A DNA stretch of 64,000 nt, from the NCBI GenBank assembly GCA_964385825.1, contig CAYLPX010000002.1:98876-162875 (forward strand). The letters are read 5' to 3'. Made by a program: the position numbers and the translations under genes. Numbering within the stretch: position 1 is the stretch's first letter; every line of letters begins with the position of its first letter. The notes under the pieces were generated by a model that was given only the letters and a program-made list of their open reading frames with translations, had not been told where the DNA came from and ran no database searches. This DNA is from an uncultured Candidatus Saccharibacteria bacterium. GTDB taxonomy: Bacteria > Patescibacteriota > Minisyncoccia > Phycocordibacterales > JAKFXT01. Below, in pieces: positions 1-64,000 of this stretch.

Positions 1-274
1 AACCAAAAAGTGTTCCTTTCGTTAACTTAACCGCCTCCTCTCCCTTACCACTACATGAAGTTAGTGGTGAAAACAAACTCTCAGCGGTTGTCCAGGTTCC
101 CCGTGTTATGAGTAAGGTTGAAGCACCGCTTAGCGCCAACTCAACCGTTACCTCAACCCCGCTTACGGCCAAAGTAGATCCATATCGGGAACAAATATAA
201 CGTTTCTTTGCGTGTAACCACAAGACAAAGACGGTATTCTCTTATATTATTAAGCTACCTCACACACTTTTATA

Positions 275-805
275 GTGCTGGTATTTTTTATGCAGTTTCA
301 AGTTCCTCAATTCATTGAAGTGGAAGACAAGCTTTTCGGCCCTCTTACCTTAAAGCAGTTTATTTATCTTGCAGGTGGGGTAGGTATGTCAGCTATTCTT
401 TATTTTGTTATCCCATACCACTTTATCGCCATAATCCTAGCCGTTCCTTTTGTTGCCTTTTCCCTAGCCCTTGCCTTCTATCAAATAAACAGCAAGCCGT
501 TTGTAGAAGTCTTAGAGGCCGCCATTTCTTATTACTTCAAAAACAAGCTCTACATTTGGAAGAAAACCCCAAAAAAAGCAGAGGAGAAGCCCAAAGAAGC
601 TGATGAGGAAGCTTCGCTCGACACCCTTTTTGCCCCACGGCTTTCCGAAAGCAAGCTCAAAGACCTGGCGTGGAGCCTCGATGTAACTGACAAGCTCATT
701 AACAAGCGAGCAAAGCAAGAACAGTCGCTTACTTTCGACCAAGAAGAGCGTGAGAGAGTTGAGTTCCAAAAGAACTATGATCTTGGTAACAAATCCCACA
801 CCTAA
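275..805 (+). CDS. PrgI-family-like membrane protein of a type IV secretion-like cluster
   Basis: The N-terminus MQFQVPQFIEVEDKLFGPLTLKQF is followed by two TM helices and a charged C-terminal tail. It lies directly upstream of a VirB4-like ATPase. The family assignment is from memory of PrgI-family annotations in CPR genomes. Confidence 0.45.
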   Translation: MLVFFMQFQVPQFIEVEDKLFGPLTLKQFIYLAGGVGMSAILYFVIPYHFIAIILAVPFVAFSLALAFYQINSKPFVEVLEAAISYYFKNKLYIWKKTPKKAEEKPKEADEEASLDTLFAPRLSESKLKDLAWSLDVTDKLINKRAKQEQSLTFDQEERERVEFQKNYDLGNKSHT

Positions 806-810
806 ATCTT

Positions 811-1452
811 ATGGCAACCGAGCAAGCATCAGCAACACAAGAATTCGTCCCTATTAAAGAAGTGCGGGATGGGATTGTTCTTTTAAAAGATGGGGGACTT
901 CGTGCCATCCTTCTCACTTCTTCAATAAACTTTGCCCTTAAGTCACAAGATGAGCAAAACTCGGTAATTTTTCAATTCCAAAATTTCCTTAACTCACTAG
1001 ATTTTCAGGTTCAAATTTTCATTCAATCGCGCAAACTAGACATTCGCCCCTATATTGCACTCCTAGAGGATCGGTATCGTGAACAGGTAAATGATCTTCT
1101 AAAGATTCAAACTCGTGAATACATAGAGTTCATTAAGAGCTTTACCGAGAGCGCCAACATTATGACTAAGAGCTTTTTTATTGTAGTTCCCTATAACCCA
1201 GCAGGATTAACTGCTGAGTCGGTTGGTGGGATTTTCGGTAAGAAAAAGAAAGAGGAAGAAAAGGCCAAAGAAGCTTCTGCTCAATTTGAAGAAAACCGAA
1301 GCCAGCTGGAGCAACGTATTGCTGTTATTGAACAAGGACTTATTCGCACCGGTGTTCGTATCGTACAATTAGGAACTGAGGAGATCATAGAGCTCTACTA
1401 CAAGATCTTTAACCCCGGAGAACAGGACAAGCCAATTAAACTAAACGCCTAA
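811..1452 (+). CDS. hypothetical protein in the T4SS-like cluster
   Basis: This 213 aa ORF is tightly packed between the PrgI-like and VirB4-like genes. It has a charged KKKEEEKAKE linker and no recognisable motif. Confidence 0.4.
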   Translation: MATEQASATQEFVPIKEVRDGIVLLKDGGLRAILLTSSINFALKSQDEQNSVIFQFQNFLNSLDFQVQIFIQSRKLDIRPYIALLEDRYREQVNDLLKIQTREYIEFIKSFTESANIMTKSFFIVVPYNPAGLTAESVGGIFGKKKKEEEKAKEASAQFEENRSQLEQRIAVIEQGLIRTGVRIVQLGTEEIIELYYKIFNPGEQDKPIKLNA

Positions 1453-1457
1453 CCAAC

Positions 1458-3281
1458 ATGGGACTTTTCGATTTTTTAATAACAAAAAAAGAGGGTGGGG
1501 GAGGTAAAAACGATATTACCGCTATTTTACCGCGCGATATTTATGAGTCGGGGGTACTCGAGCTAAAAGATATCATTGCTCCCTCTGCCTTAAAAATTTC
1601 CCCTAAGGAACTCAACCTTGGCGAAAAGATTATCCGCACCTTCTTTGTTATTTCATATCCCCGCTTTTTAACCGAAAGTTGGTTCGCTCCCATCATCAAC
1701 CTAGACAAAGTATTTGATGCTTCTATTTTTATCCATCCTATAGAAACAGCCCGTATTCTGCGCCAATTCCAGAAGAAGGTTGCTGAAGTCCAGAGCCAGA
1801 TACACGACCGAGAAGAAAAGGGGTTGGTGCGCGACCCAGTTCTAGACACCGCGTATCAAGACCTAGAGCAACTCCGTGATGGACTACAACAAGCCCAAGA
1901 GCGTATTTTTGATGTAGGGCTATATATTTCTATCTATGGAGACTCTGATGCTGAGCTCGATAAGGTGGAGTCAGAAATTAAATCCATCCTTGAGTCTAAG
2001 TTAGTGTACGTAAAGCCGGCCCTGTTCCAACAAGAGCAAGGCTTTAAGAGCGTTATACCCCTTGGTAACGATGAGCTCGCTGTTCATTCTAAGCTCAACT
2101 CATCTCCACTCTCCAGTGTTTTTCCTTTCATTTCTTTTGACCTTACATCAGACAAAGGAATTCTCTATGGTATCAACCGACATAATGCAAGCCTTGTGCT
2201 TTTTGATCGCTTCTCACTTGAAAACTACAACTCAGTAGTGTTTGCTAAGTCTGGTTCTGGAAAGTCTTATACCACTAAACTTGAGATACTCCGCACCCTC
2301 ATGTTTGATACCGAAGTTATCGTGATTGACCCTGAACGTGAATATGAATACCTCGCTGAAGCCACGGGTGGACGCTATTTTAATGTGTCACTTAACTCTG
2401 AGCACCATATTAACCCCTTTGACTTACCTGTCCCACGTGAAGACGAGTCACCAGCCGACATTTTGCGCAGCAATATTGTGAACTTGGTCGGTCTTTTCCG
2501 TATTATGATGGGGGGACTTACCGCAGAGGAAGACGCTATCATTGATCGAGCGATTACTGAAACATATGCCTTAAAGGATATTAGTCCTGAATCAGACTTC
2601 ACCGCGATCGAACCCCCGCTTATGGCTGACTTTGAACTTGTACTCTCGGGTATGGAGGGCGGTGACTCGCTAGCACAGCGTCTTACTAAGTACACAAAAG
2701 GTACGTGGGCAGGCTTCATCAACAAGCCAACGAACGTGGACATAAACAAGAAGTTTGTGGTGTTCTCGGTTCGTGACATGGAAGACGAGCTGAAGCCGGT
2801 TGCCATGTACATCATTACCCACTTTATTTGGAATGCTATTCGCAAAGAGATAAAGAAGCGTCTCTTGGTGATTGATGAGGCTTGGTGGATGATGAAATCT
2901 GATGACACCGCCTCATTCTTATATAGCTTGGTAAAACGAGGACGTAAGTACTATCTTGGGGTAGCTACTATTACTCAGGACGTGGATGACTTTCTTAAAA
3001 GCCCCTATGGACTGCCTATTATTACCAACTCGTCACTCCAATTACTACTTAAGCAGTCACCTTCCTCTATAGACAATGTGCAGAAGATTTTCAATCTAAC
3101 TGAGGAAGAAAAGTACCTACTCCTAGAATCCGATGTGGGGGAGGGGATTTTCTTTGCTGGACTTAAACACGTGGCTATAAAGGTTATCGCCTCGTACACC
3201 GAAGATCAGATTATCACCTCTGACCCATCCCAAGTGCTCTCTATTAGGAAAGCTAAGAATGATCTGCGCTTCTCAAGCTAA
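1458..3281 (+). CDS. VirB4/TraC/TrbE-like type IV secretion ATPase
   Basis: The Walker A motif is AKSGSGKSYTTK, and a Walker B-like LLVIDEAWWMM is present. The 607 aa length and the position after a PrgI-like gene fit VirB4. Confidence 0.75.
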   Translation: MGLFDFLITKKEGGGGKNDITAILPRDIYESGVLELKDIIAPSALKISPKELNLGEKIIRTFFVISYPRFLTESWFAPIINLDKVFDASIFIHPIETARILRQFQKKVAEVQSQIHDREEKGLVRDPVLDTAYQDLEQLRDGLQQAQERIFDVGLYISIYGDSDAELDKVESEIKSILESKLVYVKPALFQQEQGFKSVIPLGNDELAVHSKLNSSPLSSVFPFISFDLTSDKGILYGINRHNASLVLFDRFSLENYNSVVFAKSGSGKSYTTKLEILRTLMFDTEVIVIDPEREYEYLAEATGGRYFNVSLNSEHHINPFDLPVPREDESPADILRSNIVNLVGLFRIMMGGLTAEEDAIIDRAITETYALKDISPESDFTAIEPPLMADFELVLSGMEGGDSLAQRLTKYTKGTWAGFINKPTNVDINKKFVVFSVRDMEDELKPVAMYIITHFIWNAIRKEIKKRLLVIDEAWWMMKSDDTASFLYSLVKRGRKYYLGVATITQDVDDFLKSPYGLPIITNSSLQLLLKQSPSSIDNVQKIFNLTEEEKYLLLESDVGEGIFFAGLKHVAIKVIASYTEDQIITSDPSQVLSIRKAKNDLRFSS

Positions 3282-3284
3282 TCC

Positions 3285-3944
3285 TTGCCCATGGAGCAAA
3301 ACAACGAGCAAACACAACGAATCACCAAAACTACCGCCGCTTTTATGATAGTGGTGGCGGTTTTTTTTGACCTCTTGCAGCTACTTCTCACTGTTCTCCT
3401 TATTGGTATTGTTTTGAACCCTGCCATAGATGTTGTAGCATTTCTTACCTTTTACCTTTGGTTCAAACTTAAAGGGGTTTCTCTTACCAGTAGCAACAAG
3501 CAGTTGATCGCTACTGTTAGCGGCTATATTGTAGAAATTATTCCTATCCTTAATGCCCTACCTGGTATTACCATAGCCACCATCGCTCGTATCATTGTGG
3601 TGAAAACTGAAGATACACTTTTAAAAAATAATGGTACGATTAGCGCAGTAGTAGGGACTGCTATGCAAAAAAAAGTAGGAGCTGATGACGAAGTCTCCAC
3701 TTCAGAAAAAAGTCCCCAGGAAAAACAGCGTGAGGCTTTTTCAAATGTAAAAGCCGCCAACAACCTTCGCCGTTTAAGCGAAGCCGACGAAGATATACCA
3801 CAAGAAAATCCTTCATCAGAGTCACAATTTCCTAAAGAGCCGACAACCTTACCCCAATCTAATTTTAAAACCCCACCTCCCCACATCGACCCCAAAGTTT
3901 CTACCCCCCATGAAATTCATCTCTCCCCAAACATTGAACACTAA
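3285..3944 (+). CDS. polytopic membrane protein of the T4SS-like cluster
   Basis: Three or four hydrophobic helices are followed by a Pro/Ser-rich tail. It may correspond to a VirB6/VirB3-like component. Confidence 0.35.
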   Translation: MPMEQNNEQTQRITKTTAAFMIVVAVFFDLLQLLLTVLLIGIVLNPAIDVVAFLTFYLWFKLKGVSLTSSNKQLIATVSGYIVEIIPILNALPGITIATIARIIVVKTEDTLLKNNGTISAVVGTAMQKKVGADDEVSTSEKSPQEKQREAFSNVKAANNLRRLSEADEDIPQENPSSESQFPKEPTTLPQSNFKTPPPHIDPKVSTPHEIHLSPNIEH

Positions 3945-4956
3945 TATTACTCCCCTGAAGCTTCTTTTGCTTACCTTGTTATTTTCCTTCCCCTTATTTT
4001 CTTTTGCACAAACAAATACAGCGGGGACTTCTTCACTTACCCCATACACAGAGGGGGTGAGTACTGTGGTGAGCCCCGAAAACCCTGGCCCTGGTAGTTT
4101 GGTTACTATCGATCTCCAGAGTTCCTTGGTTAACCTTGAAACCTCAACTATTGTTTGGAGCGTTAATGGTAAAGTGATTCAGTCCGGTCGTGATAGTAGA
4201 TCATTCTCTCTTCGCCTTGGTGCAGTTGGAAGTAAGAGTGTTGTTGATATTTATATTAAAACCACTACCCTTGGGACCCTGACTAAAACTTTAACTTTTG
4301 CCCCGACTAGTGTTGAACTCCTTTATGAAGCTGCTTCCTACACACCACCTTTCTATAAAGGAAAAGCACTTATACCATCAGAGGGCGTGGTTACTCTTTA
4401 CGCACTCCCAAACTTTAAATCAAATTCGGGGGCTACTCCTTCCTCAAACCTTGTTTTCACTTGGAAAAAAGATGGCGTAGTTGATGGAACTAATTCTGGA
4501 CTTGGGAAAAATAGTTATCGTTATGTTAATGGCAGGCTTCCGGAAGATGGTCCAACCATTGAAGTTTCGGTTACTGACCCCGCTACCAACCTTCGTGGCT
4601 ACGCTAGTTTTGCTGCCAAAGCAGTAAACCCTGATATTGTTTTCTACGAGAATAACCCCCTTCTTGGCGTCACCTTAAATCAAGCCATACCTTCTAACTA
4701 CACACTCACCAAACAAGAGCTCTCGTTAATAGCGTATCCCTTCTTTTTTGGTACAAAGAACCGCACCAATCAAAACCTTACCTATACATGGAACATTAAC
4801 AATAATCCTGTTCCAAGCAGTACCGATGATAAAGGGTTACTTACGGTGAGAAGTCCTGGAGGGAAGGGGGTGGCTAATATTGGTCTTGATATTGAGAACA
4901 AGACCCGCATTCTCCAAACAGCTTCTGGTATAGTATCTGTAAGTTATGGACAATAA
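3910..4956 (+). CDS. secreted protein of the T4SS-like cluster
   Basis: The N-terminal signal peptide is LLLLTLLFSFPLFSFAQT. The mature part is Thr/Ser/Asn-rich and beta-rich. Confidence 0.4.
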   Translation: MKFISPQTLNTNITPLKLLLLTLLFSFPLFSFAQTNTAGTSSLTPYTEGVSTVVSPENPGPGSLVTIDLQSSLVNLETSTIVWSVNGKVIQSGRDSRSFSLRLGAVGSKSVVDIYIKTTTLGTLTKTLTFAPTSVELLYEAASYTPPFYKGKALIPSEGVVTLYALPNFKSNSGATPSSNLVFTWKKDGVVDGTNSGLGKNSYRYVNGRLPEDGPTIEVSVTDPATNLRGYASFAAKAVNPDIVFYENNPLLGVTLNQAIPSNYTLTKQELSLIAYPFFFGTKNRTNQNLTYTWNINNNPVPSSTDDKGLLTVRSPGGKGVANIGLDIENKTRILQTASGIVSVSYGQ

Positions 4957-5626
4957 TAACGATATGTTTTCTTTCTTCACACAACTTAAGCGTCCTCAGT
5001 TCCTTATTATTTTTGGTGCCAGTTTTTTTATACCAGTAGCCTCAGCCCTTGCTCAAAATAAAGACTACACTCTCCTCGTTCCTATCCCTTCTTTTGGCTC
5101 ATCCTATAACCCTGGTCTTTTTGTGAACTATGTTCAAAAAATCATCACTCTTTCTATCACCCTTGCCGCCATTGCAGCTGTAGCGCGCATTACCATAGGG
5201 GGATTCCAATATATGGGAGGAGAATCTATGGACCAAAAGTCAGCAGGAAGAGAAGCGATCAAAGAAGCTATTTTTGGTCTTATTATTTTGGGTGCTTCTT
5301 ATCTGATCCTCAACACCATCAACCCAAACCTTCTTAACTTCAGACTGGAAGTTCCTGCGATTATAAGCGGGCAAAATACTCAACAAACACAGCAAACTGC
5401 AACTACTCAACCAGATGGAACAATTATAAACGGGGGTGCCGTTAGAGAAGCTCAGCAGGCCACTATTAACCAAAATGGTGTTGGAACGAGCCTTGACCCC
5501 GCTAGACAATATCAACTCCAAGAACCTGGTGGAGTTAATCAAAGAAATTTAACCTCTGAAAGTTGCCAATCCTGGGTAGCCGCTAAGGCTCGCCAAGGAA
5601 TTACAGCCTCTTGTGTCCCTCAATAA
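4946..5626 (+). CDS. TrbC/VirB2-like conjugative pilin
   Basis: A signal peptide is followed by two hydrophobic helices, ITLSITLAAIAAVARITIGGFQYM and AIFGLIILGASYLILNTI, separated by a charged loop. That topology is typical of VirB2/TrbC pilins. Confidence 0.45.
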   Translation: MDNNNDMFSFFTQLKRPQFLIIFGASFFIPVASALAQNKDYTLLVPIPSFGSSYNPGLFVNYVQKIITLSITLAAIAAVARITIGGFQYMGGESMDQKSAGREAIKEAIFGLIILGASYLILNTINPNLLNFRLEVPAIISGQNTQQTQQTATTQPDGTIINGGAVREAQQATINQNGVGTSLDPARQYQLQEPGGVNQRNLTSESCQSWVAAKARQGITASCVPQ

Positions 5627-5632
5627 TTCTCT

Positions 5633-6913
5633 ATGTCACGCACCACTGCCTTTAGCATCATAATCGGATTTGTACTTCTTTTTGGCGGGGGAGTAGCGTA
5701 CTGGTATTATTCTCTTTCAGGAAAGACACTCACCCCAGAACAAAATAATTCTTCAAACACCACCGGCTCTAATCCTTTCCCCTTTGGTCAAACAGGTCAA
5801 CCCAACACAAAACCAAACCAAACTGGTGTGGGGACCAGTACAACAGGAAGTGGTGAAACTCCCGCTCCAGTTGTTCGCGAAATCTCTTCTACACCAACAG
5901 GAAGCTTCTCTCCCTTTGTAGACAAAACTAATGGCACTTCGGTGCGCTATATTGAGCAAGAAACTGGGAATGTTTACGATGCCCCACTTGATATAACACT
6001 TACCAAACGAGTGAGTAATACTACTATTCCCAAAGTTCACCAAGCTATTTGGCTACCGCAGGCAAGATCATTCATTGCCCAATACTTGGGAGGAAATACT
6101 GAAACTATCCAAAGCTTTTACGGTGAGGTTAATCCTCAACAAACAGAAGGCGCTGAGGGGAACGTTACAGGAAAGTTCCTTGAGGACGGCATCACTTCTC
6201 TTATTTCTATCAGTTCATTTTCTGCAAGTACCACCTCAAAAAACCCAGGTAAAATCTTTTACACTAAAAATACAAATGCTGGCACCGATGGTTTTATCGC
6301 AGAGGGGAATGGCACTGCTATAACAAAAGTTTTTTCTTCCCCGCTCTCTGAGTGGTTACTACTTGGTGGGGGAGGGTCTACTGTCTACCTACAGACAAAA
6401 TCCTCTGGTCTTGCCTCTTCATACCTTTTTAGCCTTAACACTTCCTCAGGCTCACTAAGCAAGGTTTTAGGCAATATTGTCGGCCTTTCCTCTCTCCCGA
6501 ACGCAAAAGGAGATATGATTCTTTACTCTGAAACTGTGAACAAAGCCCCACTTCTTCACATATACAATGTCTCTAAAAATACTTATGGGACTATTACCCT
6601 CTCCACTTTAGCTGATAAATGTGTTTGGGCTGAAGGAAAAGGAGTTGTGAATGCTAAAATCTACTGTGCCGTTCCACAAACCATTCCGGTGGGGATAACC
6701 CTCCCTGATAGTTGGTATCAAGGTAAGACTACCTTTACTGACAATATCTGGGAGATTAACCCCACCTCGCTTGAAGCTAAAAAGGTGGCTTCACTTACTG
6801 AAAACTCATTTTATGTAGATATTTACAACCCCGCTCTTAGTTCGAATGGCTCCTATCTTTTGTTTATAAATAAAAGAGATCTTACTCTTTGGAGCGTGCG
6901 ACTTTCTAACTAA
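5633..6913 (+). CDS. membrane-anchored extracellular protein
   Basis: An N-terminal TM helix and a low-complexity S/T/G/N-rich linker precede a beta-rich domain. Confidence 0.4.
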   Translation: MSRTTAFSIIIGFVLLFGGGVAYWYYSLSGKTLTPEQNNSSNTTGSNPFPFGQTGQPNTKPNQTGVGTSTTGSGETPAPVVREISSTPTGSFSPFVDKTNGTSVRYIEQETGNVYDAPLDITLTKRVSNTTIPKVHQAIWLPQARSFIAQYLGGNTETIQSFYGEVNPQQTEGAEGNVTGKFLEDGITSLISISSFSASTTSKNPGKIFYTKNTNAGTDGFIAEGNGTAITKVFSSPLSEWLLLGGGGSTVYLQTKSSGLASSYLFSLNTSSGSLSKVLGNIVGLSSLPNAKGDMILYSETVNKAPLLHIYNVSKNTYGTITLSTLADKCVWAEGKGVVNAKIYCAVPQTIPVGITLPDSWYQGKTTFTDNIWEINPTSLEAKKVASLTENSFYVDIYNPALSSNGSYLLFINKRDLTLWSVRLSN

Positions 6914-6946
6914 AAAGTCCCTAAAAACACCACTAGCATGGTGTTT

Positions 6947-7402
6947 TTACTTATTCTCAACGTAGCAAATAACCACCTTTCGAAAAGGCCCTTCGCCTCG
7001 AGACTCTGTTTTAAGATTTGGGTGCTCGGCAAATACGCTATGTACCAGTAAACGTTCGTATGCCCCCATAGGCTCCATTTCAACCTCATGTTTGAAAGAA
7101 AGGGCTCTTTCTCCGAGAATTTTTGCTGCTTCTTTTATTCTTTCGGCCTCGCGCTTTCTGTAGCTATTAACATCAAGAAGAATTTTCTGCATAGCACCCT
7201 CTTCCTTTTCAAGCATTCTTCGCACTAGATGAGTTAACGCTTGGAGTGTTGCCCCCCTACTTCCGATTAAAAGTTCTGCCTCCTCGCTTTCTATCTTTGC
7301 TTCTATTTCTTCATTCTGCGTGGTGATTGTTACCGTGGAAAAAGAAATTGGTATTTTCGAGAGTAACTCTTCTATTGTTTTTTTGAGTTTCTCTTCTTTC
7401 AT
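6947..7402 (-). CDS. jag: Jag/KhpB RNA-binding protein (KH and R3H domains)
   Basis: The R3H-like region is GEGPFRKVVICYVE. It sits downstream of yidC in the conserved rpmH-rnpA-yidC-jag block. Confidence 0.7.
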   Translation of the reverse strand: MKEEKLKKTIEELLSKIPISFSTVTITTQNEEIEAKIESEEAELLIGSRGATLQALTHLVRRMLEKEEGAMQKILLDVNSYRKREAERIKEAAKILGERALSFKHEVEMEPMGAYERLLVHSVFAEHPNLKTESRGEGPFRKVVICYVENK

Positions 7403-7403
7403 T

Positions 7404-8120
7404 TTATTTCGTTTTTTTATGTTTTCGCAAAGCCAGTTCTTGCCCGATAGTAAAAAGGTTACTTACACAGAAATATAGTGCTACGACCGAGGAAAGGCTG
7501 TGACTAATAAAAATAATTATTAGTGGAAAAACATATTTCATTTGGATATTCATGCTCCGTGCCATGTCGTTTTTAAAGGAAGCTTCTTTACTTTCAGGAA
7601 GAGGGGGCATAGCAAGTTGTGCTTGAACGAATTGTGCTCCGCCCGCTATTAGAGCAAGCACCCAGCTTTTTTCAGCCATATGGAACATAAGGAACTCCAT
7701 TGAAATGCCTTGTGGGGGAGTTATAAAACTATAGAGATCTTGGAGGTGAATAGAGGGGAATCCTCCTTTATAGAAAATGAAGTAGAGCGCAAAGATAACT
7801 GGTAGTTGTACAAAAAGAGCCATGATACTAGAGAAAGGATTAACCCCCTCTTCTTTATAGACCTGCATAGTGGCAAGGGCGGTTGCCTGCCTGTCGTCTT
7901 TGTATTTAGTCCGTATAGCCTCTAGTTTTGGCTCAATATCCCTCATGCGCATTTGAGTAATGAGGGCCTTCTTAGTAAGGGGAAAGAGAGCGAACTTCAC
8001 CAAGAGAGTTGTTGCTATAACCGCAAGGGCTACTGAATGGTTCGGTAATACCCCAATCAAAAAAACAGCCAGATTATAGATTGGCTGATAGAAAATAGTG
8101 TGAAAAAAGCCGCCACTCAT
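7404..8120 (-). CDS. yidC: membrane protein insertase YidC (short form)
   Basis: A short 238 aa YidC/Oxa1-like polytopic membrane protein sits in the conserved position next to rnpA and jag. Confidence 0.8.
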   Translation of the reverse strand: MSGGFFHTIFYQPIYNLAVFLIGVLPNHSVALAVIATTLLVKFALFPLTKKALITQMRMRDIEPKLEAIRTKYKDDRQATALATMQVYKEEGVNPFSSIMALFVQLPVIFALYFIFYKGGFPSIHLQDLYSFITPPQGISMEFLMFHMAEKSWVLALIAGGAQFVQAQLAMPPLPESKEASFKNDMARSMNIQMKYVFPLIIIFISHSLSSVVALYFCVSNLFTIGQELALRKHKKTK

Positions 8121-8144
8121 AAAGGCTATTCTACCGTACTTTGT

Positions 8145-8486
8145 CTACTTTAAAAGTTTTACCCCCGTAAGTACGGCCTTAACCTCATTTCTTAGGGCAG
8201 AAAAAGGGATTTTAAGGGCCTCTTTTTTTACAAAAAAGATGCCAACTACTGGTTTTGCTGTTTGTGGTAAAAATTCCCCTATAAGTGAGTAGAGTTGCCT
8301 TTTTATATGGTTTCTTTCAGGTTTGTTTTTAGTTACTTTTTGGGCTACCACCACTGAAAAACGGCTAGCTATAAGGGTTTTCGGGCTCGAAATCCTTAAA
8401 GAAAAAAGGGGGGAGGAAACAAAAAAGCCCTGGCTGAAATTTTCAGCAAAGGTTTTTCTGTTTAAGCGCCTTTTTTTAGGCAACAT
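8145..8486 (-). CDS. rnpA: ribonuclease P protein component
   Basis: A basic 113 aa protein lies immediately downstream of rpmH, which is the conserved synteny. Confidence 0.7.
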   Translation of the reverse strand: MLPKKRRLNRKTFAENFSQGFFVSSPLFSLRISSPKTLIASRFSVVVAQKVTKNKPERNHIKRQLYSLIGEFLPQTAKPVVGIFFVKKEALKIPFSALRNEVKAVLTGVKLLK

Positions 8487-8491
8487 AGGAG

Positions 8492-8626
8492 TTATACGCT
8501 TAGCTTTTTCCTTCCTTGAGCACGACGGCGGGCGAGGACTTTCTTACCCCCTGCTGTACGGCCACGGACCAAAAAACCATGGGTGGTAGCTCGCTTTTTC
8601 TTTTTTGGTTGATATGTTTTTGACAT
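8492..8626 (-). CDS. rpmH: 50S ribosomal protein L34
   Basis: Manual reverse-complement translation gives [44 protein letters not shown] (44 aa). It is under the 60 aa cut-off of the ORF track, so it is not listed there. Confidence 0.85.
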
Positions 8627-8794
8627 TGGTGGTTAGTATAGCCTAAAGAGGGTTTTTTTGGAATACCTTAGCCTTTTTGCCCTTTTGGCGAGTTTCCCAC
8701 AGGTTATACACCTGCTTATCACCATAAGTAGCTTTTTTAGGTAAGTGTTGCGCTTTTCCAGGAAGGGTATAATAGGTGTCACTAATAAACTTTT
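8627..8794. promoter_or_regulatory. divergent rpmH / dnaA promoter region
   Basis: TATAAT at about 8772-8777 lies upstream of the dnaA ATG at 8795, and a TTATACACC DnaA-box-like element is also present. Confidence 0.3.
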
Positions 8795-10135
8795 ATGCTT
8801 GATACTAAACAATTGTGGGAAAGTGTTTTGGGCGATATTGAGCAAAGTGTTTCAAAGGCTACTTTTACCACATGGTTTAAGGATACAGGGATTATGAAGC
8901 AGGATGAGGGGGTAATTTATCTCTCTGTCCCAAATCAATTCGTGAAAGAATGGTTATACAACAAATATCATAAAACTATTCTTAAAAACCTTCGCGATCT
9001 CAATGAGCAGGTTCGTAATATTGAATACGTAGTAAATAAGGAACCGCCAAAGACCGTGGAACATATTCGTAAAGTTGAAAATCCCACTACTGAACTTCCC
9101 CTCGCCGATCATTATGTAAATAAAGAAGATAATTTAAATCCCCGCTACACTTTTGATTCTTTTGTGGTTGGTTCTTTTAATGATATGGCGTATGCAGCCG
9201 CCCAAGCTGTTATGCGCAAACCTGGTATTGCATACAATCCTTTGTTTATTTACGGAAACACAGGGCATGGGAAAACTCACCTTATTCAAGCGATAGGGAA
9301 CTATATTAAACACACTTCTGAGAATAAAAAGGTTTACTACATAACCTCAGAGAACTTTTATTTAGGTTTAGTTAACGCGATGCAAGAAAATAAAATTCTT
9401 TTATTTAAAGAAAAGTATCGAAAATACGATGTTTTTATTATGGACGATGTTCAGTTCCTATCAAATAAAGAAAAAACTCAGGAGGAGTTGTTCCATTTGT
9501 TTAATACCCTTTATGACAATAATAAACAAATTATCTTTTCTTCTGATAAACATATAAATCAGATTCCAAACCTAGAGGATCGTATTAAATCACGTTTTGG
9601 TGCTGGAATGATTGTAGACATCCAAGCCCCTGACTATGACTCTCGTGTGGCTATTATAAAAACAAAATGTGCGGTTCAAGGGATTATTCTACCAGAGGAG
9701 ATTATTGCATACCTTGCTTCTTCTGATAATAGTATCCGTGAATTGGAAGGTGCCCTAAACACCATTACCTATCAAATTCAATTAAAAAATAAAGTTCTTT
9801 CTCTTGCTGAAATAAAAAATATTATAAAAGAGACTAGTAAACCTAAAAAGATGTTTTCAGTGAAAGAGATTATAAAAACAATTGCTGATTTTTATGACAT
9901 TCCTGAAGCTAGTATCTATGAAAAAACAAGGAGAAAGGAAGTTGTTAAACCTCGACAGATTATTATGTACATCTTAAGAGAGGATTTTAAGGTTTCATAT
10001 CCCACGATTGGAGAAAAACTTGGTGGAAGAGATCATACAACAGTTATTCATTCATGCGAGAAAATTAAACATGACATCAAAGAAGATATGCAGTTAAGTG
10101 AGGAGATAGATCGGATTAAAACTTTATTAAAGTAG
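8795..10135 (+). CDS. dnaA: chromosomal replication initiator DnaA
   Basis: Walker A GNTGHGKTHL, the AAA+ sensor motifs and the C-terminal DNA-binding motif TIGEKLGGRDHTTVIHSCEKI are all present. Confidence 0.92.
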   Translation: MLDTKQLWESVLGDIEQSVSKATFTTWFKDTGIMKQDEGVIYLSVPNQFVKEWLYNKYHKTILKNLRDLNEQVRNIEYVVNKEPPKTVEHIRKVENPTTELPLADHYVNKEDNLNPRYTFDSFVVGSFNDMAYAAAQAVMRKPGIAYNPLFIYGNTGHGKTHLIQAIGNYIKHTSENKKVYYITSENFYLGLVNAMQENKILLFKEKYRKYDVFIMDDVQFLSNKEKTQEELFHLFNTLYDNNKQIIFSSDKHINQIPNLEDRIKSRFGAGMIVDIQAPDYDSRVAIIKTKCAVQGIILPEEIIAYLASSDNSIRELEGALNTITYQIQLKNKVLSLAEIKNIIKETSKPKKMFSVKEIIKTIADFYDIPEASIYEKTRRKEVVKPRQIIMYILREDFKVSYPTIGEKLGGRDHTTVIHSCEKIKHDIKEDMQLSEEIDRIKTLLK

Positions 10136-10315
10136 GGAAAAGGTGTGGAAAAGATTTGTATAAGTTTAGGAAAAAGACCAAAGTTATACACAAAAAAAAT
10201 TAAAAATATTTTTATGCCAAAACTATACACAGTAAAAAAACTTCTCTCTCTTAAAAACCCTATATTTTTAGGGGTTAAAAAGAAATCCACTTATCCACTG
10301 TATAATTAGCAACGT
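10136..10315. promoter_or_regulatory. putative oriC: DnaA-box cluster and AT-rich unwinding region
   Basis: Four 9-mers are within one mismatch of TTATCCACA: TGTGGAAAA at 10144, TTATACACA at 10184, CTATACACA at 10222 and TTATCCACT at 10291. The region is very AT-rich and sits between dnaA and dnaN. Confidence 0.55.
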
Positions 10316-11410
10316 ATGAAAATAGAATGTAATAAAGATAAGTTACAAGAATTTGTAACTAAAATAGAAAAAACAACTAGCAGAAATGCCACATTACCTA
10401 TACTTGCTTGTATTCTTCTTGTTGCAAAAGATAAAACTCTGACACTCAAAGCAACCAATCTTGAAGTTGGTAGTGAGTTGGTGCTCCCAGTGAAAATAGA
10501 AAAGGAGGGGGTGGTGGCTCTTTCAGGGAGCATGCTTTCTCAAACTCTCTCTTCTTTAAAAACAACCAAAAGCCTCTTTTTAGAAGAAAAAGAGGGGAAT
10601 TTAGAGTTAAAAACAAACGAAACAACTGTTTTATTAAAAACAATAAGTTACGAGGATTTTCCTCTTATTCCGCGCATAGAAGCTGAAACAAAAATAAAGA
10701 TTAAAGTAAAGGAGTTAATTTTAGGTATAAAGTCAGTGGTAAACAGTGCTGCACTTTCAACTATACGACCAGAATTAGGGAGTATTTATATTTATCAAGA
10801 AACAAATACTCTTGTTTTTGTGGCAACAGACGCTTTTCGTTTGGCTGAGAAAAAGATTGTTGTAAAACAAATAGAACAATTCCCCTCTATTCTTATTCCA
10901 TATAAAAATGCTTTAGAGATCGTACGTCTTTTTGATGGGGTAGATGAAGAGGTAGATCTTTTAATTACTAAAAACCAAATAAGCCTTGAGGGAGGAGGAG
11001 TTTTTATAACTTCTCGAGTAGTTGATGGAGTTTTTCCGGATTATACCCAAATTATACCAAAGGAATATATAACTACGGTATTAGTTCTAAAGCAAGATAT
11101 ATTAAATGGAATAAAAAGTCTTTCGGTTTTTTCAGATAAGTTTAACCAGATCCTTTTTACAGTTCATAAAGAAGGGGTTACTTTAGAAACAAAAAACAAT
11201 GATGTGGGGGAAGGGAAGACGTTAATTGTGGGTAAGGTAACTGGCGAAACACTTACACGTAAGTTTAACCAAAAATATATTACTGATGCATTTTCTACTA
11301 TAACTGATGATTCAGTTTTACTGTCTTTTGCCGATGAAAGAAAACCGTTAGTGATAGAAGGGGCCTCAAATAAAAGTTTTAAATACTTGGTGATGCCGAT
11401 GAATAATTAA
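10316..11410 (+). CDS. dnaN: DNA polymerase III beta sliding clamp
   Basis: A 364 aa three-domain beta-clamp pattern lies immediately after dnaA. Confidence 0.85.
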   Translation: MKIECNKDKLQEFVTKIEKTTSRNATLPILACILLVAKDKTLTLKATNLEVGSELVLPVKIEKEGVVALSGSMLSQTLSSLKTTKSLFLEEKEGNLELKTNETTVLLKTISYEDFPLIPRIEAETKIKIKVKELILGIKSVVNSAALSTIRPELGSIYIYQETNTLVFVATDAFRLAEKKIVVKQIEQFPSILIPYKNALEIVRLFDGVDEEVDLLITKNQISLEGGGVFITSRVVDGVFPDYTQIIPKEYITTVLVLKQDILNGIKSLSVFSDKFNQILFTVHKEGVTLETKNNDVGEGKTLIVGKVTGETLTRKFNQKYITDAFSTITDDSVLLSFADERKPLVIEGASNKSFKYLVMPMNN

Positions 11411-11416
11411 GTTTTT

Positions 11417-11671
11417 ATGATTGAAATAAAAGATATTATAGCTAAATTTGCTATTAAAATATCTCCCAAAAGGAAAATAAATATCATTCTTAAAGACTTT
11501 TTTGCTAAGAAAAATCTCCCCTATACAGGTGTTCCGCCACAAATAAAACAACATACTGTGATTGTACATGGTGACGCCTATCTTAAGGCGTATATTAAAA
11601 GCCATACACAAGAGCTGATTACTTTATTTGAAGCAGAAGCTCCAACACTAAAAATAACAAACGTGCAGTAA
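11417..11671 (+). CDS. small DUF721/DciA-like protein (possible helicase loader)
   Basis: An 84 aa basic protein follows dnaN directly. Its pattern TVIVHGDAYLKAYIKSHTQELITLFEAE resembles the DUF721 fold. Confidence 0.3.
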   Translation: MIEIKDIIAKFAIKISPKRKINIILKDFFAKKNLPYTGVPPQIKQHTVIVHGDAYLKAYIKSHTQELITLFEAEAPTLKITNVQ

Positions 11672-11672
11672 A

Positions 11673-14174
11673 TTAATGCGCCAAGTCTATAAGAAGAGGA
11701 AATTCTTTTTCTGTACTTACAAAAGAAGTGTCAAAACTAACTATCTTTAAACTGTTTTTCTCTCCTAAAACACCAGTTATATTTCGTGGAAGTAAGGAGA
11801 AGTAAAAGGGTTCTTGTGAAAGAGATCCATAAAAGCGATTGTTCACATACACATCGACTTTTGAAAGACCAGAACCTTTAACGGTAAATGAAATAGCTTG
11901 TGAATATGGATGGATAGCTTTTTCATCAAAACCATTGATTTCAAAAGAAGAAGTGCTTATAGCAGGAATGGTTGTATCAACTCCAAGAACGCCTCCAGTG
12001 GCTAAGTTATGTTCATTTGCGTAGCGGACAACAGCACTCTCCCAGTATGCAAATTGTGGATCACTTTCTGGGTTAGTGGGCCTAATACCGCTTGTAGGGT
12101 TATCTTTGTCTACCCAATAAAGAATTGAATGGATATTAGGGACAACAACCTCTTTTCGATTTTCAAGCGTAGTACTGTCGGTGGCGCGGTTTCCTGTTTG
12201 AGAATCTATAAAGTAAGACTCTCCTCCTTGCCAAATACCGCGAAGTACAGGAGGAAGTTTTGTTTTATCAGTCGCCTCTGGCTGCTTAAAGCGCTCGTTA
12301 GGGAGGGTTTGAAGGGCATATGCCATATACTCATGCCACATTGGTGCCACAACCTGCCCAGCAACTTTTTTCTGCATAGGTCGGTTATTATTATTTCCTG
12401 CCCACGCCCCCGTGACGAAAGAAGGGGTGTACCCAACAACCCAAGCATCACGGTAGTCATTGGTGGTACCTGTTTTAACCGCAACTTGGTTCCCAGGGAA
12501 ATAAAGAGCAGAACGTTCGCCGAAAGTAGGGGTACGGGCATCGTTATCAGAAAGCATGTCAGAGATAGTGCGAGCAATATTACTATCTATACCAACACTA
12601 TCTTGCTGCTCATATTCCTCTAATGTTGTGTTGTTGTCGTCTGTTATTTTAAGTATGCCGGTGTAGGGATTTTTTACTCCATCGTTGGCGAAAGCCCCAT
12701 AGGCATTAGTTAATTCAAGAAGGGTAACTTCACCACCTCCCAAAACAAGGGTAAGGCCATAGCGGTCTTTGTCAGTAAGGGTAGTGATGCCCATATCCTT
12801 AGCTGTCTGCAGGGCATTATCAACCCCCGCAAGGTAAAGCACCTTAACAGCCACAACGTTAAGTGATTGACCCAACGCTTCACGAAGTGTAACGGGCCCA
12901 CGGAACTGATTGTCATAGTTATTTGGGCTGTAGCAAACAGCGCCAGGTTTAAGCGGCTTACTATCTGGGGTACAGTAGGTAGAAAACTCTGTTTTTACAT
13001 CAAAGAGTGTTGTTTCGGGTGTGTACCCCTTTTTAAAGGCGGTTGCGTACACAAAAGGTTTAAAGGAAGAACCAGGTTGTCGTTTAGCGAAGGTAATATT
13101 TACATTTCCATCTATATCTTTGTCGAAATAATCTCGTGATCCGACCATAGCGAGTATCTGACCAGTTTTAGGATCGATTGAGACTAGTCCAGCATTTTCG
13201 GCATCAAATTTCTCTTTGTTTGAAAGAGCATACTTTTTCACAATTTCTTCTGCTTTTTGTTGCAGATTAGCATCAATGGTGGTGATTATTTTTAAGCCAT
13301 CTTCGTTTAGTGCTTGTTCCCCATATTTAGTAGCAAGAAGATCGCGGAGGTAGAAAACAAAATGCGGGGCAAGAGAACCACTGTGGTTTGGTGGGTAAAA
13401 GGTTACTTTTTCAGCGAGCGCAGCATTATATTCATCTTTAGTAATGTATTTTTGCTCTAACATTTTTGAAAGCACAAGATTTTTGCGTTTATCCAGCTCT
13501 TCTTTGTGGTTTCCGTAGGGAGAATAATAACTTGGGGCCTGGGGGAGTGAAGCAAGGTAAGCCGCTTCAGCTAAGGTTAAGTCATGAGCACTCTTCTTAA
13601 AAAAAGTCTGTGAAGCCACTTCAACACCGTAAACGTTTCCACCATACGGAGAATCATTAAGATATATATTTAAAATTTCGTCTTTAGAAAGAACGCGTTC
13701 AAGTTTAATAGCCAAAACCCATTCTTTAAGCTTTCTTGAAATACTCTTGTTCTTAGTGAGTAGGGAGTTTTTAACAACCTGCTGGGTGATAGTAGATCCT
13801 CCTTGGCTATATCCAAGTGAGGTGATGTTGGCAAAAATAGCCCGAATAATTGAGGTTGGCTTTATACCATGGTGCTGGTAGAACTCAGCATCCTCTATAG
13901 AAACCGTTGCTTTTTTAATATAGGGAGAAATCTGATTAAAAGGGAGTTCAGTACGCTCAACATCTTGGTGAAGATTAAAGAGTTCTATTTGACCTGTTCG
14001 ATCGTAAAACTTTGCTGCGGAGGAAATGACACGATCGTTAAAAGAACTCACGTCAGGTAGTTTAAGGGTTGAAGCCCAAACTAAGAAAATTCCTAAAGAT
14101 AAGAAAATAATACCAACGGCGAGTCGATAGAAGTGAGTTTTTTTACTTCTTTTTTTGTGGGGGTGGGTCGCCAT
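11673..14174 (-). CDS. class A penicillin-binding protein (transglycosylase/transpeptidase)
   Basis: An N-terminal TM helix is followed by the GT51 motifs EDAEFYQHHGI and RKL. The transpeptidase motifs SSFKP, SLN and KTGT are present. Confidence 0.85.
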   Translation of the reverse strand: MATHPHKKRSKKTHFYRLAVGIIFLSLGIFLVWASTLKLPDVSSFNDRVISSAAKFYDRTGQIELFNLHQDVERTELPFNQISPYIKKATVSIEDAEFYQHHGIKPTSIIRAIFANITSLGYSQGGSTITQQVVKNSLLTKNKSISRKLKEWVLAIKLERVLSKDEILNIYLNDSPYGGNVYGVEVASQTFFKKSAHDLTLAEAAYLASLPQAPSYYSPYGNHKEELDKRKNLVLSKMLEQKYITKDEYNAALAEKVTFYPPNHSGSLAPHFVFYLRDLLATKYGEQALNEDGLKIITTIDANLQQKAEEIVKKYALSNKEKFDAENAGLVSIDPKTGQILAMVGSRDYFDKDIDGNVNITFAKRQPGSSFKPFVYATAFKKGYTPETTLFDVKTEFSTYCTPDSKPLKPGAVCYSPNNYDNQFRGPVTLREALGQSLNVVAVKVLYLAGVDNALQTAKDMGITTLTDKDRYGLTLVLGGGEVTLLELTNAYGAFANDGVKNPYTGILKITDDNNTTLEEYEQQDSVGIDSNIARTISDMLSDNDARTPTFGERSALYFPGNQVAVKTGTTNDYRDAWVVGYTPSFVTGAWAGNNNNRPMQKKVAGQVVAPMWHEYMAYALQTLPNERFKQPEATDKTKLPPVLRGIWQGGESYFIDSQTGNRATDSTTLENRKEVVVPNIHSILYWVDKDNPTSGIRPTNPESDPQFAYWESAVVRYANEHNLATGGVLGVDTTIPAISTSSFEINGFDEKAIHPYSQAISFTVKGSGLSKVDVYVNNRFYGSLSQEPFYFSLLPRNITGVLGEKNSLKIVSFDTSFVSTEKEFPLLIDLAH

Positions 14175-14270
14175 GTATCACTATCCTAACAAAAAATAGC
14201 TATACAAAGTAGGGTTATATACTGGTAACACGTGGGTAGCAAAAAGAAGACGCTATGCTAAAGTACTAGT

Positions 14271-15464
14271 ATGTTTTTATTCAACAAGCAGGAAAGCGTG
14301 AATACTGATGAGCGGGCAATTGAAAAGTTGCTAACCCGAGGCGTGGAGCAGGTGGTTGATAAGGAAGAATTCCGGAAAAGGTTAGCCACAGGGAAACAAC
14401 TGCGAATTAAGCTCGGTATTGATCCAACCAGCCCGCATATTCATATTGGCCGAGCAGTAGTGCTGCGGAAACTCAAGGCTTTTCAGGACATGGGTCACCT
14501 CCCAGTTTTTATTGTTGGAGATTTTACTGGGGTTATAGGAGACACATCGGATAAAGAGTCTGAAAGACCAATGCTCACTCCAGAGAAAATTAAAGAAAAC
14601 CTCCAGAGTTATTTTAAGCAGGCAGGTAAAATTATCGATTTAAAGCGAGCTGAGACTCACTACAACTCAACGTGGTTAGCAAAATTAACTTACAAAGAAA
14701 TTGGGCAGCAAGCTGATTGGGTAAGCGTGGCTGATTTCATTTCGCGCGACGTGATCAAGCGGAGGCTCGATAGTGGCTCACGAGTATCGCTCCGAGAAAT
14801 GCTCTATCCTTTAATGCAGGGGTATGATTCCGTTGCCATCAAGGCGGACGTGGAACTTGGCGGGGTAGACCAGTGGTTCAACCTCCTCTCTGGACGGGTT
14901 ATGCAGCAGCACTATAAACAAAAACCGCAGGATATTATGACCACAAGCCTCCTTATGGGCCTTGATGGGCGAAAGATGAGTTCTAGTTGGGGGAACACTA
15001 TTAATATCACGGAGAGCCCAAATGATATGTTCGGCAAAACCATGAGTTTGAAAGATGAGCTCATCAGAGAGTATTTCCTTCTAGCGACTGAAAAGGAAGA
15101 GGGGGAAATTGAAGAGATTTTAAGTCATGGGCCACGTGACGCAAAGGTGGACTTAGCGACGAGCCTAGTTGAGCTGTACCATGGAAAGACTGAAGCAGAA
15201 AAGGCCAAAAGATATTTTATTGAGACTTTTGCTCAAAAAAAGGCTCCAGAGGAGGTTATGACGTTAGTTGCCTCTCCTCAAAAAACGCTATGCGAAATTC
15301 TTGTTGAGGCGGGGGTAGTTTCTTCAAAGTCAGATTTTACTCGGTTGGTTCAGCAGGGGGCCGTTATGTTATTGCCAGATAATAAAGTCACAGAAGCAAA
15401 GGAAATGCCGGTTTCGGGAGGAACGTACAAAATAGGGAAGCACCGCTTTGTAAAAATACAGTAA
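14271..15464 (+). CDS. tyrS: tyrosine--tRNA ligase
   Basis: The HIGH-type motif PTSPHIHIGRA and KMSSS (KMSKS) are present. The N-terminus aligns with bacterial TyrRS (LRIKLGIDPT, GDFTGVIGD, GGVDQWFN). Confidence 0.8.
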   Translation: MFLFNKQESVNTDERAIEKLLTRGVEQVVDKEEFRKRLATGKQLRIKLGIDPTSPHIHIGRAVVLRKLKAFQDMGHLPVFIVGDFTGVIGDTSDKESERPMLTPEKIKENLQSYFKQAGKIIDLKRAETHYNSTWLAKLTYKEIGQQADWVSVADFISRDVIKRRLDSGSRVSLREMLYPLMQGYDSVAIKADVELGGVDQWFNLLSGRVMQQHYKQKPQDIMTTSLLMGLDGRKMSSSWGNTINITESPNDMFGKTMSLKDELIREYFLLATEKEEGEIEEILSHGPRDAKVDLATSLVELYHGKTEAEKAKRYFIETFAQKKAPEEVMTLVASPQKTLCEILVEAGVVSSKSDFTRLVQQGAVMLLPDNKVTEAKEMPVSGGTYKIGKHRFVKIQ

Positions 15465-15500
15465 AAAAACCGCAAGACTCTCGTCTTGCGTTTTTTTCTT
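15463..15500. terminator. bidirectional rho-independent terminator
   Basis: A-run, then CCGCAAGAC-TCTC-GTCTTGCG hairpin, then a T-run. Confidence 0.6.
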
Positions 15501-15504
15501 TTTA

Positions 15505-15717
15505 TTATAAGAGATCAGGTTTTTCCCCTTCAAAATCCATTTTGTCCCCATCGAGTTCATCATCTTCTTCGTCGGCAAACTCATCAAGCTCTGGATCAAC
15601 CACTGGGATATCAGTCGCTATTTCGTCAGCCTCAGCCTCATCGTCGGGGTGAGTTAGGGCGCTGGCCGTAATTTCTATATTTTCATCCTTTAATCCTTCG
15701 TTTATATCGTCGAGCAT
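15505..15717 (-). CDS. hypothetical highly acidic small protein
   Basis: This about 70 aa D/E-rich ORF lies downstream of ruvC. It has no clear RBS and may not be expressed. Confidence 0.2.
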   Translation of the reverse strand: MLDDINEGLKDENIEITASALTHPDDEAEADEIATDIPVVDPELDEFADEEDDELDGDKMDFEGEKPDLL

Positions 15718-15799
15718 ATCCTTGTTTAGGCAATTACTTTTTATAGGGACTGTTGTATCACGGCCCAATTTTTTTGTAAACACCCACTGTGAACAGGGG

Positions 15800-16273
15800 T
15801 TATGATCGGTGGCAAGCTGAGGCTGTGAGGGCGAGGGCAATTGCGTCATATTCATCATCAAGACGCTTGCCAGCGGGGATCTTAATGAGTTTGTGTACCA
15901 TCATGGCAACTTGTTGTTTGTCGCTTTTACCATAACCGACTATAGCGTCTTTAACTTGAAGTGGGGTGAATTCAACCACAGGGACATGGTTCTTTTTTGC
16001 TATATAAATAAGAGCCCCCCTAACCTCAGCTACACGCATAGCGGTCTTTTGATTGGTGCTTATAAAGAGATTTTCTATAGAAAAAAGCTGCGGCTCATGC
16101 TCAATAAGTAATTTTTCAACATGGGAAACGAGGAGGAGTAGCCGCTCGTCAAAAGGGAGTTTTGCATTCGTTTTGAAACACTCAGAAAAGATAAGTGTTT
16201 CCTTTGATCTAGGCCCTTCAATTACAGCAACTCCAAGCCTTTCGTATCCTGGGTCTATGCCAATTATTTTCAT
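15800..16273 (-). CDS. ruvC: Holliday junction resolvase RuvC
   Basis: The N-terminus is MKIIGIDPGYERLGVAV, with the characteristic catalytic-acid spacing. Confidence 0.85.
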   Translation of the reverse strand: MKIIGIDPGYERLGVAVIEGPRSKETLIFSECFKTNAKLPFDERLLLLVSHVEKLLIEHEPQLFSIENLFISTNQKTAMRVAEVRGALIYIAKKNHVPVVEFTPLQVKDAIVGYGKSDKQQVAMMVHKLIKIPAGKRLDDEYDAIALALTASACHRS

Positions 16274-16280
16274 AGACTAT

Positions 16281-16820
16281 TTAGTTCGCAAACTCTGCAT
16301 TGGTGAAAACTTCTTGTACCTCATCATTGTCCTCAAGTTCCTCCATTATGGTGATCAGAGTGTCACTGTCTTCTTTGTTAAGTGGGACACCAAGGTTGGG
16401 GGTCCAAACACCATTTGTTTTGGTAAAAGCCCAGGTAGCGGAGCCTATGGCGCCAAGCGACCCGCCATTTTTAGAAAGTATATGCTTTACCTCTTGAGCT
16501 GCTTTGTTACGGTTATCAGTTAAGGTTTCTATGATGAGCGCAGCGCCCCCAGGACCATATCCTTCGTAGGTTATAGCTTCCATGGAACCAGCATCTCCAC
16601 CCAACCCCTTTTTTATGGCTCGCTCAATAGTATCTTTGCTCATGTTTTCTTTTTTGGCCTTTTCAATGATAGTACGTAGTCCTGGGGCATTTACATCCCC
16701 CTTAACTCTCTTTGATTCCGTAGCTAAAAGGCGCCCAAACTTACTAAAAAGTTTGCTCCGTGCTGCATCAGTTGCGCCCTTAGCTCTTTTTATTTGTTCC
16801 CACTTAGAATGACCGGCCAT
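16281..16820 (-). CDS. yebC: YebC/PmpR-family transcriptional regulator (naturally shortened)
   Basis: MAGHSKWEQIKRAKG and ITYEGYGPGGAALIIE are present. It lacks about 60 aa of the middle domain relative to E. coli YebC. Confidence 0.8.
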   Translation of the reverse strand: MAGHSKWEQIKRAKGATDAARSKLFSKFGRLLATESKRVKGDVNAPGLRTIIEKAKKENMSKDTIERAIKKGLGGDAGSMEAITYEGYGPGGAALIIETLTDNRNKAAQEVKHILSKNGGSLGAIGSATWAFTKTNGVWTPNLGVPLNKEDSDTLITIMEELEDNDEVQEVFTNAEFAN

Positions 16821-16866
16821 AGAAATAATTTTTAGTTAATAAAGGAGATGCTTAAGACTGCGGTTG

Positions 16867-17029
16867 ATTATAAAAATTTGGTTCCATTTGGAATGGGGAT
16901 AGCTCCATTATAGAGAGGGAATTGTTCGGGGGGGAGCCAAACATAAAAATAGAGATATAAATAACCCAAAACCCCCAAAAGTAATAAAATAATTGCTGTT
17001 TTTATTAAGGTTTTCCATGCAGGTTTCAT
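16867..17029 (-). CDS. hypothetical small membrane protein
   Basis: Manual translation gives MKPAWKTLIKTAIILLLLGVLGYLYLYFYVWLPPEQFPLYNGAIPIPNGTKFL (53 aa). It starts 8 nt after the ruvB stop and has no SD sequence. Confidence 0.2.
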
Positions 17030-17036
17030 AATCAAT

Positions 17037-18053
17037 TTACAGATTAAGCGGGGTTTGATTAGACTTAGGCATTTTCTTTTCTAAATGCTCATAGCCTCGT
17101 GTTGTAACCACACGCCCGCGAGGAGTGCGCTCAAGAAGACCCAGTTGCATAAGATATGGTTCGTGTACATCTTCAACAGTCCCCTCGTCTTCCGAGAGCG
17201 CAGCCGCGATAGTGGTAAGTCCTACAGGGCCTCCTTTGAATTTATCAATTAATATTTCAAGAAGAAGTCTGTCGGCCGGCATGAGTCCAAGAGTATCAAC
17301 ACCCAAAAGCTCCAAGGCTTCTTTGACCGCATCTTCTGAAAGTATTTTTTTAGACATCTGTGCAAAGTCTCGGCTTCTTTTCAAAAGATAGTTTGCTGTA
17401 CGAGGAGTAAACCGACTTCGCTTAGCTATTTCTTGTATTCCCTCTTTAGTACTTTCAATATTAAGAAGTTCTGCGGATCGTTTAATGATAGAAGCTATCT
17501 CATCTTCGGTATAAAACTCGAGACGGAAAACTCCACCAGAAAAACGGCTACGTAGTGGTGCAGAAAGTAGGGCCATACGCGTAGTGGCTGCTATCAGGGT
17601 AAATGGTGGGAGCTCTAGTTGGATAGTGCGAGCTGACGGTCCTTTGCCGATAATAATATCAAGCACCCCTGACTCCATGGCAGGGTAGAGGACCTCCTCA
17701 ATAGTTTTGTTGAGACGATGTATTTCATCTATGAAAAGCACGTCGCGTGGGGAGAGGTTGGTAAGGATGGAGGCGAGGTCACCCACCTTTTCTATAGCGG
17801 GACCGGAAGTGATTTTGATACCACTACCTATTTCTTTGGCGATAAGATGGGCGAGAGTTGTTTTACCGAGCCCTGGGGGCCCATAAAAGAGTACATGCTC
17901 AGGAGCATGGTTACGTTCTTTGGCTGCTCCAAGAAGAATGCGAAGATTCTTTTTGATTTGTTCCTGTCCAATGTATTCATCCCAAGAGGAAGGGCGCAAA
18001 GCTTGGTCCAAAAAAATTTCATCTTTTCCATTTTGCGCCTCCTTTTTACTCAT
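17037..18053 (-). CDS. ruvB: Holliday junction branch-migration ATPase RuvB
   Basis: Walker [16 protein letters not shown], the sensor motifs and the winged-helix C-terminus are present. Confidence 0.9.
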
Positions 18054-18621
18054 AGTAGTGGCTTAATTGTAGCATTATCCAAAAAACGGGGGAGAGTGGG
18101 GGGTGAAAAGACCATGAAATAGGGTACTTGACAAGGGAAGCCTAGTATGCTAGACTTACACCAGCCTGATTAAGAGGGCTTTTTTATTTAAGGGCGACAC
18201 GCTTTCAAAATAAAAGGTTCTCTTTAAGAAAAACGGGCATTTTTTGTTGGTAATCCAGCATATTGCTCTCTAAGAAATTGGGTCCCCGGACCTACTGGTG
18301 TTCCTGCAAGGACTTCTTGGTGCTTATCTTTACGATAAACCACTGCGAATCTCCTCAGAGGAATTCTTAACTTTTGATACTTCGTATTAAAAGTATTTCT
18401 TAGAGAGTAATCGGCTGGATCTCTCTTTGTAATTAATTTGCTTATAAAGAAAAAGTCCTCATGCATGGGGGCTTTTTCTTTTGTGTACGGAGTTACTGTA
18501 AAAAGATTACTCCTCTTTTATAGGAGGGGCAACTAGCCCGCTATAATTTTTTGGTTTCTAATAACAAAAAAGAGCTATCTAAAATCTTTTTGTGTAAGCG
18601 TCAATAATGTTGCTTAAAAAG

Positions 18622-20307
18622 CTATAGTCCTAGGTCTATAACACGAGCCAATTCTTCAAGGGTAGTAGTTCCCTGTAGTATTTTTATGTACCCATCTTGC
18701 TTCAAAGAGAGCATGTTTTGATTCGCGGCGGCAGCCACAATATCTCCTTCACTTGGGTTCTCATTTATAGCCTTGTTTACTTCGGGTGTCATAAGGATCG
18801 CTTCAAAAATACCAACTCGTCCTTTGTACCCAAGTCCGCTACACGCATCACACCCTACAGCTTCAAATATATGCTCTGTTTGTAGATTGTCTGGCTTCTC
18901 CGGAGCATTAGCTAGTTCTTTATCAAATAGTGTTTTAGTTTCAGGTGGAATGGGAATTGGCTTACTACACTTACTGCAGAGTTTGCGCACCAAACGCTGG
19001 GCGATGGCGACATTCACTGCTGAACTTATAACTTTTGGATTTACTCCAAGATCAATGAGGCGAGGGAATGCCCCAGCAGCATTGTTAGTGTGGAGGGTTG
19101 AGAGCACTAGGTGCCCCGTAAGACCGGCATTGATTGCAATTTCGGCCGTTTCATCATCGCGGATTTCACCAACCATGATAACATCAGGGTCTTGGCGAAG
19201 TACTGAACGCAGTCCCTGCGAAAAATTATAACTTTTATGATCAACTTGAGTTTGTACAATACCAGGGAGGTGATATTCAATAGGGTCTTCGATAGTGATT
19301 ATTTTAATTTCGGAATTATGAACCTTGCGGAGAAAGGCGTAGAGCGTTGTAGTCTTTCCGCTTCCTGTTGGACCCGTGTTAAGGATCATGCCGTTCGGGC
19401 GATGGATTTCGTGATCAAGGATTTTGAAAAGTTTAGGTGAAATACCAAGTTCCTCCATAGGTACTTGGATGGATTTGGGGTTAAGAATACGAAGTACTAC
19501 GGATTCGCTATACGCACCTGGTAGGAGACTGGTACGGATTTCAATTTCACTCTCAGCTATTTTAATAGAGAAGCGGCCATCTTGCGCCTCATTTTTCACA
19601 TTAAGTTTTAAACGTGAGAGCAGTTTGATACGCGAGAGGAGGAGTTGGAATGTTTCGCGGTCAAAGTTGATAATGTCGGTAAGTACACCGTCCAAGCGGT
19701 AGCGCAGCCGCACGTATGCTTCTTCTGGTTCCACGTGGATATCAGACGCTCCCATGGAGAGGGCTCCCGCCAAAACAATTTCGAGCATACGGGAAATGCG
19801 ATAGGCTTTTTTCTCAGCCAGTATGTCTTCTATAAGTTTCTGAACATCAACAAGAGAACGAACCTTAGAAACAAACCCTTCTATCTCCTCACTTGATATG
19901 TCCAGCACTCCCGCCTTGCTCTCTGATGCAAATGATATCTCTTTATACCGTGCCCACGCTCGTTCAAGGCTACCTTTGGACACGATGTAGGGAGTAACGT
20001 TGTAGTTGCGGCGGGTAAGGTCTTCTAAAACTTGTTTTGTTTCGGGACTTTCTGGGGCGAGCACGGCTACGCGGAGTTTGCGCCCTGTGGCATCAAACAC
20101 AGCAATGTTGGCGCGGCGGGACTCGTCTTCTGGAATTAGACGCAGGGCATCTCCCTCAATAGACATACGGGAAAGGTCTAGGTATTCCACTCCATATTTG
20201 CCCGAGAGGATCATGGCTAGCTCCTCTTCCTCTTTTTTGAGTAATTCGTCTACTTTTTTATTCTGTTTGTCTTCGTCAAAGGTGAGCATTTGTCCCAATA
20301 ATACCAT
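18622..20307 (-). CDS. pilB: type IV pilus assembly ATPase PilB (GspE family)
   Basis: Walker A GPTGSGKTTTLYA, Asp/His boxes and the C-terminal zinc tetracysteine CSKCSK...CDACSG are present. Confidence 0.8.
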   Translation of the reverse strand: MVLLGQMLTFDEDKQNKKVDELLKKEEEELAMILSGKYGVEYLDLSRMSIEGDALRLIPEDESRRANIAVFDATGRKLRVAVLAPESPETKQVLEDLTRRNYNVTPYIVSKGSLERAWARYKEISFASESKAGVLDISSEEIEGFVSKVRSLVDVQKLIEDILAEKKAYRISRMLEIVLAGALSMGASDIHVEPEEAYVRLRYRLDGVLTDIINFDRETFQLLLSRIKLLSRLKLNVKNEAQDGRFSIKIAESEIEIRTSLLPGAYSESVVLRILNPKSIQVPMEELGISPKLFKILDHEIHRPNGMILNTGPTGSGKTTTLYAFLRKVHNSEIKIITIEDPIEYHLPGIVQTQVDHKSYNFSQGLRSVLRQDPDVIMVGEIRDDETAEIAINAGLTGHLVLSTLHTNNAAGAFPRLIDLGVNPKVISSAVNVAIAQRLVRKLCSKCSKPIPIPPETKTLFDKELANAPEKPDNLQTEHIFEAVGCDACSGLGYKGRVGIFEAILMTPEVNKAINENPSEGDIVAAAANQNMLSLKQDGYIKILQGTTTLEELARVIDLGL

Positions 20308-20372
20308 GCGGAAAGCCCTAAAGAGGCCGAGACAGAGCCATTTTTAGGGGATAAGGCTAGAAGTAGGGGTAT

Positions 20373-20400
20373 TGACTTTTAGCTATTTTTGGTATATAAT
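20373..20400 (+). promoter_or_regulatory. near-consensus sigma70-like promoter
   Basis: TTGACT at 20373-20378 and TATAAT at 20395-20400 with a 16-17 nt spacer. A strong RBS AAGGAG lies 7 nt before the ATG at 20456. Confidence 0.5.
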
Positions 20401-20455
20401 ATACGTTATCAGGTTTGGGAAGGGTCTCAAGCTAGCACATTTCAAGGAGATTATC

Positions 20456-20944
20456 ATGTACGCTCGCAACTTTGCAGTTCTGTTGGTTCTTGCTATCACC
20501 ACTCTCTTCGGGGGGTGCGGCGGACTCAACACCTTGGACCCGCAAGTCTACCGCTATGGCGGGGGTACGCAGTCAGATTTCATCGTGACGGCCCCGCCGT
20601 GCAAGCAGTTGCAGTTGGAGGGCAAGCCTTGGCAGGCTATCCAATGTCAGGGAGGGGTGAACTCGCAGGTGCGCGACAATGCGACGGCGGTCTTCTACGA
20701 AGAACGCCGTCAGGCCGACCAGATATACTGGGAAGCCTTCAACTCTGTCGCCATCGGCGAGAAGGGGTTCGGCGTTTCGCAGTATGACTGCCGGCAGTTC
20801 CGTAGCTCTCTCGTGAAGTACACCCGTTGCAATGACGGGCTTCGCGAGGGGGGGCAACAGGCGGTCCGCAATGCCTACTGGCAGAGTGAGCAGCAAATGC
20901 GAGCCGCGCGCGACGTAGGGAGGGCGTACACCAACAGTCGATAG
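20456..20944 (+). CDS. foreign high-GC lipoprotein (no family recognised)
   Basis: The signal peptide ends in the lipobox LFGGC. The mature part has 6 Cys, and the ORF is about 60% GC with GC3-rich codons, unlike its neighbours. The listed ORF 20372-20944 probably starts at the internal ATG at 20456. Confidence 0.55.
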   Translation: MYARNFAVLLVLAITTLFGGCGGLNTLDPQVYRYGGGTQSDFIVTAPPCKQLQLEGKPWQAIQCQGGVNSQVRDNATAVFYEERRQADQIYWEAFNSVAIGEKGFGVSQYDCRQFRSSLVKYTRCNDGLREGGQQAVRNAYWQSEQQMRAARDVGRAYTNSR

Positions 20945-20976
20945 GGGGGGGGCTGAACGGCACTCTCCTTAAGTTT

Positions 20977-21008
20977 TCAAGGCACCTTTCGGGGTGCCTT
21001 TTTTATTT
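20977..21008 (+). terminator. GC-rich rho-independent terminator
   Basis: AAGGCACC-TTTCGG-GGTGCCTT hairpin followed by TTTTATTTT. Confidence 0.6.
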
Positions 21009-21052
21009 TAGACCCCAATTTTTCATACTGCCTTGCGTGGTAGAATGGGAGA

Positions 21053-21481
21053 ATGAAACGACTTATTAAGAGCTTGGAGGAAATGGACCTGTTTGCAGAA
21101 GAGGTTTTGGCTGGACTCCCGCTAGAGAGGGGGGCTATGCTCATAACTCTAAAAGGGGATCTTGGGGCTGGAAAAACAGCTTTTACTAAAAGTGTTGCAA
21201 AGCATCTTGGGGTGACTGAAACAGTTACTAGCCCAACTTTCGTTATTATGAAATCGTACCTGCTCACGGGGAGGGCATATCGAAAACTTATTCATATAGA
21301 TGCATATCGTGTTGATGACCCTTCAGAGTTTAGACCGCTTCAGTTCACTGAGCTCATGAAAGATCCAAACAACCTCATTTTGCTTGAGTGGCCAGAGCGA
21401 GTTCCTAGTTTGATTCCTGAGAACACGAGGAAAATAAAATTTACATTTGTTGATGAAACAACTCGCGAAGTTGAATATTAG
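21053..21481 (+). CDS. tsaE: tRNA t6A37 biosynthesis ATPase TsaE
   Basis: P-loop GDLGAGKTAFTK and a 142 aa YjeE-like length. Confidence 0.75.
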   Translation: MKRLIKSLEEMDLFAEEVLAGLPLERGAMLITLKGDLGAGKTAFTKSVAKHLGVTETVTSPTFVIMKSYLLTGRAYRKLIHIDAYRVDDPSEFRPLQFTELMKDPNNLILLEWPERVPSLIPENTRKIKFTFVDETTREVEY

Positions 21482-21483
21482 GT

Positions 21484-23880
21484 ATGGCTACACGCACAAC
21501 AAAAAAAGGAAAAGTAAAACCAGTGCGTCTCGTGCTCCTTGATGCGCACGCGATTCTTCATCGCGCGTATCACGCACTTCCTGATTTTGCGACGACAAGT
21601 GGCGAGCCAACAGGGGCACTCTACGGACTCTCAACTATGTTGCTTAAAATTGTGAATGATCTTAAGCCAGACTATATTGTTGCATGCTATGACTTACCAG
21701 GACCAACCTTTCGTCATGAGGCATATGAAGCGTATAAGGGGACACGGAGTAAGACTGATGATGCGCTGGTTTCTCAACTTGAGAAGAGTCGCGACGTTTT
21801 CAAGGCTTTTAATATTCCGATGTATGAAGCTCCGGGGTTTGAGGCAGATGACATGCTGGGGACTATTGTGGAGCAGTTAAAGAAAACGTCCCTTCAGATA
21901 ATCATAGCTTCCGGGGATATGGATACGATGCAGCTCATTAATGATGATAAGGTTGTAGTATATACACTCAAAAAAGGAATCAACGATACTATTCTCTACG
22001 ATGAAAAGGCAGTGATAGAACGTTTTATGTTTCCTCCGAAATTGCTGCCTGACTATAAAGGATTGCGCGGCGACCCATCGGACAATATTGTTGGTATAAA
22101 AGGTATCGGCGAGAAAACAGCCACTGACTTAATAGTACAGTTCGGCAGTATAGAAAAAATGTATAAGCAGCTAAAGAAAGACCGTGGGGCCTTTCTTAAG
22201 GCTGGGATTAAAGAGCGTATGATAACCCTCCTTGAAGAAGGGGAGGATGAGGCGCTATTTTCTAAAACACTCGCAACCATTCGTCGCGATGCTCCTATTA
22301 CTTTTGTTCTGCCCGAGAAAAAGTGGCGTGAGGGCTTAGAGGTATCAAAAGTTATAGCTCTTTTCACAGAACTACAGTTCCGCGCACTTTCAGTGCGTAT
22401 TCGTGATCTTTTTGGTCAACCAACACTTTTGCCAGCTGAGGATGGGGAGCCCGCAGAGCAGTTTGAGGAAAGAGAATCAGTAGACCCTAAGGAGTTAGAA
22501 GAAACAGCTCTAGCGCTCTATGTGCTCGATTCTAATTATTTAGATCCAGGACTTGAAGATATATTGAACTTTGCAAAAACAGAAAGTTTCAGTGAAGCGA
22601 GAAATATCATTTTTGCTGGACTTAAGCAAAAAGGAGTTGAGAAGGTCTACGAAGAGATTGAGAAGCCACTTATTCCTGTGGTAAAGAAGATGGAAGCATG
22701 GGGGATTGGAGTTGATAAACCCTATTTCAAAAAATTGGGTACGGAGTATCACAAAGAACTCGCAAAACTAGAGAAGAAAATTTTTGAATTAGCAGGTATG
22801 GAGTTCAATGTGAACTCTCCAAAACAGTTAAGTGAAGTCCTTTTTGAAAAGTTACAGCTGTCGCTTAAGAATCATAAGAAAACAGCTGGGGGAGTGAAGT
22901 CTACAAGAGAATCAGAGCTTGAGAAAATGAAAGATCTTCACCCTATTATTGCTTTCATACTTTCCTATAGAGAACTTCAGAAACTACTCTCTACCTATAT
23001 AGATACTATTCCACACATGGTAGGAGAGGACGGGAGGCTTCATGCACGGTTTGTATTGGCCGGTGCTGCTACGGGGCGCATGTCTTCTCAAAACCCGAAC
23101 CTACAAAATATTCCCGTGAAGACAGAGCTTGGGCGGAATATTCGTCCAGGGTTTGTGGCAGAGAAGGGCTATAGTTTGGTGGCGTTTGATTATGCACAGA
23201 TTGAACTTAAAATTGCGGCCTTTTTGTCTCACGATAAGAAGCTGATTGAGATATTCAAAAGCGGGGAGGATATTCATACAGAAGTAGCTGCAGAAGTGTT
23301 CGGGGTCCCACAAGAGAAGGTGGATAAGGAAATGCGTCGCAAGGCTAAGGTGATTAACTTCGGCATACTCTATGGGATGGGGGTGAATGCGCTGCGGGAA
23401 AACTTAGGAACCGATAGGGCTGAAGCGCAGGAATTTTATAACAGATATTTTGAGAGCTTTAAGGGGTTGGCCGATTATCTCAACAAGGTGAAAGAAGATA
23501 CACACAAACTTGGGTATACCGAAACCTATTTTGGGCGAAGGCGCTATTTTGAAGGCATTCGCTCCTCACTTCCCTTTATCCGCGCTTCAGCGGAGCGTAT
23601 GGCGATTAATGCGCCTATCCAAGGGACAAGTGCTGATATAGTAAAGATAGCTATGGCACGGATAGACGCCTATGTGCGAGAAGAGGGGCTGGAAAAAGAA
23701 ATTCGCCCCCTTCTTCAGATCCACGATGAGCTTATGTACGAAATTAAAGACTCGCTTATTAAAACGGCTGCTTCCAAAATACAAGCGATTATGGAAAACA
23801 TTATTCCTCCCAAAGATATTTTCGGTATTACATTAACGACTAGTTTTGCGGAGGGAAAAGATTGGGGAGAGCTTTATTAG
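21484..23880 (+). CDS. polA: DNA polymerase I
   Basis: An N-terminal 5'-3' exonuclease domain is followed by polymerase motif A DYAQIELKIAAFLS, RMSSQNPNLQNIP, and motif C QIHDELMYE. Confidence 0.9.
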   Translation: MATRTTKKGKVKPVRLVLLDAHAILHRAYHALPDFATTSGEPTGALYGLSTMLLKIVNDLKPDYIVACYDLPGPTFRHEAYEAYKGTRSKTDDALVSQLEKSRDVFKAFNIPMYEAPGFEADDMLGTIVEQLKKTSLQIIIASGDMDTMQLINDDKVVVYTLKKGINDTILYDEKAVIERFMFPPKLLPDYKGLRGDPSDNIVGIKGIGEKTATDLIVQFGSIEKMYKQLKKDRGAFLKAGIKERMITLLEEGEDEALFSKTLATIRRDAPITFVLPEKKWREGLEVSKVIALFTELQFRALSVRIRDLFGQPTLLPAEDGEPAEQFEERESVDPKELEETALALYVLDSNYLDPGLEDILNFAKTESFSEARNIIFAGLKQKGVEKVYEEIEKPLIPVVKKMEAWGIGVDKPYFKKLGTEYHKELAKLEKKIFELAGMEFNVNSPKQLSEVLFEKLQLSLKNHKKTAGGVKSTRESELEKMKDLHPIIAFILSYRELQKLLSTYIDTIPHMVGEDGRLHARFVLAGAATGRMSSQNPNLQNIPVKTELGRNIRPGFVAEKGYSLVAFDYAQIELKIAAFLSHDKKLIEIFKSGEDIHTEVAAEVFGVPQEKVDKEMRRKAKVINFGILYGMGVNALRENLGTDRAEAQEFYNRYFESFKGLADYLNKVKEDTHKLGYTETYFGRRRYFEGIRSSLPFIRASAERMAINAPIQGTSADIVKIAMARIDAYVREEGLEKEIRPLLQIHDELMYEIKDSLIKTAASKIQAIMENIIPPKDIFGITLTTSFAEGKDWGELY

Positions 23881-23906
23881 TTTTAGGGAGTGATAAGATA
23901 AAGACC

Positions 23907-24596
23907 ATGCTATACGTTTATTACGGCAATAACAGAGTAAGGGCACTATTGCAGGCCGAGAAAGTGCTCGAGAAGTGTGGGGCAGAGGAGGTGGTACATT
24001 TAGATGATACAACAGCCACGCTTTCAGAAATCTTTGGACTTGCCGAGCAAGAGGGACTTTTTGGTGGGACCAAGGCTGTGCGCGGAGATCAACTTTTAGG
24101 GAGTGATGAGCTCGGAAAAGACCTGCTCAAACAATTAAACGTACTTTCAAGTTCAAAAACAGTTTTTGTTCTACTTGAAGATAAGATACTAGCTGAACCA
24201 CTCCGCGCTATCAAAAAAGTAACAACTGAAGTTGAGGAGTATAAGCTCGCTGAAACAAAAAGCGCCTTTAATACTTTTGCATTAGCTGATGCGCTACTCA
24301 TGCGCGATAAGAAGGCGCTTTGGGTACTCCTTATGCGGGCCTTTAAAGCAGAGAAAACGGCGGAAGAAATAATAGGGACGTTGTTCTGGCAAATGAAAAG
24401 TTTTCTTATTGTAGAGAATGGTGGTGGAACGTCACTCTCACCTTTTGTTGTAGGTAAGGTTAAGAGACAGTTAAAGAATTTTAAAACAGGAGAAATGAAG
24501 GAACTTACCAATAAACTACTCACTGCCTATCACGAAGCTCGGCGCGGAAGGGGAGACATGGAAACAGCACTTGAGCGGTTTGTACTCGGGGTGTAA
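23907..24596 (+). CDS. holA: probable DNA polymerase III delta subunit
   Basis: The start MLYVYYGNN, then LSEIFGLAEQEGLFGG, and a helical C-terminus fit the delta-subunit pattern. The listed ORF 23862 overlaps the polA stop, so the start was chosen at the internal Met. Confidence 0.4.
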   Translation: MLYVYYGNNRVRALLQAEKVLEKCGAEEVVHLDDTTATLSEIFGLAEQEGLFGGTKAVRGDQLLGSDELGKDLLKQLNVLSSSKTVFVLLEDKILAEPLRAIKKVTTEVEEYKLAETKSAFNTFALADALLMRDKKALWVLLMRAFKAEKTAEEIIGTLFWQMKSFLIVENGGGTSLSPFVVGKVKRQLKNFKTGEMKELTNKLLTAYHEARRGRGDMETALERFVLGV

Positions 24597-24621
24597 AAAG
24601 CCCCGCCGAAGCGGGGGGTGA
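24597..24621 (-). terminator. GC-rich terminator hairpin (T-run on the minus strand)
   Basis: AAAA, then GCCCCGC-CGAA-GCGGGGG. Confidence 0.45.
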
Positions 24622-24933
24622 CTAAGCACGAATGCCCAAAAGTGGACACAGCAGCTCACGCCACTGAGCAATTGATGCGTACACCCCATGTATTTCGAGG
24701 GCGTCTTGCGGATCAGGGGTTTCCCCGGCTGTGGGAAAGACACCGATCACAAACGCCTCGTCGCAGCACCCGCATTTGACTCGTATGCTGGGGGCCTTCT
24801 TACCTTGGCCTGTTCGGTGGGTGATACGCAGCGGGGTGGTGTTCGGCACACCCCCGTAAAGTTTGGTAACTTTTGGCACGGCAATCTCCTTCTGTTCATT
24901 AACGGATGATAAACGTGTTTCTGGGATGAACAT
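24622..24933 (-). CDS. foreign high-GC small Cys-rich protein
   Basis: The protein begins MFIPETR and contains KCGCCDEAF. The ORF is GC-rich with GC3-biased codons and has no clear SD. The listed ORF extends to a TTG at 24957. Confidence 0.3.
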   Translation of the reverse strand: MFIPETRLSSVNEQKEIAVPKVTKLYGGVPNTTPLRITHRTGQGKKAPSIRVKCGCCDEAFVIGVFPTAGETPDPQDALEIHGVYASIAQWRELLCPLLGIRA

Positions 24934-24995
24934 TACGCTCTGCAGCAAAGAAGTCAAATTAAAAACACGGCAAGATATGCTATTCTTGAGAAATA

Positions 24996-25472
24996 ATGGA
25001 TTTTAAGGGAAACAAAATCGTGGTGGGTATAAGTATAGGAATACTGGTATTCCTCGGGGTTTTGTATGGAGCGAGAGAGGGCGACATTATTACACGAGAC
25101 CATAAGACACAAACAAATACTATGAACAAAGAAAACTTGCAGTGGTTTACTCACAAAGGTTGTACTAGTCTTGAGATTGAAAAATATAAGTCTATCTCAG
25201 ACCCCCAAATAATAGCCTCTGCGACTATTACCGACATGGCCAAGATCAACAGTCTTATGGAACGAATCGAAAAGTTGCCTGTAGATGGGGATGTAATGAT
25301 TTCTTTCAGTGAGAATGCTGCGAACACAAATTTGATTTTCAAATGCGATAAGGGCGATCAAGTTATAGAGATATACGATGGAGGTTTTAAAACACCATCT
25401 ACCGGGTTCAATACTGATAGCGATGTTGAGGAAAAGGAATTAATCAATGAAATAGAGGGGTATTTGAAGTAG
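24996..25472 (+). CDS. hypothetical membrane-anchored protein
   Basis: One N-terminal TM helix and no recognisable motifs. Confidence 0.4.
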   Translation: MDFKGNKIVVGISIGILVFLGVLYGAREGDIITRDHKTQTNTMNKENLQWFTHKGCTSLEIEKYKSISDPQIIASATITDMAKINSLMERIEKLPVDGDVMISFSENAANTNLIFKCDKGDQVIEIYDGGFKTPSTGFNTDSDVEEKELINEIEGYLK

Positions 25473-25531
25473 AAAGGGAAAGTATAGCTTCTTTTCAGAA
25501 AGCACTTTATAGTGTAAGTTGTATTACATTT

Positions 25532-25603
25532 CCGCCCATAGCTCAGTGGTAGAGCAGTTGCCTTTTAAGCAATTGGTCGCAGGTTCGATCCCTGCTGGGC
25601 GGA
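25532..25603 (+). tRNA. tRNA-Lys (anticodon UUU)
   Basis: Manual fold: acceptor CCGCCCA/TGGGCGG, D-arm AGCTCAGTGGTAGAGC, anticodon loop CTTTTAA, T-arm GCAGGTTCGATCCCTGC. Confidence 0.85.
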
Positions 25604-25880
25604 CTTGAGAAAAAACAGTGCCTGCGCACTGTTTTTTGCTACAAGTCCGAGGCGGAGCGATGTTTTTACAGTAGTAAAAACCGCGAGTCGTGGTCAAGGG
25701 ATTTTACGAGCGACGGCGAGTAAAATATTCGTGACGACGTAGCCTGACTATCAGAAAAGTACCCGCGACGGTAGTCGAGATCCCTGCTGTAAAATTGTGA
25801 GCCGGGGTCGCGAGATTTTTCTGTCAGGAAAAATACTTGTGACGACAAAAAACAGTGCCTGCGCACTGTTTTTTAATGAC
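25604..25880 (+). repeat. tRNA-flanking structured repeat, copy A
   Basis: It is bounded by two identical A6-CAGTGCCTGCGCACTG-T6 hairpins (25610-25637 and 25847-25874). It contains GAGCGACGGCGAGTAAAATATTCGTGAC, AAAAGTACCCGCGACGGTAGTCGAGAT and ATTGTGAGCCGGGGTCGCGAG, all shared with copies B-D. Confidence 0.6.
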
Positions 25881-25897
25881 TGCTTAATACTTTTTAA

Positions 25898-26303
25898 CTA
25901 AAGTGGCAAATCAAAGGCGTAGAGTCCTGGTCCAATGAAGAGGAAGGAGAGGGAAATAAAAAGGAGGAGGGTGTAGAAAGAGCGAGGGTGTGGAGACAGA
26001 GGTTTCTTAAGGCAGGAAAGGCAAATCATAAGGAACGAAAGCCCGGCACCAAGAATGGCCCCGATTTGTGTATAAAGGCCGACTAGAAAAGAAAGGCCAA
26101 TAATAAATTGGAGAGTGGCAAGAAGAATGAGGGTAAAGAGTGGGTGAAGGAAAGAAAGGCTGCGGATGTTAGAGAGAACCTGGGTACGTTCCTTGGTAAG
26201 AGCTCGGTAGCCGAGAGCGAGAAAACTAACTCCAATAGTGACTCGTAAAACGCTAATACCAATAAGCCCGTAGGCAAGTAGAGTTGGGAAGACGCTTAAC
26301 ATA
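25898..26303 (-). CDS. DoxX-like small polytopic membrane protein
   Basis: Four hydrophobic helices. The start was chosen at MLSVFPT. Confidence 0.3.
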
Positions 26304-26338
26304 CGGCATATTCTAGCACAGAGTACTCCTGTGCTATA

Positions 26339-26827
26339 GTGCCGGCTATGAAAAGAGGGACACATACACAGTTAGCCTTGGTAGACATACGCAGTGCTGA
26401 GAATGTGGGAGCTATATTCCGCACGGCAGATGCGCTCGGAGTGTCACATATATATCTAGTGGGCTACACACCGGACCCTATAGACCGTTTTGGGCGCGCT
26501 CGTAGTGATATTGCAAAGGCGGCGCTTGGGGCAGAGAAGACTGTTTTGTGGGAACATGTGAAGGATACGACCATTCTTTTTAAGTTACTTAAAAAGAGTG
26601 GATTCACAAGCGTAGCTATCGAGCAGGACAAGAAGGCCGTGGATTACAAAAAAGTTAAACTTACTGGTCCTACCTGTTTTCTGGTGGGAAATGAAGTTAC
26701 CGGACTTCCTAAAACAATTTTAAAAAGAGTAGATGTGATAGCTGAAATCCCCATGAGAGGGGAGAAGGAGTCATTTAATGTTTCAGTGGCTACTGGAATT
26801 GCACTAGCGAGGATATTAAATCTTTAG
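26339..26827 (+). CDS. SpoU/TrmH-family RNA 2'-O-methyltransferase
   Basis: The motifs are ENVGAIFRTADALGV and the SPOUT knot region VGNEVTGLP...NVSVATGIAL. Confidence 0.7.
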   Translation: MPAMKRGTHTQLALVDIRSAENVGAIFRTADALGVSHIYLVGYTPDPIDRFGRARSDIAKAALGAEKTVLWEHVKDTTILFKLLKKSGFTSVAIEQDKKAVDYKKVKLTGPTCFLVGNEVTGLPKTILKRVDVIAEIPMRGEKESFNVSVATGIALARILNL

Positions 26828-27348
26828 TAATAGTTTCTAAAAGATTCATTTTCAGGGAGGGCCAGATCAATAAATCTAAATGTAACACCAAGCTTTTTCA
26901 TTTCAGCTACTGGATCGGAAATGTACTCAACTGTAATTGGTTTGGTGGGCTTCTGTATAATCATTTCAAGATCACCCAATCCTTCTTTGTATATAAACTT
27001 ATCTTTATCAAAGTGGTATAAGTAGCCACCATTTTCATAGAGCTTCTCCAAACTTTCTTCCAGGTTATTGAGTCCGTGGATATAAACTATACCGTTATGG
27101 TCGTATAAACTAACTCCCATATTATAGTGAGCAGTTTTCCCATTAATTTCATGTGGTACTGATTTGTAAGTATAAGCTAGTGCGATCCATTTGTAAGGTG
27201 TGGCATGAAAAGATTCCTCGTTAAAAATAGTTACTTGTTCTCCCCCAACCGTTTTAAATCTTTTATTTTGTTTTGGTACTGCATGGTCCGAGTCAAATTT
27301 TGTGGGAGAGCCATGAAAAACCAGTTTTTCATGAGGTATTTTTTCCAT
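26824..27348 (-). CDS. hypothetical protein
   Basis: A 174 aa ORF with uniform composition and no motif recognised. Confidence 0.4.
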   Translation of the reverse strand: MEKIPHEKLVFHGSPTKFDSDHAVPKQNKRFKTVGGEQVTIFNEESFHATPYKWIALAYTYKSVPHEINGKTAHYNMGVSLYDHNGIVYIHGLNNLEESLEKLYENGGYLYHFDKDKFIYKEGLGDLEMIIQKPTKPITVEYISDPVAEMKKLGVTFRFIDLALPENESFRNYY

Positions 27349-27363
27349 AAAAGCTTTGGCGAG

Positions 27364-28269
27364 TTAATACGTTTTAAAATAAGCGGCGGTGTTGCCACTA
27401 AGGTCTAGGATTTTTACGAGCTCACGTTGGTACTGCCAGAGGCTTTCGGGTTGCTTGAGGTATATGCGCCATTCTGGCTTATAAAAGTCGGGATCAAGTT
27501 TGTGATTCTCGACGCAAGTATTGTAGTTAATTTTGCTGGTAACGTAAGCCGTACATTCTTGGCCCAAATCGTCCGGTATGTCATTAAGTGGCATGGTGCA
27601 TGAAGAAATTCCTTCTATGTAGTTGAGACATTGGTTGCGGCGGTTGGCAGGAAAGTTTGGAAGATCCTCGTCCCCTGGTCTTGGGCACTCATAGGGGAGT
27701 GGTGGATTAAAGGTGGCACTTTGATTGAAGTAGCCGGTACATTTGTTTACGCGAAATGAATACCCAACTGGAGAAGTACCAGAAGTAATGTACACAGTAT
27801 CTCCCGGTGAGACGTATACCGGATCGTCATAATTGTTACGAGCAAAATCAGGGCGATAGACAGCTCGCGGAATAGTTGTGCCATGTCCTGTTGCAGCGCT
27901 TTGTATACGCATGCCGGATAGAAGAGTGCGGTTTGGGGCGTTTGACGCAAGGCGGAGAACAACATACTCATCGCGTGGATTGTCGGTCCCTAGGCTACCC
28001 TGGTCTAGAGTTAGGTAATTGCTGAGCGATGATAATGGGCCTATTGCCGTTGATTCAGCCGTACTCCTTTTTAACTCACTAGTCTCGTTACTGATGCGCT
28101 GTACTTCACTACTGATGCCTTCCACAGTAGTTGGAGCTTTGTAGGAACCATCGGCGTTGCGGTTAGCGCTATGAGCTCCACCGTTATAGAGCCACATAAA
28201 AATAAGGATGCCGAAAAAAGCAAATATGAAACCATACCCACCGCCACTACTTGGTTTAACTTCTGCCAT
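27364..28269 (-). CDS. hypothetical secreted Cys-rich protein
   Basis: An N-terminal TM/signal sequence is followed by about 10 Cys in the mature part. Confidence 0.4.
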   Translation of the reverse strand: MAEVKPSSGGGYGFIFAFFGILIFMWLYNGGAHSANRNADGSYKAPTTVEGISSEVQRISNETSELKRSTAESTAIGPLSSLSNYLTLDQGSLGTDNPRDEYVVLRLASNAPNRTLLSGMRIQSAATGHGTTIPRAVYRPDFARNNYDDPVYVSPGDTVYITSGTSPVGYSFRVNKCTGYFNQSATFNPPLPYECPRPGDEDLPNFPANRRNQCLNYIEGISSCTMPLNDIPDDLGQECTAYVTSKINYNTCVENHKLDPDFYKPEWRIYLKQPESLWQYQRELVKILDLSGNTAAYFKTY

Positions 28270-28322
28270 GACACCATGATAGCAGAAATTACAAAATTAG
28301 ATTATTAGTAATTTAGGAAAGC

Positions 28323-29219
28323 TTACTTACGAAGGGGTTGGTGTAGTGAACAAAAATGCGCACTACGACCGCCAACAACTTTTCGTAAAATGATGCCTTT
28401 ACAACCACGACGCTCACAGGGTTTCCCAGTTTTACGGTAGGCATGGTGTTTGTTTTGGAACTTGCCTGGTTCGCCATAAATATTCCGATAGTCAGAAGTA
28501 GAGTCGCCACCAAAAGCTATGCCGCCGCGCAAAGTGGGCTTAATTGATTGAAAAAGTGCCTTGAGGTGAAGGGGGGAAATTTCAGAAACTCTCTGTTCGG
28601 GGTGAATGCCGGAGAGCCATAACACTTCATCTGAATAAATGTTACCAATGCCGGCAAGAATGGTTTGGTCCATGAGCACAGTTTTGATTTTACTTTTTGC
28701 CTTTTTAGCTAAACACTCATTGAAAACTTTGAATGTGAAAGTGGGGGAGAGTGGCTCGGGGCCTAGATGAGAGAGGTGGGGCGAGGTGGCGAGTTTTGAA
28801 GTTTCAATGAGCGCGAGCTTACCGAATTTGCGAGTATCACAGAATGCTAAATGCTTGCCATTTGAAAGTGAGAAGAGCACGTGAATGAAACGATTGTATG
28901 GGTCACGAAGTGCCTCATTCTTTTCGTGTTCATGGGGGACCCAGGTTTTGAGATGTTCCTTGTAGTAGCCGTAAAGTAAGTGACCTGTCATTTTCATATG
29001 TATAAGGAGGGTATGGTCACCTTCAAAGTGTATTAGTATGTTTTTTGCGCGACGTTCCACACGAATAATTTTTTTGTGAAGTATGGCTGCTTGAACAGCT
29101 TTGATACCAGTTCCACGAAACATTTTGGGCCAGTCGGTCCATAGCGAAATAAAAGAGAGTTTTGGCAGTACGCTCTGTAGCCCAGAGACGGTCGTCTGCA
29201 CTTCAGGGAGTTCAGGCAT
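28323..29219 (-). CDS. mutM: formamidopyrimidine-DNA glycosylase (Fpg/Nei family)
   Basis: The N-terminus is MPELPEV, with an H2TH region and a C-terminal zinc finger CERRGC...CSLHQ. Confidence 0.85.
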   Translation of the reverse strand: MPELPEVQTTVSGLQSVLPKLSFISLWTDWPKMFRGTGIKAVQAAILHKKIIRVERRAKNILIHFEGDHTLLIHMKMTGHLLYGYYKEHLKTWVPHEHEKNEALRDPYNRFIHVLFSLSNGKHLAFCDTRKFGKLALIETSKLATSPHLSHLGPEPLSPTFTFKVFNECLAKKAKSKIKTVLMDQTILAGIGNIYSDEVLWLSGIHPEQRVSEISPLHLKALFQSIKPTLRGGIAFGGDSTSDYRNIYGEPGKFQNKHHAYRKTGKPCERRGCKGIILRKVVGGRSAHFCSLHQPLRK

Positions 29220-29230
29220 AGTTGTAGGAG

Positions 29231-30499
29231 CTAGGGGGTAAGCAGCTTTTCCAGTTCTTCGCGTGCTATTTCAGCATCGCTCCAGGGGGTGCGCTTGTTG
29301 TTCGCTTCCATGATGTAAGGGTCGGTTCCCTTGCCGCTTATGAGTACGGTCGAACCAAGATTGGCGTGACGTAGGGCAGTGCGGATAGCTTCTCTTCTAT
29401 CCATGATGATTTCGGTTTTTTTATTGGTAATACCCGCTTTAATATCGGCAACAATTTTTTCTGGATTTTCATCATACGGATCTTCATTGGTGAGAATGAT
29501 CTCATCGCAGTATGAGCTGGCAATAGCACCCATGTCGTGGCGTTTACTTTTGTCGCGCCCGCCACCTGTGCCACCGAGCACACAGATACGACGCGTGCCG
29601 GCAAAGGCCTCATAGAGCTTTTTAAGCGAATCAGTAGTATGTGCATAGTCCACAACAACAGTAAAGTTTTGTCCCGCTTCTATTTTCTGTACACGACCGA
29701 GGGCACCTTTAAAGGATTCTATGGCGGCTACCGCAACTTCTTCTTTGATAGCAAGGGCGCTCGCTAGGGTTAAAGCAGAAAGTGCATTCATAACATTAAA
29801 CTCTCCGGGAAGGGTCGTATGCACAGGACGACCCCTCCATGAAAAGTATCCACCCGAATGCCCTAGTTCAAAAGGTTTAGCATCTTGAAGTTTGTATATA
29901 TGCTTTTCTGAGTATGGTAGGTTGGCAAAATATGAAAGCTCAGGGTCATCCCCGTTAAGTATGGCAATACTTTTCTGCTTTCTATTAAAAGCACATCGTT
30001 TAGCTATTTCTCTTTTGGCTGCACGATACTTTTCGTAGGAACCATGGCGTTCTATGTGCTCAGGAGAGAGGTTGGAAAGCACAAAGGCATCAAGGTAAAG
30101 GAAGCGATGGCGGTACTGCAGTACCGCTTCGCTACTTATTTCTATAACGGCATGCGTGCACCCTTTTTTAATCGCTTCACGCAAAAGGCGCTGCAAAAAG
30201 AAACGCCCAGGGGTCGTCATTTTGAATAAATTGCGTTCACTTTTCTCCCCAATTTTGAATTGAATAGTAGAAACCAGCGCGGCTTTGTGACCAGCGGCAC
30301 TTAGGAGGTGATGAATGTATTCACTAGTAGTAGTTTTACCTTTAGTTCCGGTTACTCCAATAACAATGAGTTCTTTGGAAGGGAAGCGGTAAAAAAAGGC
30401 TCCTAGTAAAGCGAGAAGGTAGTGATACGCAGGCTGGAAAAAGCGGAAAATAGGTTTCGGGATTATCTTTTCTAGAGTACGGAGTGTTGTTTCAAGCAT
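29231..30499 (-). CDS. murE: Mur ligase, probably MurE
   Basis: ATP-binding motif GVTGTKGKTTT and the Mur ligase middle and C-terminal domains are present. Confidence 0.6.
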   Translation of the reverse strand: MLETTLRTLEKIIPKPIFRFFQPAYHYLLALLGAFFYRFPSKELIVIGVTGTKGKTTTSEYIHHLLSAAGHKAALVSTIQFKIGEKSERNLFKMTTPGRFFLQRLLREAIKKGCTHAVIEISSEAVLQYRHRFLYLDAFVLSNLSPEHIERHGSYEKYRAAKREIAKRCAFNRKQKSIAILNGDDPELSYFANLPYSEKHIYKLQDAKPFELGHSGGYFSWRGRPVHTTLPGEFNVMNALSALTLASALAIKEEVAVAAIESFKGALGRVQKIEAGQNFTVVVDYAHTTDSLKKLYEAFAGTRRICVLGGTGGGRDKSKRHDMGAIASSYCDEIILTNEDPYDENPEKIVADIKAGITNKKTEIIMDRREAIRTALRHANLGSTVLISGKGTDPYIMEANNKRTPWSDAEIAREELEKLLTP

Positions 30500-30542
30500 A
30501 GGTTACATATTAGCTAAAGCGGAAGAAAAAGCTACGGAATCG

Positions 30543-31115
30543 TTAGCCTCGGCCTAATTGCTTTAAAGCTTCACGGATTATGGCTTCAGTGTCGGTAGTA
30601 GTGGTGTCTATGTGCTTTAGCGTTTCGCGTATGTCACGTTCGTTATATCCAAGGGACATCAGGGCAAGGAGGGCATCGGACTCTTCTTTGAGTGCGCGAC
30701 CAACACCCTCTTCTATAGAGCTTACTTTTTCACGAAGTTCTAGAACTATTTTCTCGGCTGTCTTTTTGCCAATACCAGAAACTTTAGTGAGATACCCTGC
30801 GTCCCCCGTAGTAATAGCTTGGCGGAGAGTTGGGACGGCAACCGCTGAAAGCACGGCAAGTGCTGAGCGTGGACCAATACCGGAAACAGTAATAAGGAGT
30901 TCAAAGAAAGAAAGTTCTTCTTTGCTGGCAAAGCCAAAGAGGTCTAGGGCATTTTCCCGTACAGAAAGGTAGGTAAAAAGCTCTAGAGTATCAGGTTCCC
31001 CATAGAGTTTTAAAGTTTCTTCGGTTACAAAAACCTTATAACCCACCCCACCCACAAGGAGGGTGAGGGCTTTGTCCGAAGTACTTATAATGGTGCCTGA
31101 AAGGTAGCCAATCAT
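30543..31115 (-). CDS. ruvA: Holliday junction DNA helicase RuvA
   Basis: The N-terminus is MIGYLSGTI followed by GVGYKV and the HhH motifs GIGPRSALAVL and VSGIGKKTAEKI. Confidence 0.85.
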   Translation of the reverse strand: MIGYLSGTIISTSDKALTLLVGGVGYKVFVTEETLKLYGEPDTLELFTYLSVRENALDLFGFASKEELSFFELLITVSGIGPRSALAVLSAVAVPTLRQAITTGDAGYLTKVSGIGKKTAEKIVLELREKVSSIEEGVGRALKEESDALLALMSLGYNERDIRETLKHIDTTTTDTEAIIREALKQLGRG

Positions 31116-31195
31116 CCCCCCCAGTATATCGCATTTTAGAAATAGGGCTCCCTGTATTGCTTTTTATGGGGGTTTTAGGTAATATCGCTCTACCT

Positions 31196-31459
31196 ATGGC
31201 AATAACTAAATCAGCAAAGCGGGCAATCGGAGTAGCGGCACGTCGCCGTGTTTTTAACCTTCGCCGCAAGGACGACCTTCGTACAACTATTAAGGAAGTG
31301 AAGAAGCTTGTACTTGCTGGCAAGAAGGATGAGGCTACTAAGGCACTTGATAAGGCATACAAAGCGCTCGATAAGTCTGCTAAGACTAAGCTTATAAAAA
31401 GGGGAACTGCAGATCGCAAAAAGAGCCGCCTTGCAAAGCAAATCGCAAAGATAAAATAA
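31196..31459 (+). CDS. rpsT: 30S ribosomal protein S20
   Basis: The protein begins MAITKSAKRAIGVAARRRVFN and is basic and helical. The listed ORF starts at an upstream Met, so the conserved start was chosen. Confidence 0.8.
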   Translation: MAITKSAKRAIGVAARRRVFNLRRKDDLRTTIKEVKKLVLAGKKDEATKALDKAYKALDKSAKTKLIKRGTADRKKSRLAKQIAKIK

Positions 31460-31461
31460 AA

Positions 31462-31495
31462 CAAAAAACACCCGAGAGGGTGTTTTTTGTTTTAG
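31462..31495 (+). terminator. rho-independent terminator
   Basis: AAAAAACACCC-GAGA-GGGTGTTTTTT. Confidence 0.6.
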
Positions 31496-31559
31496 GGGTG
31501 CTCCACGCTTCTAATTGAACCAGCATCGTCTCCTTCGCTCCCAATAGCTTTCTTGTAAG

Positions 31560-31631
31560 TGCTCTCGGCGGGAATCGAACCCACATCACTTCCTTCGGAG
31601 GGAAGTATCCTATCCATTGAACGACGAAAGC
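31560..31631 (-). tRNA. tRNA-Arg (anticodon CCG)
   Basis: Manual fold of the reverse complement: acceptor GCTTTCG/CGAGAGC, anticodon loop CTCCGAA, T-arm GTGGGTTCGATTCCCGC. Confidence 0.8.
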
Positions 31632-31916
31632 TTGGTGGGGCAGGGGTTAGTAGGAATCTCGACTACCGTCGCGGGTACTTTTCGACTTCATTCTTCGGCT
31701 GCCTTGAATTCAGTAACGAAAAGTCTTTCGATTCCTGCACGCAAGCAAAGCAGTTTGCTTGCTCTCGGAGCCCTTTCAGGTGTCACAGATAAATTACTCG
31801 CCGTCGCTCATAATTTTCCGCGACCCCGCCTCGCAAATTTGCTTGCTAGCAAATTATAGCTCCGGCCGGACTCGTAAGTAAAAAGAGGTGCGCAGGCACC
31901 TCTTTTTACTTACGAG
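31632..31916 (-). repeat. tRNA-flanking structured repeat, copy B (between two tRNA-Arg genes)
   Basis: A 21 bp-stem hairpin CTCGTAAGTAAAAAGAGGTGC-CTGC-GCACCTCTTTTTACTTACGAG (31871-31916) abuts the tRNA 3' end. It also contains TCCGGCCGGAGCTATAATTT, AAATTTGCGAGGCGGGGTCGCGGAAAATTA, GAGCGACGGCGAGTAATTTATCTGTGACAC and AAAAGTACCCGCGACGGTAGTCGAGATTCCT. Confidence 0.6.
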
Positions 31917-31988
31917 TCCCCTCGGCAGGAATCGAACCTGCATCGCAAGATCCGCAATCTTGCGTCCTATCCATTGAACGACGAGGGG
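31917..31988 (-). tRNA. tRNA-Arg (anticodon read as GCG; could be ACG-type)
   Basis: Manual fold: acceptor CCCCTCG/CGAGGGG, D-arm GTTCAATGGATAGGAC, anticodon arm CAAGA-TTGCGGA-TCTTG, T-arm GCAGGTTCGATTCCTGC. Confidence 0.7.
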
Positions 31989-32029
31989 ATAGTAAAGGAG
32001 TTATAGCAAAAAGTTATCTATTTTGCCAC

Positions 32030-32485
32030 TCATATCCCTAGCCAGTCAGCTAGGACATGCGCTAGGGGTTCGTGGTGGGGAACCTCCTTTAGTTTATGGA
32101 TGAGAATTTCTTTTATGTCCTCCCCCTCATATTCACGTATGGGAATAACCATAAGGGTTCCTAGAAACTTTTTTGGAGCAAGGATGAGCTTATCTTCATG
32201 TTGTTGTTTGTGTATAAAAAAGGAATCTAATTCTTCGTAGTGAAAAAATTCCTCGCCGACCCCAATACCCCTTTCGTTAATAACATAAAGAACTTGCTTA
32301 GGAATGCGAACGGCAAAAAGACCAACACTAAAGGCACCGAGTCCAATAATGACGGCTAGAAGTATGTTTCCAAAGTAGAGCGCTACCCCAGAACTTATGA
32401 GCGCAAGAAGGCCGAGGCCCCAAAACCAATCAACGGTTTTGGGTCGATGAGCGTATTCATATTCACTCCAACTAATCTCATGCAT
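32030..32485 (-). CDS. hypothetical membrane protein
   Basis: Two N-terminal TM helices and a soluble C-terminal domain. Confidence 0.4.
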   Translation of the reverse strand: MHEISWSEYEYAHRPKTVDWFWGLGLLALISSGVALYFGNILLAVIIGLGAFSVGLFAVRIPKQVLYVINERGIGVGEEFFHYEELDSFFIHKQQHEDKLILAPKKFLGTLMVIPIREYEGEDIKEILIHKLKEVPHHEPLAHVLADWLGI

Positions 32486-32574
32486 AAGAGTAGTTTAGCA
32501 TGAGGGGAAAGAAAATTTATTTAGAATAAGTACAAAGCGGAGGTGGTGAGATTTTTAATAACTAAGTCTTACAG

Positions 32575-32659
32575 CGGAGGCGGTGAGATTCGAACTCACG
32601 GTACCTTGCAGCACTCCTGTTTTCAAGACAGGTGCGATAGACCACTCTGCCACGCCTCC
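32575..32659 (-). tRNA. tRNA-Ser (anticodon UGA)
   Basis: Manual fold: acceptor GGAGGCG/CGCCTCC, anticodon loop CTTGAAA, long variable arm, T-arm GTGAGTTCGAATCTCAC. Confidence 0.8.
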
Positions 32660-32762
32660 GCTCTAATACTTAGTTTCTTTTAATGAACTTGTGTACCCAC
32701 AAACTTACACTAAAAACGGATTATTCTCAACCGCTTTCTTTTTTTAACTTATCACTATAAGC

Positions 32763-33155
32763 TTGAAGCAATATATGAAGGTTTTGGGAGTAGATTACGG
32801 TACTAAAAGGGTAGGAATCGCACTTTCTGATGAGGGCGGAACTTTTGCCTTACCCAAAATGGTGATTCCCGAGAGTCCAAAGCTTGCCGAAGAAATCGAG
32901 AAGTTGGCGAGTAAAGAAGGGGTCACTACTATAGTAATAGGGGAGTCAAAGGATTATGGGGGGCGCGAGAATCCGTTACTTAAAGATATTCATATGCTAG
33001 AGCGCGTACTTACAGACAATGGTTTTACAGTGGTGCTTGAACCAGAGTACGGAAGTTCTCATGAAGCAGAACGTTTTCAAGGTAAAGGACCGCTTCATGA
33101 TGCATCGGCGGCGGCGATAATTTTACAAAGATATTTAGATAAGAAACTAAAATAA
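32763..33155 (+). CDS. ruvX: RuvX/YqgF pre-16S rRNA nuclease
   Basis: The N-terminus is VLGVDYGTKRVGIALSD, with an RNase H-like fold. Confidence 0.8.
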   Translation: MKQYMKVLGVDYGTKRVGIALSDEGGTFALPKMVIPESPKLAEEIEKLASKEGVTTIVIGESKDYGGRENPLLKDIHMLERVLTDNGFTVVLEPEYGSSHEAERFQGKGPLHDASAAAIILQRYLDKKLK

Positions 33156-33161
33156 AAAAGT

Positions 33162-33488
33162 ATGATTTCAATAGATGATTTTGCAAAAGTAGAAATAAGA
33201 ATAGGAGAGATTCTAAGTGCTGAGCCTATAGAGGGGTCAGAAAAACTACTTAAACTTAAGGTAAGTTTTGGTGAAGTAGGCGAGCGTCAGATACTCTCCG
33301 GTATTGCTAAGTATAAAAAACCAGAGGAACTTGTGGGAGTAAAGTGTCCTTTTATTGTAAACCTTGAGCCACGCGTGATGATGGGCCTTGAAAGTCAGGG
33401 CATGATTATGGCCGCTTCAACAGAGGAAGGAGCGTTTACTTTGCTACTTGCTGACACTACTATCCCCGCTGGAACAAAAGTAAAGTAA
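33162..33488 (+). CDS. tRNA-binding protein (CsaA/Trbp111/EMAP-like OB fold)
   Basis: The motifs are DFAKVEIRIGEILSAEPIEGSEKLLKLKVSFG and CPFIVNLEPRVMMG. Confidence 0.7.
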   Translation: MISIDDFAKVEIRIGEILSAEPIEGSEKLLKLKVSFGEVGERQILSGIAKYKKPEELVGVKCPFIVNLEPRVMMGLESQGMIMAASTEEGAFTLLLADTTIPAGTKVK

Positions 33489-33572
33489 CAGAGTCTAAAG
33501 TAATCCTCACTTTTTAATACAAAAAGAGGGGAGGGGGCGTTATACTGTAAACAAACGAAAGTTTTTTACACT

Positions 33573-34694
33573 ATGGCTTTTAGCTATTCCTCACACAGAC
33601 GAATGCATTCAGAAAAACCTTTTTTTCGGGTGTTCCCCCCACCAGAGTTATTACTCATGCCATCAGTTGGACTCGATATTTCAGAGCATACCGCACGTTT
33701 TGTAGAACTAGTTACCAAAAAGGGCAAAATACAAATAGGAAGGCATGGCGAACAGGTTATACCTGAGGGGACATTTTCACTCGGGGAAATTAAAGATGTT
33801 GGGACACTTCGAAGTGCACTTATTGCCTTGCGTCGAGAATACGACCTTTCTTTTGTGCGTGTTTCATTGCCAGAGGAAAAGGCCTATCTATTTCGTACTG
33901 AAGTCCCTCATTTAAGCCCAGAGGAAACAAGAGAGAACATTGCTTTTCAGCTCGAAGAGCATGTGCCGATTGGAGCGGCTGATGCGGTGTTTGATTACAG
34001 TATTGTGAACCCGCTCTTTGGGAAGATTAGTGCTTCTATGCGGGAGGTGGTGGTTTCTGTGTTCCCAAGGAATTTTATTGAAAGCTATATTTCAGTATTG
34101 GATGGAGCAGGGCTCACCCCACTATCGCTTGAAATGGAAGCTTCAGCCATGGCCCGTTCACTAGTGCCACAAAACAATCTTAAGACGTACATGATCGTTG
34201 ATTTTGGCTACAAGCGAACAGGAATCATTATTGTTAGTCGGGGGGCGGTGCATTTATCAACGACCGTGGATATTGGGGGAGAGGCGTTGACAGAGGCGAT
34301 AGAGAAAAAACTTTCGATAAGCCGCGATGAAGCAGAAAACTTAAAACGAGAAGGAGCCTTTTCGCGCAATGGGCGATATCGAGAAATGTTCCCACTTCTT
34401 ATTGAGTCTATACAAAGTCTGAAAGATCAGGTGAATAAACTCTTTATTTACTGGCACAACCATCCCGACAAAAAAGATGCTACACCACCCCCTATTGAAA
34501 AAATTATTTTAACAGGAGGGGATGCTAACCTTGAAGGGCTTTCAGATCATTTTGCGCTGGCTATGCGTGTACCAGCCGAGGTAGGGAATATTTGGAGTAA
34601 TGTACTTCACACTGAGGAAGATGTACCGAGTATTCCGTTTACTGAGTCACTATCATATGCAACAGCGGTGGGGCTCGCTATGCGCGACCTCTAA
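33573..34694 (+). CDS. pilM: type IV pilus assembly protein PilM
   Basis: An actin-like ATPase fold (VGLDISEHTARFVEL, IVDFGYKRTG), followed by pilN/pilO-like genes. The true start may be the internal Met at 33657. Confidence 0.7.
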   Translation: MAFSYSSHRRMHSEKPFFRVFPPPELLLMPSVGLDISEHTARFVELVTKKGKIQIGRHGEQVIPEGTFSLGEIKDVGTLRSALIALRREYDLSFVRVSLPEEKAYLFRTEVPHLSPEETRENIAFQLEEHVPIGAADAVFDYSIVNPLFGKISASMREVVVSVFPRNFIESYISVLDGAGLTPLSLEMEASAMARSLVPQNNLKTYMIVDFGYKRTGIIIVSRGAVHLSTTVDIGGEALTEAIEKKLSISRDEAENLKREGAFSRNGRYREMFPLLIESIQSLKDQVNKLFIYWHNHPDKKDATPPPIEKIILTGGDANLEGLSDHFALAMRVPAEVGNIWSNVLHTEEDVPSIPFTESLSYATAVGLAMRDL

Positions 34695-34706
34695 TATTTC
34701 TGATAT

Positions 34707-35234
34707 ATGTACAATTTACTACCAGATGAACAGAAAGATGCTATTAAAAGAGAGTATCATTTTCGCGTGGCCATCATAGCGTCGCGGTTCGTATTACTTG
34801 CTACTATAGTTGGCTTTGTATTTTTGATACCATCTTTTGTACTTCTTTTTACTAAGCGTTCAGAACTAACGGACCAGATAACAGCGAGTGAGCGAGTGCA
34901 GGCAGAAACAACGAAAGAGGTTTCAGTAGATAGTACCAAGCAGCTCAATGAAGAAGTTGAAATATTAAAAGGGGTTAATCTTGACGCGCACCCAGAAGAG
35001 CTTATTAAAAAAGTTTTCGACAGCAGACCCAAAAATATTCAAATAAGCAAAGCGGTCTATGGACTAGTTGGGACGAGTAGTTCTGTTTCTATAGAAGGGG
35101 TGGCTAATAGCATTGATGATCTTCTTGTATTTAAAAAGGTACTTCTCACTATTCCGCCCTTTAAGTCGGCAACTTTCCCAGTAGAGTTATTAACTAAGCG
35201 GAGTAATGTTTCATTTGTAATAACTGCTCAATAG
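34707..35234 (+). CDS. pilN: PilN-like bitopic membrane protein
   Basis: A single N-terminal TM helix and a coiled coil, in the position after pilM. Confidence 0.5.
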   Translation: MYNLLPDEQKDAIKREYHFRVAIIASRFVLLATIVGFVFLIPSFVLLFTKRSELTDQITASERVQAETTKEVSVDSTKQLNEEVEILKGVNLDAHPEELIKKVFDSRPKNIQISKAVYGLVGTSSSVSIEGVANSIDDLLVFKKVLLTIPPFKSATFPVELLTKRSNVSFVITAQ

Positions 35235-35244
35235 ATAAAGCTGT

Positions 35245-35787
35245 ATGCAACTTTTTGAACGAACAAAACGAGCTTTGATACTAAATAGTGTAATCCTATT
35301 GCTGTTTATTGGTGGTTTTTCTGGGGTGGTGTACTATTTCTTTTCTTTACATGATGAGGTTGCCGCTCTTGAAGCAAAAGTTGCGGAGGTGAAAAGTAAT
35401 GAGGAAGACATGGCAACTTTAAAGAAAAATCTGCAGGATGTTTCGGGTAGTAAGGATGCATTAGAATCACTTTTTGTAACAAGCGACAACGAAGCTGATT
35501 TTATAAAATCACTTGAAACGCTGGCTAGCTCTACTAATGTGGCACTTGATATAACCGCACTAAGGCACGAGGCGGGGCCGGCAAAATCTCGTTTTGAATA
35601 TGTAACTGTGCAGGGGAATACGGTGGGCAAACTTTCTGATGTGTATCGCTTTTTAAACTTACTCAGCCGTTTTCCCAAAGCTCTTGAAGTAAAGCAGTTG
35701 CAGCTTGAACTTATGCCAAGTGATGAGAAGAAAAAAACACATGAATGGCGAGGCAGCTTTAATGCAAAGGCACTTAAAATAAAATAG
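35245..35787 (+). CDS. pilO: PilO-like bitopic membrane protein
   Basis: A single TM helix, a coiled coil and a C-terminal domain, in the position after pilN. Confidence 0.45.
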   Translation: MQLFERTKRALILNSVILLLFIGGFSGVVYYFFSLHDEVAALEAKVAEVKSNEEDMATLKKNLQDVSGSKDALESLFVTSDNEADFIKSLETLASSTNVALDITALRHEAGPAKSRFEYVTVQGNTVGKLSDVYRFLNLLSRFPKALEVKQLQLELMPSDEKKKTHEWRGSFNAKALKIK

Positions 35788-35788
35788 T

Positions 35789-36121
35789 ATGGAGATGACA
35801 ATAGAAAAATTAAAAGCACTATTTAAAAAGGAGGGGGTTGTTAAGGAACGTAAGCCCTCCAGGAATCCATATCGAGATTGGATTATTATCTTCGTGTGTG
35901 GAGTAGTACTTTGCTTTTGTATGATGCTTGGGGCAGGGTATGTTTTTCTCGGAGTTAAGAGCGGAACACTTTTTGATGTTGCTGAACAAAGTAGTGCAAC
36001 GAAGACAAAAGATTTCAACGAAAAAAGTTTAATCCAAGTACTCAGTCTTTATAAAGCAAGAGCAGACGAGTATCAGGGAATAATGAGTTCTAAACCAGCA
36101 ATTGCCGATCCATCGCTCTAG
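35789..36121 (+). CDS. small membrane protein (possible PilP-like)
   Basis: A 110 aa protein with one TM helix, translationally coupled to the pilO-like gene. Confidence 0.3.
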   Translation: MEMTIEKLKALFKKEGVVKERKPSRNPYRDWIIIFVCGVVLCFCMMLGAGYVFLGVKSGTLFDVAEQSSATKTKDFNEKSLIQVLSLYKARADEYQGIMSSKPAIADPSL

Positions 36122-36138
36122 TGGTAGCCTAAGATCGA

Positions 36139-36210
36139 CTCCCCGTAGTTCAATGGATAGAACAGGAGACTTCTAAGCTTCTGATCGTGGTTCGATTCCA
36201 CGCGGGGGGA
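36139..36210 (+). tRNA. tRNA-Arg (anticodon UCU)
   Basis: Manual fold: acceptor CTCCCCG/CGGGGGG, D-arm GTTCAATGGATAGAAC, anticodon loop CTTCTAA, T-arm CGTGGTTCGATTCCACG. Confidence 0.8.
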
Positions 36211-36363
36211 GAGAGCAGAGCGAACGAGACCCGCGTGGAATCGAACGCGAAAGGGGTCGGGAAAACTGTAGTTTTCCCGTGGAGGAAGGCAAGGAGCGAA
36301 GCGAGTGTCGGAAAACCGTGGGTTTCCGAGGAGTGAGATAGCGAAGCGTCCACGCGGGGGGAC
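36211..36363 (+). repeat. att-like scar at the tRNA-Arg 3' end
   Basis: The tRNA 3' end CACGCGGGGGGA (36200-36211) recurs as a direct repeat at 36351-36362. An inverted copy of the T-arm/acceptor, CCCGCGTGGAATCGAAC, sits at 36229-36245. Hairpins GGGAAAACTGTAGTTTTCCC and CGGAAAACCGTGGGTTTCCG lie in between. Confidence 0.55.
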
Positions 36364-36590
36364 TTTATAGCAAAAAACAGTGCACAAGCACTGTTTTTTG
36401 CTATAAAGTCCGGCCGGAGCTATATTTTCTCAGTCGAGAAAATTGCGAGGCGGGGTCGCGGAAATTTTGTTTTGACGAAAACAAAATTATCTGTGACACA
36501 GAAACTGGCCGGCCGGAACGAGTGGCGACGAGCTTTTATCCGTGACAGAGCGTGATGAAAATATTAAACGCCCCCGAAGGGGCGTCAGTT
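36364..36590 (+). repeat. tRNA-flanking structured repeat, copy C
   Basis: A 22 bp-stem hairpin CTTTATAGCAAAAAACAGTGC-ACAA-GCACTGTTTTTTGCTATAAAG (36363-36408) is followed by TCCGGCCGGAGCTATATTTT, AAAATTGCGAGGCGGGGTCGCGGAAATTTT and ATTATCTGTGACACAG. Confidence 0.6.
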
Positions 36591-36797
36591 GAAGTATACC
36601 CACCAAAGTAGGCACCACGCGAGGCTAAGTGGAACGATTGCGATACCACTTGCCCAGCAAAAGAACACAAGACCCGTCCCCCAAAGGGAACCAATGACCC
36701 CCGCTATGAGTCCGAAGAAAATTGCGAGAACCAGGATGCCGAGGAGTGGTCCCCAGAACTCCCCCCTCTCCTTAAAATAACGCATTACTCTTGCCAT
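36585..36797 (-). CDS. foreign high-GC 70 aa two-TM micro-protein
   Basis: MARVMRYFKERGEFWGPLLGILVLAIFFGLIAGVIGSLWGTGLVFFCWASGIAIVPLSLAWCLLWWVYFN. A GGGGATGGGG RBS lies upstream, and a GC-rich terminator ACGCCCC-CGAA-GGGGCGT overlaps the stop. Confidence 0.35.
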   Translation of the reverse strand: MARVMRYFKERGEFWGPLLGILVLAIFFGLIAGVIGSLWGTGLVFFCWASGIAIVPLSLAWCLLWWVYFN

Positions 36798-36837
36798 AAC
36801 CCCATCCCCCAATTGGTTTAAGAAAGCTGACAGTGTG

Positions 36838-37158
36838 TCACTGCTCGATGGTGCGGAAGCGTGGCATACCCCTCTTGATAAAGAAGGTTTGGAACTCCCC
36901 CCTTTTGTCCACTCTTCGCCAGCCGTAGTGCGTTTCCTCGAGAATTCCTGCAGCAACCATTGCCCGGAGTCGCTTGAGGAGAGAGGGATTCCGTGCGGTT
37001 GAAACCCCGATTTCATTTGGCAAAACCCACGACCTCCTCTCACCTTTTTTTGGCCAGTCGTGTGGCCGCCAGGGTGGGCGCAGATCACCGGCTTTGTTGA
37101 TGGCTTCCACGATTTTCTTCGTGGGGGAACGGGCAGTAACGGGAGGGTTTATCCTCAT
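36838..37158 (-). CDS. foreign high-GC basic 106 aa protein (possible DNA-binding)
   Basis: An AGGAG RBS lies 6 nt before the ATG. The protein is Arg/Lys/Trp-rich (WRPHDWPKKGERRSW...LKRLRAMVAAGIL) and sits in a GC-rich island. Confidence 0.4.
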   Translation of the reverse strand: MRINPPVTARSPTKKIVEAINKAGDLRPPWRPHDWPKKGERRSWVLPNEIGVSTARNPSLLKRLRAMVAAGILEETHYGWRRVDKRGEFQTFFIKRGMPRFRTIEQ

Positions 37159-37205
37159 GATCTACTCCTCTATTTACTAGACTGTGAATCAGGATACACT
37201 CGATT

Positions 37206-37991
37206 ATGGCTAAGTCAAACCATAAACAAATTGCTATAATTACCTCTATGTCAAAAGCAACGCGTACGCTCTCATTTCTTGCGGGACTAGTACTCCTTTG
37301 CCTTCTTTTGGGGATTACGTTCGGGCGGGAAAAAATAATGGAAGGACTAGTGTCTTTAGCACTTTTGTATCTTTCGGTGCTTGTGTGGCGAACTAAGCAA
37401 AAGTTATGGCTCGCTTTTTTCATCACTATGCTTTTGGTACTTAACCCATTCTTCCCACCCCTCACACTTTCATTATTTTCAATTAAGTTACTGTACCTTG
37501 CAGTACTTCTCGGTGGCGGTAAGTTTTTCTATGAGTACTACAACGGTTATCGTAAAGGTGCACAATTTGAAAATTTCGTTTGCTCACTGTTCAAGCCAGA
37601 AAGTTGGGTAGTAGAAGATAGAACTAAGGATTGGTCACATAAGTTGAGTCGCCCTGTTGAATCAGATCAAAATCCTGATCTTATTCTACGAAATAAGAAA
37701 ACAGATAAACGGGTTGCTATAGAGTGTAAGTTTAGAACAAGAGTTTGGAGTGATGGGGGCGTGACCGGAATAGTGTGGCCAAAAGAATATGCCGACCGAT
37801 ACAAGAAATTCGCTGAGGAAAAAAAGATTCCGGTGTATATCGCTTTTGGCCTCGGAGGGAACCCGAAAAGCCCCAATGAGCTTTTCTTAGTGCCTCTTGA
37901 AAGGGTTGCTGCTTATGAAGGGAAAATAATTCCTGCTCAATATTTGCGCGAATTTAAAAAGAATCCGCAATTTGAAGTTAGTTTGGGGTAG
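37206..37991 (+). CDS. membrane-anchored PD-(D/E)xK nuclease-like protein (Mrr_cat/NERD-like C-terminal domain)
   Basis: Four N-terminal TM helices are followed by a C-terminal domain with GAQFENFV, NPDLIL and AIECKFR, which together form a D...ExK signature. Confidence 0.5.
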   Translation: MAKSNHKQIAIITSMSKATRTLSFLAGLVLLCLLLGITFGREKIMEGLVSLALLYLSVLVWRTKQKLWLAFFITMLLVLNPFFPPLTLSLFSIKLLYLAVLLGGGKFFYEYYNGYRKGAQFENFVCSLFKPESWVVEDRTKDWSHKLSRPVESDQNPDLILRNKKTDKRVAIECKFRTRVWSDGGVTGIVWPKEYADRYKKFAEEKKIPVYIAFGLGGNPKSPNELFLVPLERVAAYEGKIIPAQYLREFKKNPQFEVSLG

Positions 37992-37999
37992 TCTCGGCC

Positions 38000-38205
38000 A
38001 AGAACACTTTTCTTTTTGTGGTCACGAATATTTTACTCGCCGGCGCTTATAAAATCTCGCCTCACTTTGTGGCCACAGATAATTCATTTGCCGTCGCAAA
38101 TGAATTTCCGCGGCCCCGGCTCGCAATCGCTCGTACTCTCGCGATATAGCTACGCCCCCCACACAATCAAAAAACCTGCCGCAGGGCAGGTATTTTTGTA
38201 TTGTG
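38000..38205 (-). repeat. tRNA-flanking structured repeat, copy D (3' of tRNA-Val)
   Basis: In tRNA orientation: a CACACAATACAAAAATACCTGCC-CTGC-GGCAGGTTTTTTGATTGTGTG hairpin abuts the tRNA 3' end. It is followed by ATTGCGAGCCGGGGCCGCGGAAATTC, ATTATCTGTGGCCACA and GCGCCGGCGAGTAAAATATTCGTGAC. Confidence 0.6.
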
Positions 38206-38278
38206 TGGGCGATACAGGACTCGAACCTGTAACCTACTCAGTGTAAATGAGTTGCTCTACCAATTGAGCTAATCGCCC
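38206..38278 (-). tRNA. tRNA-Val (anticodon UAC)
   Basis: Manual fold: acceptor GGGCGAT/ATCGCCC, D-arm GCTCAATTGGTAGAGC, anticodon loop TTTACAC, T-arm ACAGGTTCGAGTCCTGT. Confidence 0.8.
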
Positions 38279-38415
38279 CTACAAAACGGAAAACCGTCTG
38301 TTATCTGGAGAGCATAGTGTATTTTAGGCATTCCGGCAAGGGAGGTTACCTTTCGTGTGGGGTTTTGTTCTAGTAGTATCTACTCTGCGGTAGATTGTTG
38401 TAGAATAGTCAGATT

Positions 38416-38700
38416 ATGAAGGATGAAGCCGGATACGAGTGGACTATAGAAGGTAGGGTGCAGTATGTGATGTTTCGAGACTTCACTGAGAGAGTTGCAC
38501 GTAAGTTAGGGCTTCTTGGGTATGTGAGAAATAATGAAAATGGGACAGTGACAGTTGTTGCAGAGGGGGAAAGAGAGAAGTTAGCAAAACTTCGCAGTTA
38601 CGTAGAGAAGGGTCCACTATTTGCCCATGTGACGGCAGTACGTGAGAGGGAAATCCCACCAAAAGGGGAATACAAAAATTTTGAAATCAGATACAACTAA
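38416..38700 (+). CDS. acyP: acylphosphatase
   Basis: GRVQYVMFRDFT and the GYVRNNENGTVTVVAEGE pattern are present. Confidence 0.8.
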   Translation: MKDEAGYEWTIEGRVQYVMFRDFTERVARKLGLLGYVRNNENGTVTVVAEGEREKLAKLRSYVEKGPLFAHVTAVREREIPPKGEYKNFEIRYN

Positions 38701-39367
38701 AAATATACCAGAGTGCATTGGCATCATTATGGACGGCAATCGTCGTTTTGCTAAGGCGCGTGGGTGGCCAACTAGCATGGGTCACAAAGCGGGCTACGAA
38801 GTCTTCAAGGAATTTTTAGAGTGGGCAGGAGAAGCTGGGGTTAAAGAAGTAGTAGCTTACTGTTTTTCAACCGAGAACTGGAAGCGGGCAAAAGAAGAAG
38901 TAACGTTCCTTATGGAATTGTTACTTGTAGGCCTCAGTGAATTGCAGAAGGATTTTAAAAATAGTCAGTTTCATTTTGTTGGCGATCTTTCACAGTTTGA
39001 TCCCAAGCTACGGGCGCAGATGGAGAAAATCGAAGTAGAAACTGCAAAGGCTACTGGCCCCAAGGTATACCTCGCGCTTTCTTATGGTGGCCGTAGTGAA
39101 ATACTAGCTGCAACAAAAAAGTTGGTGGCAAGTGGCAAGGAAATAAACGAAGAAAATTTCAATACAGCTTTGTATACAAGCGGAATGAAAGATCCTGATC
39201 TCATTATTCGCACAGGCGGGGAAAAAAGGCTGTCTAACTTTTTGCCATGGCAGAGCGTGTACAGTGAACTCTTTTTTATTGATACACTTTGGCCTGCCTT
39301 TACTAAAGAGGAATTTGAAGCCATACTCGGAGCATATGACAGACGCGAAAGACGCTTTGGGGTATAA
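38642..39367 (+). CDS. uppS: isoprenyl transferase (undecaprenyl diphosphate synthase)
   Basis: IGIIMDGNRRFAK, ENWKR and RTGGEKRLSNFLPWQ are present. The true start may be the in-frame TTG at 38681. Confidence 0.8.
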   Translation: MRGKSHQKGNTKILKSDTTKNIPECIGIIMDGNRRFAKARGWPTSMGHKAGYEVFKEFLEWAGEAGVKEVVAYCFSTENWKRAKEEVTFLMELLLVGLSELQKDFKNSQFHFVGDLSQFDPKLRAQMEKIEVETAKATGPKVYLALSYGGRSEILAATKKLVASGKEINEENFNTALYTSGMKDPDLIIRTGGEKRLSNFLPWQSVYSELFFIDTLWPAFTKEEFEAILGAYDRRERRFGV

Positions 39368-40085
39368 CAACCCACTTATACCCACCATAGTGTATGAAGA
39401 TGATGACATACTCGCTGTAAATAAGCCTGCGGGGCTTATGGTGCATGCTGATGGGAAAAATACCGAGGACACCCTTTGTGAATGGCTTCTTTCAAAGTAC
39501 CCCAAAATAAAAGGGGTGGGGGAGCCGCTTCTTCTTGCTGACGGACGCAGTATTGGGCGACCAGGTATAGTACACCGTATTGATCGTTGGACGTCGGGGA
39601 TTCTTTTGGTGGCAAAGACAGCTAAGGCTCATGCACACCTTAAAGAACAGTTCCAAGAGCGAGTGATAAAAAAGGAATATAACACTTTTGTTTTCGGTCT
39701 TGTACGTGATGATTTCGGTACTATTAATTTGCCTATTGGTAGAAGTAAGGGAGATTTTCGCCAGTACACAGCTCCTCCAAATGCACGGGGGGAAATGCGC
39801 GAAGCCGAGACCTACTATGAAGTAATCACAAGAGGAAGGGAGCATACTTTTCTTAAGGTACAACCCAAAACAGGACGAACTCACCAGATCCGCGTACACC
39901 TTAAGGCTATTGGTTATCCAGTTGTGTGCGATCGGGTCTATGCACTTAATCGGGGCACGGCTCTTGGCTTTGATCGGCTAGCACTTCATGCGCGGAGTAT
40001 TACTTTTACTGATATGGGAGGGGAGGAAAAGACAGTAGAAGCCCCACTTCCTGAGGATTTTGAAAAAGCCTTAAAACTGCTCTAG
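39336..40085 (+). CDS. RluA-family pseudouridine synthase
   Basis: ILAVNKPAGLMVH and the catalytic-Asp motif HRIDRWTSGILLVAKT are present. The start was chosen at the internal Met after the uppS stop. Confidence 0.75.
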   Translation: MTDAKDALGYNNPLIPTIVYEDDDILAVNKPAGLMVHADGKNTEDTLCEWLLSKYPKIKGVGEPLLLADGRSIGRPGIVHRIDRWTSGILLVAKTAKAHAHLKEQFQERVIKKEYNTFVFGLVRDDFGTINLPIGRSKGDFRQYTAPPNARGEMREAETYYEVITRGREHTFLKVQPKTGRTHQIRVHLKAIGYPVVCDRVYALNRGTALGFDRLALHARSITFTDMGGEEKTVEAPLPEDFEKALKLL

Positions 40086-40101
40086 GGGTGCGTTCTATAA
40101 T

Positions 40102-40554
40102 TTGCCTGCCTTGCCCCAATATGGTAAGGTGTCCCTCATGACTAAGGTAATGTCCCCAGTAGACATAAAGAGCCGCGAAACGCTGGATCTCCGAGCGGGA
40201 GATACTGTGCGTGTAGAGCAAAAGATTGAGGAAAAGGGTAAAACCCGCCTCCAGTCTTTTGAGGGTCTTGTGCTTGCAGTAAAGCACGGCAAAACAGCCG
40301 GTTCTACTTTCACTGTTCGTAAGGTGGCAAGTGGAGTTGGGGTTGAAAAGGTTTTTCCTCTCTACTCTCCTTCTATAGATTCTATTAATATCGTCCGCCG
40401 CTCTAAGGTGCGCAAGAGTAAGCTCTACTATATCCGTGAAAAGGTTTCTCGTGAGATTCGCCGACAGATGCGTAATCTCCGTACGGTGAAAGCAGTAGCA
40501 GAAGACACTACTCCAGAGGCTCCAACTACTGAAGAAGCAGCAGTTACAGAATAA
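40102..40554 (+). CDS. rplS: 50S ribosomal protein L19
   Basis: The sequence GDTVRVEQKIEEKGKTRLQSFEGLVLAVKHGKTAGSTFTVRKV is typical of L19. Confidence 0.85.
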   Translation: MPALPQYGKVSLMTKVMSPVDIKSRETLDLRAGDTVRVEQKIEEKGKTRLQSFEGLVLAVKHGKTAGSTFTVRKVASGVGVEKVFPLYSPSIDSINIVRRSKVRKSKLYYIREKVSREIRRQMRNLRTVKAVAEDTTPEAPTTEEAAVTE

Positions 40555-40580
40555 AAAACTCGCGGAAGCGAGTTTTTTGT
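40551..40580 (+). terminator. rho-independent terminator
   Basis: AAAAAACTCGC-GGAA-GCGAGTTTTTT. Confidence 0.6.
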
Positions 40581-40628
40581 TTCTATGGTTGAAAAAGACC
40601 CCGTTCTCCGTTATAGTGCAACGTACTT

Positions 40629-40710
40629 GCCCAGGTGGAGAAATTGGTAGACTTACTACCTTGAGGTGGTAGCGCCGCGAGGCATGGGGGTTCGAGTCCC
40701 CCCCTGGGCA
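40629..40710 (+). tRNA. tRNA-Leu (anticodon GAG)
   Basis: Manual fold: acceptor GCCCAGG/CCTGGGC, anticodon arm CTACC-TTGAGGT-GGTAG, long variable arm, T-arm GGGGGTTCGAGTCCCCC. Confidence 0.75.
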
Positions 40711-40900
40711 CAACGAGCGGAGTGAGTTGGTGACAAGGAGTACGGTGCCTGCGCACCGTACGTGGGGGACGAGAAAACCTTGAGTATATCGGAGCGAGCG
40801 TCTGCGCGAAGTGAGATACGAAAGGTGTACAGAAATTGTAAATTTCGAGTCCTTTGAGCGTTGGAACATATCTGTGACCGAGTCCTTACATTTTATTTTA
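40711..40900 (+). repeat. tRNA-flanking structured region, copy E (more diverged)
   Basis: The hairpin GTACGGTGC-CTGC-GCACCGTAC has the same GCCTGCGC core as copies A and B. GAGTGAGATACGAAAGG and ATATCTGTGACCGAG resemble motifs in copy C. Confidence 0.4.
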
Positions 40901-40959
40901 AATGTATAAGTTCCGTGTAGGTTTTTGGTATAATGTAACTCTCTCGGTTCCTTCAATCT

Positions 40960-41724
40960 ATGACCTTACTTTTTATTATCGGAGCGCTTATACTCATTTT
41001 TTTAGTGGGGCTGCTTATAAATGTTGTAGCACTCATTTTTCTTAAGCGACTCTTCAATTTAAAAAAGCCGACATACCGCAAGGCAACTTCTCTCATTTTC
41101 ATTTCTGGATTTGTAAGTTTGCTTCTCACATTCATACTTTCATATTTAGGGCTTGAGGCCATGGCCATTTTCTTAGTGTTGCTTGGGGTTTTTGTAGTTT
41201 TTTATTTGGTACTTAAGAAACAGTATAAGGCGACCTTTATAACCTCGCTTTATATCTACATACTTTTTTCTGTTATCACCATCGCAATTTCTCTTGCAAC
41301 GATTTTGCCACTCCGAACCTACGTGGCCGAACTCTTTGTGGTAAGTGGAGGAAGCATGGAACCTCTTTTTAAAAAGCATGATTATGTATTGGCGAAAAAG
41401 TGGCAAGAAATTCCAGAGAGGGGGGATGTGGTGATTTATACGGACAAAGACAGAAAGAGTCATTTCATTGGTAGAGTTATTGGACTACCCGGTGAGCTTG
41501 TAGAGCTACGAGCTGATACAGTACTTATTAACAACAGAGCGATCAATGAGTCTTATACCCACACCGATGCAACAGAAACGTTCGCCGCTCGCCTTAAAAA
41601 TGATGAGTATTTTATTCTTCCTGATATACGACAGAAGCCGATTAATTTCAAATTGTACGGTAGGATTAATAAGGCCCAGGTGGTCGGGGAAGTATTTTTC
41701 CACCTAGGTGGGGTTATTAAATAG
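40960..41724 (+). CDS. lepB: signal peptidase I with an extended N-terminal membrane domain
   Basis: The catalytic-Ser motif VVSGGSMEPLF is present, as is the Lys box in VIGLPGE. The N-terminal region has about 4 TM helices. Confidence 0.7.
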   Translation: MTLLFIIGALILIFLVGLLINVVALIFLKRLFNLKKPTYRKATSLIFISGFVSLLLTFILSYLGLEAMAIFLVLLGVFVVFYLVLKKQYKATFITSLYIYILFSVITIAISLATILPLRTYVAELFVVSGGSMEPLFKKHDYVLAKKWQEIPERGDVVIYTDKDRKSHFIGRVIGLPGELVELRADTVLINNRAINESYTHTDATETFAARLKNDEYFILPDIRQKPINFKLYGRINKAQVVGEVFFHLGGVIK

Positions 41725-41729
41725 CGCAT

Positions 41730-42281
41730 ATGTTGTATACACGAAAGGGGGATAAGGGAGACACAGGACTTTTTGGTTGTAATCAACGTATTTCTAAGTC
41801 CTCCAGCATTGCCGAAGCTTTGGGCTCGCTCGATGAAATCAATTCTTTTCTTGGTATATGCAAAGTCCTCTCTTCATCGAAGGACTATAAGCTCTCAACT
41901 ATAAACTTTTCTGACTTAGTACATAGTGTGCAGCAAAATCTTTTTATTATTCAGGCGGAACTTGCTGGGAGCGATATGACGGTGAGTGCTGAGAAAATAA
42001 AAGAAATAGAAGGGTGGATCGGAGAAATTGAGAATATACTTCCTCCTATTAAGTCCTTTTTTATTTCTGGAGGAACAGAGCTCGGTGCCACATTTGATGT
42101 GGCCCGAACTATAGCGCGTAGGGCAGAGCGAAGAGTAGTGGCAGTGGTAGAGGAGGGGGTAAGGCCGATCGGTGAATACTCACGGACCTATCTCAACAGA
42201 CTTTCAAGTTTGCTCTACGCGCTGGCTAGACTTTCTAACCATTTTTCTGGTATAACGGAGCAGTCACCGACTTACGAGTAG
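41730..42281 (+). CDS. PduO-type ATP:cob(I)alamin adenosyltransferase-family protein
   Basis: The N-terminus is YTRKGDKGDTGLFG...AEALGSLDEINSFLG. Confidence 0.55.
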   Translation: MLYTRKGDKGDTGLFGCNQRISKSSSIAEALGSLDEINSFLGICKVLSSSKDYKLSTINFSDLVHSVQQNLFIIQAELAGSDMTVSAEKIKEIEGWIGEIENILPPIKSFFISGGTELGATFDVARTIARRAERRVVAVVEEGVRPIGEYSRTYLNRLSSLLYALARLSNHFSGITEQSPTYE

Positions 42282-42289
42282 GTCAACAT

Positions 42290-42362
42290 GGTGCTTATGG
42301 TGTAACGGTTAACACTCGGGTTTGTGGAGCCCGCAATCTGGGTTCGATTCCCAGTAGGCACC
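42290..42362 (+). tRNA. tRNA-His (anticodon GUG)
   Basis: Manual fold: extra G-1 pairing with C73, anticodon loop TTGTGGA, T-arm CTGGGTTCGATTCCCAG. Confidence 0.8.
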
Positions 42363-42370
42363 CTCGTAGT

Positions 42371-42395
42371 AAAAATCCCCGCAAGGGGATTTTTA
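42371..42395 (+). terminator. rho-independent terminator
   Basis: AAAAATCCCC-GCAA-GGGGATTTTTA. Confidence 0.6.
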
Positions 42396-42449
42396 CGTAG
42401 AAGCAGAATTAGCTTTTGGTGGTTATATTGAGCACGTTATACTTGTACT

Positions 42450-43631
42450 ATGGCGAAAGCAGGGAAAATTATTTTGGTTTGTGGGCTAATACTCTTAATT
42501 ACGCTTTGGTGGCAGGGTTCAAAAGGTATCGTAAGTGATACCCCTTATGTTGATCCCTCACTTGGTAGTATTCCTCAGGCAAGTAAAACCACACAGCATA
42601 TTACTCCAGAGACCCCAGTTAACCCTCGGGCCTCAATAAAAGCTAAGCAGCTACTTGCACTTTTTTACAAACTAAGGAATAGCCGAGACACACGAGTTAT
42701 AGTGGGTCAGCATGTGGGGGGAGTTAATGAGGGGGCTGTGGCCCTGCAAAAAAAATACCAAAAATATTTTACTAATCTAAGGGATAGTACAGGTGAGTTA
42801 CCTGCGCTTATGGGGGTGGATTATGGCTGGGAAACTCAGCCCCTAAGTTATACCGAGACAAATGCCGTACTGATTAAGTATGCAAAAGAAGGCGGACTTA
42901 TAGAGGTTTCTATGAGCCCAGGAAACCCTTTTACTGGTGGGGGACTTAGAGATTTTACTCTTGGAGGGCATCCTTACGATGATGTTATTACCGAAGGAAA
43001 AGAAGCTAATACGAGATGGAAAGCTACTCTTGATAAAACAGCAGAAGGGTTGGCTGAACTTCAGGATGCTGGGGTGGTAGTGTTATTTAGACCACTACAT
43101 GAAATGAACGGAGACTTTTTTTGGTGGTCGTATGGAGAACATGGGCGAGTTGGAAAGGAGGAATACCAGAAACTGTGGAGATATATCTATGATTATTTAA
43201 CCAAAAATAAAAAGCTCAATAATCTTTTGTGGGTATATTCACCAAACGCAAGTCAGTGGGAAAATGGAGTGAAAGATACAGATTTCTACTATCCGGGGGA
43301 TCAGTATGTAGACATGGTAGGCATGGATTACTATGCCGACGATATGTCACAAGTAAATAATCATGGCAATTATGACAAGCTCATCGCACTTAACAAACCT
43401 TTTGGATTTGCAGAAATCGGACCGCAATCTCGCAGTGGGTTTGATAACAATCTTGTTTTAGAAGCTGTGCGAACCAAGTATCCGCAAACAGTTTACGCTA
43501 TGTATTGGACGGGTTGGAGTAATCTTGGTGTGCTACATACAAAGCGAGGAATTATTGAAAATGCCAACGCTAAAGCTTTTATGAATAACCCCATAATCAT
43601 TACCTTAAAAGGTCTGCAAAAGCTTTTTTGA
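42450..43631 (+). CDS. secreted glycoside hydrolase, GH26 (beta-mannanase)-like
   Basis: A signal/TM sequence is followed by FRPLHEMNGDFFWW and WVYSPN, consistent with a TIM-barrel clan GH-A enzyme. Confidence 0.5.
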   Translation: MAKAGKIILVCGLILLITLWWQGSKGIVSDTPYVDPSLGSIPQASKTTQHITPETPVNPRASIKAKQLLALFYKLRNSRDTRVIVGQHVGGVNEGAVALQKKYQKYFTNLRDSTGELPALMGVDYGWETQPLSYTETNAVLIKYAKEGGLIEVSMSPGNPFTGGGLRDFTLGGHPYDDVITEGKEANTRWKATLDKTAEGLAELQDAGVVVLFRPLHEMNGDFFWWSYGEHGRVGKEEYQKLWRYIYDYLTKNKKLNNLLWVYSPNASQWENGVKDTDFYYPGDQYVDMVGMDYYADDMSQVNNHGNYDKLIALNKPFGFAEIGPQSRSGFDNNLVLEAVRTKYPQTVYAMYWTGWSNLGVLHTKRGIIENANAKAFMNNPIIITLKGLQKLF

Positions 43632-43999
43632 CCCTAGTCTGCTATAGTTTTGATATGACATTTGATCAACCGCCTTCCTCAGAGGGGACGCCAAAAATTG
43701 AGAAAGCAAAGGTTCTCGAAATGATCCGAACTAAGGGACTCCAAGACCCTGAAACCATGGATCTAATTCATGCATGGACTCTAGAGCAGGAGCAGCAGGT
43801 TGCTTTAGAAAATACTCCCACAGCGACACTTCGATTTGATTTGGAACGGGTGGATCTCTATCTTGCAGCTGGAGACGTGGAGGGAGCTCTCGAGTTTCTT
43901 GAAAATCCGGAGACAGGATTGTTTTACGCTGCTCTGCAACAGGGAGATCAGGAAATTTGTAGTTTAGTTGAGGTAAAAATAAAGGAAATTCGAGGATAG
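43628..43999 (+). CDS. hypothetical protein
   Basis: A 123 aa acidic protein with no motif recognised. Confidence 0.35.
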   Translation: MTLVCYSFDMTFDQPPSSEGTPKIEKAKVLEMIRTKGLQDPETMDLIHAWTLEQEQQVALENTPTATLRFDLERVDLYLAAGDVEGALEFLENPETGLFYAALQQGDQEICSLVEVKIKEIRG

Positions 44000-44015
44000 A
44001 CTATTTCATCACCGT

Positions 44016-44261
44016 ATGACGAAAATTTTAGGTATGCTATTTGGAGTCATTGCTTTTATTTCTGCTTGGCTTGTATTTGACTATCGGCTTGCGAAAAGAG
44101 TAGCCGGGTGGCTCCACAGACACTACTTTATTGGATCTCTTTTGTCGGGATATCGCACGGTCGGTTCTATTGAAAGGGAATTACTGAACAAGCGTAAAAG
44201 TAAATTTGTCGGCGTGCTTCTAGTTATACTCGGTATCGTTCTATTTTTCAGTGGATTTTAA
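44016..44261 (+). CDS. small membrane protein
   Basis: Two TM helices. Confidence 0.3.
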   Translation: MTKILGMLFGVIAFISAWLVFDYRLAKRVAGWLHRHYFIGSLLSGYRTVGSIERELLNKRKSKFVGVLLVILGIVLFFSGF

Positions 44262-44264
44262 TGT

Positions 44265-44924
44265 ATGGACCGCTTTATCTATAAACATAGTCTTTTTTGG
44301 AGAGATAAAGAAATCCGTCGGCACATGCTACTTAGCGTATTCTTGCTTTTAGTAGGGTTGTGTCTTATCTATATTGCGCGTAACTATACAAGTGACTATG
44401 TGGGTAATATTGTTCCGGATCTGCTTTTGGATACCATACCGGTATTTAACGTTGGGATTATATTTTTCCAAGGAGCTTTTTTATTCATACTGGCGCTTGG
44501 TGGAATTTTGTTATGGGAGCCACGATATATTCCCTTTACACTCGAAGCTTCCGCACTCTTTGCTCTGACGAGATCGTTCTTTATGATCATGACGCATCTC
44601 TCTGCACCAACAACACTTTATTATAGTTTCTTTGAGCATGAGCATCACATGCGGGAGGCTGTGTTTACGGTAAGTTCAGGGAATGACCTCTTTTTTTCTG
44701 GACACGCTGGGTATCCGTTTCTCTTGGCTTTTGTTTTTTGGCAGTGGGAAAAAGCTCGGTATTTCTTCCTCATATGTTCCTTGATAGGCAGTGTTGCAGT
44801 TATTGTGGGGCATCTCCACTATTCTATAGATGTTTTTTCAGCCTATTTTATTGCGTTTGGTATTTTTGAAATCGCGAAGAAGATTTTTAAAAAGGAGTAT
44901 GGACTAACGCAGGGAAGTTACTAA
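44265..44924 (+). CDS. PAP2-family membrane phosphatase-like protein
   Basis: FSGHAGY (the PSGH motif) and HLHYSIDV (the SRx5Hx3D-like motif) sit on a polytopic membrane scaffold. Confidence 0.45.
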   Translation: MDRFIYKHSLFWRDKEIRRHMLLSVFLLLVGLCLIYIARNYTSDYVGNIVPDLLLDTIPVFNVGIIFFQGAFLFILALGGILLWEPRYIPFTLEASALFALTRSFFMIMTHLSAPTTLYYSFFEHEHHMREAVFTVSSGNDLFFSGHAGYPFLLAFVFWQWEKARYFFLICSLIGSVAVIVGHLHYSIDVFSAYFIAFGIFEIAKKIFKKEYGLTQGSY

Positions 44925-44928
44925 CGAT

Positions 44929-45501
44929 ATGAATATATACGCGCTTATACTTACATACAAGTATAGTATTCTTTTCCCCCTCGCTATTTTTGAGGGACCC
45001 ATCATTACTATTATCGCTGGATTTTTGGTAACTCTAGGTATTCTTAATCCATACTTTGTTTACCTACTTATTGTCCTTAGTGATGTGGTTGGAGATTCTA
45101 TCATCTATAGCGTGGGTTATGCGGGAGGAGCCTGGGTCTTACGCGCAAAAAAGTTTTTCCGCATTGCTGATGAAAAACTCACCAAAGCTAAAGTCTTTTT
45201 TGATACTCACCATCATAAAACACTGATATTCTCCAAGGTATTTCACGGTATTGGGATAGCAGGGTTACTATCGGCCGGTATATTGCGGATTAAGTATGGT
45301 CGATATGTGCTCGTATGTGCTGGGGTGTCGGTTATACAGTCTGCAATATTACTTATACTAGGTATCATGTTCGGACATTTGTATGTACAGATTGAGAAAT
45401 ATTTGAACTTTTTTGCAGCTAGCATAAGTGTTATAGTAGCTTTCGCCATATTGGTGCTTGTGCTCTATAAGACAAGACAACTCTCAGTGTTGGGTAAATA
45501 A
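44929..45501 (+). CDS. DedA/SNARE-associated family membrane protein
   Basis: FEGPIITIIAGFLVTLG and a VVGDSIIYSVGY motif. Confidence 0.6.
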   Translation: MNIYALILTYKYSILFPLAIFEGPIITIIAGFLVTLGILNPYFVYLLIVLSDVVGDSIIYSVGYAGGAWVLRAKKFFRIADEKLTKAKVFFDTHHHKTLIFSKVFHGIGIAGLLSAGILRIKYGRYVLVCAGVSVIQSAILLILGIMFGHLYVQIEKYLNFFAASISVIVAFAILVLVLYKTRQLSVLGK

Positions 45502-45504
45502 TGC

Positions 45505-46686
45505 ATGGAAAAAGATCAAAGGAAAAAATTAACTATTGCGATGATATGCGATCCAATAGGGGACTATAAAGCAGGAGCGCTTGTCTCGGCGTTGCGATTT
45601 GGTGGTCTTCTTCAAGAATTGGGACATAGGGTAATTTTCATTGGAGCAAAGTCAAAGGAAAACCCCACCCATGACTATGTTCATACTATGAAAGTATATC
45701 GCTTTCGTAGTATCCCACTTCCAAAGTCAGGGGGTTGGCATTTAGCCTTCCCGACAGTTAGCGAGGTTAAAAAGATTTTACAGGATGAGGGGGTTGATGT
45801 TATGCATGTTATTTTGCCGATGACGGGAGCTCTTGTTGCAGTGCGCGCGGCGAAACTTTTGGGTATTAGAATAGTCAGCCACTCACATTCGCAACCAGAA
45901 AATTTGTTCATGGATGTACCAAAAATACTTGGACAGTCTTTGCTATACAAGGCATGGAATACATACCTTGCATGGCTCTATAGCAAAGCAGAGTCTATCA
46001 TCTACCCAACTAAGTTCGGACACGAACTGCTACACCATTTAACCGAAGAAGGGAAACCATCGACTGTTATAAGTAATGGAGTGAATAGAAATATTTTTAA
46101 GCCACTGCCAACTGCAGATTTTCATGATCGGTTTAATATCCCTAAGGATACGGTAAACATAGTATATGTAGGGCGACTGTTTCCTGAAAAATCAGTCGAT
46201 ACACTAATCAATGCCATTCCGTATATTCTGAAAGGTGCTCCACAAGTTCACGTTATTATTGTGGGAATAGGCTACTTAAAACCAAAACTAGAACAACTCG
46301 CGAAAGACCTCGGAGTTGAGAAACAGGTCACCTTTTTAACCCTAAATGATGACGATAAACTTCTGGCCTATAATGCGGGACATATATTCATTTCTCCATC
46401 CTTTGCTGAACTTGAGGGTATGACCGTGCTTGAGGCTATGGCTTGCGGCAAACCGATTATAGTACCAAACGCAGAAATGAATGCCGCTAGATTTTTTGTA
46501 GATGGGAATGGTTTTCTATTTGAAACAAAAAATCACAAAGACTTGGCAGAGAAAGCACTAATAATTATTTTAGATGAAGCTCTCCGAAAGAAAATGGGGG
46601 AAGTTAGTTTGGCAAAGAGTAAGGAATATGACATCAATCACAGTGTTACTAAATTGGAAAGTGTTTACTATGGCAGATTCCAGTAA
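45505..46686 (+). CDS. GT4-family glycosyltransferase
   Basis: VGRLFPEKSVD...EGMTVLEAMACGKPII matches the GT-B E-x7-E region. Confidence 0.7.
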   Translation: MEKDQRKKLTIAMICDPIGDYKAGALVSALRFGGLLQELGHRVIFIGAKSKENPTHDYVHTMKVYRFRSIPLPKSGGWHLAFPTVSEVKKILQDEGVDVMHVILPMTGALVAVRAAKLLGIRIVSHSHSQPENLFMDVPKILGQSLLYKAWNTYLAWLYSKAESIIYPTKFGHELLHHLTEEGKPSTVISNGVNRNIFKPLPTADFHDRFNIPKDTVNIVYVGRLFPEKSVDTLINAIPYILKGAPQVHVIIVGIGYLKPKLEQLAKDLGVEKQVTFLTLNDDDKLLAYNAGHIFISPSFAELEGMTVLEAMACGKPIIVPNAEMNAARFFVDGNGFLFETKNHKDLAEKALIIILDEALRKKMGEVSLAKSKEYDINHSVTKLESVYYGRFQ

Positions 46687-46694
46687 TAATCACT

Positions 46695-47495
46695 ATGCAG
46701 GAATATTTTTTTGAGCCGAAGGGGATTTACTACCGAACAAACGATTTTTCGAGCAACAAGAAAACGCTCGTATTTGTACACGGACTCTCGGGGAGTTCTT
46801 CGGCTTGGACTTTCTATGAAGAGAGATTTAAAGATATGTACAATATTTTAACTTTTGATTTACGCGGACATGGCAAGTCAAAGAAACCTAAGTATTACAG
46901 AGATTATGAGATACGGGATTTCGCTGAAGATTTAGAGGAATTACTCATGGAGTGTGGCATTGCTTCATGTGTACTTATCAGTCACTCATTTGCTTCGCTC
47001 ATTGCCTTAGAATTCCTTAAAACAAACATGAAGGCTGTAGAGCGTGTTGTTTTTTTGAGCCCAAGTTATCACGCAAAAGAACCGCTAATTGGAAAATTGC
47101 TCGATCCACTACTTTGGGCCACCAAAATACTGGGTCTATTGCCACACTCCACCAGCCCCAAAACACACATAGATTATAATAAGTACCCCAATTCCGGAGA
47201 CTGGAATATCCCGCGTATGATAGCGGATGTAAGAAATACTGGGCTTAAGGTTTACCTATACTGCTCAAGACAGGCACTCCAGGTTAATTACAAACACTTT
47301 TTAGAACATATCACTATTCCAACTTTGCTCATGCATGGCAGAAAAGATACTATTTTCCCCTTTCAAAACTCGGTTGTGATGAATCAAAAGATTAAGAATT
47401 CAAAGCTTATATTACTGCCAGCAGCTGATCATATAATCCCACTTAACTTTCCCAGCGAAGTTTGTGGTGCTATAGAAGAATTTTTAGGGAACTAG
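46695..47495 (+). CDS. alpha/beta-fold hydrolase
   Basis: FVHGLSGSSSAW and the nucleophile elbow ISHSFAS are present, with a C-terminal His. Confidence 0.65.
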   Translation: MQEYFFEPKGIYYRTNDFSSNKKTLVFVHGLSGSSSAWTFYEERFKDMYNILTFDLRGHGKSKKPKYYRDYEIRDFAEDLEELLMECGIASCVLISHSFASLIALEFLKTNMKAVERVVFLSPSYHAKEPLIGKLLDPLLWATKILGLLPHSTSPKTHIDYNKYPNSGDWNIPRMIADVRNTGLKVYLYCSRQALQVNYKHFLEHITIPTLLMHGRKDTIFPFQNSVVMNQKIKNSKLILLPAADHIIPLNFPSEVCGAIEEFLGN

Positions 47496-47559
47496 CAGCC
47501 TTGCTTTTAGGTGGCTAAAGCGTAGGATGTGGGAGTATTTGTTCATAAAGGAGAGTGCA

Positions 47560-47859
47560 ATGATTAGCATGTATAGGGTTGTTTTCCTCGACGATGACGG
47601 CGTCGAGAAGATCTTCTATACAACGGACGAGGTGTTGGCGGGGGAGCTGGCTCTCATCTCAGAGAGCACTCAGGTCGTTCAAGGCAGCGTTCGTCCTGAA
47701 CGGGTTTGGGAGCGTCGGGAAGATGTCCCCTTTGAAATACTCGACGTGGTCAAGAGGAGGGTGGTTCGCAAGGCGGCACTGGAATTTGGCCAGCTGCTGA
47801 AGACACTGCCCTCGGAGGAGCGCAGGGCAATTTTGTCAGAGCTCGGCAAGGTCTGCTGA
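47560..47859 (+). CDS. foreign high-GC small protein (99 aa, no family recognised)
   Basis: An AGGAG RBS lies 7 nt before the ATG at 47560. The ORF is GC3-rich, begins MISMYRVVFLDDDGVEKIFYTTDE, and is followed by a GC-rich terminator. Confidence 0.4.
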   Translation: MISMYRVVFLDDDGVEKIFYTTDEVLAGELALISESTQVVQGSVRPERVWERREDVPFEILDVVKRRVVRKAALEFGQLLKTLPSEERRAILSELGKVC

Positions 47860-47900
47860 CAGCCAAGCGACAACATATCTTTCTAGCCGACCTGCTCGGC

Positions 47901-47932
47901 AACCCGCGACGGCAGTCGCGGGTTTTAATTTT
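47901..47932 (+). terminator. GC-rich rho-independent terminator
   Basis: AACCCGCGAC-GGCA-GTCGCGGGTT followed by TTAATTTTA. Confidence 0.55.
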
Positions 47933-47959
47933 ATATAGTTTAGTTGCTATACTTTCAGC

Positions 47960-48307
47960 ATGGAATTACCACGTACAACAAAAGCACATCTCAACCTTGA
48001 GTCTAAAGATATGGGAGAGTTCGAACGATTCATAAAGGAGTATGAACTTGATCGTCTACATACTGATTTTCTTAATCGTTGGATTACGCTCATTATTGCT
48101 TCACTCAGTTTGATTACCGCCCTTGCTTGGGACGATTTGTTCAAATCAGTGTTTATTGGTTTTTTCGGACATCTTAATGAGCTTTCCCAAAAGGTTTTAT
48201 ATTCAACTATACTAACCATCCTTACTATTTTGGTCACAGTTATTTTAGGAAAGTTTTTTATGAAAAAGGGGAAGAGAGAAATAGAGAAACAGTATACTCA
48301 TGAATGA
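47960..48307 (+). CDS. hypothetical membrane protein
   Basis: Two TM helices. Confidence 0.3.
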   Translation: MELPRTTKAHLNLESKDMGEFERFIKEYELDRLHTDFLNRWITLIIASLSLITALAWDDLFKSVFIGFFGHLNELSQKVLYSTILTILTILVTVILGKFFMKKGKREIEKQYTHE

Positions 48308-48686
48308 AGTGGTAGATAGATGGAAGAAAGGGCGAGTATTAGATCTCTGGTCCATACCACATTTTTTGCTTGGCATACTTTGCGCCTTCATTCCTTTTTA
48401 TAGTCACTTAACGTTTGAGTATGTTTTTGTGAGTATGGTAGTGTTAGCCTTTTTGTGGGAAATAGGAGAATATATTGCTGGGATTAAGGAAACTATTTGG
48501 AATAATATTGCAGACGTTTTACTCCCCATCATTTCATTTTTAATTATTGAGAAAGTACTCGTAACCACTACGCTTTTACAAGAACAAAGAACGGTAGCTT
48601 TTGTCGGTGTAATTACGTTATACTTTTTTACGAATATTTCAGGCTGGCTTGCGTATCGGAGGAGACAGCGGGATTTTACGCACTAA
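48300..48686 (+). CDS. hypothetical polytopic membrane protein
   Basis: Four TM helices. Confidence 0.3.
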   Translation: MNEVVDRWKKGRVLDLWSIPHFLLGILCAFIPFYSHLTFEYVFVSMVVLAFLWEIGEYIAGIKETIWNNIADVLLPIISFLIIEKVLVTTTLLQEQRTVAFVGVITLYFFTNISGWLAYRRRQRDFTH

Positions 48687-48690
48687 ACTT

Positions 48691-49872
48691 TTAGGAACTA
48701 AATGAGCGAAGGAATTTTGCCATGGTTCCCATTTCATCGGTGTGGATAGTTGCAACTATAGTGCTGCTATGGGGGCTACTAATAATACTGTCTTCATGCA
48801 GAGCTCGAGCATTTTTAGATTTTTCTAATTTAATATTGAAACAGGAGAGGTGAGTTACGATTCGTTCACGAATAATAGAAGATCGCTCACCGATTGTGCC
48901 TGAAAATATGAGAGCTTCTAGTTTGCCGAGTGAGATAGTGAGGCGAGAAATTTCCTCTGCAATACTCATAGTAAAATTGGTAATAGCAGTATGAGCGTTT
49001 TTCTCGCCACGCTCTTCAAGTTCTAGGAGTTGTGGTATGTCTCCACTTGATCCTGAAATACCCTTTAGCCCACTTTCTTTGTAAAGGTAGGTGAGGGTGT
49101 CATTTGGCGAAAGCTTTTTCTCTTGCATAAGTGCGAGGAGTGCTCCAGGATCAACATTGCCTGATCGAGTAGACATAACAACTCCACCAAGGGGAGAATA
49201 GCTCATAGATGTAGCAACACTCTTGCCGTTATGGAGTGCGGTGACACTACTTCCACCACCCAAGTGACACACAATAGTGGTAGTGGGTACACTACCAAGC
49301 AGAGTTTCTATTTTAGGAACAATGGATTGAAGAGAAATTCCATGATAGCCAAAGGGCCTGAGGTCGTAGGTTTCGCAGTCGGTTTTGGCAAAGGGGAGGG
49401 GACGAGTATTTCTATCAATACTGTTATGGAATTCACTATCGGATATAGCCACTAAACGACTCTGGGGCAACTCTTTTTGTAGTTCCTGAAGCGTAGTAAG
49501 TGTCGGTGTAATGTGGAGAGGGTCAAGTTCAGCCTTACTTTTGAGCTTCTCTACATAAGCTTCTGTTACTAGTTGGCTTTGAGTAAAGTAAGTGCCTGGA
49601 GCTACTACTCTAATAGCAACATTGCTAATCTGCTCTTTTGAAACAGTTAGTTTATTGTGTAATGCGAGCAGTATGTAGGGAAGACTTCGCTCGTAATCAG
49701 TCGCTGAAAGAGGAACTGACCCCACCTCACTACTAAAGGTTTCGTTTGAAATATAATCAAGTGCTCGTTTTTCTATATGGAAAAAAGCAACACATCCCTT
49801 AGTAGTATAGAGAGCATACTTTTTTGAAGCACTACCGAGATTTACTATGAGTGAATAGGTTTCCATTGCCAT
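48691..49872 (-). CDS. ackA: acetate kinase
   Basis: The N-terminus is LIVNLGSASKKYAL (the VNCGSSS-type motif) and the C-terminus contains VCHLGGGSSVTA. Confidence 0.85.
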   Translation of the reverse strand: MAMETYSLIVNLGSASKKYALYTTKGCVAFFHIEKRALDYISNETFSSEVGSVPLSATDYERSLPYILLALHNKLTVSKEQISNVAIRVVAPGTYFTQSQLVTEAYVEKLKSKAELDPLHITPTLTTLQELQKELPQSRLVAISDSEFHNSIDRNTRPLPFAKTDCETYDLRPFGYHGISLQSIVPKIETLLGSVPTTTIVCHLGGGSSVTALHNGKSVATSMSYSPLGGVVMSTRSGNVDPGALLALMQEKKLSPNDTLTYLYKESGLKGISGSSGDIPQLLELEERGEKNAHTAITNFTMSIAEEISRLTISLGKLEALIFSGTIGERSSIIRERIVTHLSCFNIKLEKSKNARALHEDSIISSPHSSTIVATIHTDEMGTMAKFLRSFSS

Positions 49873-52214
49873 AATTCTATTTCTTCCGGATCAACTCCAT
49901 GCGTTATGATGTATTGCCTATGAGACGCTAGCTTATCGTTGTATAGCTCGATGAGTCTGTCGGCAGTAGGGCCATCGAGTACCTTTCGAGCCTTAAGCGC
50001 GGCAAAGGCATCAAGGGCTAAATGATAGCGACTTGTTTTATTGCGAACGTGCATATCAAAGGGGGTAGTAGTAGAACCATTTTCAATATATCCATGCACA
50101 GTGAAGCGCGAGGTGTCTTTGTAATCGAACAATACTTGTTTCAGTGTTTGTGGGTATCCATGGAAATTGAAAATAACAGGCTTATCGGCAGTAAAGAAAC
50201 TTTCAAAGTCTATTGGTACGCGGCAATTTTCATTCCCTATACCAATAGTTGAGAGTTCTAGAATATTTACAAAGCGGACACGGACTTGTGGAACTTCAGC
50301 TTTGACGATAGAGATTGCAGCGAGCGCTTCTTTGGTTAGGTAGTCACCAACTGCACTAAAGACGATATCAGGGTTTTCCTCGCTGGCAAATTTCCAAGTA
50401 GCAAGTCCAGTCGCGAATTCCTCCTCAGCCTCCACCGGTGTAAGCCAACGTGGCTCTTGGGTTTTGCCGGCGGCGATGATATTGATACCGTTTTTAGATT
50501 CAAGGGCATGCTTTAGAGTAACAAGCATACTGTTGCCGTCGGCAGGAAAGAAGACGCGTACAAAGCAACCACTTTTTTGAAGCATGTCAGTGATAAATCC
50601 GGGGTTTTGATGAGAGAAACCATTGTGTTCTTGTCGCCAGCCAGAGGAAGTGAGGATGTAGTTAAGTGAAGGAACATCGCCTCGCCATGGCACTTCGCGT
50701 GCGGCTTTCAAGAACTTGGCGTATTGATCAGCCATACTGGTTATAACTTGAATGAAAGCTTCGTACGAGGCAAACACAGCGTGACGCCCAGAGAGTGTGT
50801 AGCCTTGGGCTAATCCTTGAAGGGTGTGCTCAGAGAGCATTTCTATAACTCTGCCGTCCCTGGCATAGTCTCTGTCCCATGGGAAAAGAGGGGCAAGGAG
50901 TGCTCGCTTGGTTGTTTTAAAAATATCATCTATTTTGTTGGAGTAAGTTTCATCGGGTGAGAGGACGCGGAAGTTTTTGTTCTTCTCATTGAGTTTAAAT
51001 ACTTCCGCCATGTAGAGTCCCGCGCGGCGCATACTACTTGAGCCAATGAAGCCAGGGTAGGGAACCTCTTCAGAGAACTTTGTAACTTCAGGTAGTATTA
51101 GCGGCTTGTAAACATCGCTAGTTGGCATAGTGTGGGAATTATCACCCATGCGGAAGTGGAGATCGGGAATAATATCTTTTATTTCTGCTATAGGACCCAT
51201 AGCTCTATCAAAGACCTCGTTGAATTTGTATGAGGCAAGCCATGCTTCAACTAGCTCAAGCTCTTCTTTGTCAGTTTTTGCATTTGCTCCTACAACTTGA
51301 TGTGAGAGACAGTTGTCTTCTATCTTTTCTCCATGGAGAGTTTTGATTCCACCCCAGCCCTTGGGGGTCCTCATAATGATCATGGGGAGTTTTGGTGGCT
51401 CAGTTTGGGTTGTAGTGCGAGCGGTTTCTTTAATAGTGTCTATTTTGCTAAATGAGTCAAAGAGGGCTTCGGCCATGCTCTTGTGTAAATCCTTGCCGTC
51501 AACCACTATAGGATCATAGCCATATCCTTCGAAAAGCGTTTTTAGATCTTTATTACTCATGCGGCCATACACCGTGGGGCCTGAAATTTTGTAACCATTA
51601 AGGTGAAGCACGGGGAGCACAACACCATTTGTTTTGGGATCAACGAATTTATTTAAATGCCAGGCAGTAGCTGTGGCTGCCGTTTCAGCCTCACCGTCTC
51701 CAATAAGGCATACAGCAGTTAAGTCAGGATTATCAAGTACTGCTCCATATGAAGTAGAGAGGGAATATCCAAGCTCACCACCCTCAAGGATCACTCCTGG
51801 GGTTCCAGGATTGCTATGACTTGGGAAACCATAAGGCCAACTAAAATTTTTAGCGATATAAGCAATGCCAGTTTCATCCAAGGTAGCACTTTCATAGTAG
51901 CGCTCCAGTGTTCCTTCAAGAAAGAGATTGGCTTGAAGGGCGGGGAAACCGTGTCCAGGCCCCAGAACAAACATGACACTGCGGGGGTTTTCTTTGATGA
52001 AAGCATTTAGGTGCGCATAGAGAAAATTGATGCCCGGACCTGTGCCCCAATGTCCCAAAAGACGCGGTTTAATATGGTCAAAGGTAAGTTTCTGTGTGAG
52101 AAGAAAATTGTCTTGCAAATAGATTTGAGCAGCAGTGAGGTAGTTTACTACACGTAAATACTTTTTTATTGACTCAATATGAGTAATGGTTCTTTTCATA
52201 AATATATTATACAT
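49845..52214 (-). CDS. xfp: xylulose-5-phosphate/fructose-6-phosphate phosphoketolase
   Basis: GHWGTGPG, EGGELGYSL and the TPP-binding GDGEAETG motif in a 789 aa protein. Confidence 0.9.
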   Translation of the reverse strand: MYNIFMKRTITHIESIKKYLRVVNYLTAAQIYLQDNFLLTQKLTFDHIKPRLLGHWGTGPGINFLYAHLNAFIKENPRSVMFVLGPGHGFPALQANLFLEGTLERYYESATLDETGIAYIAKNFSWPYGFPSHSNPGTPGVILEGGELGYSLSTSYGAVLDNPDLTAVCLIGDGEAETAATATAWHLNKFVDPKTNGVVLPVLHLNGYKISGPTVYGRMSNKDLKTLFEGYGYDPIVVDGKDLHKSMAEALFDSFSKIDTIKETARTTTQTEPPKLPMIIMRTPKGWGGIKTLHGEKIEDNCLSHQVVGANAKTDKEELELVEAWLASYKFNEVFDRAMGPIAEIKDIIPDLHFRMGDNSHTMPTSDVYKPLILPEVTKFSEEVPYPGFIGSSSMRRAGLYMAEVFKLNEKNKNFRVLSPDETYSNKIDDIFKTTKRALLAPLFPWDRDYARDGRVIEMLSEHTLQGLAQGYTLSGRHAVFASYEAFIQVITSMADQYAKFLKAAREVPWRGDVPSLNYILTSSGWRQEHNGFSHQNPGFITDMLQKSGCFVRVFFPADGNSMLVTLKHALESKNGINIIAAGKTQEPRWLTPVEAEEEFATGLATWKFASEENPDIVFSAVGDYLTKEALAAISIVKAEVPQVRVRFVNILELSTIGIGNENCRVPIDFESFFTADKPVIFNFHGYPQTLKQVLFDYKDTSRFTVHGYIENGSTTTPFDMHVRNKTSRYHLALDAFAALKARKVLDGPTADRLIELYNDKLASHRQYIITHGVDPEEIELWQWKPIHS

Positions 52215-52269
52215 AGAAATAGAGTCACTCTAAGGGCGTTATTAGACTAATTTCTGATCATTTCTGCTT

Positions 52270-52740
52270 TTGCTATACTATGGGCATATGACCGAACCCA
52301 TCTTTTTTTATGAACATGAGTTTTACCCCTTCTCTAACTTCTCATCATTCACTCTAGAGTGGAAGGGGAGACGATGGATGACATCGGAGCAGGCATATCA
52401 AGCAGAAAAATTCGAGGCAGCAGAAATGAAAGATTATATTTTTAATGCTCCCTCCGCTCATGAAGCTTTTAAATACGCCGAGAAGAACAGAGCTCTGCGT
52501 CTAAAAGAGTGGGATACTATTAAACTCCAAATTATGAAAGAAATCCTTCATGCCAAGGTTAAACAACACCCATATGTGCTCAAAAAGTTATTGGAGTCAG
52601 GTGAGCGCGAGCTTATTGAGGATTCTTGGCGGGATGATTTTTGGGGTTGGGGACCAAACAAAGATGGTGCTAACCACCTCGGTAAACTTTGGATGGAGGT
52701 GAGGAGGGAAGTGAGAGAGTCGTTAAGAGATGCTATCTAA
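52270..52740 (+). CDS. NADAR (YbiA/DUF1768) domain protein
   Basis: The start FYEHEFYPFSNFS is followed by WMTSEQAYQAEKF and DDFWGWGPNKDGANHLGKLWMEVR, which are the hallmark NADAR motifs. Confidence 0.75.
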   Translation: MLYYGHMTEPIFFYEHEFYPFSNFSSFTLEWKGRRWMTSEQAYQAEKFEAAEMKDYIFNAPSAHEAFKYAEKNRALRLKEWDTIKLQIMKEILHAKVKQHPYVLKKLLESGERELIEDSWRDDFWGWGPNKDGANHLGKLWMEVRREVRESLRDAI

Positions 52741-52745
52741 TATCT

Positions 52746-53273
52746 ATGATCTATATATATCATTCATTGCCAGAAAATATGACGGGGACCATGCTTTATC
52801 CGCTCAGTGAGCTCGCAGTTGAGCATCCACAGCTCTTTAATGCCCATGAACAGAAATATACTAAACGCCCACGAGTGCTTACTAATGCTATTCCACACCT
52901 TGGATGTTTTTGGAACGACGTACTTCATTTCACGGCCGTGCACCCAGAGGTACTTAAAGAGGTGTTGGCGCGCGCCGGCTATACCAAACCACTTCACTAT
53001 GTGCAGGTGAATCCTATGCTGCTCTCAAAAGAAAAGACCATCATTTTCCTCAATAAAGTATTAAGTAGTGGAGCTGCTTCAACGACAGCTGATGATTTTG
53101 TGGCATTCGATCCAGAAACAGTAGATAAATATGCCACTATTCCACTTGAAAATGAGCAGTACTACAAAGAAAATTTAGAAAAAGGGGATGAGTTCCTCAT
53201 CTATCATGGTATCCCACACATACTCTATAAGGGCCGACTTGATATTGGCGGTATGCCAATTATTACGGTGTAA
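52746..53273 (+). CDS. uncharacterised NADAR-associated protein (possible ADP-ribosyltransferase-like fold)
   Basis: It starts 4 nt after the NADAR stop, so the two are operonic. The C-terminal DEFLIYHGIPHILYKGRLDIGG is reminiscent of the DarT EFLVH motif and the Tpt1 FLYHGT motif. The N-terminal LSELAVEHPQ resembles the Tpt1 LSFVLRHKPE motif. The true start may be 52791. Confidence 0.3.
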   Translation: MIYIYHSLPENMTGTMLYPLSELAVEHPQLFNAHEQKYTKRPRVLTNAIPHLGCFWNDVLHFTAVHPEVLKEVLARAGYTKPLHYVQVNPMLLSKEKTIIFLNKVLSSGAASTTADDFVAFDPETVDKYATIPLENEQYYKENLEKGDEFLIYHGIPHILYKGRLDIGGMPIITV

Positions 53274-53674
53274 TGAAAAGACTAAGCCTAATATTCTTTG
53301 TTTCGTTTGTGCTCAATCTATTGTGGGAGCATGCTCACGCTGGACTCTATAGTAGTTATAAAGGTGGTTCTATAACTAACTTTATTCTTTTTCATGCAAG
53401 TCTTGGTGACGCAGTACTAATTACAGCTCTTGCAGGACTTTATTTATATACTTCTTTTTTTAAAAAACATATTTGGTTTATGGCTCTTCTGGCGCTTCTG
53501 CTCGCTACTCTCATTGAATGGTATGGTCTTTGGAGTGGTCGCTGGGTTTATAGAGACGTTATGCCCATTGTGCCCCTGCTTCAAGTTGGACTCACTCCGT
53601 TTTTGCAACTCATGATTACTGGGTATGTAACTAAGTGGCTGGTAGGGAAGATGGAAAGTTATAAACAGGCCTAA
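53273..53674 (+). CDS. hypothetical polytopic membrane protein
   Basis: Four TM helices. Confidence 0.35.
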   Translation: MKRLSLIFFVSFVLNLLWEHAHAGLYSSYKGGSITNFILFHASLGDAVLITALAGLYLYTSFFKKHIWFMALLALLLATLIEWYGLWSGRWVYRDVMPIVPLLQVGLTPFLQLMITGYVTKWLVGKMESYKQA

Positions 53675-53754
53675 CTGCATCTTTTTTTAGGAAGCGTACA
53701 ATTATAGGTATAGAGACATGGGTCTCCGGTCGAAAGCACAATAATTTTTTATTT

Positions 53755-53970
53755 ATGAAAGGATTACACATGGTCGCCTTCATTCTCCTAGTAGTAGGAG
53801 GACTCAACTGGCTTCTTGTTGCATTTAACTACAACCTAGTTGATATGCTCCTTGGAGCTGGAAGTACTTTGGCGAAAGTGGTCTATATTCTTGTGGGACT
53901 CTCGGCAATCTACGAAGTTGCTACTCATAAGAGTAGCTGCAAGATGTGTGGAGGAAGTTCAATGGCGTAA
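53755..53970 (+). CDS. DUF378-like small membrane protein
   Basis: GGLNWLLVAFNYNLV pattern and two TM helices. Confidence 0.45.
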   Translation: MKGLHMVAFILLVVGGLNWLLVAFNYNLVDMLLGAGSTLAKVVYILVGLSAIYEVATHKSSCKMCGGSSMA

Positions 53971-54064
53971 GCCTTGGCATGTATCCACAAAACACAAAAC
54001 CCGCCTTGGCGGGTTTTGTGTTTTGTGGACTGGTAAAGTAGATAGGATTATCTATAATTATCAT

Positions 54065-54295
54065 ATGAAACCCAAAACTTCTCATGGCAAGCTAGGATTC
54101 ACTCTTATAGAGCTACTATTTTGGTTAGCCCTTATTGGCTTTATTATTGTGGGCTATATTTTGAAGAACTATAAAGAATGGCAGCATCAAACTAACCAAG
54201 AGAGTCCAGAGCAACTCGCTAAATCAAAAAACTTACTAGATCGAACACAGGGTGATCAAAAGCTTAAGAATGATTTGATAAATAGCACACCGTAG
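54065..54295 (+). CDS. type IV pilin-like protein (prepilin N-terminal methylation motif)
   Basis: The prepilin leader and cleavage-site motif is MKPKTSHGKLGFTLIELLFWLALIGFIIVG. The listed ORF 53840-54295 starts too far upstream. Confidence 0.55.
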   Translation: MKPKTSHGKLGFTLIELLFWLALIGFIIVGYILKNYKEWQHQTNQESPEQLAKSKNLLDRTQGDQKLKNDLINSTP

Positions 54296-54297
54296 AG

Positions 54298-55434
54298 CTA
54301 TTCGTAGATGGCACTGCTCACCGCCTCCACAACCCCTTCGTCAAATGGGCCAGGAATTATTTTTTCTGTACTAGGATTTTTAACAACGGATGCTAGGGCT
54401 TCGGCCGCGCGGATTTTCATATCATCAGTTATCTTACTAACACGATGCTCGAGAGCCCCCTTAAATACGCCAGGGAAGACTAGTGAATTGTTTATTTGAT
54501 TAGGGAAGTCAGAGCGACCAGTAGCTATTATGAGTGCCCCACCTTTTTGTGCCTCAAGAGGCATAATTTCTGGGGTCGGGTTTGCCATGGCGAAAATAAT
54601 AGCGCCCTCCTTCATGTGTTTTACATCCTCAACTTTTAGTACTCCAGCTTTTGAAACCCCGATAAAAATATCAGCATCTACAAGGGCCTCATGAAGTACC
54701 CCAGTTTTATTTTCTCTGTTTGTGCTGTGCATAAGTTGCTTCTTCTCTGGCGTTAGATCACTACGATGGTTACCCACAATACCTTTGCTGTCGCAGAGAA
54801 TAATATCAGTAATACCGTAATGTATGAGTAATTTAGTAATAGCGATTCCTGCAGCTCCCGCTCCATTCACTACGACCCTTACCGATTCCTTCTTTTTATT
54901 AGTAACAGAAAGCGCGTTAATAAGTCCTGCTAGCACAACAATAGCCGTGCCATGCTGATCATCATGCATAACAGGTATATCAAGCTCTGCTTTTAGTCGC
55001 TCCTCTATTTCAAAGCAACGCGGTGCTGCAATGTCTTCTAAGTTAATACCACCAAAGGTCGGTGCTATTGCTTTTATGGTGGCAATGATTGCTTCGGTGT
55101 CTTGTGTGGCAAGTACTATAGGAAAGGCGGAGATATCTGCAAAGCGTTTGAAAAGAGCGCACTTGCCCTCCATAACAGGGAGGGCGGCTAGTGGACCGAT
55201 GTTACCGAGTCCGAGAACTGCAGAACCGTCACTGATCACAGCCACCATGCTTTTAGTCGCAGTGAGTGCGAACGCTTCTTTAGGATCATCTTTAATAGCA
55301 AGACAAGGTCCCGCTACCCCTGGAGTGTAGGCAAGAGAGAGATCCTCTCTATTTTGGATAGCTACCTTACTCACAACTTCAATTTTTCCTGTGCTTACTC
55401 TATGTAGCTCAATACTTTTTGTTTGGTAGTCCAT
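54298..55434 (-). CDS. NAD(P)-dependent malic enzyme
   Basis: LSLAYTPGVA, the Rossmann motif VVNGAGAAGIA and a 378 aa length. Confidence 0.8.
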   Translation of the reverse strand: MDYQTKSIELHRVSTGKIEVVSKVAIQNREDLSLAYTPGVAGPCLAIKDDPKEAFALTATKSMVAVISDGSAVLGLGNIGPLAALPVMEGKCALFKRFADISAFPIVLATQDTEAIIATIKAIAPTFGGINLEDIAAPRCFEIEERLKAELDIPVMHDDQHGTAIVVLAGLINALSVTNKKKESVRVVVNGAGAAGIAITKLLIHYGITDIILCDSKGIVGNHRSDLTPEKKQLMHSTNRENKTGVLHEALVDADIFIGVSKAGVLKVEDVKHMKEGAIIFAMANPTPEIMPLEAQKGGALIIATGRSDFPNQINNSLVFPGVFKGALEHRVSKITDDMKIRAAEALASVVKNPSTEKIIPGPFDEGVVEAVSSAIYE

Positions 55435-55574
55435 GTGAATAGTGTTACGCGATTACATTTTTTAAGAAAAGAAATAAAGAGAGGGAAGTTAATAATAGCA
55501 CCATGAACAGAACGGAAAAAGTAATATGCTATAATAGACCAATCGGTAGATTACTGGTCTAATATATTTAACGT

Positions 55575-56393
55575 ATGAATGAATTTTTAAATTCACCACA
55601 TATTACGAGGTTGCTGAAACTTGGGTATTATGTGCTTGCGATTGTCTTTATTTTCACCATTGCTAAAACGGTGAATGAGTTTAAGAGAGGTATGTACATT
55701 GGGCGTGATGTGGCGGCACAGAGCACTATTATGGTAACTGGAGAGGGTGAGGTGCTTGCTAAGCCTGATGTAGCCACCTTTTCTTTCACGGTGACTGAAA
55801 GTGCTAAGGTAGTGGCTGACGCACAGAAGTTAGCTGAAAGTAAGGTAAGTGCGGCGCTTGTTGGTGTAAAGAAGGGTGGAGTTGACGAGAAAGATATCAA
55901 AACCCTTTCTTACAATATTAATCCCAAGTACGAGTATTATTACGGAGTACAACCAATGATTGCGTGCTCAAGTAACTATTGTCCGCAGCCAGCCATCAAA
56001 CAGCCTAAAATTATTGGTTACGAAGTGAGCGAAACTATTGAGGTGAAGGTTCGCAATATTGCTGATGCTGGGACCCTCCTCTCTAGTATTGGTGGGGCAG
56101 AGGTTTCAAATGTAAGTGGGCTCACATTCTCAATAGATAAAGAGGATGCTGTTAAGGCTGAGGCGCGTGATAAGGCTATCAAACAAGCTAAAGAAAAAGC
56201 AGAAGTTCTAGCAAAAAGTTTGGGGGTTTCTTTGGTGCGCGTAGTGTCATTCTCTGAAAATGGTAATTACCCAATGTACTATGCTAAGTCTGCGGTTATG
56301 GATTCAGCTGCTATGGGGGCACCAGCCGTGTCAGTGCCAACTGGTGAGAATCAAATTATGTCTAATGTAACGGTAACGTACGAAATCAGGTAG
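55575..56393 (+). CDS. SIMPL-domain (DUF541/BP26-like) protein
   Basis: A TM anchor is followed by ITVTGEGEVLAKPDVATFSFTV and an SIMPL-like repeat architecture. Confidence 0.55.
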   Translation: MNEFLNSPHITRLLKLGYYVLAIVFIFTIAKTVNEFKRGMYIGRDVAAQSTIMVTGEGEVLAKPDVATFSFTVTESAKVVADAQKLAESKVSAALVGVKKGGVDEKDIKTLSYNINPKYEYYYGVQPMIACSSNYCPQPAIKQPKIIGYEVSETIEVKVRNIADAGTLLSSIGGAEVSNVSGLTFSIDKEDAVKAEARDKAIKQAKEKAEVLAKSLGVSLVRVVSFSENGNYPMYYAKSAVMDSAAMGAPAVSVPTGENQIMSNVTVTYEIR

Positions 56394-56502
56394 TAAGGTA
56401 GAGCAGTAAAAGTAAAGACCCCTACTCGTAAGTAGGGGTCTTTACTTTTACTGCTCCTATGGTTATATAAAAAAAGTGTGTAACCAACGGAGGAGGTGAA
56501 TC

Positions 56503-56760
56503 ATGGCACTCAGGACTCCCTTTGGGAGATCTTCAAAAGTTTTTCATGAAGACGGCGAGGCGAAAGAAGAGGTTCCTCGTTTTAGCCGTCCCAAAGCGGC
56601 GCCAAAAAGGGTGTTGACCCCTGAGGAGCTCGCTTTTCGCGCGGCGTATGCACGGTGCGGGGCCGATGGGAATCGGCAGGGGCTCATCAATGCCGGCATC
56701 ATCACTCCGCCCTCGTCGATGGCGAACCCCACTTTTCGCTTCCGCAGATCCTTTCATTAG
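56503..56760 (+). CDS. foreign high-GC small basic protein (85 aa)
   Basis: A GGAGGAGG RBS lies upstream, the ORF is GC3-rich, and a GC-rich terminator follows. Confidence 0.35.
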   Translation: MALRTPFGRSSKVFHEDGEAKEEVPRFSRPKAAPKRVLTPEELAFRAAYARCGADGNRQGLINAGIITPPSSMANPTFRFRRSFH

Positions 56761-56783
56761 CGGGGGTCGTAACGTTCCCGCTG

Positions 56784-56808
56784 GCCCGCCTTCGGCGGGC
56801 TTTTTGTT
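56784..56808 (+). terminator. GC-rich rho-independent terminator
   Basis: GCCCGCC-TTCG-GCGGGC followed by TTTTTGTTT. Confidence 0.6.
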
Positions 56809-56897
56809 TACGAAAGGAGCTTGACTTTTGAGTATTTCCCATGATAGTATTACCCGTATCAGCAAGCCCCGAGAGGGGTTTTTAAATTACAAAAATT

Positions 56898-57077
56898 ATG
56901 GCATTTACAGAATACGTAGCAGAGACACGTGAAGAAATGAAGCATGTGAGTTGGCCTACACGTAACCAACTTATTGGCTACACATTGGTGGTTATTATTA
57001 TCTCAATCCTTACTGGCCTTTATCTTGGTGTTTTTGACTATTTGCTTCACCTTTTGATTCAAATTCTGCTCAAATAA
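56898..57077 (+). CDS. secE: preprotein translocase subunit SecE
   Basis: Manual translation gives MAFTEYVAETREEMKHVSWPTRNQLIGYTLVVIIISILTGLYLGVFDYLLHLLIQILLK (59 aa). It lies directly upstream of nusG, and it is under the ORF-track length cut-off. Confidence 0.7.
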   Translation: MAFTEYVAETREEMKHVSWPTRNQLIGYTLVVIIISILTGLYLGVFDYLLHLLIQILLK

Positions 57078-57100
57078 TTTTTTAAATTTACTATTTACTT

Positions 57101-57646
57101 ATGTCTAAACAACACACAACTGGAGAGCGGAACTGGTATGCCATCCACACCTATGCTGGATATGAGAATGCCGTTGTTCGCAATCTTAAGCAGCGTATAG
57201 AGTCCCTCGGTATGGAGGATAAGATTTTCCAGGTTATTGTTCCTGTAGAAAAGAAGATAAAAATAAAAGGGGGTAAGCGCGTTGAAGAAGAGGAGAAAAT
57301 TTATCCTGGATACGTGCTTGTAGAAATGATCGTAACTGATGATACCTGGTTTATGGTGCGTAATACGCCTCGGGTGACTGGGTTCGTTGGTTCCGGTGTG
57401 CAGCCAGTGCCCCTCAACCAAAAGGAGATTGACGAACTTTTCTCTCGCATGAGTACTGACTCAGTAAAGCATGCTATTAATCTCGAAGTGGACGATATTG
57501 TGTCGATTGTGGATGGTCCGTTTAAGGATCTTGAAGGCAAGGTGTCAGAAGTTGATAATGAGCGCGGTAAGATCAAAGTGCTTGTTTCTATGTTTGGACG
57601 TGAGACTCCGGTAGAACTCGACTTCTTGCAGGTGAAGAAAATATAA
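57101..57646 (+). CDS. nusG: transcription termination/antitermination factor NusG
   Basis: The NGN domain contains [14 protein letters not shown]. The KOW motif is in the C-terminus. Confidence 0.9.
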
Positions 57647-57669
57647 GCTAAGCTCTACTAACTACATAT

Positions 57670-58092
57670 ATGGCAAAGAAAATCACAAAGAAACTAAAGC
57701 TTCAGATCCCCGCCGGGAAGGCTAACCCTGCGCCTCCAGTAGGTCCTGCCTTGGGTCAGGCAGGTATTGCAATTGGTGACTTCGTTACCAAGTTTAACGA
57801 TGCTACTAAGGATCGTATGGGAGAAATTGTACCTGTACAGATTTCAGTATACGAGGATCGCACCTATGATTTCGTACTTAAAACCCCTCCAGCTCCAAGC
57901 CTTCTTCTTAAGGCTATTGGTAAGGACAAGGCTTCTCAAAAGCCAGGAGTAAGTAAGGCAGGTTCTATTTCACAAAATGATCTTCGTGCTATCGCGGAAA
58001 AGAAAATGGTAGACCTCAACGCACACACTGTTGAGCAGGCTATGAAAATCATCGCTGGTACCGCGCGCTCAATGGGGATTGAGGTGAAATAA
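57670..58092 (+). CDS. rplK: 50S ribosomal protein L11
   Basis: [20 protein letters not shown] is a near-invariant L11 motif. Confidence 0.9.
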
Positions 58093-58107
58093 GTTTAATT
58101 TTTAAGA

Positions 58108-58152
58108 AACACCCGCCGTTTCGCGAAGCGAAACGGCGGGTGTTTACTTTTA
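58108..58152 (+). terminator. rho-independent terminator with a long stem
   Basis: AAACACCCGCCGTTTCGC-GAA-GCGAAACGGCGGGTGTTT followed by ACTTTTATA. Confidence 0.6.
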
Positions 58153-58192
58153 TACCCTCTACTGTATAAATAGGGGGGTTCTTAACTGTGAG

Positions 58193-58768
58193 GTGTTTGA
58201 AATGAACATGTTGCCGGTCGTGAAAGTTGGGTCGTTGGAGGAGCTTGGGGAAGCTCTCCATGTGGCAAACATTTCTACGGGCAGTTGGGGGGTGGGTAAG
58301 GCGAAAACCATTGGCCACCTTTTCGATGAGTTGCGGGCAGGGGAGGCGAGGCTGGTGCGTACTTCAGAGGGCAAGCTTCGTCGGGAGACTGAAGTTGTCT
58401 GCCTTGAGATTGCAAAGGAGGGGCGGGTGCTTAAGGAGATCTACCAGCTCTTCTATGAAAGTGGGCGTACTCGGACAAGAACTCTCGACACTACAACTGG
58501 CGAGAAAATGCGCCCAGGCGAAACCCCGCTTGAGGCCCTGCGCCGCCTGGTTAGGGAGGAGTTCCCGGTGTTGCAATGCCAAACACCTGATTCCTTCGAA
58601 CCCCTTGAGGTGCGGACTCGCGAGGCGGAAAGCGAGAGCTATCCGGAACTCACGACGCGGTACGTGCTCCACTTCTTCACTGTGGAGCTACAGCTTCCGC
58701 TCCCGGACTTTGTCGTTCAGGAGGCCGACAAGATGTCGGCCTATGCTTGGGTAAACAGGCCCAAGTAG
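58193..58768 (+). CDS. foreign high-GC Nudix-fold-like protein
   Basis: GEKMRPGETPLEALRRLVREEFPV aligns with the Nudix box, with the first Glu of REx2EE replaced by Leu. The ORF is about 57% GC and GC3-rich, and is framed by its own terminators. Confidence 0.45.
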   Translation: MFEMNMLPVVKVGSLEELGEALHVANISTGSWGVGKAKTIGHLFDELRAGEARLVRTSEGKLRRETEVVCLEIAKEGRVLKEIYQLFYESGRTRTRTLDTTTGEKMRPGETPLEALRRLVREEFPVLQCQTPDSFEPLEVRTREAESESYPELTTRYVLHFFTVELQLPLPDFVVQEADKMSAYAWVNRPK

Positions 58769-58773
58769 TTTTC

Positions 58774-58803
58774 AAAAGGCGCCTTCGGGCGCCTGTTTTT
58801 ATA
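58774..58803. terminator. bidirectional GC-rich terminator
   Basis: AAAA, then GGCGCC-TTCG-GGCGCC, then TGTTTTT. Confidence 0.6.
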
Positions 58804-59458
58804 AAATATCTTTTAGCTCTAAGAGCGAGGAGAGTTGAAGGACGGGGAGCATCTCATCTTTTTTACTAAGGTTTACTAGAACTGATTTAATACCTAAGGT
58901 TTTTGGTATTTCATAATCACTACTAACCCGATCTCCAATATAGAGAAAATTTGTGGGGGTAAGGTTTGGATATTTTGAAAGCCAAAGTCTATACGCTTCA
59001 CCGTCTGACTTGGCAGCGTCACTGTCGGTAATGAGGTGATTGAAGAGTGCTGTGGAAAGGTTTAGCTTCTCTAGCTTTTTAAGTGTAATAGGGGAATTAG
59101 AGCCAGTAACAATATCAATATTTTTATATTTTGATTTTAGATAAGTCAAAAGTTCCAATGTTCTTGGATCAGCTACAAGAGTTGAAGCTATATCAGCCCG
59201 TTCAAGTGCCTCTTGTACAATCTCGCGTGCATTCGGCACACCAAGGGCTTCTAAACTTTTGCTACCGCTTAACCCCTTACCCTCCTGGTACTGCTCTCTA
59301 AAAAGATTTCTAGCTTCCTCTAAACTACAGCTTCTATGCTCAGCGATTTTTTCGTAAATATATTTTTGTATGGCTTCATCTACCTCGGGACTTTTGGGGT
59401 AGAGGGTTTGATCGAGGTCAAAACCAATAACGCGTATGCTCGAAGTATCAAAAAACAT
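58799..59458 (-). CDS. HAD-superfamily hydrolase (possible nucleotidase)
   Basis: Motif I VIGFDLDQTLY. The start was chosen at MFFDTSS, one nt after the upstream gene's stop. The listed ORF extends to 59530. Confidence 0.6.
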   Translation of the reverse strand: MFFDTSSIRVIGFDLDQTLYPKSPEVDEAIQKYIYEKIAEHRSCSLEEARNLFREQYQEGKGLSGSKSLEALGVPNAREIVQEALERADIASTLVADPRTLELLTYLKSKYKNIDIVTGSNSPITLKKLEKLNLSTALFNHLITDSDAAKSDGEAYRLWLSKYPNLTPTNFLYIGDRVSSDYEIPKTLGIKSVLVNLSKKDEMLPVLQLSSLLELKDIL

Positions 59459-59459
59459 A

Positions 59460-61877
59460 TTAGTAACAAACATAAAAAACGGATGCTTCACCAAGCGGGA
59501 AGCCCAAGGCTTTGCTATAAAGGGTTCCAATGTGATTAATGAGTTTTTGATCCTCAGTTTTATTTGAAAGTGCGTGGTTCATAAACACTGCAGTTATGTA
59601 TACTGCTTTACCCATAACATTGGCCTGTAGGTATGCCAAATAATCGCCCTGTGGGTCACAAGTTCCTGCCTGGTATTCACTTAGAACTGGATTATTATGC
59701 ATCACCCCTTTTTCTTTTAGGTAGTTAATAGCTTTTTCCACAGTATCTACTCCCTCAAAGTTGCGTAGCCGATCTAGGGTTTTGTTTTTAGGAGCCCCTT
59801 CTTCCTTTAGTTTGTAACTATAGTAGGCAACAGCATGTGTTTCGGTTGGGATTTTGGAATTCTCATTAAAAAGATTAAGACCACTTTTAGTTTCATAATC
59901 GTCAGCTGGCTTTGAAGGTTCTCCGAGGAGCTTTTTCGTACGCTGTTCTTCAGTAAGAAGGAGGATGTTGCCACGACTCGAGAGCATGTACATGTCGCCA
60001 TGGGTAGCTCCGAGCCCCTCACGAATAGTAGTGACATAGGCATCGTAGAGACCAAAGATATTTTCAGGGTATGCGTTTACTATGTTGTGTGCTCGCGCAA
60101 TGTGGAATGAATGGAGGGTATTGCCTTGCATAAAGAAAATATCATGAGTAAGGCAGGGGTCGTGGGTGTATTTTTTCTTACCACTTCCTTCGTCTATGTA
60201 GCTACTCATGTCTCGTGAAGGATCATAGCGCTGCACGATGGTTGCCTTATGAGGATTTCTCCTAAGTGTCTCAATAGTTTGAGGGAGTTGATCAAAGCCA
60301 AAGAATGCCCTAGTTCGCTCTCCATAGCTATAATCGCCGTCGTGATCAAAACGGAGTAATTGTTCTTTATACGCTTTGCGGATTTCCTCAGTGCTACGCT
60401 CACCCTGCTTGTAGAGCGTGGGGAGTGTTGCTAGAGATTTTTCGGTATTGCGGTAGATGGCGAGAACTACCCCTGAGCGCGCGAGCCCTTTTTGCTTGTC
60501 GCCATGCTCTTCGGTGAGCCCTTGTGTATAGAGTTTAAGTAGGGTGTTTTTATGAACATCAAAGAAGCTGTCACTTTCGGTAATAAGAAGGGGTAGGGTT
60601 TCGGTGTTCACCTTAAAAATATTGGGGAAGTCTTGGATAAAGGCGTACCCCAGCTTAGCGGCAATCGCTGCCCGACCCACCTGCCCCCCAACATCAATGC
60701 GGTGGAGGATGTCCATTTCATAATTTTCGAATCTATTTTTTTCAGAAAGGACCTTAAAGAGGGCAGGAAGAGAGGGGCTACGGAGTTCAAACACTTCTTC
60801 ACACACATCAAAGGCAAGGCACATGACAAGCACGAGTCCATCACGAACATTAATCTTGTAATAATATTTTTTGTCAGTAATTAGTGAGACGGTAGGTTCG
60901 AGCAGTATTTCAGTTGTTCCTACAACACTTTCTGCTTTTACAAATGAGGGAAAAGAGACGTTGTTTTTTATTTCAGCATTGACTCGTGATATTTCTGCTC
61001 CAAGGAATAATTGCTCTTCTCCAGTTAGTAATTTCTTTTTCTCTCCCAAGAATTTCATTAAGGAATATTCAAGTAGGAATTCATCAGCACTTTTTATGAA
61101 GTAGGTTTTCTCACCTAGCCTAAGATCAAGGCGAATAGTATCCCTTTCCCTTTTTACTCCAAAGGGGACTGTGGGAGTGAACTCTATGGGCGCCGCCTCA
61201 ACTTTGGGTGGTTGAAGGTGCTGGAATTCCTTAGGGTCAAGTTCAATAAGGTTTTTATTTTTATTGACTGGTTCGCTACTTAGAAGTTTCACTAGCTTGT
61301 TAAGTGAGTCGTAGTAGATTTTCCCTTTACTGTTTACTTCAAAAAGAAGTGTGTAGATAGATTCTGGGATTTTTGGTTTAAGCCACTCTAGGTAACTCAT
61401 GACAATGTCCTTACTGTAGTCATTTTTGTACATGAACATAGGTAGGACAATTATCTCCTTTTGAAAGGCGTCAACAATTTTCGGAGAAAGATTGGGGTAG
61501 TGAGCCGAGGCAGCTTTTCCGTTAATGATAGGGTGCTCTTTATCTTTTCCATCTATGCCATATTGAAGGGCAAGTAGAAGATTGGTACTGGGGGAGAAGG
61601 TGAGCGACTCTTCAGAAAAAAGTATAAGGAACGTAATGGTAGGATGCGCCAGGGAGTTTAGAATCATACGCTCTGTTCCGTCACGGCTGACAATAAGAGA
61701 CCCCAAGGCTGATACGTATGTTCGAAGTGGCTCCTCTATTTCGTTTAACACCTGTCCAGGGGCTGAGGTATTAGTACAAATACCAATAAAACCCTCCTTG
61801 CCCTCGGGGGGTGTTATAAGTAGGGCGTCAACGATTGGGAATTGTGAGGTAGTACTCATTTTTTTAGACTGCTCCAA
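59460..61877 (-). CDS. large multidomain protein with a thymidylate-synthase (ThyA)-fold domain
   Basis: Residues about 480-700 align with ThyA: YGERTRAFFGFDQ, RNPHKATIVQRYDP, the nucleophile region DPCLTHDIFFMQGNTLHSFHIARAHN and the PENIFGLYDAYV region. The roughly 480 aa N-terminus and the roughly 100 aa C-terminal extension are unassigned. Confidence 0.5.
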   Translation of the reverse strand: MEQSKKMSTTSQFPIVDALLITPPEGKEGFIGICTNTSAPGQVLNEIEEPLRTYVSALGSLIVSRDGTERMILNSLAHPTITFLILFSEESLTFSPSTNLLLALQYGIDGKDKEHPIINGKAASAHYPNLSPKIVDAFQKEIIVLPMFMYKNDYSKDIVMSYLEWLKPKIPESIYTLLFEVNSKGKIYYDSLNKLVKLLSSEPVNKNKNLIELDPKEFQHLQPPKVEAAPIEFTPTVPFGVKRERDTIRLDLRLGEKTYFIKSADEFLLEYSLMKFLGEKKKLLTGEEQLFLGAEISRVNAEIKNNVSFPSFVKAESVVGTTEILLEPTVSLITDKKYYYKINVRDGLVLVMCLAFDVCEEVFELRSPSLPALFKVLSEKNRFENYEMDILHRIDVGGQVGRAAIAAKLGYAFIQDFPNIFKVNTETLPLLITESDSFFDVHKNTLLKLYTQGLTEEHGDKQKGLARSGVVLAIYRNTEKSLATLPTLYKQGERSTEEIRKAYKEQLLRFDHDGDYSYGERTRAFFGFDQLPQTIETLRRNPHKATIVQRYDPSRDMSSYIDEGSGKKKYTHDPCLTHDIFFMQGNTLHSFHIARAHNIVNAYPENIFGLYDAYVTTIREGLGATHGDMYMLSSRGNILLLTEEQRTKKLLGEPSKPADDYETKSGLNLFNENSKIPTETHAVAYYSYKLKEEGAPKNKTLDRLRNFEGVDTVEKAINYLKEKGVMHNNPVLSEYQAGTCDPQGDYLAYLQANVMGKAVYITAVFMNHALSNKTEDQKLINHIGTLYSKALGFPLGEASVFYVCY

Positions 61878-62743
61878 GGAGAGGGTAGGAGTTCTTCTAG
61901 AGTGTAAGTCTTATAAGCATCAGTTTCAAGCGCAAAACAATAGTAGGTAAGGTTTAAATTAAAGCGAGAGCTCATCTCACTTAAAAATTGTCGGCAGCAA
62001 CCACAGATTTCGCAGGGCACATCTTTGAACTTAGAAGAAACGAGGGCGAGGGCAATAATATTTTTCCTTTGGTGCATGAGGGAATTAAGCACGGCCCCCA
62101 TTTCGGCGTGAATGTTGAGACGTTTTTCAAAGCTGCTATATTGCCCACTACTAAATATATTGCCTTCGCTCGTTACCACTGCAGCTCCATACCCACTTGC
62201 ACTATCGTAAGTAGGAAAGTTTTTAGTTATCGCATCTTTCGCTACTTGTTTAAGCACGACAAGATCAAGAGGGTTGGTTTTAAGTGGGGGGAGCGGTGTT
62301 GATTGCTCAGCAGTAGCTACTTTTGAAAGCAGGGCACTTTCGGGCTGATAGTAGGGAGTGAGCGTTGTAACATCAGTAGTTTCAAATAATGTTTCGCCAG
62401 AGTCGTTAATAATTGTGTAGGAAATTTTTCTTCCCACACGGATAGCATAATCAACTAGAACTTTTATGGTAAGTGGAGACAGTGTTTGTTTAAATCGAGA
62501 GGCGTCCTTAAGCAGTGTTACCACGTGTTCAATTTTAAAATCAGAAGCTCCAATGCTAAGTAGTAGCGCAACTTGTTCCGAACTAATATCAAGGAGATTA
62601 GTATCGGAATCTACACTTCCGCCGTAATACCTTTTTCCATCTTCGCTTATGGCAACACTTACTGAGCTAGATGGCCCATCTTTACGCTCTTTGCTAATAG
62701 CGAGATCTACATGTTCTCTGAGGGCCTGTGTCTCTTTATGCAT
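61856..62743 (-). CDS. two-domain cytidine/deoxycytidine deaminase-like protein
   Basis: The C-terminal half carries the zinc motifs HAEMGAV and PCEICGCCRQF. The N-terminal half is a degenerate CDA-like domain. The 295 aa length matches dimeric-type Cdd. Confidence 0.55.
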   Translation of the reverse strand: MHKETQALREHVDLAISKERKDGPSSSVSVAISEDGKRYYGGSVDSDTNLLDISSEQVALLLSIGASDFKIEHVVTLLKDASRFKQTLSPLTIKVLVDYAIRVGRKISYTIINDSGETLFETTDVTTLTPYYQPESALLSKVATAEQSTPLPPLKTNPLDLVVLKQVAKDAITKNFPTYDSASGYGAAVVTSEGNIFSSGQYSSFEKRLNIHAEMGAVLNSLMHQRKNIIALALVSSKFKDVPCEICGCCRQFLSEMSSRFNLNLTYYCFALETDAYKTYTLEELLPSPWSSLKK

Positions 62744-62748
62744 ACAGG

Positions 62749-63684
62749 TTAATAGTTACTGCGAAGTTTGCTTACATTAAGTCCAGCACATTCCCAGTCA
62801 TAGTGTAGCGCTTTCTTAATAAAGTCATTGAGAAGGTGGATTTTGTCACGTTCAAGTCGTGGGTACATTTTCTCGGATTGTTTGCTGGTGAGGCGAAGGG
62901 TTGGATTGAAGGTGACCGGGAGAGCGTAGTAGGGAATGAGGGATTTGGACTCATCTATTGGTTCAACCACGAGGGCGGTGATGGGGCGGTTTAATTTTTC
63001 GATAGCATAATCTATGCGGTGTGATCCGTCACAGATAATATAGAATGAGTGCTTCCCAGAATAACGTAGCCCGTAATTAATAATGGGCATATTTGAATTG
63101 AAAATATCCAAGTGATCAATATTACTCACTTCATCAATATGGAATTTATTTAAAAATCGTTCCGCAAGATGATGGAGGTTCCCTTGAGCATCCTTGATAT
63201 AGGTATTTTTAAAGCGTTGACTTAAACGATCAAGATCGATGTAGCCATTTTTAAACTCATAGGTATGTTTTTCGATCACGGGCGGCATGACATGGAAGGA
63301 GCCTCTTCCTTCCCAATGATAGGAAACAGCTTCTTTGAGGCGATTGATAGCTAGGTTATGGTTGTGAAGGAAGTCATCAACTATTTCCATAATATCAATT
63401 TGATTTTGATATATAGTGGGTTGAGGAGTAAATAGTGAATGGCTGACACCTTCACTTTGGACGATTTGTGGAGATTCACCTAAATATTCTGGTGGGTAGA
63501 TTTTGGCAAAACTAAAATTAGCGTATTTGTAAGGCTTGATACGTTTCCCATCTTTGGTATAAAGTCCACGAAACTCAAGTCCCTTGAGAGCAGAACTTAG
63601 CTCAGGAAATTTTAAAATTTTATCTAGAATAAGCTTGTGCTTCATAGGGAACTTAACTATATCCCGCGGGGAGTAGGGGGGCAA
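62749..63684 (-). CDS. ParB/Srx-fold (DGxHR-motif) protein
   Basis: YIICDGSHRIDYAIEK resembles the ParB-like nuclease / DndB-type DGQHR motif. No other motif was recognised. Confidence 0.35.
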   Translation of the reverse strand: MPPYSPRDIVKFPMKHKLILDKILKFPELSSALKGLEFRGLYTKDGKRIKPYKYANFSFAKIYPPEYLGESPQIVQSEGVSHSLFTPQPTIYQNQIDIMEIVDDFLHNHNLAINRLKEAVSYHWEGRGSFHVMPPVIEKHTYEFKNGYIDLDRLSQRFKNTYIKDAQGNLHHLAERFLNKFHIDEVSNIDHLDIFNSNMPIINYGLRYSGKHSFYIICDGSHRIDYAIEKLNRPITALVVEPIDESKSLIPYYALPVTFNPTLRLTSKQSEKMYPRLERDKIHLLNDFIKKALHYDWECAGLNVSKLRSNY

Positions 63685-63731
63685 CTAGACCTCATAAGCA
63701 GTCTATTTTCTATAATTTGCTACAATAGGGT

Positions 63732-64000
63732 TTATGACTTTTGTGCTTAAAATCAAGCGTTTACACCCCGATGCTAGGGTTCCTTCCTATGCTTATGCGG
63801 GGGACGCAGGGCTAGATCTGTGTGTATGTGAAGAAAGTACTTTTGCTGTGGGAGAATACAAGGCTGTAGGAACAGGATTAGCTTTTGAAGTACCAGAGGG
63901 TCATGTAGGCCTTATTTGGGACAAAAGTGGACTTTCTATAAAGAATGGACTAAAGACACTGGCTGGGGTGCTGGATTCAGGGTATAGAGGAGAACTCATG
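63732..64000 (+). CDS. dut: dUTP diphosphatase (partial, runs off the window end)
   Basis: AYAGDAGLDL and GLIWDKSGLS...GVLDSGYRGE are present. Confidence 0.85.

Follow-up and report, generated by a model that had tools for sequence, protein, structure and literature searches.

The segment at positions 36139–38278 of the window, the 64,000-nt stretch of DNA that we analyzed as a whole, is bounded by two convergent tRNA genes, each with its own trailer built of repeat modules. The tRNA-Arg(UCU) gene lies on the plus strand and encodes no CCA (36139–36210; ARAGORN, tct; Rfam tRNA, 56 bits), and the tRNA-Val(UAC) gene lies on the minus strand (38205–38278; ARAGORN, tac; Rfam, 75.8 bits). The three open reading frames named by an initial annotation are all present between them and encode a 70-aa protein with two transmembrane (TM) helices, a 106-aa basic protein and a membrane-anchored nuclease-like protein. 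The G+C content of positions 36100–37200 is 52–57%, compared with 43% for the window. The initial annotation had taken the segment for a decayed integrative element or a small defense/toxin locus, with an att-like scar at one tRNA and two structured repeats, C and D, near its ends. Rfam 15 at gathering thresholds detected only tRNAs in the whole window, and a permissive search (E-value up to 5) of positions 36100–38300 returned nothing credible for repeats C and D or for the scar.

Inverted-repeat searches and covariance hits both confirmed that repeats C and D are real and that they are related to each other. They are copies of a two-hairpin element of ~86 nt, here called E, and not the ends of an island. 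Covariance model R1 matched both intact copies: repeat C on the plus strand (36413–36498; 91.8 bits, E-value 1e-17), with the folded two-domain core GCCGGAGC..GCGAGGCGGGGTCGCGGAAA..TTATCTGTGAC, and repeat D on the minus strand, which is that of tRNA-Val (38071–38156; 86.6 bits, E-value 1.5e-16). Half-elements consisting of the second hairpin only are also present. One, GAGTGGCGACGAGCTTTTATCCGTGAC (36519–36547, plus strand), matches the second hairpin of the element in a relative, L007, at 96.6% identity; the other, in the tRNA-Val trailer (38024–38060, minus strand), matches R1 positions 46–82 (23.7 bits, E-value 0.003) and is 90% complementary to positions 25700–25738. The window contains four full E copies, each downstream of a tRNA gene and on the strand of that tRNA, the others being behind tRNA-Lys and tRNA-Arg(gcg). 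As each lies behind its own tRNA, repeats C and D face one another.

Both trailers also contain a hairpin, H, with the G+C-rich stem and following T run that define an intrinsic terminator after a gene. That of tRNA-Arg(UCU) (36355–36416, plus strand) is a long inverted repeat with 29-nt arms that are 93% complementary. Its terminator-like core, A6-CAGTGC-ACAA-GCACTG-T6, recurs twice behind tRNA-Lys, and its outer stem involves base pairs to GGA in the duplicated tRNA end described below; in L007 and a second relative, L011, the sequence of this outer stem is entirely different and the pairing is kept. Hairpin H of tRNA-Val (38158–38209, minus strand), identified as an inverted repeat with a CTGC loop, likewise pairs with the tRNA 3′ end through its outer stem, and its terminator-like core, ACCTGCCCTGCGGCAGGT, leads into a T run. 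A terminator scan listed the tRNA-Val site (38191–38174, minus strand); the hairpin of tRNA-Arg(UCU) has the same form, yet is absent from that list.

The direct repeat of the tRNA-Arg(UCU) 3′ end on which the scar was based is real and slightly longer than the 12 nt initially reported: the 14-nt sequence TCCACGCGGGGGGA occurs at 36197–36210 and again at 36349–36362, with no further copy in the window (two matches versus 0.01 expected by chance). The inverted copy of the T-arm/acceptor is real as well, as a perfect 17-nt inverted repeat (36190–36206 and 36230–36246). We compared this locus with its counterparts in L007 and L011, where the tRNA-Arg(UCU) gene is 100% identical. By blastn, the tRNA 3′ end in both relatives runs straight into the hairpin, and window positions 36349–36464 (the second 3′ end, the hairpin and repeat C) align to the relatives' tRNA 3′ end, hairpin and element. 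The window therefore has a 152-bp insertion absent from L007 and L011. In this alignment, the plus-strand copy at 36349–36362 corresponds to the relatives' own tRNA 3′ end, and the 138 nt ahead of it (36211–36348, plus strand) are non-coding and have no counterpart in either genome. They comprise the inverted T-arm/acceptor copy at 36230–36246, a degenerate core at about 36247–36282 (GCGAAAGGGGTCGGGAAA..TCCCGTGG) whose likeness to E we saw on inspecting the sequence, and a tail with ..GAGTGAGATAGCGAAGCG at its end. When metagenomes were scanned with the tRNA-Arg(UCU) 3′ end, the already known L011 contig was the sole match, and contigs of the same species were identical or had at most one mismatch, so no polymorphism within the species could be read.

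Judging from these alignments, the att-like scar is indeed an insertion footprint at the tRNA 3′ end, as had been proposed, but it encloses 138 nt of non-coding DNA and no genes. It is probably the footprint of a degenerate 138-nt member of the E family together with a 14-nt duplication of the tRNA end, a unit that would have inserted in the window's lineage only.

The largest gene of the segment encodes a PD-(D/E)xK nuclease-like protein and was supported by homologues, synteny, motifs and a structure model. The longest open reading frame (37206–37991, plus strand) is 261 aa long. Translation probably starts at ATG 37248 and gives a product of 247 aa, since all nine retrieved homologues (247 aa) have their first residue aligned with M15; ahead of this ATG, at 37232–37240, lies TGCTATAAT, a conserved extended −10-like box. 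Four predicted TM helices are followed by an alpha/beta domain in which E122, P157-D158 and E173-C174-K175 are invariant in 10/10 homologues, and the catalytic signature of the superfamily (an acidic residue on helix one, followed by D and (D/E)xK on consecutive strands) is present. The AlphaFold2 model (pLDDT 79.8) gave Foldseek top matches to Hjc (2wcw, 2eo0, 1gef and 1hh1), RecU and restriction enzymes with E-values down to 1.8e-4, and the predicted fold of residues ~134–250 superposes on Hjc (Foldseek probability 1.0, TM 0.6–0.74 on the target). The family profile aligns to the active-site region of Can2. We detected no Pfam nuclease model at threshold, and only Mrr_cat_2 (E-value 0.054–0.17), PDDEXK_11, PDDEXK_15 and TnsA_N below it. 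Thus the proposed PD-(D/E)xK relationship stands for the modeled fold, the motif and the Can2 alignment, and does not extend to a match above threshold with a curated model such as Mrr_cat, NERD or Cap4-like; nuclease function is putative. The nuclease domain is predicted to face the cytoplasm. In its predicted minimal fold and its E..PD..ExK motif, the protein resembles archaeal Hjc, RecU, Mrr-type restriction domains and the Can2 nuclease domain. Unlike these, it joins the domain to a four-helix membrane domain at the N terminus (DUF6804, detected in the N-terminal part of 6/10 family members) and has no CARF, helicase or methylase partner. Only ten homologues were found in 5.8 billion proteins. 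A distantly related paralogue of this domain was observed in a region that also has a phage integrase.

The two GC-rich genes are both on the minus strand. The 70-aa two-TM gene (36585–36797; GC 52%) is called as a gene on those same-species contigs that span it and has a terminator-like hairpin at 36567–36586 in the terminator scan. Its product has a homologue in L007 (47% identity over 60 aa, E-value 2e-9) and none in L011, and matched no family in Pfam, PADLOC or PHROGs. The 106-aa gene (36838–37158; GC 55.5%, GC3 0.62) is found in neither L007 nor L011. An exhaustive phmmer search recovered 27 homologues with conserved motifs, and the AlphaFold2 model is confident (pLDDT 92.4); together these rule out a spurious open reading frame. 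This family of small proteins has no Pfam entry and only a weak HxlR-type match (E-value 0.089), and the protein is possibly winged-helix-like. A word-indexed search with the same protein had retrieved only itself. Both genes are real, were gained or lost within the lineage and are the sole lineage-variable genes of the segment. Homologues of the 106-aa protein occur alone among housekeeping genes, with neither a two-TM nor a nuclease partner.

These results bear directly on the idea that a decayed integrative element or small defense/toxin island spans the DNA from tRNA-Arg(UCU) to tRNA-Val, having lost its integrase and kept the GC-rich pair and the membrane nuclease as cargo. The duplicated tRNA 3′ end is real, the GC-rich genes have a GC3 of 0.58–0.62 versus 0.38 in the neighboring gene, the 106-aa gene is missing from both relatives and the two-TM gene from one, the distant paralogue mentioned above shares its region with a phage integrase, and cargo-bearing units are known at two other loci, L016 and L013. 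The duplication, however, brackets only 138 nt, and repeats C and D, which would have to be the element ends, face each other as parts of the trailers of their own tRNAs, with the same element also behind other tRNAs. In the empty-site comparison with L007 and L011, the only two relatives available, just the GC-rich genes vary, whereas the nuclease gene occurs in both genomes in conserved order, between the pilM-like cluster and tRNA-Arg(UCU) on one side and the downstream region on the other, and it has the local base composition. Conserved gene order had been named in advance as the result that would speak against an island, and for the nuclease gene this is what we found. As initially noted, there is no integrase: Pfam detected no recombinase domain in the three open reading frames and both neighbors, and tblastn with serine- and tyrosine-recombinase probes gave no match in the window. 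No PADLOC defense-system model matches any of the three proteins, and PHROGs yielded only a weak RusA-like match. The island reading is largely refuted for the nuclease gene, and we consider it very unlikely for the segment and its supposed cargo. Instead, we favor with moderate confidence a composite explanation in which positions 36139–38278 are ordinary chromosome with small repeat elements and not a single island. Taken whole, this explanation (tRNA-trailer cassettes, a lineage-specific scar and resident genes between them) is the best that we have and is probably correct; the genes between the two trailers would then be chromosomal, and the nuclease gene a resident, lineage-specific gene and not island cargo.

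Element E consists of two hairpin domains with conserved internal loops in a core of ~86 nt. RNAalifold detected compensatory changes in 18/31 pairs in a MAFFT alignment that was not fitted to the model. Among 126 distinct copies, in an alignment (A3) that is fitted to the model and favors the modeled pairs, 95.8% of cells were paired versus 76% in shuffles and 34–52% with slid partners; 28/31 pairs were compensated, and none of 500 shuffles reached the observed values. The nearly invariant pair 92–211 is G·U in 118/124 copies, which makes the fold specific to the tRNA-sense strand. Unpaired positions of the core are highly conserved in sequence, the internal loops (GGA/GA and GA/GA) look like tandem sheared G·A motifs, and the consensus ends are GNCGGAGC and TTATCYGTGACC. 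A CTGC-loop hairpin precedes 43/121 copies, compared with 1/121 control windows.

We collected E loci from species-representative genomes with an exact 20-nt core pattern. The search returned more than 119 loci, mostly in Patescibacteria, although core conservation and taxon range are both biased by this mode of ascertainment. More than 100 copies are in genomes of Patescibacteria (CPR), across many lineages. A tRNA or tmRNA gene on the same strand lies within 300 nt upstream of 77/127 model hits (median gap 63 nt), whereas one on the opposite strand lies within 300 nt of only 9/127; at least four further hits are behind tmRNA genes detected by Rfam. For about a quarter of the copies, no tRNA or tmRNA was detected upstream. 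The core motif had no match in viral contigs. In all Rfam searches, which also took in 18 related loci, matches were limited to tRNA, tmRNA and rRNA genes and a single group I intron located elsewhere, and a literature search that included the core sequence found no description of a Patescibacteria tRNA-trailer motif. The group I introns described in Patescibacteria tRNA genes lie in the anticodon loop, at position 35/36 (PMC13011429); E is not such an intron, being downstream of complete tRNAs in a region with no Intron_gpI match. TIGR-Tas arrays do not fit E units either. Partial tRNA genes have been miscategorized as tRNA genes (PMC9897764).

Many E copies are flanked by sequence derived from the adjacent gene. 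We refer to a direct copy of the tRNA 3′ part as X and to an inverted copy of the T-loop-to-acceptor sequence as X′. X of at least 9 nt lies directly behind 28/65 copies (0.9% in permuted controls) and X′ of at least 8 nt ahead of 22/65 (4.6% in controls); the intact window copies C and D have no long X behind them. In many copies, the flank junction is at T-loop position 55/56. X can run on into the downstream flank, for 37 nt in L095 and with the terminator included in L063. It carries CCA only where the tRNA gene itself encodes CCA, so we rejected an origin of the flanking copies from mature tRNA (retro). Units also come and go: the H–E unit at tRNA-Arg(gcg) is missing in L007, where the shared blocks are separated by 21 nt instead of 147 nt. 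In L016, two units stand behind a tmRNA gene; they are separated by a gene for a 166-aa protein, and the X copies decay with distance. In L013, 5 kb lie between tRNA-Gln and an E unit with X behind it; this segment contains a periplasmic binding protein gene and hypothetical genes, and no recombinase. No recombinase or transposase partner of E was identified: serine-recombinase fragments are near only 3 of ~130 loci (L011, L045 and L122), and matches to the tyrosine-recombinase probe, which are XerD-like, lie far from the elements, none adjoining them bar three unrelated loci.

E is most likely the mark of small non-autonomous cassettes whose insertion sites are tRNA and tmRNA 3′ ends. The modules of the trailers are hairpin H, often with a CUGC-containing loop, sometimes X′, the ~86-nt core E and often X right after it. 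The T-loop or 3′ end of the gene may be where such cassettes insert or recombine, bringing a replacement 3′ end, often with a terminator, and we propose that the gene therefore stays intact. The displaced old 3′ end would remain downstream, and repeated events would accumulate in tandem, with the folded single strand X′–E–X as the site for a recombinase supplied in trans. We tentatively suggest an undescribed cassette system, mainly of Patescibacteria, for which X′–E–X would serve as attachment site in the form of a folded single strand; that system might follow an integron-like logic with the tRNA/tmRNA T-loop or 3′ end as attachment point, and could conceivably pile up mini-cassettes behind these genes, most of them empty and some carrying a gene.

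Alternatively, and no less novel, E may be a new, widespread class of structured RNA tied to tRNA and tmRNA 3′ ends. E would then be a functional non-coding RNA, transcribed as a 3′ trailer or from its own promoter, that acts as a processing or stability module or as a switch, X′ being free to pair with either the 3′ half of its own tRNA or X as a downstream decoy; the flanking copies would have been selected for pairing and not left by insertion. The strong covariation, the nearly invariant G·U, the conserved internal-loop nucleotides and other unpaired core positions, the strict co-orientation with tRNA or tmRNA, the spread over many Patescibacteria lineages and the 3′ processing common to both RNAs all fit this reading. 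We nevertheless regard it as somewhat doubtful. A terminator-like hairpin and T run usually stand between the tRNA and E, X may hold non-tRNA flank and whole terminators, which DNA duplication explains more easily, units are gained, lost and shuffled in order between close relatives, the X copies of tandem arrays decay, and E matches no Rfam family. DNA mobility of another kind is far less probable. E could be a miniature element of the REP/BIME or IS200/IS605 type (PATE) that moves as ssDNA, its hairpins recognized by an HUH (RAYT/TnpA) enzyme and the conserved T-loop GGTTC serving as target. The strand-specific fold with G·T pairs and a bulge, the conserved hairpin loops, the intergenic location downstream of genes and the junction at T-loop position 55/56 in many copies would suit such an element. 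Elements of this type, however, are not known to duplicate or replace 14–37 nt of their target, and the E consensus shows none of the characteristic GTAG/REP features; we consider both the element type and its proposed enzyme and target most improbable.

As trailer cassettes, E units resemble several known systems in part. Integrase-less derivatives of tRNA/tmRNA-targeted integrative elements include cis-mobilizable elements (CIMEs), the ssrA-specific islands of Dehalococcoides are an example of such targeted elements, and tandem accretion at tRNA-Lys is known in streptococci. E units would likewise target tRNA and tmRNA genes at the T-loop or extreme 3′ end and repair the gene by supplying its 3′ part anew, leaving the displaced copy behind as a downstream direct repeat; they also form tandem arrays with occasional gene cargo. 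They differ in being only about 130–250 nt long, in having no associated integrase, in holding a conserved, covarying two-hairpin core with an inverted target copy, and in occurring behind many different tRNAs of one genome. The Dehalococcoides islands are described in PMC2764846.

Integron attC sites and the attP of CTX phage are recombination sites made by a folded single strand. E resembles them as a hairpin of imperfect pairing, mismatched and bulged, whose fold is specific to one strand, and pairing of X′ with X would, as there, rebuild a duplex copy of the target. As with these sites, the structure is maintained by compensatory change, and cassettes would stack at a single attachment point. 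Unlike attC, E has no RYYYAAC/GTTRRRY core sites at its consensus ends and no integron integrase nearby, its center is conserved in sequence and not variable, and its attachment point would be the T-loop or 3′ end of a tRNA gene. Among the structured repeats known from bacterial intergenic DNA are REP/BIME, ERIC, Correia, RUP and BOX. E is similarly short, non-coding, folded, multi-copy, located downstream of genes and variable between close relatives, whereas its strong preference for tRNA/tmRNA 3′ flanks, its fixed orientation, its target-derived flanks and its occurrence, as found here, mostly in Patescibacteria MAGs set it apart.

For annotation, partial tRNA-end repeats in Patescibacteria should not be taken as island borders by default, as many of those in the window's lineage belong to a family of folded elements of ~86 nt. 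The membrane-tethered Hjc-like nuclease and the 106-aa family add two more uncharacterized, lineage-restricted proteins. The very small genomes of Patescibacteria keep many copies of E behind essential, single-copy tRNA and tmRNA genes. If E is mobile DNA, it would show how selfish DNA can colonize essential genes harmlessly, and would point to a recombination system yet to be named; if E is an RNA, it would be a new, widespread class linked to tRNA 3′ ends.

The interval between tRNA-Arg(tct) (36139-36210, plus strand) and tRNA-Val(tac) (38205-38278, minus strand) combines two tRNA trailers of a structured element family and one 152-bp insertion of that family with a nuclease gene and two small genes. 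The features described in the initial annotation were accurate apart from minor corrections: the tRNAs, the 3'-end repeat, the inverted copy, the G+C shift and the three ORFs were all found. The final 14 nt of tRNA-Arg (TCCACGCGGGGGGA) are present again at 36349-36362 (2 matches in the window vs 0.01 expected), a perfect 17-nt inverted copy of its T-arm/acceptor lies at 36230-36246, and G+C is 52-57% in 36100-37200 vs 43% window-wide. The reading of the interval as a tRNA-bounded island or defense locus, however, put a mistaken frame around this correct observation.

Two relatives, found via the nuclease protein (orthologue identity 76% in contig L007 and 54% in L011), provide the comparison at tRNA-Arg(tct). 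In both, the tRNA is followed directly by a hairpin and by E, a two-hairpin element. Window positions 36349-36464 correspond in blastn to the tRNA 3' end, hairpin and E of L007 and L011, and the window therefore carries 152 bp extra, consisting of a 138-nt insert and a 14-nt duplicate. The empty site would read GGTTCGATTCCACGCGGGGGGA joined directly to CTTTATAGC. Within the 138-nt insert are the inverted copy of the T-arm and an E-like core that has degenerated; the insert is therefore a decayed member of the E family. Thus, the proposed integration scar does mark an insertion, and a recent one, but of the E family and not the border of an island. A second filled/empty comparison is offered by tRNA-Arg(gcg), where shared blocks are 147 nt apart in the window vs 21 nt in L007 and the gap is occupied by a hairpin-E unit (31781-31915). 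The window has another att-like scar at tRNA-Ser(tga), whose 3' end AATCTCACCGCCTCCGCT (32536-32553, minus strand) is repeated with one mismatch 37 nt downstream (32573-32590, minus strand) with no element between the copies; this is perhaps a remnant after unit loss.

E was recognized from the core ATTGCGAGSCGGGGYCGCGGAAATT common to repeats C and D, with a third copy at 31813-31837; when the tRNA neighborhoods were read, every window copy of this core lay just 3' of a tRNA on the same strand. R1, the covariance model built for E, was run on the window and on 100 sources. It identified four full copies in the window (25651-25736 and 36413-36498 (repeat C) on the plus strand; 31781-31866 and 38071-38156 (repeat D) on the minus strand), a weaker copy (25767-25844, plus strand) and a half copy (38024-38060, minus strand). 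In the tRNA-Lys trailer (25607-25880, plus strand), the full and the weaker E lie between two terminator-like hairpins of 31 nt (25607-25637 and 25844-25874) that are almost the same in sequence, and the T-arm fragment ATCCCTGCTG occurs again at ~25779-25790.

A scan for GCGAGNCGGGGYCGCGRAAA across one genome per prokaryotic species returned at least 119 loci. Among the matches listed, nearly all were from Patescibacteria MAGs (Saccharibacteria, Paceibacterota, and Taylor-, Nomura-, Lloyd-, Niyogi-, Kaiser-, Yonath-, Adler- and Zambryskii-bacteria) and a few were high-GC chance matches; in ~60 of the loci listed the motif lay 40-220 nt behind a same-strand tRNA. The identities of the upstream tRNAs varied widely. 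The core motif had no match in viral contigs, and we could not find a published description of the family.

An alignment of 42 copies resolved E into an ~86-nt unit with two domains. Domain 1 is closed by a 3-bp helix (GNC/GN'C) and contains a GGA//GA internal loop, a short stem (GC(G)/CGC) and a hairpin of variable sequence; domain 2 consists of a long hairpin, GUCGCGR-AAA-[variable stem, often ending in GAGCGACGGCGAG]-UUAU-YYGUGAC. RNAalifold gave 31 pairs and compensatory changes in 18; pair 2-43, for example, is GC in 17 copies, CG in 16, AU in 7 and UA in 2. Across the 100 sources R1 gave 127 hits, in which 28/31 pairs showed compensation and 95.8% of cells were paired, vs 76.0% when shuffled and 34-52% with slid partners; none of 500 shuffles reached the observed values, with the caveat that the loci were ascertained by an exact core pattern and that their alignment, A3, was fitted to R1. 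One pair is G.U in 118/124 copies, and about 253 of 3,443 cells in the pairing table are G.U; selection thus acts on the fold of the tRNA-sense strand alone, whether as RNA or as single-stranded DNA. That E is a transcribed RNA with a function is a serious rival to a mobile cassette. The present data are compatible with both RNA and folded single-stranded DNA and cannot separate them.

A same-strand tRNA or tmRNA lay within 300 nt upstream in 77/127 R1 hits (median gap 63 nt), a same-strand tRNA lay downstream in 13, an opposite-strand tRNA or tmRNA lay within 300 nt in only 9, and 17 hits were at contig edges. In six loci without an upstream tRNA in a tRNA-only scan, Rfam identified an upstream tmRNA. 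Among 65 copies with an upstream tRNA, 28 were directly followed by a stretch of 9 nt or more that equals the tRNA 3' part (permuted control 0.9%), starting from T-loop position 56 onwards, and in 22 a stretch of 8 nt or more before E was the reverse complement of that part (control 4.6%). The direct copies contain CCA solely where the tRNA gene encodes it and can take in sequence from beyond the tRNA (37 nt of the downstream flank in L095, the whole terminator in L063); they were therefore copied at the DNA level. Two layouts recur. In the T-loop type, a hairpin is followed by the inverted copy, E and the direct copy. In the 3'-end type, to which repeats C and D belong, tRNA and E are separated by a terminator-like hairpin, and its outer stem is paired with the final 3-5 nt of the tRNA. 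Upstream of 43/121 copies lay a hairpin whose loop contains CTGC, vs 1/121 control windows.

Further repeats occur at tRNA borders. A second core type (...GAAAAGTACCCGCGACGGTAGTCGAG), seen at ~31640-31735 (minus strand) in the window and at ~10960-11040 and ~4060-4130 (both minus strand) in L007, has the same frame as E: a CUGC hairpin, an inverted T-loop copy (GCAGGAATCGAA), the core and a direct copy (ATTCCT). The 14-nt tag of this core type was seen in this species group only. The tRNA-Leu(gag) trailer (40712-40888, plus strand) contains pieces related to E units (a GTGCCTGCGCAC hairpin, GGGGGACGAGAAA, and ...ATATCTGTGACC followed by T-loop GAGTCC); R1 gives it no score, and it is for that reason probably a decayed unit. 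By eye, a diverged copy of the T-arm/acceptor half (GATGCTGGTTCAATTAGAAGCGTGGAGCA) can be read 3' of tRNA-Arg(ccg) at 31490-31558 (minus strand). In L011, tRNA-Arg(tct) is immediately preceded by three tandem 40-nt repeats (9600-9719) that each start with the tRNA's own first 10 nt (CTCCCCGTAG), so repeats accumulate at the 5' border too.

The genes of the interval are not cargo of an island. The nuclease gene, which had been taken as such, occupies the same place after a pilM-like cluster and tRNA-Arg(tct) in L007 and L011; it is resident, and the two small genes are lineage-variable. The 261-aa ORF had ten homologues among 5.8 billion proteins. The nine retrieved start at the aligned M15, and a TGCTATAAT box 7 nt 5' of the M15 ATG is kept in L007, with a TGCTATACT variant at the same position in L011; the product is thus probably 247 aa, translated from what may be a nearly leaderless mRNA. 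AlphaFold2 (pLDDT 79.8) models the protein as four helices plus an alpha/beta domain. The predicted nuclease fold was borne out in part: Hjc, RecU and restriction enzymes can be superposed on this domain, but all Pfam nuclease models scored below threshold. E122, P157-D158 and E173-x-K175 are invariant in the homologues and line up with the active site of Can2. DUF6804 makes up the N-terminal part, and the charge distribution suggests that the nuclease domain faces the cytoplasm. A distant paralogue of this domain, P0007 (L136, 1-10150), lies amid hypothetical genes beside a phage-type integrase and consists of a lipoprotein signal, an Excalibur-like ectodomain, one TM helix and the nuclease domain. 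Directly 5' of tRNA-Arg(tct), and kept in both relatives, is a block (33573-36121, plus strand) with a pilM-like gene (Pfam PilM_2 on the identical gene) and three small membrane-protein ORFs of 175, 180 and 110 aa that gave no Pfam hit; its nearness to the membrane nuclease gene could be meaningful or a coincidence.

As for the two small GC-rich genes, the 70-aa 2-TM gene has a homologue in L007 that is GC-rich as well. The 106-aa ORF seemed an orphan in a word-indexed search, but an exhaustive search recovered 27 homologues of like length with conserved motifs. Its protein model is confident (pLDDT 92.4), with no Pfam family and a weak winged-helix resemblance. Three of the homologues stand alone among housekeeping genes; the suggested pairing of the 70- and 106-aa genes is therefore no recurring module.

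Arrays and cargo were seen elsewhere. In L016 (5668-6648), tmRNA is followed by two E units that form a 168-nt direct repeat, with a 166-aa membrane protein gene between them, and the tmRNA-end copies decay with distance. In L013 (259-5483), an E unit followed by a tRNA-Gln 3' end lies 5 kb from that tRNA-Gln, and the segment between them includes a periplasmic binding protein gene. A search of the E loci found no recombinase partner. In L011 (10830-12007), an E copy with an inverted tRNA-Val 3' end, on a contig with no tRNA-Val, adjoins a broken large serine recombinase gene (an N-terminal and a zinc-ribbon fragment, interrupted by a NUDIX gene). The filled and empty sites of E, the L016 array and the L013 cargo resemble tandem accretion at tRNA and tmRNA attachment sites, and E is most likely a non-autonomous cassette.

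What the first reader, a model, noticed from the sequence alone, without database searches (positions are those of the whole stretch)
52270..53273. NADAR-domain gene operonic with an uncharacterised partner bearing ADP-ribosyltransferase-like motifs
52270-52740 is a clear NADAR (YbiA-like) protein. NADAR proteins are established hydrolases that reverse guanine ADP-ribosylation of DNA and serve as antitoxins to DarT1-type toxins. The next ORF starts 4 nt downstream, is about 160-175 aa, and ends with DEFLIYHGIPHILYKGRLDIGG. This resembles the C-terminal catalytic-Glu region of DarT (EFLVHPSVPW..IGV) and the LYHGT motif of Tpt1/KptA ADP-ribosyl/phosphotransferases. Its N-terminal LSELAVEHPQ also resembles the Tpt1 LSFVLRHKPE motif. 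This could be a divergent DarT1-NADAR-like toxin-antitoxin or defense pair with an unusual NADAR-first gene order.
Basis: partly seen in the sequence, partly recalled or inferred. Interest (0 to 1): 0.6.

Follow-up and report, generated by a model that had tools for sequence, protein, structure and literature searches.

The report
NADAR gene beside DarT-like orphan protein
A real NADAR (YbiA-type) hydrolase gene sits 5 bases upstream of a gene from a large unnamed protein family whose predicted fold weakly resembles DarT ADP-ribosyltransferases, but the two are neighbours only in this one lineage, so a toxin-antitoxin pair is unlikely.

Summary
A YbiA-subfamily NADAR gene (52288-52740) lies 5 nt upstream of a 175-aa ORF (52746-53273) that has no Pfam, NCBIfam, PADLOC, PHROG or PDB sequence match.

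The partner belongs to a large unnamed family: 1076 clusters at 50% identity, mostly Patescibacteria. Two independent high-confidence AlphaFold models both have DarT as their nearest solved structure. The similarity is weak (E 0.025-0.2, TM 0.41-0.47). An ART-like, DarT-like fold is therefore plausible but not proven.

- The "catalytic" Glu (E149) occurs in 4 of 142 family members; Arg or Lys is usual.
- The "YHG" His and Gly are each found in about a quarter of members.
- Nothing links the family to Tpt1 or DUF952.

The pairing is not conserved. None of 160 independent loci with a family member has a NADAR gene nearby. The 62%-identical sister species keeps the same synteny but has an unrelated 73-aa ORF where NADAR sits here. 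The only recurrent neighbour or fusion partner is a TehB-like SAM methyltransferase (21 of 160 loci).

Verdict: a lineage-specific juxtaposition, not a toxin-antitoxin or defence module. The partner family itself is a modestly interesting, undescribed DarT-like family without the catalytic Glu.

The parts
52288..52740 (+). NADAR gene, YbiA subfamily, 150 aa. An alternative TTG start lies at 52270.
   Evidence: Pfam PF08719 E 4.4e-29. TIGR02464 95.7 bits, above its 73.7 cut-off. E. coli YbiA 2b3w E 5.5e-20, with the YbiA-type Glu in LIEDS aligned to YbiA LVEHT. Called as a 150-aa NADAR gene on identical contigs.
52746..53273 (+). Partner gene, 175 aa. It belongs to a large unnamed family with a predicted DarT-like (ART-like) fold. 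Conserved residues are Y5, H6, G14, P19, K37, Y38, R41, W56, N57, D58, P67, P157, H158 and G163.
   Evidence: No hit in Pfam, NCBIfam, PADLOC, PHROGs or PDB sequences. Family size. Conservation. AF2 pLDDT 92 and 95. Foldseek top hits are DarT/DarTG.
53273..53674 (+). Downstream 133-aa predicted membrane protein gene. Its start overlaps the partner's stop by 1 nt, so it is probably in the same transcript. It is context, not part of a NADAR system.
   Evidence: ORF list and sequence. Only a weak DUF6142 hit, E 0.0064, below cut-off. It is conserved directly downstream of the partner in the sister species. No + strand terminator lies between the three genes.
52215..52287 (.). 73-nt divergent intergenic region between the phosphoketolase gene (- strand, start at 52214) and NADAR. 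It is the inferred promoter region for NADAR, the partner and the membrane gene.
   Evidence: Coordinates. The only nearby promoter-like match is on the - strand at 52228-52201, and the number of matches is not above the shuffled expectation. The promoter is an inference.

Best explanation
These are two separate stand-alone enzymes that became neighbours in one Patescibacteria-like lineage. They are not a dedicated toxin-antitoxin module.

Gene 1 is a YbiA-subfamily NADAR N-glycosidase with its catalytic residues intact. By analogy with tested YbiA-type enzymes, it should cleave ADP-ribose from guanine or cytosine bases and/or reactive riboflavin intermediates.

Gene 2 belongs to a large unnamed family whose predicted fold is nearest to DarT-type ADP-ribosyltransferases.
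- The family keeps a beta-1 Tyr-His (Y5, H6), a Lys-Tyr..Arg element in the helical insert (K37, Y38, R41), a Trp-Asn-Asp element before beta-2 (W56-D58) and a Pro-His (P157, H158).
- It usually has Arg or Lys then Pro where DarT has its catalytic Glu.
- It occurs as a solitary gene in very varied contexts. I therefore infer that it is a non-toxic NAD+- or nucleotide-binding transferase, acting on a small molecule or a nucleic-acid end.
- In about one genome in eight it sits next to, or is fused with, a TehB-like SAM methyltransferase.

In this lineage a NADAR gene occupies the variable slot at the head of the operon, and the genes are probably co-transcribed.

Shown: gene identities, family size, residue conservation, lack of conserved linkage, the methyltransferase linkage, and weak fold similarity to DarT. 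Inferred: NAD+ use, non-toxicity, substrate class and co-transcription.
For: NADAR identity and YbiA type. Activity of YbiA-type NADARs is taken from PMC11125620 and PMC12945103.

The partner family is real and large: 60 hits; 1076 representatives at E<=1e-3 and 483 at E<=1e-30.

Fold:
- Model 1 has pLDDT 92. Its top PDB hits are DarTG 7omu, CopC, DarT1 8baq and cholera toxin A1, at E 0.2-0.5 and TM about 0.4.
- Model 2 is of a member about 35% identical and has pLDDT 95. Its top three hits are DarTG (E 0.025, prob 0.84), CopC, and Thermus DarT (E 0.07, prob 0.85, TM 0.47). Everything below them is noise at TM about 0.1.
- hhalign against 115 DarT sequences gives a full-length collinear alignment pairing H6 with H13, R41 near R51/R53, P67 with P77, E149 with E160 and P157 with P168.
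- The family HMM's best DarT hit is the same Thermosipho DarT (E 0.006 in a set of 115).

Not a pair:
- tblastn with the window's NADAR finds nothing at E<=1e-3 in 80 genome loci. Nothing convincing appears at E<=50, and nothing in 80 metagenome loci.
- 131 of the loci have at least 600 nt upstream and 135 at least 600 nt downstream.
- Only contigs of the same population (100% identity) carry the pair.
- The sister species has xfp / an unrelated 73-aa ORF / partner / membrane gene / DUF378 / malic enzyme / SIMPL.

Context is chromosomal housekeeping genes with no composition anomaly. There is no PADLOC hit for the partner. The family has 1 hit in 50,697 phage records and 5 in 72,556 plasmid records.

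Methyltransferase link: 21/160 loci, 16 directly adjacent and 14 upstream on the same strand. Fusion proteins are P0063 and P0089. A Cytobacillus plasmid has the same neighbour.
Against: - The 5-nt spacing, and the NADAR-upstream, small-ART-fold-downstream order, are exactly as in the validated YbiA-YarT pair (PMC11125620).
- The window protein is one of the few family members with Glu at the position hhalign pairs with DarT E160.
- All fold and profile similarities to DarT are below conventional significance: hhalign probability 0.3% and no Foldseek hit at E<=0.001 in PDB. Even 'ART-like' is not secure.
- Non-toxicity is inferred from distribution, not tested.
- Absence of NADAR was tested only within 3-4 kb on each side, and with a single NADAR query.
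Confidence: 0.6

Rival explanations
1. A lineage-specific but functional ART-NADAR module, analogous to YbiA-YarT or DarT1-NADAR. The partner, one of the rare Glu149 variants of its family, ADP-ribosylates a nucleobase. The upstream YbiA-type NADAR reverses this, giving a toxin-antitoxin, growth-control or anti-phage pair.
For: - Gene order and tight spacing match YbiA-YarT (PMC11125620).
- There is no + strand terminator between the genes.
- DarT is the nearest solved fold for two models.
- E149 pairs with DarT E160, and H6 with H13, in hhalign.
- YbiA-type NADARs hydrolyse base-linked ADP-ribose in vitro (PMC11125620, PMC12945103).
Against: - None of 160 independent family loci has a NADAR gene.
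- The sister species also has Glu149 (GDEFLL) but carries an unrelated 73-aa ORF in place of NADAR. Glu149 therefore does not travel with NADAR.
- A toxin would not persist as a solitary gene in about 1000 sequence clusters with varied neighbours.
- There is no PADLOC hit. The NCBIfam anti-phage NADAR model scores 69 bits against a cut-off of 240.
- The context is housekeeping genes.
Confidence: 0.15
2. The partner is not an ART-superfamily protein at all, and the weak DarT resemblance is coincidental. On this reading it is an enzyme or binding protein of a different, undescribed fold and function, for example a partner of small-molecule methyltransferases. NADAR is an unrelated neighbour.
For: - There is no significant sequence or profile link to any ART family. 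Pfam gives nothing for 142 members even at E<=10. hhalign gives probability 0.3% to DarT and 0.4% to DUF952. The profile has no PDB sequence hit.
- All Foldseek PDB hits have E>0.01, TM<0.5 and rmsd 8-10 A.
- The best BFVD hit (E 8e-5) is an unnamed protein, followed by giant-virus ORFans.
- There is no conserved acidic residue at the DarT Glu position.
Against: - DarT or DarTG is ranked first for two independently built models, among 350,542 chains. In the second search a clear gap separates the three ART hits from noise.
- Other ART toxins (CopC, cholera/LT A1, PltA) fill the first list, and a phage DarT appears in the BFVD list.
- The family HMM independently picks the same Thermosipho DarT as its best DarT match.
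- The conserved motifs are collinear with DarT motifs.
- hhalign also fails to link DarT and DUF952, two accepted ART-clan families. Its silence here is therefore uninformative.
Confidence: 0.22

Closest known systems
DarT (DUF4433, PF14487), the ssDNA ADP-ribosyltransferase toxin of DarTG
   Same: It is the nearest solved structure for two models of the family. Length is similar, and the motifs are collinear: N-terminal Y-H strand, Arg in the helical insert, a hydrophobic beta-2 followed by a conserved Pro, and a C-terminal hydrophobic strand followed by Pro-aromatic/His.
   Different: There is no Pfam or PADLOC DarT match. The catalytic Glu is replaced by Arg or Lys in most members. There is no conserved macrodomain or NADAR neighbour. 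Members are solitary chromosomal genes, mostly in Patescibacteria.
YbiA-YarT toxin-antitoxin pair of myxobacteria (Cihlova et al. 2024, PMC11125620)
   Same: A YbiA-subfamily NADAR with no fold extension is encoded directly upstream of a small, uncharacterised protein with an ART-like predicted fold.
   Different: YarT has a conserved H-Y-E motif and clusters with Rhs C-terminal toxins (HYD1 clade). Its toxicity and its rescue by YbiA were shown experimentally. Here the partner's nearest fold is DarT, the Glu is not conserved, the pairing occurs in one lineage only, and nothing has been tested.
E. coli YbiA and the YbiA subfamily of NADAR (riboflavin-intermediate N-glycosidase; guanine/cytosine-ADP-ribose hydrolase in vitro)
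   Same: The 52288-52740 product matches YbiA over its whole core (E 5.5e-20), has the subfamily-defining Glu in the last strand, and has no N-terminal extension.
   Different: The genomic context differs. E. coli ybiA lies in a LexA-controlled operon with dinG (PMC11125620). Here the gene sits between a phosphoketolase gene and the partner.
Glu-less ART-superfamily members: Tpt1/KptA and CC0527 (DUF952), H-H-h motif
   Same: They are small, non-toxic ART-fold proteins that lack a catalytic Glu and have conserved His residues. DUF952 is likewise of unknown function and has been proposed to act on small molecules (PMC8120803).
   Different: No sequence, profile or fold link was found. The only local match is DVLHFTAV with GFIHLSA, which is not significant, and H61 is Phe in 42/142 members.

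Membership tests
NADAR superfamily, YbiA subfamily (gene 52288-52740) | Match to the NADAR/YbiA domain model above the curated threshold | tested here: met
   PF08719: 102.3 bits against a cut-off of 35.1. TIGR02464: 95.7 bits against 73.7. E. coli YbiA 2b3w: E 5.5e-20.
NADAR superfamily, YbiA subfamily (gene 52288-52740) | Glutamate, not Asp or His, in the last beta-strand (PMC11125620, PMC11543638) | tested here: met
   LIEDSWRDDFWGWG aligns with YbiA LVEHTENDAYWGDG, so the Glu is retained.
BC4488 (DarT1-associated) NADAR antitoxins | Asp in the last strand, an N-terminal extension of the YbiA core, and adjacency to a DarT (PF14487) gene | tested here: not met
   The residue is Glu, not Asp. 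The protein is 150 aa and the Pfam match starts at residue 6, so there is no extension. The neighbour does not match PF14487 or any PADLOC model. The match to a solved non-YbiA NADAR (8bau) is much weaker, E 2.8e-4.
DarT / DUF4433 (partner 52746-53273) | Significant match to the DarT sequence profile | tested here: not met
   No Pfam hit at E<=1 for the window protein. DarT is not among the listed families for 142 members at E<=10. PADLOC gives none. hhalign against 115 DarT sequences: probability 0.3%, E 0.2.
DarT / DUF4433 (partner 52746-53273) | ART fold superposable on DarT | tested here: inconclusive
DarT / DUF4433 (partner 52746-53273) | Conserved catalytic Glu (E160 in Thermus DarT) together with the catalytic Arg (R51) | tested here: not met
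   The position paired with E160 is Glu in 4/142, Arg in 62 and Lys in 25. Neighbouring positions are Pro, Leu and Leu, with no conserved acid in that strand. An Arg (R41, 140/142) lies near the R51 position.
DarT / DUF4433 (partner 52746-53273) | Conserved adjacent antitoxin (macrodomain DarG or NADAR) | tested here: not met
   NADAR is absent from 160 independent loci. No macrodomain is among the recurrent neighbours.
Tpt1/KptA (PTS_2-RNA) | Profile match; the LYHGT-type H-x-T motif and the R-H-R-R tetrad; an N-terminal winged-helix domain | tested here: not met
No Pfam hit. No Tpt1 structure appears in either Foldseek top 50. At 175 aa there is no room for the extra domain.
DUF952 (CC0527-like) | Profile or fold match to PF06108 / 2o0q | tested here: not met
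   No Pfam hit. hhalign probability 0.4%, with only 8-10 aligned columns. 2o0q, 2o0p and 2jqn are absent from the Foldseek lists. Caveat: the DUF952 alignment used was narrow (Neff 1.8).
Type II toxin-antitoxin module | Toxin and antitoxin genes adjacent across homologues | tested here: not met
   0 of 160 loci. The sister species lacks NADAR at the syntenic site.
Type II toxin-antitoxin module | Toxicity of one product, neutralised by the other | not testable with these tools
   This needs expression experiments.
YbiA-YarT | YbiA-type NADAR directly upstream of a small ART-fold protein with a conserved H-Y-E motif | tested here: inconclusive
   Gene order and NADAR type match. The ART fold is only weakly supported. 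His is conserved, but the Glu is not. No YarT sequence was available for a direct comparison.
Known anti-phage defence systems (PADLOC, NCBIfam anti-phage NADAR) | Match to a defence-system model | tested here: not met
   Partner: none. NADAR: only the candidate model PDC-M42C at E 2.7e-5, and NF053876 at 69 bits against a cut-off of 240.

The most novel reading that the evidence does not exclude
The partner family (about 1000 sequence clusters, mainly Patescibacteria) would be an undescribed, enzymatically active branch of the ART superfamily derived from a DarT-like ancestor. It would use an Arg/His/Asp constellation (H6, R41, D58, H158) in place of the catalytic Glu. In this lineage its product, an ADP-ribosylated base, nucleotide or metabolite, would be reversed by the co-transcribed YbiA-type NADAR. 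That would be a non-toxic, regulatory ART-NADAR cycle in an ultra-small bacterium.
Probability: 0.12. Interest if true: 0.7.

Novelty: new variant of a known kind. Interest (0 to 1): 0.35.

Why it matters
If the fold assignment holds, this is a large, unannotated, Glu-less DarT-like family. It is concentrated in Patescibacteria, it is not a toxin, and it is often coupled to small-molecule-type SAM methyltransferases. That would widen the range of chemistry expected from DarT-like ART folds. It would also give orphan YbiA-type NADARs, whose physiological substrates are still unknown (PMC11125620), one candidate partner to test.

As it stands, the proposed toxin-antitoxin or defence pair is not supported, and the locus should not be annotated as DarT-NADAR-like. 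This case also shows that motif resemblance in a single sequence can rest on residues the family does not conserve.

Tried and rejected
- Single-sequence and profile searches of the partner against Pfam, NCBIfam, PADLOC, PHROGs and PDB sequences found nothing. A Pfam scan of 142 members at E<=10 found no recurrent family.
- DUF952 idea. I thought NDVLHFT and IPHILYKG might mirror DUF952's GFIHLS and FPHLY. hhalign gave probability 0.4% over 8-10 columns, and the DUF952 structures are not among the Foldseek hits. H61 is also Phe in 42/142 members. Rejected, with the caveat that the DUF952 alignment was narrow.
- hhalign against DarT is not significant. The control comparison of DarT with DUF952, both in the Pfam ART clan, is equally blank. 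I therefore treated hhalign as uninformative rather than as evidence against an ART fold.
- NADAR remnant in the sister species: tblastn at E<=50 and BLASTP of the 73-aa ORF found nothing.
- Horizontal-transfer island: there is no GC or skew anomaly.
- Promoter and terminator scans are at the level of shuffled controls.
- Search of the window for a second NADAR, partner, DarT or DUF952 copy found none.
- An Rfam and tRNA scan of 46-60 kb gave nothing above threshold.

Full report
**1. What is there**

On the + strand an ORF runs 52270-52740 (TTG start; ATG at 52288). A second runs 52746-53273 (ATG start, 175 aa). The gap between the first stop and the second ATG is 5 nt.

The first product is an unambiguous NADAR domain protein:
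- Pfam PF08719: E 4.4e-29, 102 bits against a gathering score of 35.
- NCBIfam TIGR02464: 95.7 bits against a cut-off of 73.7.
- Its best solved relative is E. coli YbiA (2b3w, E 5.5e-20). The alignment keeps the Glu of the last strand (LIEDS against LVEHT) that defines the YbiA subfamily, as opposed to the Asp of DarT1-associated BC4488 NADARs or the His of phage NADARs (definitions from PMC11125620 and PMC11543638).
- The domain match begins at residue 6 of the 150-aa version, so there is no N-terminal extension of the kind seen in DarT1-linked NADARs.

The second product matches nothing in Pfam, NCBIfam, PADLOC, PHROGs or PDB sequences.

The third gene (53273-53674) encodes a 133-aa predicted membrane protein and overlaps the partner's stop codon by one base. 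No + strand terminator-like site separates the three genes.

**2. The partner belongs to a large unnamed family**

The first search found 60 homologues, all labelled hypothetical. A profile search of 1.84 billion cluster representatives found 1076 at E<=1e-3 and 483 at E<=1e-30. A pattern scan found 172 relatives among 185,579 species-representative genomes. Most are Patescibacteria. Others are labelled Ignavibacteria, Cyanobacteria, Thermoleophilia, Elusimicrobiota, Anaerolineae and DPANN archaea. None of 142 diverse members gives a recurrent Pfam hit, even at E<=10.

Conservation in the 142-sequence alignment, as counts out of 142:

| Residue | Count |
|---|---|
| Y5 | 138 |
| H6 | 140 |
| G14 | 141 |
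| P19 | 141 |
| K37 | 134 |
| Y38 | 142 |
| R41 | 140 |
| W56 | 142 |
| N57 | 131 |
| D58 | 140 |
| P67 | 141 |
| P157 | 133 |
| H158 | 140 |
| G163 | 137 |

**3.

- The Glu in DEFLIYHG (E149) is Glu in only 4/142 members. Arg occurs in 62, Lys in 25, and the next position is Pro in 106.
- The His and Gly of "YHG" are present in 38 and 33 members.
- The LSELAVEHPQ stretch is variable apart from L20 and L23.
- The His of VLHFT is Phe in 42 members.

The Tpt1 and DUF952 comparisons found nothing. There is no Pfam hit. hhalign against a DUF952 alignment gives probability 0.4% over 8-10 columns. No Tpt1 or CC0527 structure appears in either Foldseek list.

**4. Is it ART-like?**

Two AlphaFold2 models were built, one of the window protein (pLDDT 92) and one of a member about 35% identical (P0058, pLDDT 95).
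- For the first, the top Foldseek PDB hits are Thermosipho DarTG (7omu), CopC, E. coli DarT1 (8baq), cholera toxin A1 and related ART toxins. All are weak: E 0.2-0.5, TM about 0.4.
- For the second, the top three are DarTG (E 0.025, prob 0.84), CopC (E 0.05) and Thermus DarT (7omv; E 0.07, prob 0.85, TM 0.47). Below them the list drops to noise at TM about 0.1.
- BFVD gives one unnamed hit at E 8e-5, then giant-virus ORFans, and a phage DarT at rank 14.

hhalign against 115 DarT sequences is not significant (probability 0.3%). It does produce a full-length collinear alignment: Y5-H6 with Y12-H13, R41 two residues from R51, P67 with P77, E149 with E160 and P157 with P168. DarT residue roles are from PMC9967889.

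The family HMM's best DarT match is again Thermosipho DarT (E 0.006 in a set of 115). A control comparison of DarT with DUF952, both accepted ART-clan families, is equally blank in hhalign. The lack of profile significance therefore says little.

**5. Is it a pair?**

This is the decisive test, and the answer is no.
- I collected 80 loci from species-representative genomes and 80 from metagenomes. Of these, 131 have at least 600 nt upstream and 135 at least 600 nt downstream of the family member.
- tblastn with the window's NADAR finds no match in any of them at E<=1e-3, and nothing convincing even at E<=50.
- The only contigs that carry the pair are 100%-identical copies from the same population.
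- The closest distinct relative (62% identity; L001, L172-L175) has the same gene order: acetate kinase, phosphoketolase, [slot], partner, membrane protein, DUF378, malic enzyme, SIMPL. Its slot holds an unrelated 73-aa ORF with a hydrophobic segment.
- That relative also has Glu at position 149, so the rare Glu does not travel with NADAR.

Other evidence points the same way. The region shows no compositional anomaly and its neighbours are housekeeping genes. The partner has no PADLOC match. The NADAR scores far below the NCBIfam anti-phage NADAR model, 69 bits against 240. The family occurs in 1 of 50,697 phage records and 5 of 72,556 plasmid records.

A protein that persists as a solitary gene in about 1000 sequence clusters with varied neighbours is very unlikely to be a toxin that needs a cognate antitoxin.

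**6. What does recur**

The only repeated neighbour is a class I SAM-dependent methyltransferase of the TehB-like / Methyltransf_11/25 kind.
- It is present in 21 of 160 loci, directly adjacent in 16, and upstream on the same strand in 14.
- Two cluster representatives are fusions with such a domain: P0063 at the N-terminus and P0089 at the C-terminus.
- A Cytobacillus megaplasmid copy has one immediately downstream.
- These methyltransferases score below every NCBIfam equivalog cut-off, so their substrate is unknown.

Nudix and GNAT genes occur nearby in a few loci. This pattern fits a non-toxic enzyme acting on a small molecule or a nucleic-acid end better than it fits a conflict system.

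**7. Comparison with what is known**

In three myxobacteria a YbiA-type NADAR lies upstream of the small ART toxin YarT and neutralises it (PMC11125620). YbiA-type NADARs remove ADP-ribose from guanine and cytosine bases in vitro (PMC11125620, PMC12945103).

The present locus shares the gene order, the NADAR subtype and, probably, an ART-like fold in the downstream gene. It differs in three ways:
- There is no conserved H-Y-E motif.
- The nearest fold is DarT, not the Rhs-type HYD1 toxins.
- The linkage is not conserved.

It is not a member of DarT, Tpt1 or DUF952 by any defining feature tested here.

**8. Verdict**

The NADAR assignment is right, and a DarT-like fold for the partner is plausible. 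The specific motif arguments and the toxin-antitoxin or defence reading are not supported.

My confidence in each reading:

| Reading | Confidence |
|---|---|
| Lineage-specific juxtaposition of a YbiA-type NADAR with a member of an undescribed, Glu-less, DarT-like family that normally works alone or with a SAM methyltransferase | 0.6 |
| Functional ART-NADAR module specific to this lineage | 0.15 |
| Partner is not ART-related at all | 0.22 |

Interest is moderate to low for the proposed system. It is somewhat higher for the family itself.

Noticed in passing
Related loci L030, L095, L104, L146, L163, L008, L073, L059 and others; proteins P0063, P0089; L170:4723-5430: A TehB-like class I SAM methyltransferase is the only recurrent neighbour of the partner family. 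It is present in 21/160 loci, usually directly upstream on the same strand. It is fused to the family domain in two cluster representatives, and it also lies next to a Cytobacillus plasmid copy.
   Followed up: partly
L173:3778-3999 (also L172, L174, L175, L001): In the 62%-identical sister species, the slot occupied by NADAR in this window holds an unrelated 73-aa ORF with one hydrophobic segment. The rest of the gene order is conserved, so the slot upstream of the partner is variable.
   Followed up: yes
window 53273-53674: A 133-aa predicted multi-pass membrane protein starts inside the partner's stop codon. It has only a weak DUF6142 hit (E 0.0064, below cut-off). It is conserved directly downstream of the partner in the sister species but not elsewhere in the family.
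   Followed up: partly
window 56394-56897: A gene-free stretch of about 500 nt lies between the SIMPL-domain gene and secE. Its G+C is about 0.50, against about 0.42 around it. It has no tRNA and no Rfam match above threshold. Only overlapping ORFs on both strands occupy it, and no gene is called there on identical contigs.
   Followed up: partly
L169:4001-4570 (Stenotrophomonas phage TS-12, MW302330.1): This is the single phage record with a family member (34% identity over 99% of the query). It is annotated hypothetical, and so are all its neighbours.
   Followed up: no
L033, L040, L077 (labelled Woesearchaeota) and L034, L148: In these loci the family member sits between an RsmB/F-like RNA methyltransferase gene and a conserved gene of about 149 aa, with 4-nt overlaps. 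This is a second, clade-specific conserved context, and it also involves a methyltransferase.
   Followed up: no
window 48691-52214 (- strand): Acetate kinase and a 789-aa phosphoketolase (XFP) gene overlap by 28 nt directly upstream of the locus. This phosphoketolase/acetate pathway pair is conserved in the sister species.
   Followed up: no
P0152, P0078: Two further apparent fusions of the family domain were seen. One carries a C-terminal SnoaL-like domain. The other follows a TerC membrane fragment and may be a gene-calling artefact.
   Followed up: no

What the first reader, a model, noticed from the sequence alone, without database searches (positions are those of the whole stretch)
58799..64000. 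Pyrimidine-deoxynucleotide cluster with a giant ThyA-fold fusion protein and a ParB/DGxHR-like protein
Three genes are co-directional on the minus strand. One is a HAD hydrolase. One is an 805 aa protein whose central region aligns with thymidylate synthase including the nucleophile Cys (DPCLTHDIFFMQ), but with about 480 aa of unknown N-terminal sequence and a 100 aa C-terminal tail. Canonical ThyA is about 265-320 aa. The third is a two-domain cytidine deaminase. A ParB/Srx-like DGSHR-motif protein and a divergently transcribed dUTPase follow. This could be routine dTMP salvage (dCMP to dUMP to dTMP) in a reduced genome. However, the oversized ThyA-fold protein and the DGxHR-type protein are the components seen in DNA modification systems such as DndB and DpdB. 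ThyA homologues acting as pyrimidine hydroxymethylases are the entry step of phage and bacterial hypermodification pathways for thymidine and cytosine.
Basis: partly seen in the sequence, partly recalled or inferred. Interest (0 to 1): 0.7.

Follow-up and report, generated by a model that had tools for sequence, protein, structure and literature searches.

The report
Conserved CPR/DPANN thymidylate-synthase-like operon
The genes are real and form a tightly packed four-gene operon, shared by ultra-small CPR bacteria and DPANN archaea, whose 799-residue core enzyme is an uncharacterised, heavily remodelled relative of archaeal thymidylate synthase; it most likely makes the DNA precursor dTMP by a non-standard route rather than chemically modifying DNA.

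Summary
Four genes, not three, are co-directional and translationally coupled on the minus strand: a ParB-CE/Srx-fold protein (298 aa), a pseudo-dimeric cytidine-deaminase-fold protein (295 aa), a 799-aa multidomain protein and a HAD phosphatase. They are divergent from dut.

The large protein has four recognisable parts: MtrA-like, PterinBD-DUF4346-like, an archaeal-type ThyA fold and a C-terminal domain. The same gene order occurs in 42 of 55 related loci from Patescibacteria and DPANN archaea; most exceptions are contig ends. glyA, dut, folD or NUDIX genes are often adjacent. CDA–core and core–HAD gene fusions exist.

The ThyA domain keeps the Cys nucleophile, Arg166, Tyr94 and the uracil-specifying Asn177 (E. 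coli numbering). Unlike every relative examined, it has Asp169→Asn and lacks His207 and Tyr209. Its closest solved structure is a phage flavin-dependent dCMP hydroxylase.

I found no similarity to Dnd/Dpd or any other defence protein, and no close relative in viral contigs.

Best reading: a housekeeping dUMP→dTMP module with non-canonical cofactor handling (confidence 0.55). A different C5 product cannot be excluded. It is uncharacterised and a new variant of a known kind.

The parts
63735..64000 (+). 5' part of dut (dUTPase), divergent from the operon; it runs off the window end.
   Evidence: The sequence reads MTFVLKIKRLHPDARVPSYAYAGDAGLDL.... The public copy of the same locus has a 142-aa PF00692 dUTPase at this position. 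A Dut homologue lies next to the cassette in 19 of 55 related loci.
63646..63734 (.). 89-bp divergent intergenic region between the ParB-like gene and dut; presumed shared promoter region.
   Evidence: The promoter role is inferred and was not tested.
62749..63645 (-). ParB-CE / Srx-fold protein, 298 aa, first gene of the operon; invariant CDGxHR motif.
61856..62743 (-). Two-domain cytidine-deaminase-fold protein, 295 aa. The C-terminal half is catalytic; the N-terminal half is degenerate.
   Evidence: PF00383 E=1.5e-5 over aa 181-257. TIGR01354 E=1.2e-11 over aa 165-290, below the curated cut-off. The alignment of 20 orthologues keeps H-x-E and C-G-x-C-R-Q in the C-terminal half and only S-E in the N-terminal half. 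It is fused to the large protein in P0246, 1111 aa.
59460..61859 (-). Core enzyme, 799 aa plus stop. Residue numbers in this report follow the 805-aa ORF that starts at the TTG at 61877.
   Evidence: Homologues are 52-75% identical in CPR and 41-46% identical in DPANN, all about 800 aa. AF2 model pLDDT 82. The ATG at 61859 overlaps the CDA-like stop as ATGA. The public gene call is 799 aa.
61263..61859 (-). MtrA-like Rossmann-type domain of the core enzyme (aa 7-205).
60876..61262 (-). Beta-sheet plus two-helix segment of unknown fold (aa 206-334).
   Evidence: Secondary structure of the AF2 model, pLDDT mostly above 80. No family or fold match was attributable to this segment.
60603..60875 (-). 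PterinBD-DUF4346-like domain (aa ~335-425), containing invariant Cys353 and Cys359.
   Evidence: PF14251 matches the equivalent region of family member P0246 (E=9.8e-6) and of relatives P0271 (4e-13), P0275, P0266, P0280 and P0284. There is no direct hit in the window protein at E<=0.1. The invariant cysteines are listed.
59802..60602 (-). Archaeal-type ThyA-fold catalytic domain (aa ~426-692). Key codons: Cys575 at 60153-60155, Asn598 at 60084-60086, Asn606 at 60060-60062.
59463..59801 (-). C-terminal alpha/beta domain of unknown function (aa ~693-805).
   Evidence: AF2 pLDDT above 90. It is also conserved in the 811-877-aa relatives (stretches reaching profile positions ~763-800; sequences). 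There is no significant internal repeat with the ThyA core (hhalign E=0.018).
58799..59473 (-). HAD-IA phosphatase, last gene of the operon (224 aa from the ATG at 59473 in public calls; 219 aa from the ATG at 59458).
   Evidence: PF00702 48.7 bits and PF13419 42.2 bits, both above their cut-offs. Sub-threshold NCBIfam matches to TIGR02253, YjjG and pyrimidine 5'-nucleotidase. The DLDQT motif is visible. It is fused to the core enzyme in P0247, 981 aa. It is present next to the core gene in 50 of 55 loci.
58193..58768 (+). NUDIX hydrolase, convergent with the operon; a frequent but not constant neighbour.
   Evidence: PF00293 25.4 bits, above its cut-off. It is adjacent in 15 of 55 related loci.

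Best explanation
This is a housekeeping pyrimidine-deoxynucleotide operon typical of Patescibacteria (CPR) and shared with DPANN archaea. Its function is to make thymidylate.

Shown:
- Four translationally coupled genes encode a ParB-CE/Srx-fold protein, a pseudo-dimeric cytidine-deaminase-fold enzyme with one intact zinc site, a 799-aa core enzyme and a HAD phosphatase.
- The core enzyme is a derived member of the archaeal (methanogen-type, TIGR03283) ThyA lineage. In that lineage, fusion to an MtrA-like domain and a PterinBD-DUF4346 domain is common.
- Its ThyA-fold domain keeps the residues that activate a uracil nucleotide: the nucleophile Cys575 (E. coli Cys146), Arg595 (Arg166), Tyr518 (Tyr94) and Asn606 (Asn177, which selects uracil over cytosine).

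Inferred:
- dUMP is supplied by the neighbouring dUTPase and by C-to-U deamination by the CDA-fold enzyme.
- Cys575 adds to C6 of dUMP, and a one-carbon unit from the folate pool (glyA and folD are frequent neighbours) is installed at C5 to give dTMP.
- The folate-contacting Asp169 is Asn, and the 3'-OH-binding His207 and Tyr209 are lost, in every family member but in no relative. The one-carbon or reducing cofactor is therefore probably not handled as in canonical ThyA. It is more likely presented by the accessory MtrA-like and DUF4346 domains, whose MtrA-equivalent ligand loops are the most conserved parts of the N-domain (with Phe in place of the cobalt-ligating His).
- The ParB-CE protein is most likely an NTP-dependent phosphotransferase or NTPase working directly with the core enzyme, either as a (deoxy)nucleoside or nucleotide kinase or as an activator.
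- The HAD enzyme is most likely a pyrimidine nucleotidase that feeds or balances the pathway.
- The gene fusions suggest that the proteins act as a complex.
For: Operon structure.

Conservation as a unit:
- 42 of 55 non-duplicate loci have ParB-like, CDA-like, core and HAD genes colinear. Ten of the 13 exceptions are cut by a contig end, one has a rotated order, and two lack a partner gene nearby.
- This includes 7 of 11 DPANN loci.
- Fusions exist between the CDA-like and core proteins (P0246) and between the core and HAD proteins (P0247).

Metabolic neighbours:
- dut in 19, glyA in 16 and NUDIX in 15 of 55 loci.
- folD in four loci and a tmk-like gene between glyA and dut in L024.
- secE-nusG-rplK alongside.

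ThyA membership:
- TIGR03283 E=6.7e-15.
- A bridging profile hits PDB ThyA at E=1.7e-21.
- There is a graded series of relatives: stand-alone archaeal TS, 460-520-aa MtrA+TS(+DUF4346) fusions (P0280 scores 190.8 bits against the TIGR03283 cut-off of 174.55), 811-877-aa forms, and this family.

Active site: Cys, Arg166, Tyr94 and Asn177 equivalents are invariant.

Partner proteins: a ParB-CE homologue, in one case together with a HAD gene, also flanks the more distant 811-877-aa family. The nearest folds of the ParB-like protein include sulfiredoxin and the serine kinases SbnI and SerK.

Literature: Parcubacteria are reported to lack recognisable tmk, cmk and gmk (PMC4508563).
Against: - The domain fails the curated cut-offs of both thymidylate synthase models (55.1 against 174.55 bits for TIGR03283; 12.4 against 24.3 for PF00303).
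- Asp169 to Asn is, in phage homologues, the validated signature of flavin-dependent 5-hydroxy-dCMP synthases rather than methylases (PMC13326640). The closest solved structure is that hydroxylase (9iqc/9iqu).
- Polar His572 and Asp573 occupy the Leu143 and Ala144 positions. An acidic residue at position 143 correlates with hydroxymethyl products in phage enzymes.
- The His207 and Tyr209 equivalents are lost.
- Whether these genomes lack thyA and thyX elsewhere could not be tested.
- No activity has been shown for any member, or for the MtrA-TS fusions. The biochemistry of archaeal ThyA is itself barely characterised (PMC9931769 and PMC9012536).
- The roles assigned to the ParB-CE and HAD proteins are inferences. 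One locus (L024) has a tmk-like gene as well.
Confidence: 0.55

Rival explanations
1. The core enzyme makes a non-methyl C5 derivative of dUMP, either 5-hydroxy-dUMP through a flavin or 5-hydroxymethyl-dUMP. The ParB-CE (kinase-like) and HAD proteins process this derivative further, so these organisms carry a modified thymine or uracil base in their DNA, or use the product as an intermediate.
For: - Asp169 to Asn is invariant in 56 of 56 members and absent from all relatives. The same change is diagnostic of flavin-dependent 5hodCMP synthases.
- Polar His and Asp occupy positions 143 and 144.
- A kinase-like and a phosphatase partner travel with the long forms of the enzyme.
Against: - Position 177 is Asn (uracil), not the Asp of the validated hydroxylases and hydroxymethylases of dCMP and CMP.
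- glyA and folD are frequent neighbours, which a hydroxylase would not need.
- The precomputed Pfam annotations of the seven neighbourhoods shown gene by gene list no glycosyltransferase or DNA-level modifying enzyme beside the cassette; the other loci were screened only for the cassette and a few named genes.
- No member was found in viral contigs.
- An O2-dependent hydroxylase fits poorly with organisms common in anoxic groundwater (general knowledge).
- The higher structural score may only reflect the compact size shared with archaeal-type ThyA.
- A second, canonical thymidylate synthase would then be required, and none was seen nearby.
Confidence: 0.17
2. The cassette acts on something other than a deoxyuridine nucleotide, for example a ribonucleotide such as UMP or CMP, or a pyrimidine-like cofactor intermediate of the flavin or pterin type. 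The deaminase, the phosphatase and the kinase-like enzyme would then form a salvage or biosynthetic route unrelated to dTMP.
For: - The 3'-OH-binding His207 and Tyr209 are lost.
- The accessory domains (MtrA-like, PterinBD-DUF4346) come from pterin and corrinoid contexts.
- CDA-fold deaminases and HAD phosphatases also occur in riboflavin synthesis (general knowledge). JGI names the HAD fusion 'FMN phosphatase YigB'.
Against: - dUTPase is the commonest neighbour (19 of 55 loci) and a tmk-like gene is adjacent in one locus.
- The deaminase matches cytidine deaminase models, not RibD.
- The HAD enzyme's best sub-threshold matches include pyrimidine nucleotidases.
- Phosphate-binding Arg166, Tyr94 and Asn177 are conserved as in nucleotide-acting ThyA enzymes.
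Confidence: 0.1
3. The cassette is a DNA-modification or defence system of the Dnd/Dpd type, in which the DGxHR (ParB-like) protein binds DNA and the ThyA-like enzyme supplies a modified base.
For: The CDGxHR motif resembles the DGQHR motif of DndB-type proteins (the resemblance is from general knowledge). ThyA homologues do start phage hypermodification pathways.
Against: - No PADLOC model, including Dnd and Dpd components, matches any of the five proteins.
- No HTH or other DNA-binding domain was detected in the ParB-like protein.
- The cassette is near-universal, syntenic with housekeeping genes, highly conserved in sequence and not in a variable island.
- No restriction or nuclease partner is nearby.
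Confidence: 0.03

Closest known systems
Archaeal (methanogen-type) thymidylate synthase, NCBIfam TIGR03283, including its MtrA-like + ThyA (+ PterinBD-DUF4346) fusion forms of 460-520 aa
   Same: - It is the best sequence model for the catalytic domain (E=6.7e-15).
- Both have the same compact ThyA fold.
- Both share the YxYGxR, DQ, PC, R...N and G motifs.
- The same accessory domains are present (MtrA-like, DUF4346).
- Part of the fusion clade shares the F-x-P replacement of the MtrA cobalt-ligating His (read by eye).
   Different: - This protein is 800 aa, with an extra segment at aa 206-334 and an extra C-terminal domain.
- DUF4346 lies before, not after, the ThyA domain.
- Asp169 is Asn, His207 is Asn and Tyr209 is Leu; the archaeal forms keep D, H and Y.
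- It scores far below the family cut-off.
- It comes with fixed ParB-CE, CDA-like and HAD partners.
- Even the archaeal enzymes are scarcely characterised biochemically.
Canonical folate-dependent thymidylate synthase ThyA (E. coli, human)
   Different: E. coli ThyA does not find the gene by tblastn. The folate-contacting Asp169 is not conserved, and Glu58, Trp80 and Trp83 have no clear counterparts in a low-confidence alignment. There is no folA nearby. The protein is multidomain.
Phage flavin-dependent 5-hydroxy-dCMP synthase (AfhB of phage HY126, RB69 gp48; PDB 9iqc/9iqu)
   Same: It is the closest solved structure. It shares the Asp169 to Asn signature. It has the same small ThyA core.
   Different: Those enzymes have Asn177 to Asp (cytosine) and Leu143 to Glu; here position 177 is Asn and position 143 is His. 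They are about 220-aa single-domain phage proteins encoded next to sugar-activation and glycosyltransferase genes. This one is an 800-aa cellular protein next to glyA and dut.
MtrA, the corrinoid-binding subunit of the methyl-H4MPT:CoM methyltransferase, and its cytoplasmic homologues
   Different: The cobalt ligand His84 aligns to invariant Phe, and its partner Glu54 aligns to Ser or Asn. The match is below the Pfam cut-off (17.3 against 25 bits). There is no membrane anchor and no other Mtr subunits. Corrinoid binding is untested.
ParB/Srx-fold small-molecule phosphotransferases (sulfiredoxin, free serine kinase SerK, SbnI) and DGQHR/ParB-like proteins (DndB, DpdB)
   Different: There is no PADLOC match to DndB or DpdB. 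No DNA-binding domain was detected. A unique, well-predicted ~130-aa N-terminal beta-rich domain has no fold match. The protein is fixed next to a ThyA-family enzyme. Its substrate is unknown.
ThyX (flavin-dependent thymidylate synthase)
   Same: It may be a functional analogue: a thymidylate synthase that does not need DHFR would fit the lack of folA near the cassette.
   Different: There is no sequence or fold relationship. This comparison is purely an inference about chemistry.

Membership tests
ThyA superfamily (PF00303 / TIGR03283 / TIGR03284) | ThyA alpha/beta fold | tested here: met
ThyA superfamily (PF00303 / TIGR03283 / TIGR03284) | Nucleophilic Cys in a P-C motif, plus Arg166, Tyr94 and Asn177 (E. 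coli numbering) | tested here: met
   Cys575, Arg595, Tyr518 and Asn606 are invariant in 30 aligned homologues. The PC, RxxN and PEN motifs are present in 56 of 56 loci.
ThyA superfamily (PF00303 / TIGR03283 / TIGR03284) | Folate-contacting Asp169 and the 3'-OH-binding His207 and Tyr209 | tested here: not met
   The equivalents are Asn598, Asn637 and Leu639. All other relatives keep Asp169, and the archaeal forms keep His and Tyr.
ThyA superfamily (PF00303 / TIGR03283 / TIGR03284) | Score at or above the curated family cut-off | tested here: not met
   TIGR03283: 55.1 against 174.55 bits. PF00303: 12.4 against 24.3 bits. Homology is nevertheless secure through the bridging profile (E=1.7e-21 to PDB ThyA).
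ThyA superfamily (PF00303 / TIGR03283 / TIGR03284) | Conversion of dUMP to dTMP | not testable with these tools
   This needs complementation of a thyA mutant or an enzyme assay.
Flavin-dependent 5-hydroxy-dCMP synthase (AfhB / RB69 gp48 type) | Asp169 to Asn signature | tested here: met
   Asn598 is invariant. The signature is defined in PMC13326640.
Flavin-dependent 5-hydroxy-dCMP synthase (AfhB / RB69 gp48 type) | Asn177 to Asp (cytosine specificity) and an acidic residue at position 143 | tested here: not met
   Position 177 is Asn606. Position 143 is His or Lys.
Flavin-dependent 5-hydroxy-dCMP synthase (AfhB / RB69 gp48 type) | Bound flavin and O2-dependent hydroxylation | not testable with these tools
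   This needs spectroscopy and an assay.
MtrA (PF04208) | MtrA Rossmann-type fold | tested here: met
MtrA (PF04208) | Cobalt-ligating His84 and its partner Glu54 | tested here: not met
   They align to invariant Phe94 and to Ser64 (alignment, counted by hand). The residues are defined in PMC4915002.
MtrA (PF04208) | Score at or above the Pfam gathering cut-off | tested here: not met
   17.3 against 25 bits. Some orthologues carry a precomputed PF04208 hit.
PterinBD-DUF4346 (PF14251) | Profile match | tested here: inconclusive
   There is no hit in the window protein at E<=0.1. Family member P0246 matches at E=9.8e-6 (26.7 against 29.6 bits). Relatives P0271 and P0280 are above the cut-off.
ParB/Srx superfamily, including Pfam ParB-CE (PF24392) | ParB/Srx fold with a G-x-H-R type nucleotide-binding motif | tested here: inconclusive
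DndB / DpdB-type DNA-modification proteins | Match to defence-system models, with companion Dnd or Dpd genes | tested here: not met
   No PADLOC hit at E<=1. No companion genes appear in the Pfam-annotated neighbourhoods.
Cytidine/deoxycytidylate deaminase (PF00383) | H(C)-A-E and C-x-x-C zinc-binding motifs | tested here: met
   H-x-E and C-G-x-C-R-Q are conserved in the C-terminal half of 20 orthologues; the N-terminal half is degenerate. PF00383 scores 25.2 against 25 bits. The NCBIfam equivalog cut-offs are not reached, so the substrate (nucleoside or nucleotide) is open.
HAD-IA phosphatase | DxDxT motif and a profile score above the cut-off | tested here: met
   The DLDQT motif is visible. 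PF00702 scores 48.7 against 26.4 bits. Substrate-specific NCBIfam models are all far below their cut-offs.

The most novel reading that the evidence does not exclude
The core enzyme is the sole thymidylate synthase of a large part of the CPR bacteria and DPANN archaea. It represents a third mechanistic solution, after ThyA and ThyX: a ThyA-fold domain still activates dUMP through its cysteine but no longer uses methylene-folate as the reductant (Asp169 to Asn). Instead it receives the one-carbon unit or the reducing equivalents from a cofactor held by the fused MtrA-like and DUF4346 domains; this cofactor could be a His-off corrinoid, a flavin or a pterin. The ParB-CE protein acts as an NTP-dependent partner, either as a kinase or as an activator. 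dTMP would then be made without DHFR.
Probability: 0.2. Interest if true: 0.9.

Novelty: new variant of a known kind. Interest (0 to 1): 0.68.

Why it matters
dTMP synthesis is essential, and only two enzyme solutions are known: ThyA and ThyX. CPR bacteria and DPANN archaea make up a large share of microbial diversity. They depend on hosts for nucleotides, and their nucleotide metabolism has unexplained gaps; for example, tmk, cmk and gmk are reported missing in Parcubacteria (PMC4508563).

This is a strongly conserved four-protein module shared across the two domains. It is built around a ThyA-fold enzyme that has lost the canonical folate-binding Asp and gained corrinoid- and pterin-associated domains, and it comes with a ParB/Srx-fold partner. 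That makes two questions directly testable:
- How do these organisms make thymidylate?
- What do the MtrA-like/DUF4346 modules fused to archaeal thymidylate synthases do?

If the product is not dTMP, the cassette would instead predict a modified base in the DNA of a major part of the tree of life. Either way it is a clean target for complementation and enzymology. It is also a marker of gene exchange between CPR and DPANN.

Tried and rejected
- **Internal duplication of the ThyA core** (C-terminal domain as a degenerate second ThyA half). hhalign between the four segments found nothing significant; the best was ThyA against the C-terminal segment at E=0.018. Dropped.
- **Defence or DNA-modification membership.** PADLOC was negative for all five proteins.
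- **Phage association.** The scan of viral contigs found only one distant (25% identity) ThyA homologue.
- **Riboswitch clue to the cofactor** (cobalamin, THF, ZTP). Rfam at gathering thresholds found only tRNAs in the window and five related loci.
- **A second thymidylate synthase or DHFR.** This covers only the neighbourhoods, not whole genomes.
- **ORF 29231-30499 as FolC.** It is MurE.
- **AFDB Foldseek search.** The library was unavailable.
- **Literature searches.** Searches for MtrA plus thymidylate synthase, 'ParB-CE', 'DUF4346', and CPR/DPANN plus thymidylate synthase returned no paper, among those listed and opened, that describes this protein or cassette.
- **The 248-aa gene beside P0275 (L064).** It is not a ParB-CE homologue.
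- **First submission of the ParB-like alignment for structure prediction.** It was rebuilt as A3.


Full report
**What is in the sequence**

The right end of the window carries four co-directional minus-strand genes:
- a 298-aa ParB-like protein (62749-63645);
- a 295-aa cytidine-deaminase-fold protein (61856-62743);
- a large protein (59460-61859);
- a HAD hydrolase (58799-59458/59473).

The genes are packed for translational coupling. There are 5 nt between the first two. The deaminase stop and the large gene's ATG share an ATGA overlap. One nucleotide separates the large gene's TAA from the HAD ATG. Public gene calls of the identical sequence give 298, 295, 799 and 224 aa. The true length of the large protein is therefore 799 aa. 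I keep the 805-aa ORF numbering for residues.

A dUTPase gene is divergently transcribed and runs off the window. A NUDIX gene is convergent downstream, followed by rplK-nusG-secE. The rest of the window is housekeeping: dnaA-dnaN, polA, ruvB, murE, PBP1, type IV pilus genes, phosphoketolase and acetate kinase. The closest relatives are Patescibacteria MAGs.

**The large protein**

Pfam and NCBIfam give sub-threshold hits to the archaeal thymidylate synthase model TIGR03283 (E=6.7e-15, aa 439-612) and to MtrA (E=1.8e-7, aa 48-149). An AlphaFold2 model built on 30 homologues has pLDDT 82.

Structural searches gave these matches:
- Foldseek agrees on the ThyA fold.

A profile joining this domain to archaeal thymidylate synthases hits solved ThyA at E=1.7e-21, MilA at 4e-19 and AfhB at 1.5e-15. 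Superfamily membership is therefore secure.

The region around aa 335-425 corresponds to Pfam PterinBD-DUF4346. That family matches a member of this family and its relatives. Residues 206-334 and 693-805 have no recognisable relatives. No significant internal repeat was found.

**Family and relatives**

More than 120 homologues are 52-75% identical and all about 800 aa long. A genome scan found the protein full-length in many CPR lineages. It also found it, at 41-46% identity, in DPANN archaea: Woesearchaeota, Nanoarchaeia and Iainarchaeum.

An exhaustive search of 1.8 billion representatives shows a compact core family of about eight representatives at 50% identity, followed by a graded series of relatives:
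- forms of 811-906 aa;
- many archaeal MtrA-like + ThyA (+ DUF4346) fusions of 420-540 aa, one of which passes the TIGR03283 cut-off;
- stand-alone archaeal thymidylate synthases of about 200 aa.

The 'unknown N-terminus' is therefore a module that recurrently accompanies archaeal-type ThyA. It is not DHFR.

**Active site**

The spacing R-x2-[DN]-x7-N is identical to that of E. coli ThyA. An hhalign alignment and the bridging alignment give this mapping:

| E. coli ThyA | This protein |
|---|---|
| Cys146 | Cys575 |
| Arg166 | Arg595 |
| Tyr94 | Tyr518 |
| Asn177 | Asn606 |
| Asp169 | Asn598 |
| His207 | Asn637 |
| Tyr209 | Leu639 |
| Leu143 / Ala144 | His572 / Asp573 |

The motifs [HK]DPC, RxxN and PEN occur in 56 of 56 CPR and DPANN sequences in which they could be read. 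Every relative outside the family keeps Asp169.

According to Lee et al. (PMC13326640):
- Asn177 selects uracil and Asp selects cytosine.
- An acidic residue at position 143 correlates with hydroxymethyl products.
- Asp169 to Asn is diagnostic of flavin-dependent 5-hydroxy-dCMP synthases.

This enzyme therefore combines a uracil-type pocket with the loss of the canonical folate contact.

In the MtrA-like domain, the cobalt ligand His84 and its partner Glu54 (PMC4915002) align to invariant Phe94 and to Ser64. The segments equivalent to MtrA's three cobalamin-contacting loops are nevertheless the most conserved parts of the N-domain. Some archaeal fusions (P0289, P0293) keep the His. The long forms share an F-x-P motif instead.

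**Neighbourhood**

I compared ORFs of 58 related loci with the window's proteins. Among the 55 non-duplicate loci, 42 have the ParB-like, CDA-like, core and HAD genes colinear. Ten of the 13 exceptions are cut by a contig end, one is rotated, and two lack a partner gene nearby. Seven of 11 DPANN loci have the full order.

Neighbours of the cassette:
- dut is adjacent in 19 loci, glyA in 16 and NUDIX in 15.
- folD is near in four loci.
- A tmk-like gene sits between glyA and dut in L024.
- No ThyA-, ThyX- or DHFR-like ORF occurs in the window or in any flank.

Natural fusions join the CDA-like protein to the core (P0246, 1111 aa) and the core to the HAD enzyme (P0247, 981 aa).

The more distant 811-877-aa family is also flanked by a ParB-CE protein (L060/L061). 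In L065 it is flanked by both a HAD gene and a ParB-CE gene. The L065 ParB-CE protein aligns with the window's protein over its full length (E=5e-15). The ParB-CE/core pairing, with HAD in one of these loci, is therefore older than the CPR/DPANN family, whereas the deaminase was seen only next to that family.

**Partner proteins**

The deaminase has one intact H-x-E / C-G-x-C-R-Q site in its C-terminal half and a degenerate N-terminal copy.

The HAD protein has the DxDxT motif. Its sub-threshold matches include pyrimidine nucleotidases.

**Interpretation**

The simplest account that fits all of this is a housekeeping thymidylate module:
1. dUMP comes from dUTPase and from C-to-U deamination.
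2. Cys575 activates dUMP.
3. A one-carbon unit from the folate pool is installed at C5 to give dTMP.

Three points argue against a defence or hypermodification system of the Dnd/Dpd kind:
- the housekeeping synteny;
- the very strong sequence conservation in two domains of life;
- the absence of the family from viral contigs and from defence models.

What is not ordinary is the chemistry. The folate Asp is replaced in the same way as in flavin-dependent ThyA-fold hydroxylases. The 3'-OH contacts are gone. Three extra domains, two of them from corrinoid or pterin contexts, are fused. A ParB/Srx-fold partner is obligatory.

I therefore rate 'makes dTMP, with non-canonical cofactor handling' at 0.55, 'makes another C5 derivative of dUMP' at 0.17, 'acts on another substrate' at 0.10 and 'Dnd/Dpd-like system' at 0.03.

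The roles of the ParB-CE protein (kinase or NTP-dependent activator) and of the HAD enzyme (nucleotidase) are inferences. The reported lack of tmk, cmk and gmk in Parcubacteria (PMC4508563) makes a kinase role attractive. L024, however, carries a tmk-like gene as well.

**Novelty and limits**

NCBI records call the protein hypothetical; JGI auto-annotates it as thymidylate synthase and/or MtrA. The full-text searches returned no paper describing the fusion, the cassette, DUF4346 or ParB-CE. Reviews state that archaeal ThyA biochemistry is scarcely characterised.

The decisive test could not be run with these tools: whether genomes carrying the cassette lack thyA and thyX. No biochemical claim is shown.

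Noticed in passing
window 8145-11410 (dnaA 8795-10135, dnaN 10316-11410): The likely chromosomal replication origin lies here. dnaA and dnaN sit next to yidC (7404-8120). Cumulative GC skew reaches its minimum at about 8 kb, and G+C drops to 0.33-0.37 between 8 and 12 kb.
   Followed up: partly
window 275-6913: A cluster of type IV secretion or conjugation-like genes (PrgI-family protein, VirB4/TraG-type P-loop ATPase) plus several ORFs with no Pfam match, directly beside the origin region.
   Followed up: no
L062/L063 8001-9569 (protein P0293, Thermoprotei-labelled cluster): A 522-aa MtrA + ThyA fusion keeps the cobalt-ligating His84. It sits among many small unannotated ORFs, a resolvase, a PD-(D/E)XK protein and an SNF2-type helicase. 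This looks like a virus or mobile element, so the fusion may serve a different (modification?) role there.
   Followed up: no
P0246 (1111 aa) and P0247 (981 aa), metagenomic proteins: Natural gene fusions join the CDA-like protein to the core enzyme, and the core enzyme to the HAD phosphatase.
   Followed up: partly
L024 7043-7741 (minus strand): This is the only thymidylate-kinase-like ORF found in any flank. It lies exactly between glyA and dut, divergent from the cassette.
   Followed up: no
L060 3324-4065: A gap of about 740 bp lies between the ParB-CE gene and the 877-aa relative. It has no plus-strand ORF of 60 aa or more and no Rfam match.
   Followed up: partly
L001 1-1104, L003 1-3466, L067 2314-5844: The isoleucyl-tRNA synthetase near the cassette carries a histidine-phosphatase (His_Phos_1) domain inserted between its tRNA-synt_1 segments in several CPR genomes.
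   Followed up: no
window 48691-52214 (minus strand): A phosphoketolase (789 aa) and acetate kinase (393 aa) pair, identified from the Pfam annotation of the identical public locus L067.
   Followed up: no
L037, L045 and several TPA_asm loci: Some MAG records carrying the cassette are labelled Gammaproteobacteria, Methanosarcinales, Saccharibacteria or Peribacteria. The short contigs and the CPR/DPANN-like gene content suggest binning or labelling errors, so these taxon labels should not be used to infer distribution.
   Followed up: no
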